From the NCBI GenBank assembly GCA_022508735.1, contig JAFLUQ010000002.1:2045-34044 (forward strand): 32,000 nucleotides of DNA, given 5' to 3'. Positions 1 to 32,000 of this stretch are shown in pieces. Origin of the DNA: Oscillospiraceae bacterium (lineage in GTDB: Bacteria > Bacillota > Clostridia > UMGS1883). The position numbers and the translations under genes are program-made. The notes below the pieces were generated by a model that was given only the letters and a program-made list of their open reading frames with translations, had not been told where the DNA came from and searched no databases. Position 1 is the stretch's first letter; every line of letters starts with the position of its first letter.

Positions 1-3000
1 ATTGGGGAGAAGGCATTTTCTAATTGCACCAGGCTCAACAATGTGAATATCGGCAATAGTGTCAAAAACATTGGCAATTATGCGTTTTATAACTGCCGCA
101 GCCTCACAAACGTGATAATCCCCGACAGTGTCACGAGCATTGGCAATAATGCGTTTTCTGACTGCCGCAGCCTCACAAACGTGACAATCCCCGATGGAGT
201 CACAAACATTGGTGGTGGCACATTTGATGAATGCACAAGTCTCACTAGAGTGACAATTCCCGACAGTGTCACAAACATTGACCGTTATGCGTTTGCGGGC
301 TGTACTGGCCTTACCAGTGTGGGAATAGGCAACAGCGTGAAAAGTATTGGATATAGAGCGTTTGACAAATGCAACAAACTCACTGATGTTTACTACAGCG
401 GCACAGAGGCGCAGTGGAACAACATTTCTATCGGCGATTATAATGACTATCTCCTTAACGCCACGATTCACTATAATAGCACAGCCTTTAGTGAAGTTGT
501 TAATAATGTCACAATAAATGGTCGCGGAACTGCTTATGGTTGGTTTAGGACGTTAGATAAAAATGGAAATACTGTAGCAAATAAAAATATTACATACTAT
601 ATTGATGGAGCGGGACCATATACTGGTAAAACAGACAATGATGGTTACATATGTGTTGAGATAAATAATGTTACAAATAGTAAAAGCTATACAGTCCATA
701 TATCTGGAGACGGATTGCAGGAAATAGAGAGAAATTTGAACGTCACAGTTAAGCCTATTGAATTTTCTTCTACGTATGAAGCGACAACAAAGCTTGGTGC
801 AAGTGTTGGTATAGGTATTGGGGTAGGAGGAAGCATAGGAAATCTAGAAGCCGAAGCAGAAGTTGCAAAAATAGGGGCAGATGGCTCAAATAAAAAGGGT
901 TTGTCGATAACTCAGGAATACAAAGGTAATAAAAATAAACTATCTATTACCGCTAGGGAAAATTCAGCAGTGGCAATATCTGCAAAGGCTGGTTTGTTTG
1001 CAGGGGCGAAAGCCACGGGCTTAGCCGGAGTTGAGGCAAGCGTGGGCGATGTTAGCGGCAAGGCCTCTTTAGGAACTACTGTTGGGGTCACATATGAGGA
1101 TGATGATTTTAATATAAATGATACCGATGATGTATGGAATTTATCTAAGTTTATGCTTAGTGTGTTTTTGGATAATATGAATTCAAATGCAGCATCGCGC
1201 TACGTCGTAAATAAACTTATAAATGCCCCGGTATCTTCATATAGTCGAGGTAATACGGCTTCGCTGAGCGCCGGTGCAAATCTTGGTATAATTGAGGCCG
1301 ATGTTGTAGGTGTAAAAACATCAGCTACGTTAGGTGGAATAGATGCGTCATCAGTTTTCAGCTACTCTGCTGAACGTAAAAATGATAATTCTGTAAAATA
1401 TAAAAGTAGCATTACTACCGATGCCGGATATAAACTCTTGGATATTTCAGTGGGAGGGAAAGTAAGTGATGACTACAAAGCATCGACAGGAACTTCTGCA
1501 TTTGGCGGTAGCTTTATAAATAATGCTCTTGAGCTGCAAGCAAAAAATGACGGGAGCGGCAAGTTGAGTGAATTAGCCTTAATAAGCAAAAAAAATGATG
1601 AAAGCAATATTTTCTGGACACACAAGACAAGAACCGATAAATATAAAATAAGCTTTAAAGATAATGCCGCTAATACAGTGGCAGATAAATACAGTAAACT
1701 ATGTGACTTCTCAAATGGTAACAAAGGCTTTTTTGGAGTCAATGAAATGAATATGGCCGTCAATACAATTATTAATTCCAATGAGCAAGGTTTATACTCC
1801 ACCACACATGAGTATGAGCAGGGGTTAGACTTTGATATTTCTGCAAGTATACAGCTTCTTGCAAAAATTGGAGGCAGTGTTGGATTATCGGGAATTGAAG
1901 GCTATGAGTATGAAAGTGAGAGTGGATTTTTTAATAATAATACAATATATTTACAGTCGCAGTCCGATATAGAGCGTGAAGTTAACAATAGGTTTATCAG
2001 TGTCGGAGATATAATAAATTCTACAAAAAAAGAAATGGCAGATTTCCTGTCATCCTGTTGGGACAGCGCTATAGGCTGGATTGGTGATGCTACAGATAGT
2101 ATGGTAAAAGCAAGCCAGGCTGCTGTTGGCTGGGTGGGAAATCAGTCAAGTAATGTTAAGAATTGGTTTATAGATATAACACACCCGACAGACAGAGTTG
2201 AATCAATGTCAATTCTTGCAATAGATGATGAAGTCTCGCTCTTCTCAACCTCGTCTATTGCAACAACTGTTGGCAATCCGTATATTATAAGCGTAACTGA
2301 CGAGAGTGGCACAGAAGTCACAGACTTTACCGAGAACCCGCTGTTATTGATGCTGGAATATACACAGGCGCAGCTCAATGCTGCAGGCATTTCAGATATA
2401 AAAGATATTGCAGTATATTATTGGGACGAAGATAGATGCGTATATGTTTATATGGGCGGCGAACTTGACAGAGCCAATATGCGTATTGAGACCGAAATCA
2501 TCAAACCTGGTCAGTATATCTTGGCCGCCGATAACTGCCCTCCAGCTGTTACGGAATTTAAGACCTCTGATAATGGGAGTATGCCAAATATATCTGCTGT
2601 TGTGAGTGACTTGAGTGGAATCGTTGATTTTAACTTTATGATTGACGGCGAGACAGTTGTAAATATGGACAATCTTAAGGATTATTATGATTTTACCACT
2701 GCGGAGTTTATTTATCCGATAACCAACAAGCTTGCTGAAGGCGCGCATACGGCGGAAATATACGCTGCTGATTCAGCCGGAAATGAACTTAATCCTCCGG
2801 CAATGCTGAGATTTACTATTAATAATAAAGCGCCGTCTATAGATGGAGTTTCTGAGCTACCGAATACTATTTCAGGATCAATAGAAATGAGCGCACAGGT
2901 ATCCGGTGATGATATTTCTTCTGTCTTGTTGAATATACGTGAGGAAGACGCGCTTGGAAATAGCACTTATACGTCGTATGTAATGACTAAGCAGGATGGA

Positions 3001-3390
3001 GAGTACTCCGCTACTGTTGAGAATATCACATCCGGAAAAATAATATCTGTATGGGTGAGCGCGTATAATACTGATGGCAATAGCGAAGAAAGTAAACATC
3101 AACGCATAATATCCGCACCGGCGGATGGCTCCGCAATGCTTGTTGTTACGTCTGCCAAAGACAATTGTGTAGAAGTTAAACCTGTAAACTATGCAATGGA
3201 AAATGGCGGCAAAGTTATTCTCGCGGTATACGATTCTGATGGAGAACTAATACAAGCACTTACAAAAAATGTTTCAGACACAGTTATATTTGAAAATGTA
3301 GATATAAACGGTTATAAAATCAAAGTAATGTTATGGAACAGCGTAAACGAAATGTCGCCATTGTCAAATTATACAGAGCTTGATCTGTAA
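1..3390 (+). CDS. Large cell-surface/secreted protein with N-terminal BspA-type leucine-rich repeats; 5' end lies upstream of the window
   Basis: Frame 1 is open from nt 1 (IGEKAFSNCTRLNNV...). The first ~130 aa are ~23-aa units of the form IGxxAFxxCxxLTxVxIPxSVTxI, as in the LRR_5/BspA type. A long Gly/Ser/Asn-rich middle and Ig-like-looking C-terminal modules follow. A hairpin terminator lies downstream. Confidence 0.8.
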   Translation: MGEKAFSNCTRLNNVNIGNSVKNIGNYAFYNCRSLTNVIIPDSVTSIGNNAFSDCRSLTNVTIPDGVTNIGGGTFDECTSLTRVTIPDSVTNIDRYAFAGCTGLTSVGIGNSVKSIGYRAFDKCNKLTDVYYSGTEAQWNNISIGDYNDYLLNATIHYNSTAFSEVVNNVTINGRGTAYGWFRTLDKNGNTVANKNITYYIDGAGPYTGKTDNDGYICVEINNVTNSKSYTVHISGDGLQEIERNLNVTVKPIEFSSTYEATTKLGASVGIGIGVGGSIGNLEAEAEVAKIGADGSNKKGLSITQEYKGNKNKLSITARENSAVAISAKAGLFAGAKATGLAGVEASVGDVSGKASLGTTVGVTYEDDDFNINDTDDVWNLSKFMLSVFLDNMNSNAASRYVVNKLINAPVSSYSRGNTASLSAGANLGIIEADVVGVKTSATLGGIDASSVFSYSAERKNDNSVKYKSSITTDAGYKLLDISVGGKVSDDYKASTGTSAFGGSFINNALELQAKNDGSGKLSELALISKKNDESNIFWTHKTRTDKYKISFKDNAANTVADKYSKLCDFSNGNKGFFGVNEMNMAVNTIINSNEQGLYSTTHEYEQGLDFDISASIQLLAKIGGSVGLSGIEGYEYESESGFFNNNTIYLQSQSDIEREVNNRFISVGDIINSTKKEMADFLSSCWDSAIGWIGDATDSMVKASQAAVGWVGNQSSNVKNWFIDITHPTDRVESMSILAIDDEVSLFSTSSIATTVGNPYIISVTDESGTEVTDFTENPLLLMLEYTQAQLNAAGISDIKDIAVYYWDEDRCVYVYMGGELDRANMRIETEIIKPGQYILAADNCPPAVTEFKTSDNGSMPNISAVVSDLSGIVDFNFMIDGETVVNMDNLKDYYDFTTAEFIYPITNKLAEGAHTAEIYAADSAGNELNPPAMLRFTINNKAPSIDGVSELPNTISGSIEMSAQVSGDDISSVLLNIREEDALGNSTYTSYVMTKQDGEYSATVENITSGKIISVWVSAYNTDGNSEESKHQRIISAPADGSAMLVVTSAKDNCVEVKPVNYAMENGGKVILAVYDSDGELIQALTKNVSDTVIFENVDINGYKIKVMLWNSVNEMSPLSNYTELDL

Positions 3391-3410
3391 AAAGTGATTC
3401 ATATATAGCA

Positions 3411-3446
3411 AGGGCTATGGAACCTGTTTCCATAGCCCTTTTTATA
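3411..3446 (+). terminator. Rho-independent terminator of the LRR protein gene
   Basis: AGGGCTATGGAA (3411-3422), loop cctgt, TTCCATAGCCCT (3428-3439), followed by TTTTTAT. Confidence 0.8.
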
Positions 3447-3882
3447 AAAAAATTCACATGATGAGTTGATAACTATAAACATATAAAACTAAGACAAAAG
3501 TAAGTTTCGGTATGACTGAGGGCTGAACAGCGTTGGTAATTCCTGTGATGGAGCATTATATAGGAGACAAGCGTACAAAATGACTATATTTGACATTAGT
3601 CTGTCTGAGACGGATGCCTTTTTGATAGCATTATAATAGAGGGAATATTTACGCTTTACATTTCCAGAACTCTTGCGGAGCAAATGGATGGAACTATCGC
3701 CGCACAGTATATTGATCCATTTAAAGGAGAGAAGAAAGGTAAATAAAACGGACAACCATCGGTAGATGGCCGCCCGTGATAGTAATGCTATATCATATCT
3801 TCAATACCGCCTTTTAGGCGGTGAGCATATGCTGCCACTTCCATAGGATGCTCAAACCGCCTGTTCACTGGTGGTTATGATT

Positions 3883-4380
3883 TTAATAATACTTCTTACA
3901 ATCCTTCAAATCCGTGACGGTGCGAAGCGCTTCACCAAATCTCTGGAAATGCACGACCTCTCTCTCGCGAAGGAACCGGATGGCATCTATAACGTCCGGG
4001 TCGTCGGCAAGGCGGAGGATATTGTCGTAGGTAGCTCTGGCCTTCTGTTCGGCAGCCATGTCCTCGGTCAGGTCGGCAATTACGTCGCCCATAGACTGAA
4101 TTGTGGCGGCGCTCCATGGAACGCCTGCCGCATTGACGGGATAGACGCCTGTGCCGTGATCAACATAGTAGTCGGCAAAGCCGCCCTTCTTGATCTCCTC
4201 TTCAGAGAGTCCCTTTGTGAGCTGATGCACGATGGTGCCGACCATTTCAAGGTGGCCCAGCTCCTCGGTGCCTATATCGTTCAGTATGCTCTTTGTGACC
4301 TCAGTGGGCATGGCAAAGCGCTGGCTGAGATAGCGCAGGCTTGCGCCAAGCTCGCCATTTGGGCCTCCGTACGGCAACTG
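3883..4380 (-). CDS. cotJC: CotJC-like manganese-catalase-family spore coat protein, 5'-truncated (3' portion of a gene split by prophage insertion)
   Basis: The translation (Q)LPYGGPNGELGASLRYLSQRF...DIGTEELGHLEMVGT...AAGVPW...IADLTEDMAAEQKARATY...DDPDVIDAIRFLREREVVHFQRF is collinear with CotJC/Mn-catalase motifs. It begins at the equivalent of about residue 27 of full-length CotJC (after ...LIEQ). An in-frame TAG sits at 4381-4383 directly upstream, and only a TTG at 4375-4377 is available as a start. Confidence 0.8.
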   Translation of the reverse strand, partial: QLPYGGPNGELGASLRYLSQRFAMPTEVTKSILNDIGTEELGHLEMVGTIVHQLTKGLSEEEIKKGGFADYYVDHGTGVYPVNAAGVPWSAATIQSMGDVIADLTEDMAAEQKARATYDNILRLADDPDVIDAIRFLREREVVHFQRFGEALRTVTDLKDCKKYY

Positions 4381-4395
4381 CTAAATAGGTGGTTA
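4375..4395. other. Prophage/host junction (attL or attR) inside cotJC
   Basis: cotJC homology ends at about 4380. The recombinase stop codon (complement TTA) is at 4393-4395, so the crossover must lie in this ~15-20 bp interval. Confidence 0.6.
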
Positions 4396-5853
4396 AATAA
4401 AAAGATTTACCGCGATTTCATCACGTTTTTTAACTATGTTTGAGACAACTGTGCGGACGGCGGTGTTCTTTTCAACGTTACTTTTATCCGGATCCTTTAC
4501 GATGGAAAGGACATCGGCAATCTTCAGGCGTAGTTCAGCGTCACGGTCCTCAAGGTTGGGGCTTGGAGCGGGCTTAATCTGTTCCTTTATGCTTTCAATC
4601 TCGGCGGTCAGTTTGGCCTTGTTGGTGCTGTACTCCTCAAGAGTATCTATACCGGCTTCATATGCCTCACGGACACGGCGCAGGCGTTGCTCAGCGTTAT
4701 ACAGCATTGCAGCGTACATATCTGCATCGGACTTTTCGGGTAATTCTGTTTTTTTATATGCCACTGATACGCCATCGGTCGCACCGTTAGAGAAGTTTTC
4801 AAGTGCGGAAATAACATATTGACTGATTTTTTTGGCATTTATGCTTCCATTACCGGGACATGTGCCCTTGTTTTTATTATTGCAGTAATAATTCCCCGCG
4901 CAGTTCACAACTATACCGCCACACTCGTCGCAGTGAATCAGCCCAACGAGCCAGTGACTTATGCTGTCTCGTGGTTTTATATACTTGCGGTACTGGATCT
5001 TTATTGCCTTAAGCTTCTCCTGAGCCTGATCCCACAGTTCGACGCCTATAAGCGGCTCATGGGTACCGTCCACGATCATGCTGTCAGGATTGCTGTAGTT
5101 ACGTGAAGTCGACCCAGTGGGCGTCCAACGTATTTTCCCGATATACACAGGATTATTGAGCCAGTATTCCACGGTTCGGTTCTCTATTTTGCTTCCTCGG
5201 TGGGTGCGCACACCCAAAGCGTTCAACTCTTTGGCTATACCGACCATGCCTTTACCGCCGACAAACTTTTCAAAGGCCGCGCGGACGACGGCAGCTTCCT
5301 CCGGCACGATCTCAAGCTGCTTGTTTTTCATTGTATACCCGAAAGGGGGAATAGAGAGCGGTTCTCCACGGCGGGCCTTTTCGGTCATGCCGCGCTTGAC
5401 CTCTTCGGCAAGGTTTATGCTATAGTATTCGTCCATGGCCTCGATAAGGGCCTCTATCAGTATGGACATCTTATCATCGCCCAAAGACTCGCTGACGGAT
5501 AGCACCTCAATTCCAAGCTGTTTACGGAGCATAGATTTATATACAATGCTATCCTCACGGTTACGTGCGAAGCGGCTGAACTTCCATAATATGATGGCGT
5601 CAAAGGGCTTGGGCTTACTTTTTGCGAGACCTATCATCTGCATGAATGCCGGCCGCTTCTCAGCCTTGCGGCCGGAGATACCTTCGTCCATAAATATGTA
5701 GTCGCCGGGAATAACAAAGTTGTTCCGTTTGGCGTAGTCGCGTATCACTTTGAGCTGGCTTTCGGGGCTATATTCAACCTGATCATCGGTGGACACGCGG
5801 ATATAAGCCGCTGCGATACGCACAGAGGATCCTCCACTTGAATTTTTAGGCAT
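4393..5853 (-). CDS. Large serine recombinase (phage integrase)
   Basis: N-terminal resolvase catalytic domain (AAYIRVSTDDQ...SPESQ...FSRFARN), a recombinase domain, a Cys-rich zinc ribbon (CDECGG...CAGNYYCNNKNKGTCPG) and a C-terminal coiled coil. ATG at 5853 lies 10 nt after AAAGGAG. The upstream GTG at 5862 in the ORF track is too close to the SD. Confidence 0.92.
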   Translation of the reverse strand: MPKNSSGGSSVRIAAAYIRVSTDDQVEYSPESQLKVIRDYAKRNNFVIPGDYIFMDEGISGRKAEKRPAFMQMIGLAKSKPKPFDAIILWKFSRFARNREDSIVYKSMLRKQLGIEVLSVSESLGDDKMSILIEALIEAMDEYYSINLAEEVKRGMTEKARRGEPLSIPPFGYTMKNKQLEIVPEEAAVVRAAFEKFVGGKGMVGIAKELNALGVRTHRGSKIENRTVEYWLNNPVYIGKIRWTPTGSTSRNYSNPDSMIVDGTHEPLIGVELWDQAQEKLKAIKIQYRKYIKPRDSISHWLVGLIHCDECGGIVVNCAGNYYCNNKNKGTCPGNGSINAKKISQYVISALENFSNGATDGVSVAYKKTELPEKSDADMYAAMLYNAEQRLRRVREAYEAGIDTLEEYSTNKAKLTAEIESIKEQIKPAPSPNLEDRDAELRLKIADVLSIVKDPDKSNVEKNTAVRTVVSNIVKKRDEIAVNLFI

Positions 5854-5882
5854 AAAAAACACACTCCTTTGTTAAAATTTTA

Positions 5883-5912
5883 TTGACAATTGGGGAGTGT
5901 ATGTGATACAAT
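5883..5912 (+). promoter_or_regulatory. Near-consensus sigma-A-type promoter pointing away from the recombinase gene
   Basis: TTGACA (5883-5888), 18-nt spacer, TGa-TACAAT (5904-5912, extended -10). Confidence 0.55.
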
Positions 5913-5918
5913 TTTATT

Positions 5919-5990
5919 GAAGTGTGGGTTTGTATTCATATACACTCCTGCTCAACGGCTTCGGTGTTGGCGCACCGGGGCCGCTTTTTT
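5919..5990 (+). ncRNA. Candidate ~70-nt small RNA (promoter-to-terminator unit) carrying an anti-Shine-Dalgarno-like sequence
   Basis: It lies between the 5883-5912 promoter and the 5957-5990 terminator. No SD-preceded ORF is present. It contains UCAUAUACACUCC (5936-5948), which is complementary to the recombinase SD region. Confidence 0.35.
5957..5990 (+). terminator. Rho-independent terminator (plus-strand orientation)
   Basis: GGCTTCGGTG (5957-5966), loop TTGGCG, CACCGGGGCC (5973-5982) gives a 10-bp stem with two G-U pairs. GC and TTTTTTATTTATTT follow. There is no U-tract in the minus orientation. Confidence 0.65.
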
Positions 5991-6019
5991 ATTTATTTAA
6001 AACAAGCTTGCACAATTCA

Positions 6020-6976
6020 TTAGTTGTTTCTACACATATGCAGAGAATACGAGCCACCCTTCTTCTCCCGAGATATAATATTTTCTTTTTCTAATTCTCT
6101 TAATAGTTTCTGAATATCTGATTTTAATTGAGGGTGAAAATATGAATATATATTTTTTTGTAAAATTCCATCGTTACCATCGATAGTTTTCACTAAATCA
6201 TTTTTTAATGTTCTCTTTTGACGATACAATTCAACATAACTTTCATAATTATTCGTCAAATCATTTTTCAGTTTTTCAACATCATCTATATAGCTACGAG
6301 GCGTACTGTTACTGCTATCACTGAACATCCACATATCCTCAAAATAAAAGGTTCCGCCTTTAGTTCCGCTGCAAAATTTCCTGAATCTGTAAAAGACATC
6401 TATAGCTTTATCGCATAACCGTATATGCTCATCTACATCAAAACCAGGATATGCGACAGCTTCTGAAGATAAATTATAAATGTTGTTCTCATATATCGAA
6501 ATTTTTTCGGAATTTCGCTGACTGAACTGAAAACTTAATTCTCCGTCTCTATAAGAGCGGTGAGGCGTAGACGAATGTTCTTCAATAGCTTTTCGTTTGC
6601 CTAATTCTATTAAATATGGGACTTCTTCGTCAGAAATGGGTTTGCCATCGGCCCGAAAAATTATATTTTTGCCGTGTATGTATATGTCAGAGAAAGTGTC
6701 TTTTTCTGTTTCTTCTACTGTATCAGTGTCATTTGATGTAATATCATTTTTTTCTTCAGAAATAAGTTTATTTTTCCTCAATAACAAATATGATGGCACT
6801 CCAAATAGAGAGCATACAAAAATGAGTATAAGTCCAGAGAGTATTATTTCTGATAAAGAAGCGTTGAAGGAAATAAGCCTATTGATCGTGCCAATGCTTA
6901 AGAAAATTCCCACAACACACATAATCAGAAAACATATGCCTATTATAGTTCGTATTATTTTTATTGTTTTTTTCAT
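6020..6976 (-). CDS. Orphan membrane protein: two N-terminal TM helices, acidic linker, ~230-aa soluble region ending in a winged-helix-like segment
   Basis: 318-aa ORF, visibly much more AT-rich than flanking phage DNA. TM segments IIRTIIGICFLIMCVVGIFLSI and IILSGLILIFVCSLFGVPSYLLL. C-terminus ...LQKNIYSYFHPQLKSDIQKLLRELEKENIISREKKGGSYSLH resembles a wHTH. It starts 14 nt downstream of the preceding repressor gene, so it is probably in the same operon. Confidence 0.75.
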   Translation of the reverse strand: MKKTIKIIRTIIGICFLIMCVVGIFLSIGTINRLISFNASLSEIILSGLILIFVCSLFGVPSYLLLRKNKLISEEKNDITSNDTDTVEETEKDTFSDIYIHGKNIIFRADGKPISDEEVPYLIELGKRKAIEEHSSTPHRSYRDGELSFQFSQRNSEKISIYENNIYNLSSEAVAYPGFDVDEHIRLCDKAIDVFYRFRKFCSGTKGGTFYFEDMWMFSDSSNSTPRSYIDDVEKLKNDLTNNYESYVELYRQKRTLKNDLVKTIDGNDGILQKNIYSYFHPQLKSDIQKLLRELEKENIISREKKGGSYSLHMCRNN

Positions 6977-6990
6977 ATTCGCACACTTTC

Positions 6991-7641
6991 TTATACAACG
7001 TCACTCTGGAAGGCTACAGCCTTACCGAGGATATGAATATGGTCAAGCTGCTCGTCCCTATATACAAGCGGGGGATATTTGGTGTTTTCTGCCACAAGAG
7101 TCAACTGTTGCTGTTCCTTATCGTAGTATACACGCTTCAACGTGGCTACGTCATCAATTACGACAGCGGCAATTTCGCCATCAACTACTATAGGTTGTTG
7201 GCGTATAAAAGCTATATCACCGTCCATGATTCTTGCATTTATCATGCTGTCACCCTTGGCTCTTAGGCAAAAGTCCGCTCGGATATCCGCGCCAGCTTCA
7301 ACATAGCTTTCCCTGTCCTCATTGGTAAATATAGGTTCTCCACAGGCAATTTCCCCGAGAAGAGGAAATTTTTTTGTTTCTATAGGAAAGATATTGTCAT
7401 ATTTGAATACAGAAGTTTCGCTTTTGGTAGACTTGGGATTTTGCTCGTCACTTCGACCAGTAAGGTAATCTAAAGATACATTAAACAAATCTGCTAACAT
7501 TTGCTGCTTCTGATAATCCGGTTTTGCATGGCCGCGCTCCCATTGACTGATAGTGCTGGAATCTACAAATAGTTTCTTTGCAATATCTTTCTGCTGAAGA
7601 TTATTAGCTTTACGAAGAGTCTTTAATCTTTCTGCAAACAT
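6991..7641 (-). CDS. XRE-family HTH + S24 peptidase (LexA/CI-like) repressor, copy 2
   Basis: HTH LQQKDIAKKLFVDSSTISQWERG. S24 Ser/Lys motifs are AKGDSM and ATLKRV, with a possible UmuD-type Cys-Gly cleavage site (IACGEP). ATG at 7641 follows AAAGAGGTG; the track start at 7674 lacks an SD. Confidence 0.88.
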   Translation of the reverse strand: MFAERLKTLRKANNLQQKDIAKKLFVDSSTISQWERGHAKPDYQKQQMLADLFNVSLDYLTGRSDEQNPKSTKSETSVFKYDNIFPIETKKFPLLGEIACGEPIFTNEDRESYVEAGADIRADFCLRAKGDSMINARIMDGDIAFIRQQPIVVDGEIAAVVIDDVATLKRVYYDKEQQQLTLVAENTKYPPLVYRDEQLDHIHILGKAVAFQSDVV

Positions 7642-7726
7642 ATGTATCACCTCTTTGTGTTGAAAATAATTCATCTAAAATATAAGTTGTCATTCGTGTA
7701 TACTCCTCTCCAAATATGCTTTGTAC

Positions 7727-8362
7727 TTACACCCGGCCTCTTACTTCGACAACCTTGCCGAGAATAATGACGGGCAACGTTTCTATATCCTTCGGGGTAT
7801 AGAAGGTAGGCTCATAAGAACAACTACTATTTAAAGGCACAAGCATTATGCCTGTGTCTTTTTTTAATACTTTTTTTACTGTGGCAAAATCACCATTTAC
7901 CAAAACGACGGCGATCTCTCCATTTTCTATATAATCTTGTTTACGCACAATTACAGTATCCCCGTTAAACATTCGAGGTTCCATGCTGTCGCCTTTGATT
8001 TTCAAAGCGAAGAACTCGCCTGTAGCGGCCATTTTAGTGGAAATTTCCTCGTAGTCGATTATATTTTCTTCAGCATAGATGGGATATCCGGCGCGAACAA
8101 TGCCAAGAACGGGAATTTTTACACCTTTTAATTGACTATAGGGGAGAGATGGCGTGCCGCTTTCTAATCGAACATCACTACGCCCCAATATGTAATCAAT
8201 TGATGCATTCAGCAATTCTGAGAGTCGGATAAGGCTCTCATTATCAGCTTCATATTTGCCAGTTTCCCAACCTGAAAGTGTTGCCTGTGTAACACCGAGC
8301 AGCGATGACAACTCTACCTGCGTTAATTTTAATTCTTTTCGTAGCTCTTTAATACGATTCAT
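7727..8362 (-). CDS. XRE-family HTH + S24 peptidase (CI/LexA-like) prophage repressor, copy 1
   Basis: HTH LTQVELSSLLGVTQATLSGWETG. Ala-Gly site (VRAGYP), IKGDSM and ATVKKV. It is divergent from a cro-like gene across a promoter/operator region. Confidence 0.9.
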   Translation of the reverse strand: MNRIKELRKELKLTQVELSSLLGVTQATLSGWETGKYEADNESLIRLSELLNASIDYILGRSDVRLESGTPSLPYSQLKGVKIPVLGIVRAGYPIYAEENIIDYEEISTKMAATGEFFALKIKGDSMEPRMFNGDTVIVRKQDYIENGEIAVVLVNGDFATVKKVLKKDTGIMLVPLNSSCSYEPTFYTPKDIETLPVIILGKVVEVRGRV

Positions 8363-8397
8363 ATGTTCACCTTCTTGCCGATATAAGTCTTGCTTAT

Positions 8398-8426
8398 ATT
8401 ATAAGCTAATTTTATATGTTTGTAAA
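8398..8426 (-). promoter_or_regulatory. Repressor-operon promoter (PRM/PL-like)
   Basis: Minus strand reads TTTACA, 17-nt spacer, TATAAT. It lies 36 nt upstream of the ATG at 8362. Confidence 0.65.
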
Positions 8427-8475
8427 TATGTAATTTATAAAAAGAAAGAAATATAAAGAAAATTTATAAATACTA

Positions 8476-8504
8476 TTGACAAACTCATAAAGTTGCTTTA
8501 TAAT
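8476..8504 (+). promoter_or_regulatory. Early lytic promoter (PR-like)
   Basis: TTGACA (8476-8481), 17-nt spacer, TATAAT (8499-8504). It drives the cro-like gene at 8549. Confidence 0.75.
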
Positions 8505-8548
8505 ATAAATGAACTTTATAAAAAATTGAAATGAGGTGACCTAAAAGA

Positions 8549-8737
8549 ATGACAGGAATAGAGAGAATTAGAAAGAAACAAAACATGACGCAGATCGAGT
8601 TGGCCAAACATATGGGAGTTACGCAGGCCAATGTGTCACAGTGGGAAAGCAATGTGGCGAAGCCCAGAGCAGAAAACCTCATAAAAATGTCCGTGCTTTT
8701 TGGCTGCACGATCGATGAGCTGCTGAAGGACGCGTAG
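8549..8737 (+). CDS. Cro-like XRE-family HTH protein
   Basis: 62 aa with MTQIELAKHMGVTQANVSQWES. SD GAGGTGA lies upstream. It is divergent from the repressor. Confidence 0.88.
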   Translation: MTGIERIRKKQNMTQIELAKHMGVTQANVSQWESNVAKPRAENLIKMSVLFGCTIDELLKDA

Positions 8738-8754
8738 GGGGGAGGTGAATGGAA

Positions 8755-8991
8755 ATGGATAAGGTACAAACAACAATCCGCCTGCCGTTTGATCTGAAAG
8801 ACAGATTACAACAGGAGGCGGACAGGCTTGAGACCGACGAAAGCGAGATTATAATTATGGCTCTAAGAAAATTGCTTTCCGATAAAGAAAATCAATGTTT
8901 ATCTTACGTAAAATTGGCAGGGCATTCTTTGAAGCCGAATAAAAACCGCGGCTATGGAACAAAAGAAGTTAGTCAAGGAAATCTTCAATAA
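8755..8991 (+). CDS. Ribbon-helix-helix (CopG/Arc-like) protein
   Basis: TIRLPFDLKDRLQQEADRL...SEIIIMALRKLL fits a beta-strand plus two helices. GGAGGTG lies 7 nt before the ATG at 8755. The C-terminal tail overlaps the convergent gene by 23 nt. Confidence 0.6.
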   Translation: MDKVQTTIRLPFDLKDRLQQEADRLETDESEIIIMALRKLLSDKENQCLSYVKLAGHSLKPNKNRGYGTKEVSQGNLQ

Positions 8992-9481
8992 ATTTTTTTC
9001 TTTCAAGGCAATCTATTTCTCGAAGTATATCTACATTGAATATGTCTTCCAACTTTAAATTCGTATATATACGATTTAATATGGTCAAGACTTTAAGACT
9101 GACCTCATATTCGCTGCGAATACCCCAAAAGAAGTGAGCTAATTCCTCTATCATGCTTGAGCAGACAATTTCAGGATGATTGATATTCCATTTATAAAAT
9201 GGGTAGACAATTATTGGAGTAACAATAGCCAATTCATTGGGTTCGAGTGTTATTGAAATTGTATCTTTATCTGTAAAAATACAAGTTACAAATAAGAGAT
9301 GATCCGTATCAACGAGAAGACCGTCGTTTTCCATCTGATCAGCAACTGCATTTACGCAGCAAGAGAAAAGATTCGCTATTTCGGCGGGAATATCACATGT
9401 GGCTACAACGAGTACATGGGCTTTCAAGCGAGGGTCAATAGATGGGACTACAATATCTTTTTTCGCTTCTATTAATGCCAT
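8969..9481 (-). CDS. Orphan hypothetical protein (170 aa), antisense to the early lytic operon
   Basis: ATG at 9481 lies 7 nt after GGAGGAA. The gene has its own consensus promoter and is AT-rich. I recognise no family motif. Confidence 0.7.
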   Translation of the reverse strand: MALIEAKKDIVVPSIDPRLKAHVLVVATCDIPAEIANLFSCCVNAVADQMENDGLLVDTDHLLFVTCIFTDKDTISITLEPNELAIVTPIIVYPFYKWNINHPEIVCSSMIEELAHFFWGIRSEYEVSLKVLTILNRIYTNLKLEDIFNVDILREIDCLERKKFIEDFLD

Positions 9482-9515
9482 GTGTTCATTCCTCCAATTT
9501 TTTACAATTTGATTC

Positions 9516-9544
9516 ATTATATCACAATATCTCTAAAAAGTCAA
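9516..9544 (-). promoter_or_regulatory. Consensus promoter for the antisense orphan gene
   Basis: Minus strand reads TTGACT, 17-nt spacer with TGa, TATAAT (plus-strand AGTCAA 9539-9544 and ATTATA 9516-9521). Confidence 0.65.
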
Positions 9545-9556
9545 CAGGAGGCAGTT

Positions 9557-9757
9557 ATGGGATTCATTAAAGCATCAATAAAGCGTAATGGAGATGCAAA
9601 ATTTAGAATGTTTGCGAGGCCTGAAGAAGCTTTGGCCCTTTTGGTCTGCATATTTGAGAACATCGTGCAGAAGTTGATCGAATGTAAGGGCATGAGTAAC
9701 ACAGAGGCAAGGAAGTTCTTAATGGAAATATTGAACGAGCAATTGACAGATAGGTAA
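9557..9757 (+). CDS. Small early hypothetical protein (66 aa)
   Basis: AGGAGG lies 6 nt before the ATG at 9557. The longer track ORF (9482) lacks an SD. Confidence 0.6.
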   Translation: MGFIKASIKRNGDAKFRMFARPEEALALLVCIFENIVQKLIECKGMSNTEARKFLMEILNEQLTDR

Positions 9758-9804
9758 TAGGACAAATCAAGCGCTAAATAAACTAAATGGAAGGAGGTTT
9801 TATC

Positions 9805-10023
9805 ATGGGAAAAACGTCGAACAAGGAATATAAAGTGACCTGCACACTCACAGATCGATCCACAGGGATAACAAAAAACGTGGACGATCTGACTGAGGCA
9901 GAGCGCCGTAAAGCGGCCGTCATTATGGGTATGCGAATGCTAAAGCAGCATTATGGACCGAACTGTGTTATTACGCTGACAGATCCCGGAGCGGAGGAAC
10001 GCTATGGGATAAGGTCAATGTGA
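9805..10023 (+). CDS. Small early hypothetical protein (72 aa)
   Basis: GGAGG lies 8 nt before the ATG at 9805. Confidence 0.6.
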   Translation: MGKTSNKEYKVTCTLTDRSTGITKNVDDLTEAERRKAAVIMGMRMLKQHYGPNCVITLTDPGAEERYGIRSM

Positions 10024-10083
10024 GGCGGTTTCGTCCGCCTTCTATAGCGGACAAGCCCGGACTAATCGAAAGAAGGTGATGTT

Positions 10084-10407
10084 ATGTTTAAATCATGCGA
10101 TTACTGCGGTGCACATCTTGACCCCGGGGAACATTGCGACTGCCGGGACGACATCAAACAGAAGGAAGGTGAACAAATGAACGCAATGAGAGAGCTGGAT
10201 CTTGAGGAAATCAAAAACAGGCTCGAGGACATAAGGGGCGAGCTTGAGCAGATCGCCGCAAATGAGAGGTTTGCTATTGGATATAGTATGGGGGATCCAG
10301 TGTCCGAGGAGCAGTACGAAGAGGCAGAGCAGGCAGTCTGTAACGTAGCCGACGCGGCTTCACGAATTGAAGAGGCAATAGAATTTGTACAGGAGGCGCT
10401 CAAATGA
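10084..10407 (+). CDS. Small early protein with N-terminal CxxC...CxC knuckle and an acidic coiled coil
   Basis: CDYCGAHLDPGEHCDC, then a Glu-rich helical segment. SD GAAGGTGA lies upstream. Confidence 0.65.
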   Translation: MFKSCDYCGAHLDPGEHCDCRDDIKQKEGEQMNAMRELDLEEIKNRLEDIRGELEQIAANERFAIGYSMGDPVSEEQYEEAEQAVCNVADAASRIEEAIEFVQEALK

Positions 10408-10580
10408 GACATAAAATCAAAAAAACCGCCCATACGGCGGCTACAGCGGTAATCATGCTGGTGTTGATGTTAGCGGCAAGCTGCTCTGACATATCCGTAC
10501 CGGTCAGCCCGTGGGCGTTACTCATGGTATGCTTCGCCGCCGGCATAGGGCTGTTGGTATTCGTTAAAACCGACTGTTAG
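10404..10580 (+). CDS. Small two-TM membrane protein (58 aa), not in the supplied ORF track
   Basis: ATGA overlap with the preceding stop. Translation: MRHKIKKTAHTAATAVIMLVLMLAASCSDISVPVSPWALLMVCFAAGIGLLVFVKTDC. Confidence 0.5.
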   Translation: MRHKIKKTAHTAATAVIMLVLMLAASCSDISVPVSPWALLMVCFAAGIGLLVFVKTDC

Positions 10581-10676
10581 GGGGCGAGGTTGTGGGCTGG
10601 CTATGTTTTGCTCTGCCGGCGTTTTGCGTGATAGTTGCGCTGTTGCTGCTCAGAGCAGGAAGGTGAAAAGAAAAAT

Positions 10677-10706
10677 GCTCCCGGGAGGGTGGAGCCTCCG
10701 GGGAGC
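10677..10706 (+). terminator. GC-rich hairpin, possible transcription boundary of the first early gene block
   Basis: GCTCCCGGGAGG, loop gtggag, CCTCCGGGGAGC (11 of 12 bases pair). No clean U-tract. Confidence 0.3.
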
Positions 10707-10790
10707 GGTAGAAAATCTTTCCGAAAAATTTTCTATTGATTATTATAACACATTCAAAAGTAAAAGTCAAGATTTTTAAGGTAAAACATC

Positions 10791-10970
10791 ATGAAATATA
10801 AAAGTTTTGAGGACATGCCCACATGGGTATCCGTCCCGGAAGTGGCGCAGTTTATGAAGATAAGCGAGTCAGAGGTCTACGCCATGATAAGAAGAAAAAA
10901 CCTCACTGCAACAAAAATAGGCAACAGGCCGTATTCGGTAAACAAATACCGACTTATAGGAAAGGAGTAA
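10791..10970 (+). CDS. Excisionase/MerR-type HTH DNA-binding protein (59 aa), not in the ORF track
   Basis: VSVPEVAQFMKISESEVYAMIRRKNLTATKIGNRPYSV matches the HTH_17/Xis-type pattern (L..Ev A..l.vS..tvY.li+.g.lpa.kiG.r). Confidence 0.65.
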   Translation: MKYKSFEDMPTWVSVPEVAQFMKISESEVYAMIRRKNLTATKIGNRPYSVNKYRLIGKE

Positions 10971-10975
10971 AAACA

Positions 10976-11920
10976 ATGATTAAACAACCCAACGAACTTA
11001 CATTTAACGATAAGAAATTTTCAATGATCCTTTATGGAGCCCCCGGCGTCGGCAAGACAACCCTTGCCTTATCCGCCCCCAACCCCATCCTTATTGACTT
11101 CGACCGCGGCGTATCCCGTGTGAAGGCATACCACAGAACGTTGACCATTGTATGCAGCACATATGAGGAGGTGCTGAGCGACATTGAAGCTCCAGAGATC
11201 AAAGACTGTGAAACAATCGTCATAGACACCGGCGGCAGCTTTGTCAGTTTCCTTCAGGCGTGGGCAATGAGGATCAATCCAGCTGTAAATCGTCAAAAGG
11301 ACGGGAAAACAATTTCTCAAAAGGGCTTCGGGGCGGTAAAACAGGAGTTTCAACGTTTCACGAACTATGTCCGAGATACACTGGACAAGAATGTTATCTA
11401 TGTTTTCCACTCTGACGAGCAAAAGGATAAGGACGGTAATCCTCAGTACCGGATTCTGTGCGAGGGCGCGGCAAAAAATATTGTATGGCAGCCGTGCGAC
11501 TTCGGGGGATACGTACAAATGGTCGGCAACAACCGTGTTGTGACGTTTTCGCCAACACAGGAATTCTTTGCCAAGGGCTGTTATGGCATCGAGGGGCAGA
11601 TGGTCGTTTCCACGATCGGCCCAACCGACAAGAATAATTTTATTACCAACCTCTTTGCGATGGCACGAGAGAATATCGCCAAGGACGCTGAAGCGTTTGT
11701 ACCTCTGAAGGAGCAATACGATAAGACCATGGCCGAGGCTACGGCCACCATTGATGCAATCGAAACGGCAGAGGACGCAACTCACGCAATCTTCGTCCTT
11801 TCGCAGCTTGAACACGCGCTGACGTCAAAGAGGGAGGCAAGCGCCATGTTGAAAGCCAAGGCGGATGAGCTTGGTTTTGTCTTGGATAAAGAAAAAATGA
11901 TGTACAGGGAGGCGGAGTGA
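10976..11920 (+). CDS. Sak4-like RecA-fold ATPase (AAA_24 family, phage recombination protein)
   Basis: Walker A ILYGAPGVGKTT and Walker B IVIDTGG. ATG at 10976 follows AAAGGAG. The 51-codon N-terminal extension in the track overlaps the Xis-like ORF and is rejected. Confidence 0.85.
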   Translation: MIKQPNELTFNDKKFSMILYGAPGVGKTTLALSAPNPILIDFDRGVSRVKAYHRTLTIVCSTYEEVLSDIEAPEIKDCETIVIDTGGSFVSFLQAWAMRINPAVNRQKDGKTISQKGFGAVKQEFQRFTNYVRDTLDKNVIYVFHSDEQKDKDGNPQYRILCEGAAKNIVWQPCDFGGYVQMVGNNRVVTFSPTQEFFAKGCYGIEGQMVVSTIGPTDKNNFITNLFAMARENIAKDAEAFVPLKEQYDKTMAEATATIDAIETAEDATHAIFVLSQLEHALTSKREASAMLKAKADELGFVLDKEKMMYREAE

Positions 11921-11921
11921 C

Positions 11922-12536
11922 ATGAGCTATCTGATCACGCAAACGCTGATTGGCTCGTGGAACTATATGCATTCGTGTCGTGAAGAATGCCAGAAAGATG
12001 CCTACAATGACTTTCTTCGGACACTCAACCGAATTCCCCAAGAGACCACCCCGGCAATGCAAAACGGTATTGATTTTGAAAATGAGGTGTATAAAGCGGC
12101 TGCGGGTATATCCCGCACCGCTCACCCTAAATGGGAAAGTGGAATAAATGCCGTTGCGGCGATCATAAAAGGCGCTCCCGTACAGGTAAAGGCACAGCGC
12201 GAATTGACTATCGGCTCAATGGATTTGCTTGTGTACGGCATTATGGATGCGATTAAAGCGGGCAAAATTTACGACGTGAAATTCAGCAACAAAAGCTTCA
12301 GCTCCGTTGATCTTGCCGGTAAGTATCTCGATTCTCCACAGCACCCAACTTACTTCTATCTCGAACCTGAGGCGCAGGAGTTTCAGTATCTGGTTTCTGA
12401 CGGCGTTGACCTGTATACGGAAGTATATACACGGGGGAACAGCAGGCCGTTTAAGGAAATCGCGGAAGAATTCCTCTCATCGCTTGATGCTATGAATTTA
12501 CTCGACGCCTATAAAGAAAATTGGGAGGCAAGATGA
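11922..12536 (+). CDS. PD-(D/E)xK (Cas4/RecB-like) nuclease
   Basis: GIMDAIKAGKIYDVKFS fits D...D/ExK. The gene follows Sak4 directly, which is the usual recombination-module partner. Confidence 0.55.
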   Translation: MSYLITQTLIGSWNYMHSCREECQKDAYNDFLRTLNRIPQETTPAMQNGIDFENEVYKAAAGISRTAHPKWESGINAVAAIIKGAPVQVKAQRELTIGSMDLLVYGIMDAIKAGKIYDVKFSNKSFSSVDLAGKYLDSPQHPTYFYLEPEAQEFQYLVSDGVDLYTEVYTRGNSRPFKEIAEEFLSSLDAMNLLDAYKENWEAR

Positions 12537-12967
12537 GTATGGAATATTTATTCCGCGGGCGGACTAATACCATAGTCGATGAATGGATTTATGGGGAACA
12601 CTATACGTTTAAGACCAACGCCTTTATTAGTCCGTCAGGTGCGCCGTGTTCCCTTTCGGTATACCCCTCCAGCGTCGGCCTATGGTCGGGATTGACTACC
12701 ACTGGTAAAGATCCCGTGAAGGTGTTTGAGGGGGATATAATAGCCACATTGGATACTAATGGCGTTGTCGTCAGGTCCGGCATAGTGAGGCTTGGTCGGT
12801 ACAACAGTGACGGAGACCATCATATGGGTTTTTATGTAGAATGGGTGTCTGGTACGGCCAAATCTGCTACACGTAAAGACCTGATCTACTGGATCGAGTA
12901 TGCCGGTGCTCAGGTGATCGGCAATACAACGGATAATCCTGAATTGGTGGGGGTGACAGAAAAATGA
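12533..12967 (+). CDS. YopX-family phage protein
   Basis: YLFRGRT...EWIYG...FEGDII...IGNTTDNPELV is the characteristic YopX C-terminal motif. Confidence 0.75.
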   Translation: MSMEYLFRGRTNTIVDEWIYGEHYTFKTNAFISPSGAPCSLSVYPSSVGLWSGLTTTGKDPVKVFEGDIIATLDTNGVVVRSGIVRLGRYNSDGDHHMGFYVEWVSGTAKSATRKDLIYWIEYAGAQVIGNTTDNPELVGVTEK

Positions 12968-13632
12968 CACGAGAAGAAGCACTGGCTGTAGCAAAACCTA
13001 TATTGTTCAACACCGAAATGGTACAGGCTATACAGGACAATAGGAAGAGCGTGACGCGACGGATAATCAAGCCTCAGCCGACCACCGAAACTCCTATGTA
13101 TTGCTACGCCGCAGGAAGAAATAAAGATATAGGCAAATGGGTTGATAAAGCGGGACATCAGTGGGCGCCCCCCTGCAGAGCTGGCGATATCCAATATGTT
13201 CGAGAAACGTGGTTTTACGAGTATCATATGCACGACTTAACCGAGGGAAAACCCGATTTGCCGTCCGGGCGGTATTTGCACCGTTTCGTATTCAAAGCAC
13301 AGGATCCAAACTATTCTGTTGACCTTGGAGCTATGGCCAGCGGCTGGCGACCGTCTATTCATATGCCAAAAGAAGCCGCTCGGATATTCCTACGGGTGAC
13401 AGAAGTGCGAGTGGAGCGGTTGCAGGATATGCGTCTTGTTGACTGTTTGGCTGAGGGCGTACTCCTTTCCTCGATTGAGAAAATGGATTTTATAAAAGGC
13501 CCTCTTATAGCGAGAGAAAGATATGCAGGGGTATGGGACAGCACCATTCCCAAGAAAGAACTTGCACGTTACGGCTGGGGCGCAAATCCGTGGGTGTGGG
13601 TAATTGAATTTGAGCGGATGGAGGTGCAGTGA
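12964..13632 (+). CDS. ASCH/PUA-like domain phage protein
   Basis: N-terminal PILFNTEMVQAIQDNRKSVTRRIIKPQP is typical of phage ASCH-like proteins. ATGA overlap with the preceding gene. Confidence 0.5.
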   Translation: MTREEALAVAKPILFNTEMVQAIQDNRKSVTRRIIKPQPTTETPMYCYAAGRNKDIGKWVDKAGHQWAPPCRAGDIQYVRETWFYEYHMHDLTEGKPDLPSGRYLHRFVFKAQDPNYSVDLGAMASGWRPSIHMPKEAARIFLRVTEVRVERLQDMRLVDCLAEGVLLSSIEKMDFIKGPLIARERYAGVWDSTIPKKELARYGWGANPWVWVIEFERMEVQ

Positions 13633-14078
13633 TGAACAGACTGACAGAATACCGCCTCAACACGGTACATATAGACAGTCGCCACACTATAAGCCTTGCT
13701 GCTGGCATGTACATAGGCGAACCCATAGACCGTCTTGCCGACTACGAGGACAGCGCCCTTGAGCCGCAAGAAGTACAGCGGCTGGCGAAAGCAAAAGCCG
13801 AGGGGCGGCTTGTGGAGTTGCCTTGCGAGGTTGGCAACATGATCTATGTCATTGGGAGCGAGATTGAGCGGAAAGGCAGAAGGAAAGTTACGGTTGACCG
13901 CATTGCAGAATATCAGGTGGCTCATATCCTCCTTGGAAATCAAGTATGTCTGGTTTATTATAATGAATCGGGTTTACCTGTTGTTGTAACCCCTGACGAA
14001 ATAGGTCATGCGGTATATTTCACCCGTGAGGAAGCGGAGAAAGCATTGAAGGAGGACGACAATGGACGTAGCGAGTAG
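13629..14078 (+). CDS. Hypothetical phage protein
   Basis: Translationally coupled (ATGA overlap). The codon usage looks like that of its neighbours. Confidence 0.65.
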   Translation: MMNRLTEYRLNTVHIDSRHTISLAAGMYIGEPIDRLADYEDSALEPQEVQRLAKAKAEGRLVELPCEVGNMIYVIGSEIERKGRRKVTVDRIAEYQVAHILLGNQVCLVYYNESGLPVVVTPDEIGHAVYFTREEAEKALKEDDNGRSE

Positions 14079-14277
14079 CGCCGAGCTTTTCGGCAAGGTT
14101 GTTGTGGTGACGGGAATGAAGGAAATTCCGATGTGCTGTGATGAATGTGCAATTTGTACGGAAACTTTTGGCGGCGAGTGGTGTGATTGGCTTAAGACTG
14201 GCCAGCCAATATCGCAGATTGTAGACATCCGTCAAAAACGACTGCCCGACTGTCCGCTCCGGCTGGTGGGGAGGTAG
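14062..14277 (+). CDS. Small Cys-rich hypothetical protein
   Basis: 71 aa containing CCDECAIC...C...C. It sits in the same-strand operon. Confidence 0.5.
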   Translation: MDVASSAELFGKVVVVTGMKEIPMCCDECAICTETFGGEWCDWLKTGQPISQIVDIRQKRLPDCPLRLVGR

Positions 14278-14285
14278 GGTATATT

Positions 14286-16277
14286 ATGACACTTGGAAGT
14301 TTATTTGACGGAATTGGAGGCTTTCCCTTAGCCGCCACGATATCGGGGATAATGCCCGTGTGGGCATCAGAAATCGAGCCGTTTTGTATAGCGGTCACTA
14401 AAAAGCACTTTCCCAACATGGTACATTTAGGGGATATCACGAAAATAGACGGACGTAAGATCCCGCCCGTGGACATAATCACCTTCGGCTCTCCGTGTCA
14501 GAATATGTCCGTGGCAGGGGATAGAACGGGACTGGAAGGAGACCAAAGCCGACTGTTTTATGAGGCTATACGAATTATATACGAAATGAGGGAAGCGACA
14601 AATGGAGCAGCTCCAACTTACATTGTATGGGAGAACGTCCCAGGAGCCTTTTCCAGTAATGGAGGAAGAGACTTTCAGGCCGTGCTCTCGGAAGTCACAA
14701 AGGCCAATATTCCAATGCCTCGAAGTGGACGGTGGGCAAACGCCGGAGTGGTTCGAGGGGGGGCAATTACTTTCGCATGGCGGCTCCTCGACGCTCAATA
14801 TTGGGGAGTCCCCCAGCGTCGCAAGAGAATCTACGCTGTCGGAAGTTTTGGAAGCCGAAGTGCCGAAGAAATATTATTTAAGCCCGAAAGCGTGTCAGGG
14901 GATTATTCGCCGTGCGGAGAGGCGGGGCAAGGCCCTGCCGCCGCTACTGATGGAAGCGCTGAACAACATGATACAGCTCGGCGAAGCACAGTAGTATTTG
15001 ACGGTAGTCAAATAACATGTCCTACAAATAAAAGCAATCCTAATATTAACGCACAAGTACATACGCTATCAAAAACTAATGCAAATAGCGCTATCCTTTG
15101 TATTATCAACGATCGAGGCGGCGAGAGCATAACAGTTGAAAAAGATAGTATATCTCCCACGCTGAGAGCCCAGTCTCATGGGAATTTGCCTGTAGTGTGT
15201 GTTCGGGAACGATGCGGCTGTGAGGGAGGCGGAAAAGGGTGCTTAGTGCAAGAGAATATAACTGGAACGCTTGCTACGAATAACGACCAATTTGTTGTTT
15301 GTGCAGCGGGATTTTGCCCCGAGCAGTCAGCGAAAACTCGCGGAATTGGTTATGAAGAAGAAAAAAGTCCCACACTTAGGACTGGAGTTGTCCCAGGATG
15401 CATATATGCCATAGACCGTGCCGCCTTTAATCAGGGCACAAATGCACAGTGCGATTTTGAAATATCGGACAAAGGCATTGCTTCTACGCTTGTGGTTAAA
15501 GGCCCTTCGGAGGTGGCGTATGGGATTAGTTCTGACAACAGTAACGCCATGAAATCACCAAACCCGCACAGCGGCATTTATGAAGCAAAAACCGCCAGGA
15601 CACTGGATTGCAACGGCGGAAATCCATGCTGTAATCAAGGAGGAGTTGTAATAGTACAGCCTGCTTACGCCATTGGAAACGGACAGTCCAATCAAACGGG
15701 AACAGAGTTGTCTGATCGATCCGGAACATTGAACTGTATGCACGATCAACAGGAGGTTATATATCCTACTGAAACAAAATTTTGGGAAGCATATCAACAT
15801 CATGGCTATAGGCAAAGCGAAAGTGCAGGAACTTTAACAATGGGACAAAATGACCATGTGCGTGGAGATACGCCGATAATAACACAAAGCTATGGAGCGA
15901 ACTGCCGTAACGACACCTTGAACGAAGAATTATACCCGACATTGCAGGCAAAAGAAAGTGGCGGACAGTCTCTAAATTACAGTGGTGTATTACTTCAAAA
16001 AATATGGTGCTGGATAGCCCGTCGCCTTATTCCGCTGGAATGTGGCCGGTTGCAGGGGTATCCTGACCATTGGACCGACATAGGGCCGTGGACTGACGAT
16101 AAAGGCAAGTTACATAAAGAAAGCTCAGACACATCGCAGTATCGGGCGTACGGCAACAGTATTGCCGTACCATGCGGTTTGAGAGTTATCGGTGCTATTG
16201 CGGAATATGAGAGGAGTAAAAAACCATGCTTAACCACGTTACATTACAGGGCCGCATTACCCGCGACCCGGAATTAA
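14286..16277 (+). CDS. DNA (cytosine-5)-methyltransferase with an exceptionally long variable region (putatively multispecific)
   Basis: Motif I LFDGIGG, IV GSPCQ, VI ENVPG, VIII QRRKRIY, then IX/X (ECGRLQGYPDHW, YGNSIAVP). About 390 aa lie between motifs VIII and IX. Confidence 0.93.
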   Translation: MTLGSLFDGIGGFPLAATISGIMPVWASEIEPFCIAVTKKHFPNMVHLGDITKIDGRKIPPVDIITFGSPCQNMSVAGDRTGLEGDQSRLFYEAIRIIYEMREATNGAAPTYIVWENVPGAFSSNGGRDFQAVLSEVTKANIPMPRSGRWANAGVVRGGAITFAWRLLDAQYWGVPQRRKRIYAVGSFGSRSAEEILFKPESVSGDYSPCGEAGQGPAAATDGSAEQHDTARRSTVVFDGSQITCPTNKSNPNINAQVHTLSKTNANSAILCIINDRGGESITVEKDSISPTLRAQSHGNLPVVCVRERCGCEGGGKGCLVQENITGTLATNNDQFVVCAAGFCPEQSAKTRGIGYEEEKSPTLRTGVVPGCIYAIDRAAFNQGTNAQCDFEISDKGIASTLVVKGPSEVAYGISSDNSNAMKSPNPHSGIYEAKTARTLDCNGGNPCCNQGGVVIVQPAYAIGNGQSNQTGTELSDRSGTLNCMHDQQEVIYPTETKFWEAYQHHGYRQSESAGTLTMGQNDHVRGDTPIITQSYGANCRNDTLNEELYPTLQAKESGGQSLNYSGVLLQKIWCWIARRLIPLECGRLQGYPDHWTDIGPWTDDKGKLHKESSDTSQYRAYGNSIAVPCGLRVIGAIAEYERSKKPCLTTLHYRAALPATRN

Positions 16278-16648
16278 AAACAACTACGAGCAGCGTAAGC
16301 ACCTGCAGCTTCACGCTGGCGGTGGACAGGAGTTATAAAAGCGGCGAGCAGAAGGCCGATTTCATCAACTGTGTCGCATGGAGAAGCTCAGCAGAGTTTA
16401 TAACGAGATATTTCAAGAAGGGCGATATGTTCCTCGTTGAGGGCAGTATCCAGACACGCAGTTGGGAGAAGGACAGCAAAAGGTATTACGCAACTGAGGT
16501 CTTAGTGGACAGAGTACACTTCTGCGGCCGGCAGGAAACGCAGCCTACTTTGGGAGCTCCGGCTACTGAAGAAGCACCGGCTGCGGCATACGGCGGACTC
16601 GGTGAGCCGATAGTGTTGACCGGCTCGGAAGATGATTTGCCGTTTTAA
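16226..16648 (+). CDS. ssb: Single-stranded DNA-binding protein
   Basis: OB-fold signature LQGRITRDPELK...ADFINCVAWR...FLVEGSIQTRSWE and an acidic C-terminal tip DDLPF. GAGGAG SD. The gene overlaps the methyltransferase 3' end by 52 nt. Confidence 0.92.
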   Translation: MLNHVTLQGRITRDPELKTTTSSVSTCSFTLAVDRSYKSGEQKADFINCVAWRSSAEFITRYFKKGDMFLVEGSIQTRSWEKDSKRYYATEVLVDRVHFCGRQETQPTLGAPATEEAPAAAYGGLGEPIVLTGSEDDLPF

Positions 16649-16688
16649 GATGTTCGGAAATTCCGAACAAGTTGGGGAGTGGTAAAAA

Positions 16689-17501
16689 TTGAATGCTGTA
16701 ATCAAATATCCCGGATCAAAATGGTCTATCGCAAAATGGATCATAGACTTCTTTCCTCAGCACCACAGCTACTTGGAGCCCTTCTTCGGATCCGGCGCTG
16801 TGCTTTTCACCAAGAAGCGGAGCGCCATAGAGACGGTGAACGATCTTGACGGTGATGTTGTTAACTTTTTTGACTGGATAAAGAAGGATACCGAAAAACT
16901 GGCAAGAGCCATCTACTGGATACCCTATTCGCGAGAGGTATATGACAGAGCGTGCGAGGCACGGCACATGGAAACGGACAGTTTTCAGAGAGCCTGTGAT
17001 TTTTGCGTAAGAATGATGCAGGGTCACGGCTTCCGCACTAACGGAGGGAAGGTCGGATGGAAGAACGATGTACAAGGGCGAGAAGCTGCCTATGCTGCCA
17101 TTGGTTGGTGCAAAATGCCGGAAGTGATACTTGAAACTGCAGAACGGCTGCGAGGCGTGCAGATAGAGAACCGCCCGGCCGTGGAAGTTATATCACGCTT
17201 CAACTATGCAAATGTTCTGATTTACGCTGACCCACCGTATCTGCTCAGCACCCGGCACGGAAAACAGTATAAATGCGAAATGACCGATGCCGACCACGAA
17301 GAATTGCTTGAGGCATTGAAAGTGCATAGAGGGCCGGTGCTCCTCTCGGGATATGACAGTGACCTATATAACACTACTTTGCGTGGCTGGTACCGGAAGG
17401 AGATATCAACTATGGCACAGACCGCCGCCAAACGCCGAGAGGTTCTGTGGATGAATTATGAGCCGCCATGCCAGCAATTAGAAATGGAGGACACTACATG
17501 A
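16689..17501 (+). CDS. N6-adenine DNA methyltransferase (D12/Dam class)
   Basis: KYPGSKW, EPFFGSGAV (FxGxG) and the catalytic DPPY motif (IYADPPYL). TTG start with GGGGAGTGG upstream. Confidence 0.88.
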   Translation: MNAVIKYPGSKWSIAKWIIDFFPQHHSYLEPFFGSGAVLFTKKRSAIETVNDLDGDVVNFFDWIKKDTEKLARAIYWIPYSREVYDRACEARHMETDSFQRACDFCVRMMQGHGFRTNGGKVGWKNDVQGREAAYAAIGWCKMPEVILETAERLRGVQIENRPAVEVISRFNYANVLIYADPPYLLSTRHGKQYKCEMTDADHEELLEALKVHRGPVLLSGYDSDLYNTTLRGWYRKEISTMAQTAAKRREVLWMNYEPPCQQLEMEDTT

Positions 17502-18199
17502 AACCTATATATAAGCCGCGAGGAGCGGCTAAGGAATACGGAGATCTTGCTATTAACATATACACAGGCTGCCCGCATAGGTGTTATTACTGCTTTGCGC
17601 CCAGCGTGAAGCGCCAGGATAGGGAAGAATTTCACAGCCACGTTGAACCCAGAGAGGGCATTGTTGAGGCCGTAGCCCGACAGCTGGAGCGTGAGAAGAT
17701 CACGGACAAGCTGATACACCTTTGTTTTACCTGTGACCCATACCCGACAGGATATGACAGCACAGCCACACGTGAGATCATAAAACTTTTGAAGGACAGC
17801 GGGAACCATGTACAGATACTCACAAAGGGCGATGGCAGCAGGGATTTTGATTTGCTTGACGAAAACGATTGGTATGGCATTACATATACAGGGGCCAAGC
17901 TTTCACAAGAGATCGGTGCTTACGACCCTAACTCTCGGCTATGTGACCTTGTAACCGCAAAACATCAAGGAATAAAAACATGGATATCTTTTGAACCGGT
18001 AATAAATGCCGCTGATGTACTTGATCTTATTTACGGCAGTGTTTACACATACGTTGACCTCGTAAAGATCGGCAAACTTAACTATCACCCCAGCAATATT
18101 AACTGGAAAGAGTTTGGCAACGAGGCGGAGGCGCTCTGCAAAGCTCGCAATCTGAACTACTACATAAAGGATTCGCTGCGGAAGGAAATGGAGGTTTAG
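17498..18199 (+). CDS. Radical SAM protein (SplB/COG1533-like Cx3Cx2C enzyme)
   Basis: INIYTGCPHRCYYCFAP carries the CxxxCxxC cluster motif. GGAGG lies 7 nt before the ATG. ATGA overlap with the preceding methyltransferase gene. Confidence 0.7.
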   Translation: MKPIYKPRGAAKEYGDLAINIYTGCPHRCYYCFAPSVKRQDREEFHSHVEPREGIVEAVARQLEREKITDKLIHLCFTCDPYPTGYDSTATREIIKLLKDSGNHVQILTKGDGSRDFDLLDENDWYGITYTGAKLSQEIGAYDPNSRLCDLVTAKHQGIKTWISFEPVINAADVLDLIYGSVYTYVDLVKIGKLNYHPSNINWKEFGNEAEALCKARNLNYYIKDSLRKEMEV

Positions 18200-18201
18200 A
18201 T

Positions 18202-18594
18202 ATGGCATCATTCAGAAAATGCCCTCGATGCAGTAAATTATTCGAGGGGCGAAAGAAGTATTGCCCGGAGTGCCGCTCGATAGTGGACAAGGAAATCCGA
18301 AAGCGCTACGCAGATGCTCACAAGGCCGAAGCAAGGGAATATATGCGGAATTACCAACAACTACGCAAAAAACCTGCCATATGTAAGGACTGCGGCAAGG
18401 AATTTAAGCGGACAGGACCGCGTCAGGAGTGTTGTACCGCCTGTTCTGCCAAACGAAGATCAAATAAGACTATCACGCATGAGCGTAAAGCTCCGTCGTC
18501 GCTTGCAGAGATAAACAGTATAGCCCGGTCACGCGGTAAGTCATACGGACAACAAGTGGCTGAAATGTTTGTGCAAGCAAATGTCTGCAAGTAA
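18202..18594 (+). CDS. Zinc-ribbon phage protein
   Basis: CPRC...CPEC and CKDC...CTAC pairs in a basic protein. Confidence 0.65.
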   Translation: MASFRKCPRCSKLFEGRKKYCPECRSIVDKEIRKRYADAHKAEAREYMRNYQQLRKKPAICKDCGKEFKRTGPRQECCTACSAKRRSNKTITHERKAPSSLAEINSIARSRGKSYGQQVAEMFVQANVCK

Positions 18595-18610
18595 CAGTCA
18601 AGTGAAAATT

Positions 18611-18634
18611 TCCCGTAAATATGCGGGATTTTTG
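18611..18634 (+). terminator. Intrinsic terminator inside the early/middle region
   Basis: TCCCG, loop taaatatg, CGGGA, followed by TTTTT. Confidence 0.5.
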
Positions 18635-18696
18635 AACACATGCGTATGTTTGCGTATGTTCGTGCAAGTAAAATATCTCCGGGGGGACGAGAGAAA

Positions 18697-18939
18697 ATGT
18701 TTGGCAAAAAAAAAACTGAAGAACAGAAAGATAATATGCGCTACGCTAATTGTTACCGGTGTGGATGGCGGGTACCGTTACATAATAATCCGGCGGGGTG
18801 CATCTTTGAGATTATGGACATGTTGGACATGGAGTCGTGCCGCGGGCGGTCTCGCTGTAAAATGTACGTTACGGACTCTCTTCTTAAAGTGCATTTGGAA
18901 TCACTTCTTCATTCAGATAGATCGGAGGAAGGAAAATGA
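18697..18939 (+). CDS. Small Cys-rich hypothetical protein (80 aa)
   Basis: ATG at 18697. ATGA coupling to the next gene at 18936. The alternative overlapping frame 18569-18958 lacks coupling. Confidence 0.5.
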   Translation: MFGKKKTEEQKDNMRYANCYRCGWRVPLHNNPAGCIFEIMDMLDMESCRGRSRCKMYVTDSLLKVHLESLLHSDRSEEGK

Positions 18940-19766
18940 AGGACACATTTATCTTTAAAGCAAGTTATACGGAATATTTCAGGCAACTGGACCTTTCTCT
19001 GCATGATATAGGATGGATCGTAACTGCTATGTCAAACTATACTACCACTGGTGAAGTTCCGACTATCGACGAGGCGGGGCCCATACTTTACAGCGCCTTT
19101 ATGCTCATCAAGGTTGATCTTGATAAAAACGCGAAAAAGTACGCCGAGACCTGCCAGAAACGCAGCGAGGCGGGCAGACAGGGCGGCAGATCGAGAAGGG
19201 ACTCCGAACTGCCCGAGGAAGGAAATCAAAATAAAGCAAAAGAAGCAAATGCTTTTTCTGAAAGCAATTGCCAGCAAACTAAGCAAACCGAGCAAAATAA
19301 CCCTGATAATGATAGTGGTAGTGATATTGTTATTGATAATGATATTGATATTGATATTGTTATTGATAATGCAGCAGCAGTCGCTAACGCTCCTGCTGCT
19401 ATGCCCGCGACCGCTCAGGAAGACCCCGTCCGAAAGCTTTACGAAGAGCTTATTGGGCCGTGGAACTCCCATGTTCAGAAAACGCTGTCATCCTTCGGGG
19501 CCCCGCCGGAGCTTATTTGCTATGCCATAACCGAGGCGAGCAACAACAACGTGCTCAAGCTCAGTTACATAGCTAAAATTCTTGAGGCAAAGAAAGCCTC
19601 AGGAATAACGGACGCCAAGTCGGCAAGGGCGAGGCCTCAGAAAAACAGCCCTTCACCTCAGAAAAAAGGCCTCGACCCTCAGGCAGTGATTGAAATGCAG
19701 ATGCGGCTTAACAAAGGGGGAAGCAAACATGAAGATAGTTGTCAACGCTATACCGCCAAGCAATAA
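18936..19766 (+). CDS. DnaD-like replisome organiser/replication initiation protein
   Basis: The C-terminal domain KLYEELIGPW...ELICYAITEASNNNVLKLSYIAKILEAKKASGITD matches the DnaD/DnaB_2 pattern. A central acidic low-complexity linker is present. Confidence 0.7.
   Translation: MKDTFIFKASYTEYFRQLDLSLHDIGWIVTAMSNYTTTGEVPTIDEAGPILYSAFMLIKVDLDKNAKKYAETCQKRSEAGRQGGRSRRDSELPEEGNQNKAKEANAFSESNCQQTKQTEQNNPDNDSGSDIVIDNDIDIDIVIDNAAAVANAPAAMPATAQEDPVRKLYEELIGPWNSHVQKTLSSFGAPPELICYAITEASNNNVLKLSYIAKILEAKKASGITDAKSARARPQKNSPSPQKKGLDPQAVIEMQMRLNKGGSKHEDSCQRYTAKQ
19323..19371 (+). repeat. Iteron-like direct repeat inside the replisome-organiser gene
   Basis: GATATTGTTATTGATAATG occurs at 19323-19341 and again at 19353-19371 (30-bp period), with ATTGAT sub-repeats between. 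Confidence 0.7.
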
Positions 19767-20376
19767 CAAGTTTATAGACAACAGTCATAGTTTCAATGTT
19801 TACCGGCGGGAAAAGCAAAAGTGGCACTGGTTGATAAAGGCAGCGATCACCGAGAAACCGCCAGAGCCTATCGAAAAGGCCATTGTGCGTATTACATACT
19901 TCTTTCCCGACCGTAGGCGTAGAGACCCGGATAACTATAGCGGGAAGTTTATTCTGGATCCGCTCACAAGAGAGGGCATAATCGCCGATGATGATTTTAA
20001 GCACGTTCGGCTTGAGCTTGCCGCAGAGGTGGACAGGCTGAACCCGAGGACAGAAATCGAGATCGTCGAAGTCAGCGCAGAAACGCTGAGTGGATTTTCG
20101 GAGAGCATAAAACAAATGCTTCAGACGGAGACTGAAGCGGAGGAGAACCAAGACTACGTATTTCAAAAAGGCGGTATGCTTGAACAGATAACGAAAACAA
20201 GGCCGAATAAAGGAATATGCGAAACTTGCGGAAACTGCGTCAAGATTGGCAAGACAGCTCTTGCTTGCGTTCCCCATGATAAATTGATAATTCCGTGGTT
20301 ACCGCCATTTCACGGAAACTGCAAGTGCAAGGACTGGAAGACGAAGGAGATAACCGACCATGGAAAAAATGACTAA
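19729..20376 (+). CDS. rusA: RusA-family Holliday junction resolvase fused to a C-terminal Cys-rich extension
   Basis: RRRDPDNYSGKFILDPLTREGIIADDD matches the RusA core. About 95 extra residues contain CETCGNC...C...CKC. ATG at 19729 follows AAAGGGGGAAG. Confidence 0.75.
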   Translation: MKIVVNAIPPSNNKFIDNSHSFNVYRREKQKWHWLIKAAITEKPPEPIEKAIVRITYFFPDRRRRDPDNYSGKFILDPLTREGIIADDDFKHVRLELAAEVDRLNPRTEIEIVEVSAETLSGFSESIKQMLQTETEAEENQDYVFQKGGMLEQITKTRPNKGICETCGNCVKIGKTALACVPHDKLIIPWLPPFHGNCKCKDWKTKEITDHGKND

Positions 20377-20722
20377 AGCCGAAGCTATAGCGAACCATCG
20401 TAAAATGTGGAACTGGATAGCAGACGAGACCGAGAAGCGGCAACGGTGCGTCAGCAAAGACGAGTATTTTTACACTGTGGATATAGCCAACAGGCCACAT
20501 CAAAGATGCTATTGCTGCGAATACAGCGCCCAAAACGGCATATTGCCGTTTCCTGAGTATGATTGCGGCCTTTGCCCGGTAGTATGGCCATTTGGTGGCC
20601 TTTGCTGCACTCCGGATGAAGATGGATTATATGACTGTTGGTGTAGAACATATGGCCTAGATTGGCAACTCGCCGCCGAGCTTGCGCGGCAGATTGCAGA
20701 GCTGCCGGAAAGGGAGGGATAG
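20360..20722 (+). CDS. Cys-rich hypothetical phage protein
   Basis: 120 aa with multiple CC/CxxC motifs. It overlaps the previous gene by 17 nt. Confidence 0.6.
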   Translation: MEKMTKAEAIANHRKMWNWIADETEKRQRCVSKDEYFYTVDIANRPHQRCYCCEYSAQNGILPFPEYDCGLCPVVWPFGGLCCTPDEDGLYDCWCRTYGLDWQLAAELARQIAELPEREG

Positions 20723-20724
20723 CT

Positions 20725-21141
20725 ATGACAGCAAAGGAATATTTGAGCCGGGGGCGGAGGTTAGATGAGCTGATTGACAGCGATGTGCGGGAGCTGCAGC
20801 GTCTACGTCATTTAGCGATGTCGATCACGCCAAACTACGAAGGTGAGCCTGTTTCCGGGGGAGAGGTCAAGAGCAGGACTGAGGAGATCGTTGTCAAGAT
20901 ATGTTCTCTGGAGGAGCGGATACAATCTGAAATCGACGATTATGTTGACGTGCAGCGGGAAATCCGTGAAGCTATCGTAAACGTAAAGAATCCCAATGAG
21001 CGGCTATTACTTCGCGAGCGGTACATAATTTTTCGGAGCTGGGAGGATATAGCTGAAAAGATGGGGTATTCAGTGCGTAGTGTTTATACAATTCATGGAC
21101 GAGCCTTGAGAAAAATTAAAGTTCCTGAAACTTTGCAGTAA
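20725..21141 (+). CDS. Sigma-70 region-4-like late-gene regulator (RinA/ArpU/DUF1492-type)
   Basis: C-terminal HTH LLLRERYIIFRSWEDIAEKMGYSVRSVYTIHGRALRKI. It sits immediately upstream of the terminase genes. GGGAGGG lies 6 nt before the ATG at 20725. Confidence 0.7.
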   Translation: MTAKEYLSRGRRLDELIDSDVRELQRLRHLAMSITPNYEGEPVSGGEVKSRTEEIVVKICSLEERIQSEIDDYVDVQREIREAIVNVKNPNERLLLRERYIIFRSWEDIAEKMGYSVRSVYTIHGRALRKIKVPETLQ

Positions 21142-21147
21142 ATTTCA

Positions 21148-21177
21148 TTGAATTTCATGTGTGACCTGTGCTATAAT
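21148..21177 (+). promoter_or_regulatory. Putative late promoter
   Basis: TTGAAT (21148-21153), 18-nt spacer, TGc-TATAAT (21169-21177). Confidence 0.55.
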
Positions 21178-21188
21178 GTAAGCTGTGA

Positions 21189-21226
21189 AAAAGGCACAGA
21201 CGGGGGTTTGTGCCTTTTGTGTTTTT
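21189..21226 (+). terminator. Intrinsic terminator immediately downstream of the putative late promoter
   Basis: AAAAGGCACA (21189-21198), 10-nt loop, TGTGCCTTTT (21209-21218), then GTGTTTTT. Confidence 0.7.
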
Positions 21227-21243
21227 CGAAAGGAGGGTCACCC

Positions 21244-21687
21244 ATGACCGACAAGCAGCGTAAGTTTGCAGACGAGTATATTGTGGATTGCAATGCCACA
21301 AGGGCATATAGGGCGGCTTATCCGAATGTGCGAAACGACAACACGGCGGCTGTAAATGGCAACAGATTGCTAAGAAATGCTAACGTAGCGGTCTACATCG
21401 AGGAAAGACTTGCCGAGATCAGCAGCCGAAAGACGGCCGAGGCAAAGGAAGTTATGGAGTATCTTACCTCGGTAATGCGCGGAGAAAGCTCTGCCGCTGT
21501 GGTAGTTGTTGAGGGGTGCGGTGACGGATGCTCAGAGGCCAAAATCATTGCGAAGCCCCCGGACGAAAGGGAACGCCTCAAGGCTGCGGAGCTTCTGGGC
21601 AAGCGCTTTGGCCTATTCACAAACAACGTAAATCTGGAGGGGGCTATCCCCGTTATAATCTCCGGCGGTGAGGATCTTGAGGACTGA
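21244..21687 (+). CDS. terS: Terminase small subunit (Terminase_2/XtmA-like)
   Basis: KQRKFADEYIVDCNATRAYRAAYPN...NGNRLLRNANVAVYIEE. GGAGGG SD before the ATG at 21244. Confidence 0.88.
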   Translation: MTDKQRKFADEYIVDCNATRAYRAAYPNVRNDNTAAVNGNRLLRNANVAVYIEERLAEISSRKTAEAKEVMEYLTSVMRGESSAAVVVVEGCGDGCSEAKIIAKPPDERERLKAAELLGKRFGLFTNNVNLEGAIPVIISGGEDLED

Positions 21688-22933
21688 GAGCCGTCGCTTA
21701 CACCTCCCCGATATTGTGGGCAAGGGCTACGGCACATTTTGGAATTTTAAGGGGCGTTACCGTGCTGTCAAAGGCAGCCGTGCCTCCAAGAAATCCAAAA
21801 CAATGGCCCTGAACTCCATTGTGCGGACAATGGAGCACCCACAGGCAAATATGCTTTGCGTGCGTAAAACCTTCCGCACACTCAAAGACAGCTGCTTTAC
21901 AGAGCTTAAATGGGCGATACATCGCCTTGGCGTCGAGGAATGGTGGGAGACCAAGGAAAGCCCGCTTGAAATGACCTATAAGCCCACAGGGCAAAAAATC
22001 CTTTTCAGGGGCCTTGACGATCCGCTGAAAGTCACGTCTATAACCGTTGAGGTTGGCGTGCTGTGCTGGCTTTGGATCGAGGAGGCCTACGAAATAAGCT
22101 CCGAGGCCGACTTTGATACCCTTGACGAGAGTATCAGAGGCGAAATGCCGCCGGGGCTTTTTAAGCAGATAACGCTGACCTTTAACCCGTGGAACGAGCA
22201 TCACTGGATAAAGCACCGCTTTTTTGATGCCGCGCCGGATCCCGACATACTGGCGCTCACCACAAATTACATGTGTAACGAGTGGCTGGACGGAGCAGAT
22301 AAAAAGGTTTTTGAAACGATGAAAATGAACAACCCGCGCCGCTATCGTGTGGCGGGGTTGGGCGAATGGGGCATTGTTGACGGACTTGTGTATGAAAACT
22401 TTGAGGAGCGGCTATTCAGTGTTGACGAGGTACGGAAAACTCCAGGCATAAAGTCTGCTTTTGGGCTCGATTTTGGATATACCAACGATCCAACAGCTTT
22501 TTGGTGCGGCTTAATTGATACGGCCAATAAAACTCTTTGGGTATTTGACGAAATATATAAGCGTGGAATGAGCAACGAGGATATAGCCAGAGAGGTTATA
22601 AACGCCGGCTATAGCAAGGAGCGCATCCGTGCCGATAGTGCGGAGCCCAAAAGCATTGATCGTTTATACGCACTCGGCTTGTCGCATATACGCAAGGCCC
22701 GGAAGGGCAAGGATAGCGTAAACAACGGCATTGACTACATACAAGACTATAAAATATTTGTCCATCCCAAGTGTGTAAATTTCCTCACTGAAATTAGCAA
22801 CTACACATGGGATACAGATCCCAAGACTGGCAAAAAAATCAACCGTCCCATAGATGATTTCAATCACCTTATGGACGCCATGCGCTATGCGCTGGAGGAT
22901 TTTGTTACTGGCCCACAGTTCAGTTTTGAGTAA
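21668..22933 (+). CDS. terL: Terminase large subunit (PBSX/Terminase_3-type)
   Basis: ATPase region GSRASKKSKT (Walker A-like), then LWIEEA (Walker B-like), then the nuclease domain. The start is uncertain (GTG 21668 or TTG 21677). Confidence 0.9.
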   Translation: MRILRTESRRLHLPDIVGKGYGTFWNFKGRYRAVKGSRASKKSKTMALNSIVRTMEHPQANMLCVRKTFRTLKDSCFTELKWAIHRLGVEEWWETKESPLEMTYKPTGQKILFRGLDDPLKVTSITVEVGVLCWLWIEEAYEISSEADFDTLDESIRGEMPPGLFKQITLTFNPWNEHHWIKHRFFDAAPDPDILALTTNYMCNEWLDGADKKVFETMKMNNPRRYRVAGLGEWGIVDGLVYENFEERLFSVDEVRKTPGIKSAFGLDFGYTNDPTAFWCGLIDTANKTLWVFDEIYKRGMSNEDIAREVINAGYSKERIRADSAEPKSIDRLYALGLSHIRKARKGKDSVNNGIDYIQDYKIFVHPKCVNFLTEISNYTWDTDPKTGKKINRPIDDFNHLMDAMRYALEDFVTGPQFSFE

Positions 22934-22947
22934 CAGGGGTGAAATAA

Positions 22948-24408
22948 ATGTCTTTTGAAAGCGATCTGCTTAAGCTCCGGCTAAAAATTAACGCTCCAAT
23001 GGATGAGAAAAAATTCTTTGCGCTGGAGATCAGGGAGTGGGAAAACAGCAAGGCAAGAATGGAAATGCTCGACGGGGAGCGGTACTACAGCGGCGATCAC
23101 GATATATTAAAGCGTATCCGCACAGCTATAGGCAATGACGGCAAGCCCGAGGAGGTCAAGCATCTTCCGAATACCCGCCTTGTGGATAACCTTTACGCCA
23201 AGCACGTGGATCAGAAGAAAAACTATCTTCTGGGAAAGCCCGTTACCTTCGAGAGCAAAAATAAGGAATATGCGGCCAAGGTCAGCAAGATCTTAGGCCG
23301 TAAATTTATGCGCACGCTTAAGAACGCCGGGCTTGCCGCACTTAACACCGGTATAGCCTGGCTTTATCCCTACTATGACGATAACGAGCTTAAGTGGCGG
23401 CTTTTTTCCGGCAGTGAGATACTGCCCTTCTGGCGGGACGAAGCTCACACGGAGATTGACTGCGCCGTGAGGCTTTACGACGTGGAGGAATATGTCGGAA
23501 CAGAAAAGAAGGTCGTCCGCAAGGCGGAGATATTCACGTCCGACGGCATATATACATACACATACGAAAACGGCACCCTTATTCCCGATGAGGGCAGTTC
23601 GTATCATCCTTACATTGAAACCGTCAATACGGAGGGAAGCGCAGAGGGCTATAACTGGGAGAAAATCCCGCTTATCCCCATAAAATACAACGCCAAGGAA
23701 ATACCCCTCATACGTCGGGCGCGGTCGCTTCAGGATGCTATAAACCTCCTGCGCAGCGATTTTGCGAATAATATGCAGGAGAATAAGTACAATACCATCC
23801 TCGTTGTCAAAAATTATGACGGTACTGACCCGGGCGAGTTCCGCCATAATCTGCTGACCTATGGCATGGTAAAGATCAGGACAACAGACGGCGTAGATGG
23901 TGGGGTTGATACTTTGGCAATCGAGGTCAACGCCGAAAACTACAAGACGGTGCTGGATATGCTGAAAACGGCGCTTATAGAGAATATGCGCTCTTTCGAC
24001 GGCAAGGACGAAAGACTCAACGGCTCGCCGAACCAGATGAATATTCAGTCAATGTATTCCGATATTGATCTGGACGCTAACGACACCGAGACAGAGCTTC
24101 AGGCCGCATTTGAGGAGATACTGTGGTTCGTAAATCAGTATTTAGCAAACAGCGGGCAGGGGGATTATGACGGCGAAGAGATAAACGTGATTTTTAACCG
24201 CGACGTGCTGATCAACGAGGGAGAAGCAATCGACAACTGCCAGAAGAGTGCGGGTCTCATCTCAGACGAAACTATTGTTTCCCAGCATCCGTGGGTAAAC
24301 GACCCGGCCGGTGAGCTTGAACGGCTGAAAAAGCAGAAGGAAGAGGAGCAGCAGTATAATCCGTTCCCATCTCAGTCGGTGAAGGACGGCGAGGACAATG
24401 AAGAGTAG
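22948..24408 (+). CDS. Portal protein (SPP1 gp6-like)
   Basis: 486 aa positioned after TerL, with an acidic C-terminus and SPP1-family-like sequence (RYYSGDHDIL...). Confidence 0.88.
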   Translation: MSFESDLLKLRLKINAPMDEKKFFALEIREWENSKARMEMLDGERYYSGDHDILKRIRTAIGNDGKPEEVKHLPNTRLVDNLYAKHVDQKKNYLLGKPVTFESKNKEYAAKVSKILGRKFMRTLKNAGLAALNTGIAWLYPYYDDNELKWRLFSGSEILPFWRDEAHTEIDCAVRLYDVEEYVGTEKKVVRKAEIFTSDGIYTYTYENGTLIPDEGSSYHPYIETVNTEGSAEGYNWEKIPLIPIKYNAKEIPLIRRARSLQDAINLLRSDFANNMQENKYNTILVVKNYDGTDPGEFRHNLLTYGMVKIRTTDGVDGGVDTLAIEVNAENYKTVLDMLKTALIENMRSFDGKDERLNGSPNQMNIQSMYSDIDLDANDTETELQAAFEEILWFVNQYLANSGQGDYDGEEINVIFNRDVLINEGEAIDNCQKSAGLISDETIVSQHPWVNDPAGELERLKKQKEEEQQYNPFPSQSVKDGEDNEE

Positions 24409-25981
24409 CGAATACTGGGTGCGGCGTTTTGCCCTTCTTGAGGAAGCGCAGAACCGGCTGGCCCGGACAGCGGCAGAGGAGCTTGACGGCCTTTACCGTC
24501 AGGCGGAAAGAGAGCTTGAGGAGAAAATCGCTGTATGGTATCAGCGGTTTGCGAAGAATAACGATATCACTATGGCTGAGGCCCGAAAGCGGCTCTTAGG
24601 GCGTGAATTGACAGAATTCAAGTGGGATGTTAAAGAGTACATAAAGCACGGCGAGGAGAACGCTCTGAGTGGCGAGTGGATGAAGGAACTCGAGAACGCT
24701 TCGGCTCGGTTCCACGTTTCGCGGTTGGAAGCACTGAAGCTTCGAACACGCCAAAGTGTGGAAGCTCTGTTCGGCAGGCAGGAAAGTGCCATAAGCTCCG
24801 CCATGGCCGAAATATACCGCAGCGACTATTACCATACCGCCTATGAATTGCAGCGAGGTCTCAACCTCGGCTTTGACGTTGCAAAACCAGATGAGCCGTA
24901 TATCGCAAAGGTACTTTCTAAGCCATGGGCGGCCGATGGGTCAAACTTCTCCGAGCGGATATGGAAAAGCAGGGATAAGCTCGTCTCTGAGCTTCACAGC
25001 GAGCTGACGAGAAATATAATGCTTGGTGCCGATCCGCAGAAGGCCATAGATGCCATTTCCAAGAAGCTGAATACCTCGCGGTATAACGCAGGGCGGCTGG
25101 TCATGACCGAAGAGGCATATTTCAGTTCCGTCGCTCAAAAGGACTGCTTCAGCGAGCTGGGTGTGGAGAAATATGAGATTGTTGCCACGCTTGATAGTCA
25201 CACATCGGATATCTGTCGGGGACTTGACGGCAAGGTCTACGATATGAAGGACTACGAGGCTGGAGTTACGGCCCCGCCCTTTCACGTGTTCTGCCGATCC
25301 ACCACGGTACCGCATTTCGATGACGATTTCGGTCAGGTAGGCGAGAGAGCCGCCCGGGATGCCGACGGAAAAACCTACTATGTGCCGGACAATATGACCT
25401 TTGGCCAGTGGATGGAGAAGCAGGACGAGCTTTACGGCAAAGGAAGTGTTGACAAGACCCGGAAAATGAGATATAATGAGAGTGCGAACCTGAAACAGTT
25501 TGACCGATATAGGGAGCTGCTTGGCGGTGATGCCCCGGGAACTCTAAAGGCCTTTCAGGAGCTCAAGTATGGCGATGAGGCGTATTACAGCTATATGAAG
25601 CTGGACTATCAGCGACAAAACAAGCTAATCAATCATCCCGAGTTTGCGCTTCCCAACGCGGACAAGGCGACTGCTGATGACAGAAAATTTACGGAATATT
25701 TATTCAACCCTGACAACCCTCGAGGCATGGCAAAGGGGCACGCTTTTACAGATCGTCTTGGGTATAGCAAAGATAATTACGAAGAACTCAGAAATGAGTT
25801 GTTGAAAAGAGCTGAGAAATATCCGACTGTATTAAAGGGCAACAATGGTTACGGTGATCGTTATGAGCAGAAGATAGTTCTGTACGGAAAAAAAGGTACT
25901 CCGGCGAATGTGGTAGTTGCTTGGCTTGTCGACGAAGACGGTACAAAAATGACGTCGGTATATATAAAAGAGGTGGATTGA
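24398..25981 (+). CDS. MuF/SPP1 gp7-family minor head protein with a ~200-aa C-terminal extension (DUF6883-like end)
   Basis: MuF core ...ATLDSHTSDICRGLDGKVYDM...APPFHVFCRSTTVP. Then a linker and the terminal domain KFTEYLFNPDNPRGMAKGHAFTDRLGYS...VVVAWLVDEDGTKMTSVYIKE. Confidence 0.85.
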   Translation: MKSSEYWVRRFALLEEAQNRLARTAAEELDGLYRQAERELEEKIAVWYQRFAKNNDITMAEARKRLLGRELTEFKWDVKEYIKHGEENALSGEWMKELENASARFHVSRLEALKLRTRQSVEALFGRQESAISSAMAEIYRSDYYHTAYELQRGLNLGFDVAKPDEPYIAKVLSKPWAADGSNFSERIWKSRDKLVSELHSELTRNIMLGADPQKAIDAISKKLNTSRYNAGRLVMTEEAYFSSVAQKDCFSELGVEKYEIVATLDSHTSDICRGLDGKVYDMKDYEAGVTAPPFHVFCRSTTVPHFDDDFGQVGERAARDADGKTYYVPDNMTFGQWMEKQDELYGKGSVDKTRKMRYNESANLKQFDRYRELLGGDAPGTLKAFQELKYGDEAYYSYMKLDYQRQNKLINHPEFALPNADKATADDRKFTEYLFNPDNPRGMAKGHAFTDRLGYSKDNYEELRNELLKRAEKYPTVLKGNNGYGDRYEQKIVLYGKKGTPANVVVAWLVDEDGTKMTSVYIKEVD

Positions 25982-25982
25982 T

Positions 25983-26150
25983 ATGACCATAAAGCAATAT
26001 GACGCGGTGCTGCTCAAAGATGGACGGAGTGGCTGTGTTGTTGAAGCCTTTGACAACAAGCAGTTTATAGTTGATGTGGGAAGTTCACCTGAAGATTGGG
26101 AGACCATTGATGCATCTATAGACGATATCGAAAAGGTTCTTGAGAAATAA
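25983..26150 (+). CDS. Small DUF4926-like (SH3-like) protein, 55 aa; not in the ORF track
   Basis: GAGGTGG lies 6 nt before the ATG, which is 2 nt after the MuF stop. Translation: MTIKQYDAVLLKDGRSGCVVEAFDNKQFIVDVGSSPEDWETIDASIDDIEKVLEK. Confidence 0.6.
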   Translation: MTIKQYDAVLLKDGRSGCVVEAFDNKQFIVDVGSSPEDWETIDASIDDIEKVLEK

Positions 26151-26166
26151 CTAAATATTGACTAAG

Positions 26167-26188
26167 CACCCCGACCGGGTGTTTTTTT
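26167..26188 (+). terminator. Intrinsic terminator
   Basis: CACCC, loop cgacc, GGGTG, followed by TTTTTTT. Confidence 0.65.
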
Positions 26189-26211
26189 CATGCCTGAAAA
26201 GAGGTGAGATT

Positions 26212-26361
26212 ATGTTTATTGCGATTTGTGTTTTGCTGAATATTCTATCTGCTAACGGAATAGCAATTCCGGCGGTAGCATTTTGGTGGTCCGGATTGGG
26301 CGCACTTGTCGAAACGATAGTAAAGATTGGGGATTTTTTGGACAAACATAGCTCTAAGTAG
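26212..26361 (+). CDS. Small hydrophobic peptide (49 aa), moron-like insertion in the head module
   Basis: GAGGTGA SD. Translation: MFIAICVLLNILSANGIAIPAVAFWWSGLGALVETIVKIGDFLDKHSSK. Terminator-like hairpins lie on both sides. Confidence 0.5.
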   Translation: MFIAICVLLNILSANGIAIPAVAFWWSGLGALVETIVKIGDFLDKHSSK

Positions 26362-26369
26362 CTTGCAAA

Positions 26370-26410
26370 GGGGTTGTATCAGGTGATTCAGGACAACCCC
26401 GAGATATTTT
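26370..26410 (+). terminator. Hairpin/terminator after the micro-ORF
   Basis: GGGGTTGT (26370-26377), 15-nt loop, ACAACCCC (26393-26400), then GAGATATTTT. Confidence 0.45.
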
Positions 26411-26447
26411 GAAAATCGCAAACGTTTGGGATTTTGCCATATTGGCT

Positions 26448-26472
26448 TAAGCGCTTTTGGCGCTTTTTTTAT
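26448..26472 (+). terminator. Intrinsic terminator
   Basis: AAGCGC, loop ttttg, GCGCTT, followed by a T-run (TTTTTTATTT). Confidence 0.6.
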
Positions 26473-26587
26473 TTCAAAAATTACCCCGTGGGCGCGGGGA
26501 ATACAAATTCGCCCTTTGCCGAAACAGGAACAGACCTGAATAAAAAAGGCGGCAAAGGCGGCCACAATGGCCGGGAAGGAGAAACTC

Positions 26588-27196
26588 ATGTTGGAATGGC
26601 TCAAGGGGATTCTGGGCGACGGTTACACCGACGAGGTTGACAAGAAGATCTCAGCCGAAATCGGAAAGAATTTCGTTTCAAAGACGGATTTCAATACCGT
26701 AAATTCGGCCAAGAAGCAGCTTGAGGACGCGCTCAAGGAGCGTGACGGTCAGCTGGAGGAATTAAAAAAGTCCTCCGGCGACAACGAAGCCCTCAGAAAA
26801 CAGATCGAGCAGCTTCAAGCGAACAATACTGAGCAGACCAAGCGGCACAAGGCTGAAATTGAAAGGCTTAGAATTGATGCGGCTGTGGAGGCGGCGCTTA
26901 TGAGCGCGGGAGCAAAGAACACCAAGGCGGCCAAGGCCTTGCTCAATCTCGAGGGAGCAAAGCTCGGTGCTGACGGCAGCGTGGAAGGGCTGCAGGCCCA
27001 GCTCAAGACTCTACGCGAAGGCGAAGACACGAGCTTCATGTTCGCGGCAGCGGACGAAAAAAGACACAATTTCAAAGGCTTTAATCCCGCTGAAGGCAAG
27101 GATAAGAATCCCAAGGCCGGGACCGAAACCTCCAATATGACTTACAGCGAAATATGTGAGTTTTTGGAGCAGAACCCCAATGCAAAACTTGAATAA
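26588..27196 (+). CDS. Scaffolding protein (phage GP20/DUF4355-like)
   Basis: MLEWLKGILGDGYTDEVDKKISAEIGKNFVSKTDFN..., a coiled-coil-rich protein just upstream of the capsid gene. GGAAGGAG SD. Confidence 0.82.
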   Translation: MLEWLKGILGDGYTDEVDKKISAEIGKNFVSKTDFNTVNSAKKQLEDALKERDGQLEELKKSSGDNEALRKQIEQLQANNTEQTKRHKAEIERLRIDAAVEAALMSAGAKNTKAAKALLNLEGAKLGADGSVEGLQAQLKTLREGEDTSFMFAAADEKRHNFKGFNPAEGKDKNPKAGTETSNMTYSEICEFLEQNPNAKLE

Positions 27197-27216
27197 TAAC
27201 AGAAAGGATGATTTTA

Positions 27217-28323
27217 ATGCCTAACGCAAAATTCGATTCCAAAAGCTTCAATCCTGAGGCTTTTAAGTACGCCGTAGAGCGCGTACCCAACCTTAAGATG
27301 AACGAGATCAAGAAGTCGGCAGCGCTGGCTGGTAATCCGGATATACGCGCGGCGTTTTCGAGCCAGGGCGGAACTGCGTATGCGAGAATCGCAATGCGCG
27401 GCCTCATTGACGGTGATGCTGTAAACTATGACGGTGAGACCGACATCACAGCAACCTCCACCAAGACATTTGAGCAGGGGGTCGTGGTCGTAGGCCGCGC
27501 CAAAGCTTGGGTCGAAAAGGATTTTTCTTATGACATCACCGGCGGCGTGGACTTCATGGATAACGTGAGTCGTCAGGTGGCTGAATACAAGGACGGCCTT
27601 GATCAGGACACCATTCTCGCCATTCTCCAGGGCATTTTTGCAATGACTGGCACAAAAAATCTGGAGTTTGTCAACAAACATACAACCGATGTCAGTGCCG
27701 AGCCGGACGGAGTGATTGGACCCACTACACTCAACACCGCTATGAATGCGGCCTGTGGAGCCAAAAAGGGCCAGTTCTCCCTCGTGTTCATGCATTCTGA
27801 TGTGGCAACGAACCTCGAAAACCTTCGCCTTATCGAGCATCTGAAGTATACCGATAAGGACGGTATAACTCGCGACCTTGCTCTCGGCACATGGAACGGC
27901 CGCACAGTTGTCATTGATGATGATATGCCCGTCGAGAATGTTGATGCCGCAGAAGAGAGCGGTACTCCTGGAGAGCCCGGTTATGTTCCCGCCCATGGCG
28001 CATATACGAAGTATACAACATATGCGCTCGGCCGTGGCTCCATTTCCTACGAGGATATCGGTGCGAAAGTACCCTACTCTATGGCGAGAGACGAAAAGAC
28101 AAACGGCGGTGAGGATACGCTGTATATGCGTCAGCGTAAGGTGTTCGCTCCCTATGGTATCTCCTATGAGAAGAAGAGTCAGGCGACCCTTTCGCCCACC
28201 GACGCTGAGCTGAAAAACGGTGCAAACTGGACGCTGGTACATTCCGGTGAAAGTACGGAAAACAAGCGTAGCTTTATCGAGCATAAGGCCATCCCGATTG
28301 CAAGAATTATATCCAGAGGCTAA
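27217..28323 (+). CDS. Major capsid protein
   Basis: 368 aa positioned after the scaffold. The N-terminus MPNAKFDSKSFNPEAFKYAV... is typical of this capsid family in Firmicute phages. Confidence 0.85.
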   Translation: MPNAKFDSKSFNPEAFKYAVERVPNLKMNEIKKSAALAGNPDIRAAFSSQGGTAYARIAMRGLIDGDAVNYDGETDITATSTKTFEQGVVVVGRAKAWVEKDFSYDITGGVDFMDNVSRQVAEYKDGLDQDTILAILQGIFAMTGTKNLEFVNKHTTDVSAEPDGVIGPTTLNTAMNAACGAKKGQFSLVFMHSDVATNLENLRLIEHLKYTDKDGITRDLALGTWNGRTVVIDDDMPVENVDAAEESGTPGEPGYVPAHGAYTKYTTYALGRGSISYEDIGAKVPYSMARDEKTNGGEDTLYMRQRKVFAPYGISYEKKSQATLSPTDAELKNGANWTLVHSGESTENKRSFIEHKAIPIARIISRG

Positions 28324-28328
28324 TCAGT

Positions 28329-28736
28329 GTGAAGGGGAAAGTATTTAATACAAAAGCGGTAAAAGACCGGCTGACGGCTCTCGGATATACGCTCAAAGAT
28401 GCGGATGATGCTATTGTCAGTTTTTCTACCGAAAAGGTGAGAAATCTGATCATGAGCGACTGCAATGTGCCGGATGTGCCCGAGGGGCTGTTCTACATTG
28501 CTGTGGACATGGCAGCAGGCGAGTTCCTGCGCGCGAAGAAAACCTTTGCCCCTGACGATCTCGAAGGCTTCGACCTGGGACTTGCCGTCAGTCAGATCCA
28601 GGAAGGTGACACTAACATCTCATTCGGAGGCAGTGACGCTGCTCAGAGCGACGAGCAGCGCCTCAACGCCCTTATAGATCACCTCATAAACGACGGCAGA
28701 GGGCAGTTTGCAGCGTTCAGGAGGATACGGTGGTGA
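28329..28736 (+). CDS. Head-tail connector (gp6/gp15-like adaptor)
   Basis: Position and motif ...VSQIQEGDTNISFGG.... GTG start. Confidence 0.7.
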   Translation: MKGKVFNTKAVKDRLTALGYTLKDADDAIVSFSTEKVRNLIMSDCNVPDVPEGLFYIAVDMAAGEFLRAKKTFAPDDLEGFDLGLAVSQIQEGDTNISFGGSDAAQSDEQRLNALIDHLINDGRGQFAAFRRIRW

Positions 28737-29113
28737 AAGCATTAGATAAGGCAAGGCTGAAGGCCCGTGAGGCCATAGAGAGCCTCTATGAAGGGCTTTG
28801 TACCGTTCAAGAGTACATGGAAGTGACCGGCCCTCAATCTAAGCTTACTCGTCACGAGGAGGCGACAGTGCTGGAAGATCAGCCCTGTCGCCTGTCCTTT
28901 GAAGGATCGCCTGAGGCGGCGCAGACCGAGACAACGACGAATATATCTCAAAGCATAAAGCTTTTTATTGCGCCGGAGGTCAGAATAAAGAGCGGCTCAA
29001 AAATCGTAGTGACCCAAAACGGAGTGACCACGGCATATGCCGCGAGCGGAGCTCCGGCGGTCTACGTGACGCATCAGGAGATCATGCTGGAGCTTTTTCG
29101 GGGGTGGGCATAA
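28730..29113 (+). CDS. Head closure/head-tail joining protein (SPP1 gp16-like)
   Basis: Size, position and pattern ...QPCRLSF...SIKLFIAPEV.I..GSKIVV... Confidence 0.65.
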   Translation: MVKALDKARLKAREAIESLYEGLCTVQEYMEVTGPQSKLTRHEEATVLEDQPCRLSFEGSPEAAQTETTTNISQSIKLFIAPEVRIKSGSKIVVTQNGVTTAYAASGAPAVYVTHQEIMLELFRGWA

Positions 29114-29637
29114 TGTCAAAACTGGGCGGCTTCTCAATGTCCGGCTATGAGCAGTTTCAAAAACAGCTTAATAAAATCGGACAGAATGACATCGACGCAT
29201 TTGTCGAAAGCTGCGCCAAGGAGCTGGCCGCACGTCTGCTGCGCGAGGTTATATATCGAACGCCAGTCGGGGAATATTCCGGTGGCGAATATGACTGTAA
29301 AGCAAGAAAAGATCCGTTGGGAAAACACAAAAGCTCGAAAAGCCCGGGGAAAAAAGGCGGCACTCTTCGCCGTGGTTGGACGGCAGGTAAAAACGCAAAT
29401 GCAGCCGCATATGCAAATAGTCTTACTGTAAATCGTTTTGGTGACACCTGCGTAATCGAAATAATAAATCCGGTTGAATATGCCTCGTATGTAGAATATG
29501 GGCATAGGACACCCAACCACGCCGGTTGGGTTATCGGTCATTTCATGATGAAAAAATCGGAAATTGAAGTCGAAAAGATCGCCCCTCAGGTCCTCGAAAG
29601 CAAAATCAAGAAATTTCTGGGGGAGTGTATGAAATGA
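29113..29637 (+). CDS. HK97 gp10-family neck/tail-completion protein
   Basis: The sequence ...FVESCAKELAARLLREVIYRTPV...GTLRRGW...EYASYVEYG is typical of the gp10 family. TAATG overlap with the preceding gene. Confidence 0.72.
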   Translation: MSKLGGFSMSGYEQFQKQLNKIGQNDIDAFVESCAKELAARLLREVIYRTPVGEYSGGEYDCKARKDPLGKHKSSKSPGKKGGTLRRGWTAGKNANAAAYANSLTVNRFGDTCVIEIINPVEYASYVEYGHRTPNHAGWVIGHFMMKKSEIEVEKIAPQVLESKIKKFLGECMK

Positions 29638-30065
29638 TAAATTCTATCATTGAGGGGATAAGTGCGGCGCTTAATAAAGAGTTCGGCGACGAATACAGGA
29701 TATACGCCGAGAAGGTGGAGCAGGGCCTTAAAGAGCCTTGCTTTTTTATAACCGTTCTCAATCCTTCGAGCACTCGCTACCCCGGTGACCGTCACCGTCG
29801 AAATAACAGTTTTTGCGTGCAGCTCATTCCGGCGGGAGACAGCGCTCGAATGGAGTGCAATGCGGCCGCCGAAAGGCTGTATCTCTGCCTTGAGTGGATA
29901 AAGGCCGGCGGCGATCTGCTGCGCGGCACCGGCATGAGCTATGAGATAGCAGACGATGCATTGAGCTTCTTTGTAAGCTATAACCTGTTCGTGCTAAAGG
30001 CTCCCGAGCCTGACGAGGGCGCGCTCATGGAAGAACTCGATCATAATATCAAAATCAAGGAGTGA
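29634..30065 (+). CDS. Tail terminator/tail completion-like protein
   Basis: ATGA coupling to the preceding gene, GGGGGAG SD, and a position before the sheath gene. Confidence 0.6.
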   Translation: MINSIIEGISAALNKEFGDEYRIYAEKVEQGLKEPCFFITVLNPSSTRYPGDRHRRNNSFCVQLIPAGDSARMECNAAAERLYLCLEWIKAGGDLLRGTGMSYEIADDALSFFVSYNLFVLKAPEPDEGALMEELDHNIKIKE

Positions 30066-30070
30066 TAGTT

Positions 30071-30268
30071 ATGGCAAAAAAGCCTGAGCCTCAGCTTGAA
30101 GCAGAGAAAAAGCCTGAGGCTAAATATACTAAAGCCCGGCTCATAGCGTCAAAGCGTTTCGCCGATAGGCGGGACGTTCTGAGCGCCGCACTTGAGCAGG
30201 GCAAGGAATACACCCTCGGCGAGGCCGAGGATATTATCAATAAATTTTTGAAAGGCAAGGTGAAATAA
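30071..30268 (+). CDS. Small Lys/Glu-rich hypothetical structural-module protein
   Basis: AAGGAG lies 8 nt before the ATG at 30071. Confidence 0.55.
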   Translation: MAKKPEPQLEAEKKPEAKYTKARLIASKRFADRRDVLSAALEQGKEYTLGEAEDIINKFLKGKVK

Positions 30269-30270
30269 TT

Positions 30271-31572
30271 ATGGCACTTGGCGGAGGTACATTTGTTACC
30301 CAGAACAAGGTGCTGCCCGGCCCGTACATCAATTTCGTGTCGGCAGCGTCGGCAAGTGCTGCGCTTTCGAAGCGCGGCATTTCCACAATGCCTTTGGCCC
30401 TCGAATGGGGCCCGGAGGGCGAGGTCTTTGAAGTGACCGCCGGAGATTTCCGAAAATACAGCCAGAAGCTTTTCGGCTATCCCTATGCACACGAGAAACT
30501 CAAGGGGCTGAGGGACCTGTTCAGAAACACCCGCACACTCTATGCCTACCGTGTGGGCGGCGGCAATAAGGCAAAGAATACGCTCGCTGAGGCGAAGAAC
30601 AGCGGTACTCGCGGCAATGTGATCACTACTGCAATAAGCGCTAATGTTGACGAACCGGAAAAGTGGGATGTTCGCACTTACTTTGCCGGCGAGCTTGTAG
30701 ACGAGCAGAAGGCTGTGGAAACAGCCGCCGACCTCAAGGAAAACGACTATGTGACCTTTATTTCCGGCGCAGAGCTTGCGGCCGACGCCGGAACACCCCT
30801 CTCCGGCGGCTCCGATGTTGCTCCGACAACCGAAGACTACCGGGCATACCTTGAGATAATAGAGGGCTACAGCTATAACGCTATGGGCGTAGCCGTAGAA
30901 GACGACGCCACAAAGGAGCTGTTTATCGCATTCAACAAGCGTATGCGCGACGAAAGAGGCGTAAAGTTCCAGCTCGTGGTGCACAAACATCCTGCGGACT
31001 ATCTTGGCGTTGTGAACGTCAAAAATGACACCTTGGGCGAAAGTAAATGTGGCCTTGTTTACTGGACAACAGGAGTTGTGGCCGGTACGGAGGCCAACAA
31101 GAGTGCCCAGAACAAGGCGTATGACGGTGAGTTTGACGTAGACGTGAAGCTCACGCAGCCGCAGCTCGAGGCAGCAATTACAAATGGCGAGTTCGTCTTC
31201 CACCGTGTGGGCAGCGATATCCGCGTACTGGCGGATATCAACAGCATGGTGACCGTCAGCGATACTCTGGGTGAGGTGTTCAAGGAAAATCAGACCGTGC
31301 GCGTTATTGACCAGATCGCCAACGATATAGCGGTGCTGTTCAACACCAAGTATCTTGGCGTGGTTCCCAACGACAACGCCGGCCGCATAAGCCTGTGGGG
31401 CGATATAGTGAAGCACCATGAGCAGCTTCAGGATCTCAGGGCTATTGAGGGCTTTGAAGACAGCGACGTCACCGTCGCTCAGGGCGACAGCCGCAAATCC
31501 GTAATCGTTAGCGATGCTATCACGGTCGTGAACGCTATGGATAAGCTGTATATGACTGTTACAGTTCAGTAG
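30271..31572 (+). CDS. Contractile tail sheath protein (XkdK-like)
   Basis: MALGGGTFVTQNKVLPGPYINFVS... matches the sheath N-terminus. 433 aa, followed by the tube gene. Confidence 0.88.
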   Translation: MALGGGTFVTQNKVLPGPYINFVSAASASAALSKRGISTMPLALEWGPEGEVFEVTAGDFRKYSQKLFGYPYAHEKLKGLRDLFRNTRTLYAYRVGGGNKAKNTLAEAKNSGTRGNVITTAISANVDEPEKWDVRTYFAGELVDEQKAVETAADLKENDYVTFISGAELAADAGTPLSGGSDVAPTTEDYRAYLEIIEGYSYNAMGVAVEDDATKELFIAFNKRMRDERGVKFQLVVHKHPADYLGVVNVKNDTLGESKCGLVYWTTGVVAGTEANKSAQNKAYDGEFDVDVKLTQPQLEAAITNGEFVFHRVGSDIRVLADINSMVTVSDTLGEVFKENQTVRVIDQIANDIAVLFNTKYLGVVPNDNAGRISLWGDIVKHHEQLQDLRAIEGFEDSDVTVAQGDSRKSVIVSDAITVVNAMDKLYMTVTVQ

Positions 31573-31590
31573 AGAGGAGAGTGATGAAAA

Positions 31591-32000
31591 GTGGCTAAAA
31601 ATGTAACCATGAATGCCAGGGATACGATTTCCGCGCCTTTGGCGGAGTGCTTCTGCACTATCGGCACCCGGCGCTATAATTTCATGCAGGCCATAAACCT
31701 TGAAGCCAATTTTAAAAAGAATAAGACCAAGGTTCCGGTTCTCGGCAAAACCGGCAAAGGCAACAAGTCCACCGGCTGGGAAGGTGCGGGTAAGGCGAAG
31801 TTTCACTACAATACAAGCATTTTTCGCAAGATGATGCTGGACTATAAGGATACCGGCGAGGACGTGTATTTCGACATTCAGATCACCAACGAGGACCCGA
31901 CCTCCGCAGTAGGGCGGCAGACCATGATTCTCGTAGACTGCAACATCGACGGCGGTATTCTTGCCAAGTTTGATGCTGACGGCAACTATCTGGATGAAGA
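31591..32000 (+). CDS. Tail tube protein (XkdM-like), 3' end beyond the window; not in the ORF track
   Basis: The frame is open to nt 32000. NARDTISAPLAECFCTIG...GKTGKGNKSTGWEGAGKAKFHYNTSIFRKMMLDYKDTGEDVYFDIQITNEDP matches the XkdM pattern. The start is GTG 31591 (after GGAGAG) or ATG 31609. Confidence 0.8.
   Translation, partial: MAKNVTMNARDTISAPLAECFCTIGTRRYNFMQAINLEANFKKNKTKVPVLGKTGKGNKSTGWEGAGKAKFHYNTSIFRKMMLDYKDTGEDVYFDIQITNEDPTSAVGRQTMILVDCNIDGGILAKFDADGNYLDE

Follow-up and report, generated by a model that had tools for sequence, protein, structure and literature searches.

The window (the whole stretch of DNA analysed, 32,000 nucleotides) carries the 3′ part of a spore-coat gene, a large serine recombinase (LSR) gene, a lysogeny module and the genes of a prophage (Table 1). 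Judged by this gene content, the element is a temperate, intact-looking myovirus integrated in cotJC of Oscillospiraceae bacterium, with a length estimated at ~43 kb from synteny with a second prophage (L251). By its domain and its gene neighbourhood, the split gene is cotJC, encoded last in cotJA-cotJB-cotJC, and its product is a predicted spore coat protein of the manganese (Mn) catalase family.

Table 1. Features of the window and the sequences expected at the excision junctions, with the basis of each assignment
Feature	Position	Strand	Basis
cotJC 3′ fragment (Y29 to stop, 163 codons)	3883..4371	-	Pfam Mn_catalase profile positions 29-196; alignment to 190-aa homologues
11-bp core TACGGAGGCCC, shared without mismatch by attR (window) and attL (L245)	4361..4371	-	junction comparison with L245/L246
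Phage-derived half-site, attP left arm TATTTAGCAGTTGCCGTACGGA	4366..4387	-	reverse complement matches the L245 phage arm
LSR, 486 aa from ATG (GTG at 5862 is an alternative start)	4393..5853	-	Pfam, PHROGs
CATACACT, sigmaE -10-like box (consensus CATACAnT)	5896..5903	-	sequence; ~40 nt upstream of the recombinase ATG, without a matching -35, weak evidence
318-aa orphan of the lysogeny module, hydrophobic N-terminal stretches	6020..6976	-	no match in Pfam, PHROGs, PADLOC
Two LexA/CI-like repressor genes (HTH_3 + Peptidase_S24), 6991-7674 and 7727-8362	6991..8362	-	Pfam
Divergent Cro-like HTH gene (8549-8737) and RHH gene (8749-8991), start of early operon	8549..8991	+	Pfam
Prophage early and late genes, running past the right end of the window	9000..32000	+	ORFs; Pfam of identical genes on L007/L008
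Terminase	21148-22933	+	Pfam of identical genes on L007/L008
Portal, SPP1-type	22948-24408	+	Pfam of identical genes on L007/L008
MuF-like	24398-25981	+	Pfam of identical genes on L007/L008
Scaffold	26567-27196	+	Pfam of identical genes on L007/L008
Major capsid	27208-28323	+	Pfam of identical genes on L007/L008
Tail sheath (deposited as MCH5186832.1)	30271-31572	+	Pfam of identical genes on L007/L008
attB k-mer AGCCAATACGGAGGCCCAAATGGCGAG and attP k-mer GCAGTTGCCGTACGGAGGCCCGAATGCCAACTGC			sequences of the expected excision junctions

The minus-strand ORF at 3883-4377/4380 (164-165 codons) matches the Pfam family Mn_catalase (PF05067) with E=1.7e-45, the match beginning at position 29 of the profile. 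Its nearest full-length homologues have 190 aa and start with MW(I/M)YEKKL...SQYGGPNGE, and in the alignment the window copy begins at Y29. The fragment contains neither frameshifts nor internal stops, its dN/dS against the intact gene on contig L011 is ~0.03, and the E/E..H/E/H metal-ligand columns are invariant across the CotJC alignment (A1). A preliminary description of this DNA, made from the sequence, had seen an ORF collinear with CotJC and lacking the N-terminus, which is borne out; its estimate that the fragment starts at about residue 27 is refined to 28 residues missing by homology, with the predicted crossover at codon 31. The in-frame TAG that it placed immediately before the ORF (4381-4383) is present, lies inside the attP arm and closes the reading frame, and the recombinase stop noted close by (4393-4395) is a TAA 9 nt from this TAG.

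The recombinase contains, in order, the Resolvase (PF00239), Recombinase (PF07508) and Zn_ribbon_recom (PF13408) domains, matches the integrase family PHROG 95 (E=4e-105) and has an RVST motif with the candidate catalytic serine. It was deposited in the ATG-start form (MCH5186793.1), and the look-up returned no match for the GTG-start form. The gene occupies the extreme end of the prophage, separated by 5 nt from the attP half-site and by 27 nt from the predicted crossover. No convincing sporulation promoter was found upstream of it, where the -10-like box stands without a -35; the sigmaE -10 motif occurred in 7 of 107 related upstream regions against ~1 expected, a weak enrichment over a poorly matched background. 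Among the genes of the element, no recombination directionality factor (RDF) was recognised. Beyond the window, sister contigs continue with genes of the tube, tape measure, baseplate J and XkdX families and with a sheath initiator, and because these tail families accompany the tail sheath, the label of myovirus-type prophage given in the preliminary description is correct.

The window DNA is found on contigs of two assemblies, ERZ27293326 (48,355 bp) and ERZ27293329 (45,619 bp), both of which stop in tail/baseplate genes, and the far end of the prophage is therefore absent from the contig of the window. A query of the N-terminal 31 residues, duplicated, from the nearest intact CotJC returned 654 short cotJC 5′ proteins from the protein collection. 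One of them, P0194 (MWMYEKKLAYPVKIKNPDPRMAKVIISQYGGPNANC, ending at a stop), is a 36-aa cotJC 5′ stub deposited as MCH5188301.1 and encoded on L245 and L246, contigs from ERZ27293329 and ERZ27293326, the same assemblies as those of the window. The CotJB (PF12652) and CotJA (PF11007) genes are located directly upstream of the stub; the three proteins, MCH5188301-303, are named 'Oscillospiraceae bacterium', as are MCH5186792-832 of the window. Thus cotJA, cotJB and the 5′ part of cotJC, which had been expected at the far prophage end, were found abutting phage DNA. The 5′ fragment, like the 3′ one, is free of stops and frameshifts, with a dN/dS of ~0.04 against the intact gene on L011.

Past the stub, both contigs carry a gene for a 398-aa orphan (8090-9286 on L245, without a match in Pfam, PHROGs or PADLOC), followed by phage late genes on the opposite strand, among them genes for XkdX, a Peptidase_C39_2-like protein and PHROG families, and their strand agrees with what the late operon of the window predicts for its distal end. 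No sequence overlap was found between L245 and the contigs of the window. A second prophage from the same sample, L251 (reached via P0328), encodes a tyrosine integrase and shares a module ~99% identical to the phage end of L245, together with ~79% amino-acid identity to the last gene of L007; this sharing accounts for the assembly break and the lack of overlap. The adjacency of the L245 and window contig ends is inferred from synteny with L251. As a bridging contig L251 was rejected, being a separate prophage, and it served only as a synteny scaffold. L193, to which a CotJB query had pointed as the far end, was also rejected, since it comes from another organism and carries a decayed remnant.

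Serine-integrase attP sites are imperfect inverted repeats of ~40-50 bp with a non-palindromic central dinucleotide that is also present in attB. The sequences across the two junctions, attL on L245 (...AGCCAATACGGAGGCCCGAATGCCAACTGCTAAATA...) and attR on the reverse complement of the window (...TATTTAGCAGTTGCCGTACGGAGGCCCAAATGGCGAG...), could be combined into an attP, TATTTAGCAGTTGCCGTACGGAGGCCCGAATGCCAACTGCTAAATA, which is a 46-bp imperfect palindrome with GG at its exact centre. Its arms of 21 nt match at 18 of 21 positions, the 13 outer bases perfectly, and are separated by AGGC (4 nt). Because the two phage-side arms are reverse-complementary and form one palindromic attP of the design known for serine integrases, there is strong sequence evidence that attL and attR belong to one element. 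The core TACGGAGGCCC is also part of attB, and the predicted crossover dinucleotide, GG at 4364-4365, covers bases 1 and 2 of codon 31, which encodes the second glycine of YGGP; the same GG centre is found in two unrelated elements. On the junction sequences, the prophage is integrated at this GG within the conserved Y-G-G-P-N-G-E motif, which leaves cotJC in two pieces: a 5′ stub of 36 aa at attL, preceded by cotJA-cotJB, and at attR the 3′ part, which lacks a promoter.

Conservative recombination of attL with attR would restore a perfect ORF. Joined in silico, the host flanks yield an intact CotJC of 190 aa, in agreement with the ~189 aa anticipated earlier, and the product shares 89.5% identity with P0122, a CotJC encoded without interruption in a cotJA-cotJB-cotJC operon (L011). 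The intact gene expected in related genomes was likewise found, as close relatives carry cotJC uninterrupted in a cotJABC operon. With a split gene, an LSR adjacent to the att site and a restorable ORF, the element is by its structure one of the known kind that split sporulation genes, and it can be taken as an example of them because its removal in silico restores intact cotJC.

Two simpler readings of the locus were weighed against this. The ORF could be a naturally short, intact CotJC isoform that starts at the TTG/QLPYGG position and merely stands beside a prophage, as the TTG at 4375-4377 opens a 164-codon ORF, which gene callers and GenBank annotate as a protein (MCH5186792.1). Against this, the missing 28 residues sit behind cotJA-cotJB at the opposite junction, homology to intact genes ends exactly at the att core, no Shine-Dalgarno sequence precedes the TTG, and the short forms seen elsewhere each have a different phage-derived N-terminus; with the 5′ half located at the far junction and the join restoring the 190-aa CotJC, the isoform is ruled out and keeps almost no probability. 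A chimeric junction between cotJC and the recombinase, created during metagenome assembly or binning, might also be suspected from the source, a metagenome-assembled genome, and from contigs that break inside the prophage. This too is exceedingly improbable and was rejected: independently assembled contigs encode the truncated protein, the recombinase and phage genes, the junction proteins recur in both ENA assemblies, which are independent of each other, as well as in Logan runs, the complementary junction was likewise assembled twice, the palindromic attP arms are divided between the two junctions, and dozens of analogous junctions exist elsewhere.

Insertions in cotJC were found in many other contigs. 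Relatives of CotJC are encoded on 163 IMG/VR contigs, and the IMG/VR loci fetched comprise 66 distinct truncated cotJC junctions, with homology beginning from GGxGG onward, and only 3 intact N-termini. An LSR gene lies directly upstream on the same strand at 31 of these junctions and, among those listed, shares 32-51% identity with the LSR of the window, and 5′ stubs ending at YGG(P) are present on other viral contigs as well. Both ends were recovered on one IMG/VR contig in two cases: L180+L099 rejoins into an intact 198-aa ORF and has its own palindromic attP on the same GG, while L192+L035 is truncated at the contig end and gave no rejoined ORF. Among the best 120 of the 654 short proteins, the break falls at residues 31-36 in ~58 and at a second hot spot, NDIG|TEE (residues 62-66), in ~50. 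A scan of genome_contigs with a guessed attL pattern returned mostly chance matches in high-GC genomes, together with two useful loci, L230 and L243. In L230, an LSR 63% identical to that of the window converges on the 5′ stub, that is, in the opposite orientation, with CC as the core on the LSR sense strand, and L026 has the same arrangement; such insertions by close LSR relatives fit the rule of a polarity determined solely by the central dinucleotide. The L193 lineage retains a 5′ stub beside a phage remnant and has lost the 3′ half, indicating that permanent loss of cotJC occurs and is tolerated.

The cultured Acetivibrio saccincola (assembly GCA_002969215.1) carries a much smaller insertion, a 3,360-bp element that splits cotJC at the same GG. 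It encodes only an LSR 25% identical to that of the window, a 34-aa ORF (called in the sister contigs L248-L250) and a 347-aa orphan without a match in Pfam, PHROGs or PADLOC. This comparison suggests that the cotJC site is used by recombinases sharing as little as 25% identity. Both halves of the A. saccincola gene are intact and rejoin into 199 aa, and the element recurs in 123 blocks of the collection from many samples; intact halves and the recurrence of a recombinase-only mini-element are as expected of a maintained excision switch.

An LSR integrase alone catalyses recombination of attP with attB, and excision requires a phage-encoded RDF. On this biochemistry, the LSR alone would have integrated the prophage at attB in cotJC, in an orientation fixed by the non-palindromic GG, and its excision would need an RDF encoded by the phage. 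The cotJ genes form a sigmaE-controlled operon, according to the title of Henriques et al. 1995 (listed in PMC5025042). As an operon expressed in the mother cell of B. subtilis and dispensable in vegetative cells, it could be split silently during growth. If the prophage behaves as SPbeta/spsM, skin/sigK, vfbin, vrin, gin and yin do, it would leave the genome of the mother cell, a terminally differentiated cell, and so rebuild cotJC; the forespore would retain it, and the same excision reaction would also serve phage induction.

Whether the prophage is developmentally excised in this way, with cotJC rebuilt during sporulation, we judge to be an even chance. Plain insertional inactivation is quite conceivable too, at slightly below even: the conserved GGPxGE-coding stretch would be a reliable and harmless landing site, the prophage would leave only on induction, and lysogens would form spores without CotJC or rely on a paralogue. 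The fully lytic-competent look of the prophage with its LexA-like repressors, the absence of a recognised RDF and of a sporulation promoter, and the decayed L193 remnant are in keeping with inactivation. Furthermore, when the CotJC-like genes cotCB and cotD of C. difficile were disrupted by insertion, catalase activity fell and the coat showed no significant defect (PMC11222575, quoting Permpoonpattana et al. 2013), so that disruption of cotJC may be simply tolerated. Exact-pattern scans of viral_contigs and metagenome_contigs for attP and attB gave 0 matches and hence no excision product, and the protein cluster contained no intact allele from the species of the window.

Against plain inactivation, both halves of cotJC are free of stops and frameshifts, and the non-phage A. 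saccincola mini-element (3.4 kb) leaves both gene halves intact. The precedents point the same way: skin and yin excise during sporulation or in a growth-phase-dependent manner (PMC10747680), as do gin (PMC5595907) and the sigK insertion of B. cereus biovar anthracis (PMC10745906), and SPbeta excises likewise (PMC4191935). In its broadest form, developmental excision would make cotJC one of the most-used landing sites for developmentally excised LSR elements in Clostridia, with two hot spots (YGG|P and NDIG|TEE), both orientations and insertions ranging from recombinase-only cassettes of 3.4 kb to phages of 43 kb, and the phage of the window, like SPbeta, would couple excision to mother-cell development; we advance this generalisation only tentatively and consider it rather more likely to fail than to hold.

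If developmental excision is true, the spore coat would show no trace of lysogeny. Prophages that split sporulation genes are textbook cases of 'active lysogeny', and to our knowledge the tested examples come from Bacillus plus a few Clostridium and Clostridioides species. The present element extends the gene-splitting pattern to uncultured gut Oscillospiraceae and to the gene of a spore-coat enzyme. Beyond that, the cotJC insertions provide a set of natural attB/attP pairs with a common GG core, which may interest integrase engineers; the A. saccincola mini-element offers a tractable model for asking if excision is developmental; and many 'short manganese catalase' gene calls in metagenomes can be explained as halves of split genes.

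The kind of system is already well known, and cotJC itself has previously been named as a target in a secondary citation: a bioRxiv preprint (10.1101/2021.11.22.469490), citing the survey of Abe et al. 2013 (Mol Microbiol 90:415), lists it among the sporulation genes hit by phage or transposon insertions. Our literature search found neither an experimental study of a split cotJC nor an account of the breadth found here. The prophage phi027 of C. difficile R20291 provides a related case, in which a myovirus-type prophage abuts at attR the CotJC-family gene cotG (CDR20291_1465, a CotJC-like Mn catalase; PMC12122855, PMC11222575). Compared by description, phi027 differs in that it is reported as adjacent to cotG and not inside it.

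The element of the window shares with skin (in sigK, with SpoIVCA, or CD1231/CD1234 in C. difficile), vfbin (spoVFB), vrin (spoVR), gin (gerE) and yin (yabG) a split sporulation gene, an LSR beside the att site and excision, predicted here, that restores the gene. Most of them are defective or minimal, and experiments have demonstrated that they excise during sporulation or depending on growth phase, whereas the element described here is a full prophage known from its sequence; the A. saccincola mini-element is a closer structural analogue of gin and skin. The nearest likeness in content is SPbeta of Bacillus subtilis, in which the integrase SprA and the RDF SprB act at spsM and excision rebuilds the gene (PMC4191935, PMC5499854). 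SPbeta is a 134-kb siphovirus of Bacillus in spsM, whereas the present element is a ~43-kb myovirus of uncultured Oscillospiraceae in cotJC. In both, a complete, active-looking prophage splits a mother-cell spore-surface gene, a serine integrase is encoded at the prophage end and precise excision rebuilds the ORF, so that in the window, too, one recombination unit would serve both lysis and development.

The cotJC gene contains a second insertion hot spot at NDIG/TEE (residues 62-66; the slash marks the break), which adjoins the Glu/His metal-ligand motif of CotJC. Among 654 short proteins in the protein collection, the 120 best short 5' cotJC fragments include about 50 that break at this position. 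The phage record MT837874.1 again has a large serine recombinase (LSR) gene on the strand of the 3' cotJC part, located upstream at a distance of about 165 nt.

Insertions also occur in the opposite direction: at two loci (L230 and L026), relatives of the window LSR lie in reverse orientation, so that the LSR gene and the 5' cotJC stub are convergent, and the core is CC, not GG, on the LSR sense strand. The L230 LSR shares 63% identity with that of the window, and is followed by an nrdD-like ORF (judged by eye). Locus L193 and about 15 contigs of other samples show a further arrangement, which appears to be a decayed remnant from which the 3' half of cotJC has been lost: the 35-aa 5' stub, broken after YGGP, is followed by a single 59-aa phage-like ORF (39% identity to window 9811-9963), and beyond it lie host ammonium-transporter and glutamate-synthase genes.

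The second prophage from the window's sample (L251), which has a tyrosine-type integrase, has a tail-fibre/XkdX/lysis module in common with the phage end of L245, the same-sample contig carrying the 5' cotJC stub, at about 99% identity. This shared module is an exchange between co-resident phages and probably caused the assembly breaks. About 300 bp beyond the stub and co-directional with the cotJ operon lies the orphan gene MCH5188300.1, which had no match in Pfam, PHROGs or PADLOC. Transcription starting at the host sporulation promoter could read through into this gene.

In some lysogens (L004, L005 and L143), the phage arm contributes an ATG in frame, together with 10-25 new N-terminal residues, so that gene callers give near-full-length chimeric predicted "Mn catalases" of 171-190 aa. 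On the window's host flank, the N-terminal repeats of a gene convergent with the cotJC fragment resemble BspA-type leucine-rich repeats; an LRR_5 protein is likewise found near cotJ in L193.

Features of cotJC-associated loci (L, fetched loci; P, collection proteins)
Feature	Location	Strand	Source or accession
1,115-aa host-flank protein, N-terminal repeats (by eye)	window 43-3390	+	
Chimeric "Mn catalase" calls	L004 749-1264, L005 3014-3577, L143 5974-6543		
Reverse-oriented LSR relative	L230 3480-5026		Clostridia MAG Lapin-020 bin117, CANQXJ010000015.1
Reverse-oriented LSR relative	L026 746-2290		
Second prophage (same sample as window contig), compared with the L245 phage end	L251 2978-5560		ERZ27293326 k141_1589240
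398-aa orphan gene	L245 8090-9286		MCH5188300.1
cotJC split by the mini-element	L247 10001-13960 (about 700.9-704.9 kb)		Acetivibrio saccincola GCA_002969215.1, NEMB01000003.1
NDIG/TEE-site examples			P0199, P0219-P0233, P0260-P0280 and others; phage records MT837874.1, MT838203.1
cotJC 5' stub and phage-like ORF	L193 8262-8655		Clostridia MAG Lapin-001 bin64, CANPZO010000014.1

In Acetivibrio saccincola, a 3,360-bp mini-element, found in 123 collection blocks, splits cotJC at the GG that is also used in the window. Besides an inverted 531-aa LSR, the mini-element contains a 347-aa orphan and, directly upstream of the LSR, a 34-aa ORF that was called in the sister contigs L248-L250. Joining the flanks gives an intact 199-aa CotJC, and the mini-element is a candidate gin/skin-like element in a cultured strain.

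Follow-up and report, generated by a model that had tools for sequence, protein, structure and literature searches.

The window analysed here, that is, the whole stretch of 32,000 nucleotides, carries the lysogeny module of a temperate phage, whose leftward genes lie on the minus strand. Read leftward, these encode a CI-type repressor (7727-8362), a second repressor of the LexA/CI type, referred to as S24#2 (6991-7641), a 318-aa protein, orf318 (6020-6976), and, as the last gene of the module, a large serine recombinase, the integrase (4393-5853). A Cro-like HTH gene (8549-8737) runs divergently from CI on the plus strand. orf318 starts 14 nt after S24#2, on the same strand, and is located between the serine recombinase and the CI/Cro switch (7727-8737); this spacing after a second XRE-S24 gene and this location between integrase and immunity region had both been described in the first-pass annotation of this DNA, and both hold. 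A megablast search with the phage body did not find a near relative, and Rfam gave no match within the window.

The two repressors share the HTH_3 and Peptidase_S24 domains and are 33% identical. Specifically, S24#2 is a protein of 216 aa read from an ATG with a good Shine-Dalgarno sequence, matching PF01381 (9e-13) and PF00717 (2e-23) above the gathering thresholds, as well as the transcriptional repressor profile phrog_4 (4e-41). Its catalytic dyad is formed by Ser132 (GDSM) and Lys169 (TLKRV), and the predicted cleavage site is C100-G101 (IACGEP), a C-G site of the UmuD type; the corresponding positions in CI, whose gene adjoins the divergent promoters, are A91-G92, Ser126 and Lys163.

The genetic switch maps to positions 8382-8520, the only region of the window in which palindromes of the form TATAAR-N5-YTTATA are clustered: five copies of 17 bp, accompanied by one leftward (8426-8398, 11/12) and one rightward (8476-8504, 12/12) promoter-like site. 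Repeats of TCAATAAAATT were also seen, as candidate sites beside the five operators. CI is preceded by the sole strong leftward promoter and by the full set of five operators, and the region upstream of S24#2 has no promoter scoring above 9/12 and no operator palindrome. Because the gaps between the leftward genes are short, no convincing promoter or operator is found between them and no terminator occurs before a GC-rich hairpin at 5956-5983, we infer that CI, S24#2 and orf318 are co-transcribed. This hairpin is the first terminator-like structure after orf318, and since its T-run is confined to the plus strand, read-through into the integrase gene is possible on the minus strand. orf318 would accordingly be the third gene of a leftward lysogeny operon (CI, S24#2, orf318, then int), and the repressor promoter probably drives its expression in the lysogen.

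In the public gene call for the contig, orf318 starts at an internal TTG codon and is 255 aa long. The 318-aa form is backed by the aligned N-terminal transmembrane (TM) region of the homologues P0002, P0004 and P0020, and its Shine-Dalgarno sequence is weak. The AT-richness previously ascribed to the gene is clearly evident, with a GC content of 0.322 (GC3 0.28) compared to 0.415 for S24#2, 0.412 for CI, 0.486 for int and 0.494 for the remaining phage. In 33 out of 36 loci the family gene has a higher AT content than the DNA around it, and AT-richness as a mark of recent acquisition by the window phage was rejected, given that it is a family-wide trait.

The architecture originally proposed for orf318 (two N-terminal TM helices, an acidic linker, a domain that could not be placed and a C-terminal winged helix) was confirmed by hydropathy, AF2 modelling and Foldseek. 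The TM hairpin (6779-6949) comprises TM1 (residues 10-32, positions 6881-6949) and TM2 (residues 42-66, positions 6779-6853), both visible as hydrophobic segments (Kyte-Doolittle above 1.6) and modelled by AF2 as helices 2-36 and 41-75. Positive charges at both ends of the TM pair lead to the prediction of an N-in/C-in hairpin, with everything beyond it predicted to be cytoplasmic. A disordered acidic linker follows (residues 67-98, positions 6683-6778; net charge -5, pLDDT below 50), then a family-specific domain (residues 99-267, positions 6176-6682) made of a beta-hairpin and eight helices, including one TPR-like hairpin, and finally the winged helix (residues 268-318, positions 6023-6175). 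The AF2 core model reaches a pLDDT of 93 and a pTM of 0.77, and residues from about 99 to 267 are confidently all-helical.

When the full-length model was searched with Foldseek against PDB and BFVD, and its high-confidence core against PDB, the winged helix was the sole match. The C-terminus matched MarR, ArsR, SlyA, BlaI and DsrD winged helices with a probability of 1.0 and an rmsd of 1-3 Å over about 60 residues; the TM-score to the query is 0.2-0.25, the alignment being limited to the winged helix, and Pfam winged-helix families match relatives. The family-specific domain has no counterpart in Pfam, PDB or BFVD. Matches to PCI (proteasome-lid) and Fic folds were rejected: they were of low probability with TM-scores under 0.2, and orf318 has no Fic motif. 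Searching PDB sequences with phmmer and the profile returned one TPR-like hairpin, a match inflated by repeat proteins, and weak MarR matches. No meaningful match to orf318 came from Pfam, NCBIfam, PHROGs or PADLOC: no defence system, no known Sie, no Peptidase_M78 (PF06114), no toxin-like domain and no pore-like feature. In addition, inspection by eye of the conserved columns of the family revealed no HEPN (Rx4-6H), HNH, HD or HEXXH motif. Database and structure searches (Pfam, PADLOC, Foldseek) thus place the winged helix, leave the helical domain without a match and assign orf318 neither a defence nor a routine function.

The first reading of the sequence had regarded orf318 as a membrane-tethered, putatively DNA-binding effector. 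The membrane anchor stands, in the form of the two TM helices, whereas there is no clear sign that the winged helix binds DNA, the recognition helix having a median net charge of 0 (wing +3, whole winged helix +3); the remainder of the domain is acidic. The last 50-60 residues have their fold in common with the MarR, ArsR and BlaI regulators, from which orf318 differs by lacking the MarR dimerisation helices, by its neutral recognition helix, by its membrane tether and by the unrelated helical domain of 170 aa. The phi29 protein p16.7 organises DNA at the membrane. A comparable role for orf318, in tethering DNA of the phage or prophage, or a host DNA-handling machine, to the membrane, or alternatively a part in lysogenic conversion that bears on host physiology and has nothing to do with other phages, would agree with the combination of an anchor, a cytoplasmic winged helix and a basic wing. 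We hold it to be very unlikely, since the gene is placed on the lysogeny strand, away from the replication genes, the winged helix has a neutral recognition helix within an otherwise acidic domain, and no search showed similarity to p16.7-type or partition proteins.

The same annotation had called the gene an orphan, a view that no longer applies. Besides 21 word-indexed homologues, a profile search detected relatives in 978 representative clusters, 215 of them at E<=1e-30, so that, with clustering at 50% identity, the robust family amounts to at least 215 clusters. It is a large, unnamed and uncharacterised family of Firmicute prophage proteins, mainly from gut Clostridia. Its core has no match in Pfam or PADLOC, and no PADLOC-DB v2 model matches orf318 or the relatives P0016 and P0006. 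No core match was obtained by tblastn of orf318 and two relatives against GenBank phages, nor did the orf318 core (residues 95-318) match any PLSDB plasmid. Literature searches on the family, on TerB-N and on membrane winged-helix Sie proteins returned nothing on it.

The constant part of these proteins is the helical domain plus the winged helix, while the N-terminal module is exchangeable and may be a TM hairpin, a single TM helix, a TM2 domain, a zinc ribbon, a basic peptide or a TM segment joined to TerB_N. Of the 93 relatives in which 25 or more residues precede the core, 62 have a strict TM stretch, and TM2 or holin-like domains occur in others. The TerB_N fusions (P0062, P0075, P0095, P0096 and P0122) are membrane-anchored and match the PADLOC model of the Shango protein SngA at E values of 1e-10 to 1e-14, the match being limited to the TerB_N part, which orf318 itself lacks. 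TerB-type modules have been proposed as membrane-surveillance parts of defence systems (bioRxiv 10.1101/2025.09.30.679545). The possibility that the fusions represent Shango systems (SngA-SngB-SngC) was rejected: they occupy the slot between repressor and integrase, and they have neither the helicase nor the ATPase partner of Shango as neighbours.

The gene neighbourhood of the family is well conserved. A same-strand gene for a repressor or protease (HTH, S24 or M78), defined as ending within 700 nt, is found just upstream in 27 of 32 distinct relatives, with a median gap of 22 nt and several overlaps. These upstream genes comprise Peptidase_M78 (HTH plus ImmA-like) in nine loci, XRE-S24 in eight and HTH-only in ten. 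A same-strand tyrosine or serine integrase follows within 4.5 kb in 20 of 24 relatives, and the position is kept in about 85% of distinct loci. The family gene always comes first after the repressor or protease gene, with frequent translational coupling, and ahead of TA cargo; cargo neighbours in other loci include Abi_2, HicB, PIN, Phd and DUF4160/DUF2442. The upstream neighbours of the family are ImmR/ImmA modules (as in ICEBs1 and phi105-type phages) and LexA/CI-like S24 modules, from which orf318 is distinct, being neither a protease nor an XRE repressor; where an M78 protease occurs in other loci, it is encoded by a separate gene after an HTH gene and upstream of the family member.

This arrangement, with the gene first in line and often translationally coupled to the repressor or protease gene, is as compatible with a function in the genetic switch as with one in defence. 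In the former case, the protein would act as a membrane-tethered adaptor or sensor modulating the repressor or its inactivating protease (S24 domain or ImmA-like M78), for instance by sequestering or presenting one of them, or by coupling envelope or cell-state signals to induction. The short or negative gaps, the precedence over TA cargo where present, the S24 or M78 protease function of the upstream gene in 17 of 27 loci, the wide distribution of the family and the conservation of its core and polar motif all point in this direction; moreover, a TPR-like hairpin combined with a winged helix of neutral recognition helix, in an acidic domain, resembles a protein-binding scaffold. On the other hand, the gene is dispensable, as phages with close repressors have no family gene or an unrelated protein in its place, and the family pairs with three repressor/protease designs and with both tyrosine and serine integrases, besides being AT-rich, mosaic and cargo-like. 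To our knowledge, no third component of S24 or ImmR/ImmA switches has been described, our literature searches having found none, which also weighs against a switch accessory. We therefore consider this role unlikely, though not negligible. Its bolder version is more doubtful still: the family would be an unrecognised third component of S24- and ImmR/ImmA-type switches in prophages of gut Firmicutes, a membrane-tethered sensor or adaptor gating repressor cleavage. The conserved N/H/R/E...D/E/H/N site of the helical and winged-helix module would here read an envelope, metabolite or infection signal, so that induction or superinfection immunity would answer to membrane events and not to RecA alone.

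A more specific partnership had been suggested at first, in which S24#2 and orf318 form a special damage- or infection-triggered pair. Formulated as a two-gene module, the self-cleaving S24#2 would keep a toxic membrane effector, orf318, off until DNA damage or infection, in the manner of abortive infection or TA systems. The 14-nt spacing is compatible with such a module, and so are the intact Ser132/Lys169 dyad and the UmuD-like C-G site of S24#2. In addition, a second regulator directly upstream recurs in other loci (a 118-aa HTH protein in L064, stacked HTH genes in L010, and L012), and in L062 a family member fused to TerB_N is paired with an S24#2-like gene of 50% identity. However, the comparison of loci indicates that whatever repressor or protease a phage has takes the upstream position: the S24 gene found there in most S24-type loci encodes the single CI of the phage and adjoins cro, and S24#2-type repressors (55-69% identity) serve as the sole CI in other prophages, after which comes a non-homologous membrane protein, or none at all. 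One such slot (L054) holds an unrelated protein with two TM helices, an acidic linker and a C-terminal domain, and another (L057) has no family member. As S24#2 has neither its own promoter nor its own operator, and its close relatives are ordinary sole repressors, in some cases without the family, the specific pairing is unsupported. Moreover, orf318 lacks a toxin-like domain, a pore-like feature and a PADLOC match, and if the CI promoter drives the operon, orf318 would be on in the lysogen and not derepressed by damage. All this makes the two-gene module decidedly improbable. Most likely, S24#2 is simply a second LexA-like repressor, providing extra immunity or regulatory specificity or resulting from module shuffling, and not a sensor devoted to orf318. 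Co-evolution of S24#2 with the family was likewise rejected, S24#2 and CI being equally identical (about 35%) to the upstream S24 genes of other family loci.

The slot itself has precedents. In the Streptococcus thermophilus phage TP-J34 the genes are ordered crh, metalloprotease, ltp, int, and ltp encodes an experimentally established Sie (PMC3952083). The order in Sfi21 is orf127, orf122, orf203, int. Ltp, Sfi21 orf203 and lactococcal Sie2009 share both slot and orientation with orf318 (repressor, optional metalloprotease, the gene, integrase), in agreement with the earlier statement that this interval is home to exclusion genes expressed in Firmicute lysogens. All are envelope-anchored accessory genes, lysogen expression being probable in the case of orf318. 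Ltp is a lipoprotein located outside the cell, and orf203 spans the membrane several times and has its C-terminus on the outside, whereas the functional part of orf318 is predicted to be cytoplasmic; Ltp reportedly binds through HTH-type helical domains, a feature that recalls orf318. An hhalign comparison of Sfi21 orf203 with the family gave a probability of 10%. Lysogen defence genes co-transcribed with a repressor are also represented by lambda cI-rexA-rexB and by gp30/31 of mycobacteriophage Sbash, which combine membrane components with cytoplasmic components sensing nucleic acids or proteins. The resemblance is one of functional analogy without homology: orf318 would unite anchor and putative sensor in one polypeptide, and it has no ion-channel-like multi-TM partner.

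Taken together, we favour, with a probability of roughly 0.4, the reading of orf318 as an exclusion or defence factor that is expressed in the lysogen and acts at the inner face of the membrane. Several lines of evidence lead to it: the slot and gene order shared with TP-J34 and Sfi21; the accessory character of the gene, seen in its AT-richness, in the variable occupant of the slot among prophages and in identical P0016 copies lying between differing repressors and integrases; the cargo neighbours, membrane anchoring as a rule and the TerB_N fusions; and the sole strong leftward promoter, with its operators, upstream of CI. According to this reading, the N-terminal module would hold the helical domain and the winged helix at the cytoplasmic membrane face, where they would bind something that appears upon injection by another phage, the candidates being a protein or tape-measure end released on ejection, the DNA as it enters, or a host factor for entry. 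Such binding would prevent the infection from becoming established, and the prophage would thereby protect its lysogen through superinfection exclusion or an early-acting defence. Against this stand the absence of homologues among known Sie, Abi and defence proteins (no PADLOC match, Sfi21 orf203 unrelated), the external site of action of Ltp and orf203 compared to the predicted cytoplasmic location of orf318, and the TerB_N fusions found without Shango partners. Of the exclusion or defence interpretation given at the outset, the lysogeny slot, the anchoring, the moron-like AT-richness, the cargo context and the TerB_N fusions of some relatives speak in its favour, and the supposed orphan status and S24 pairing have fallen away.

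The family has a conserved polar motif, N-P-x-F-H-R...E followed by D-x-W-E-x-x-H-N-S, which suggests a ligand-binding or catalytic site. The window copy departs from it at five of the most conserved positions: N137T (N in 92 of 99 sequences), E217M (E in 96/104), H220D (H in 91/103), N221S (N in 99/103) and F227R (F in 93/102). The ExxH element formed by E217 and H220 in the family is consequently absent from it. Without E217, H220, N221 and F227, the window copy may work differently or not at all. Together with the weak Shine-Dalgarno sequence, these replacements could mean that orf318 is a relic with an intact reading frame, decaying or neofunctionalised, in which the functional site is lost and the job of the family is no longer done. 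We give this little credence, as the frame is full-length, the hydrophobic core as well as G207-G208, Y211-F212, Q273, Y277, K305 and Y310 are retained, the AF2 model is confident, and variation at the motif positions is also seen in about 5-10% of family members.

Gut Clostridia harbour an abundance of temperate phages that have hardly been studied. Should the favoured exclusion or defence reading be correct, the family would be a new and widespread Sie or defence family that, in contrast to the Ltp-type proteins, acts at the cytoplasmic membrane face; should its members instead modulate the repressor or protease, they would add a new layer to the control of gut prophage induction. Either way, the fixed position in the lysogeny operon offers a simple handle to find and test many variants, among which the window copy is of lower value because the conserved motif is lost there. 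The slot also accommodates an isolated part of such a protein: in isolate phages the basic N-terminal module of P0016 (64-78 aa) was the only part to find a match, one example being phiEf11, where a stand-alone gene of 66 aa matching this module occupies the same slot.

The window covers the left part of the prophage, which lies on a 48-kb metagenome contig (ENA ERZ27293326). From the genetic switch leftward, on the minus strand, the genes are the CI-type XRE-S24 repressor (7727-8362), a second XRE-S24 gene, S24#2 (6991-7641), after a gap of 85 nt, orf318 (6020-6976), 14 nt further on, and, beyond a 166-nt spacer (5854-6019) with a GC-rich hairpin, the large serine recombinase int (4393-5853), last of the series. 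This order agrees with the first-pass annotation, which had placed orf318 14 nt after an XRE-S24 gene and between the integrase and the immunity region; the gene pair is real. The AT-richness claimed for orf318 was also confirmed: its GC content is 0.322 (GC3 0.28), compared to 0.41 for both repressor genes and 0.49 for int and for the remaining 22 kb of phage DNA.

A Cro-like gene (8549-8737) diverges from CI, and the 186-nt region between the two (21% GC) carries near-consensus divergent promoters overlapped by five 17-bp palindromes, TATAAR-N5-YTTATA (8382-8520), the presumed operators of the switch; no comparable cluster was found elsewhere in the window. As two different S24 repressors are present, either could be the binder of each palindrome. 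The immunity region contains a second moron-like gene as well, an AT-rich 182-aa ORF (8969-9517, minus strand; GC 0.348) that runs antisense to the rightward early genes; its sole match is phrog_33355 (unknown function, 5.5e-16). The early region also encodes, according to the contig annotation, a 663-aa C5 DNA methylase (14286-16277) and a D12-class adenine methyltransferase (about 16689-17501), probably anti-restriction functions.

The orf318 protein has hydrophobic helices at residues ~10-32 and ~42-66, followed by a disordered, acidic linker (net -5), an all-helical domain and a winged helix that forms the end of the protein, an architecture matching the two TM helices, acidic linker, unplaced domain and C-terminal wHTH-like segment first described from the sequence. 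In the public annotation the gene begins at an internal TTG, for a product of 255 aa; homologues align across the TM region, which supports the 318-aa form. Basic residues on both cytoplasmic sides of the TM hairpin lead us to predict that the non-membrane part is cytoplasmic, and the same is predicted for single-TM relatives, in which basic residues follow the TM helix. The core was modelled with a pLDDT of 93 and a pTM of 0.77 (104-sequence alignment). Structure and PADLOC searches had been suggested as a way to a function; Foldseek placed the winged helix only, matching the last ~60 residues (probability 1.0) to MarR/ArsR/SlyA/BlaI/DsrD-type folds, and the central domain found no match in PADLOC, Pfam, NCBIfam, PDB sequences, PDB folds or BFVD, its sole signal being one TPR-like helical hairpin. 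With a median charge of -4 the conserved core is acidic, and the winged helix is only mildly basic (recognition helix 0, wing +3); a protein-binding scaffold is as likely here as a DNA binder.

The description of orf318 as an orphan did not hold. A word-indexed search returned 21 homologues (30-39% identity), and a profile built from them, run against 1.84 billion representative proteins, retrieved 978 clusters at E<=1e-3, 435 at <=1e-10 and 215 at <=1e-30, whose source names are 'hypothetical protein' only. The conserved unit corresponds to residues ~95-318 of the window protein and comprises a beta-hairpin (RxDGKPI(S/T)DEE(V/I)PYL), about eight helices and the winged helix. Near-invariant positions form two blocks, N137-P-x-F-H139-R140...E144 and G207-G208-x-I-Y-F212-Q-D214-x-W-E217-x-x-H220-N221-S222...F227-S228, together with Q273, Y277, K305 and Y310. 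Five of the most conserved residues are replaced in the window copy (N137T, E217M, H220D, N221S and F227R), which may therefore be functionally altered or inactive. The N-terminus is exchangeable, being a TM hairpin, a single TM helix, a TM2 domain, a holin-like TM, a zinc ribbon or a basic 'KARTTGRxKR' peptide; some members carry a TM helix and then a TerB_N domain, on either side of the core, and others a C-terminal glycine-zipper and SHOCT tail. Genome matches were all to Clostridia or Erysipelotrichaceae MAGs and 30 loci came from IMG/VR viral contigs; a search of 50,697 GenBank phage records retrieved no member, and one of PLSDB plasmids, made with the core of the window protein, likewise none. 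P0016-type members have a basic N-terminal module (MRKPSIKRSIKARTTGR...) that isolate phages carry in the same slot between repressor and integrase, by itself or attached to other proteins (95 records; Enterococcus, Streptococcus, Paenibacillus and other phages), for example in phiEf11 (L060, 3001-3201) and Javan52 (L061, 3001-3471).

The strongest evidence on the family is its genomic context, for which about 60 loci were gathered and identical proteins collapsed before counting. A same-strand regulator or protease gene ends <=700 nt upstream in 27 of the 32 relatives with enough upstream sequence (median gap 22 nt, three overlapping the family gene), and a same-strand integrase, tyrosine- or serine-type, lies <=4.5 kb downstream in 20 of the 24 with enough downstream sequence. 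The upstream gene encodes an ImmA/IrrE Peptidase_M78 protein, itself after an HTH repressor, at 9 loci, an XRE-S24 protein at 8 and an HTH-only protein at 10. Other cargo, where present (PIN/antitoxin, Phd, HicB, DUF4160/DUF2442, Abi_2), comes after the family gene. TerB_N fusions take the same slot as other members, with no Shango-type helicase or ATPase beside them. Three loci are exceptions. At L016 and L039 a member with an N-terminal zinc ribbon is preceded by a serine recombinase gene and a DUF1413 gene and followed by GIY-YIG and SprT-like/TPR genes, a different, possibly non-phage, mobile setting. The third, L020, has a weak relative (5941-6762; 27% identity), with a TM and a helical domain and no winged helix, in a contractile-tail module, where it immediately precedes a tape-measure gene, away from the family's usual place in lysogeny modules.

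The same slot is known from classical superinfection-exclusion (Sie) phages. In TP-J34 the order is crh (cI), metalloproteinase, ltp and int, with cro and ant divergent, and Ltp is an experimentally established superinfection-exclusion lipoprotein (PMC3952083); in Sfi21 it is orf127, orf122 (metalloproteinase motif), orf203 and int (AF115103). These gene orders put the family in the Sie slot, so that the exclusion-slot placement first proposed stands. The family shows no homology to orf203 and, unlike Ltp and orf203, has a non-membrane part predicted to be cytoplasmic. Accessory cargo occupying the Sie slot of a lysogeny module is a known kind of element; the novelty lies in the protein family and in the cytoplasmic action predicted for it.

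We tentatively propose, with a probability of about 0.4, that orf318 is a lysogen-expressed protective factor at the inner face of the membrane. This reading is based on the fixed place of the gene in the repressor operon, the membrane anchor, the AT-rich, mosaic and accessory character of the gene (33 of 36 loci), the use of its slot by non-homologous proteins, and the TA/Abi neighbours and the fusion of some members to TerB_N, a module known from a defence protein; a role in membrane surveillance has been proposed for TerB-type proteins (bioRxiv 10.1101/2025.09.30.679545). The family gene is always the next one after the gene for the repressor or protease, precedes any other cargo and is often translationally coupled, features that would also suit a role in the lysogeny switch itself, the main rival, which we regard as unlikely. 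This large family has no name as yet, and the conservation of its position is a new observation that can be checked; the family is a good candidate for experimental work on defence and lysogeny, for which the window copy is not the best representative.

The first-pass annotation had inferred a pairing of the self-cleaving S24#2 with orf318, which could act as a damage- or infection-triggered effector. CI and S24#2 are 33% identical and both retain the catalytic Ser/Lys, with plausible cleavage sites at A-G in CI and at a UmuD-like C-G in S24#2. Homologues of S24#2 number in the thousands at 55-69% identity and act elsewhere, in other Clostridia prophages, as the single repressor beside a divergent cro-like gene; one such locus (L057) lacks a family member. 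At L054 (repressor 61% identical) a non-homologous protein of 293 aa (5830-6711) is encoded in the slot ahead of the serine integrase gene; similar in build, it has two TM helices, a low-complexity acidic linker and, at its C-terminus, a domain with the motif YH...C...CxxC, and it represents a non-orthologous replacement within the slot. At L062, where the repressor is 50% identical, a TerB_N fusion of the family comes next. In most S24-type loci the phage has no CI other than the S24 protein encoded upstream of the family gene; an extra regulator gene separates CI from the family gene repeatedly (L064/L065, L010 and L012), so the three-gene arrangement is not unique, yet not the rule. S24#2 is not a dedicated partner of orf318, and the proposed coupling is not supported. 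No catalytic signature or toxin-like feature was found in orf318; we consider its reading as a damage-triggered toxin very improbable. No operator palindrome precedes S24#2 in the window, the best promoter-like site there scoring 9/12; the most economical reading is that the CI promoter drives CI, S24#2 and orf318 as a single operon, in which S24#2 would either add a further repressor specificity or stem from the shuffling of modules.

At the integrase end, a Mn-catalase/CotJC-like ORF (3883-4392) begins 15 nt past the int stop codon, with in-frame stops in between, and lacks about the first 28 profile positions, which indicates that the prophage is inserted in a cotJC-like gene; the N-terminal portion that it lacks is expected beyond the window, at the other end of the prophage. 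A TerB_N-fusion locus (L063) has an integrase 43% identical to that of the window and an adjoining Mn-catalase gene 62% identical, in the same arrangement, and the two phages therefore have an attachment target in common, that of a serine-integrase lineage.

The spacer between orf318 and int contains, on the plus strand, a promoter-like site (TTGACA-18-TACAAT with TG, 5883-5912; 11/12), followed by a strong hairpin with a T-run (5956-5993; -31.6 kcal/mol, z -4.5). From this pair a ~75-nt RNA could arise that is antisense to the int leader; the Rfam search found no match. The direct repeat TCAATAAAATTNTANCA is present there in two copies (5904-5920 and 5870-5886) and nowhere else in the window. 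The int leader itself (5860-5948, minus strand) forms a 13-bp hairpin (arms 5948-5936 and 5906-5894, z -4.4), whose 3' arm, CATACACTCC, is able to pair with the int Shine-Dalgarno sequence, GGAGTGTG, as well. This double complementarity suggests an alternative pairing that could gate int translation by the position of the transcript start.
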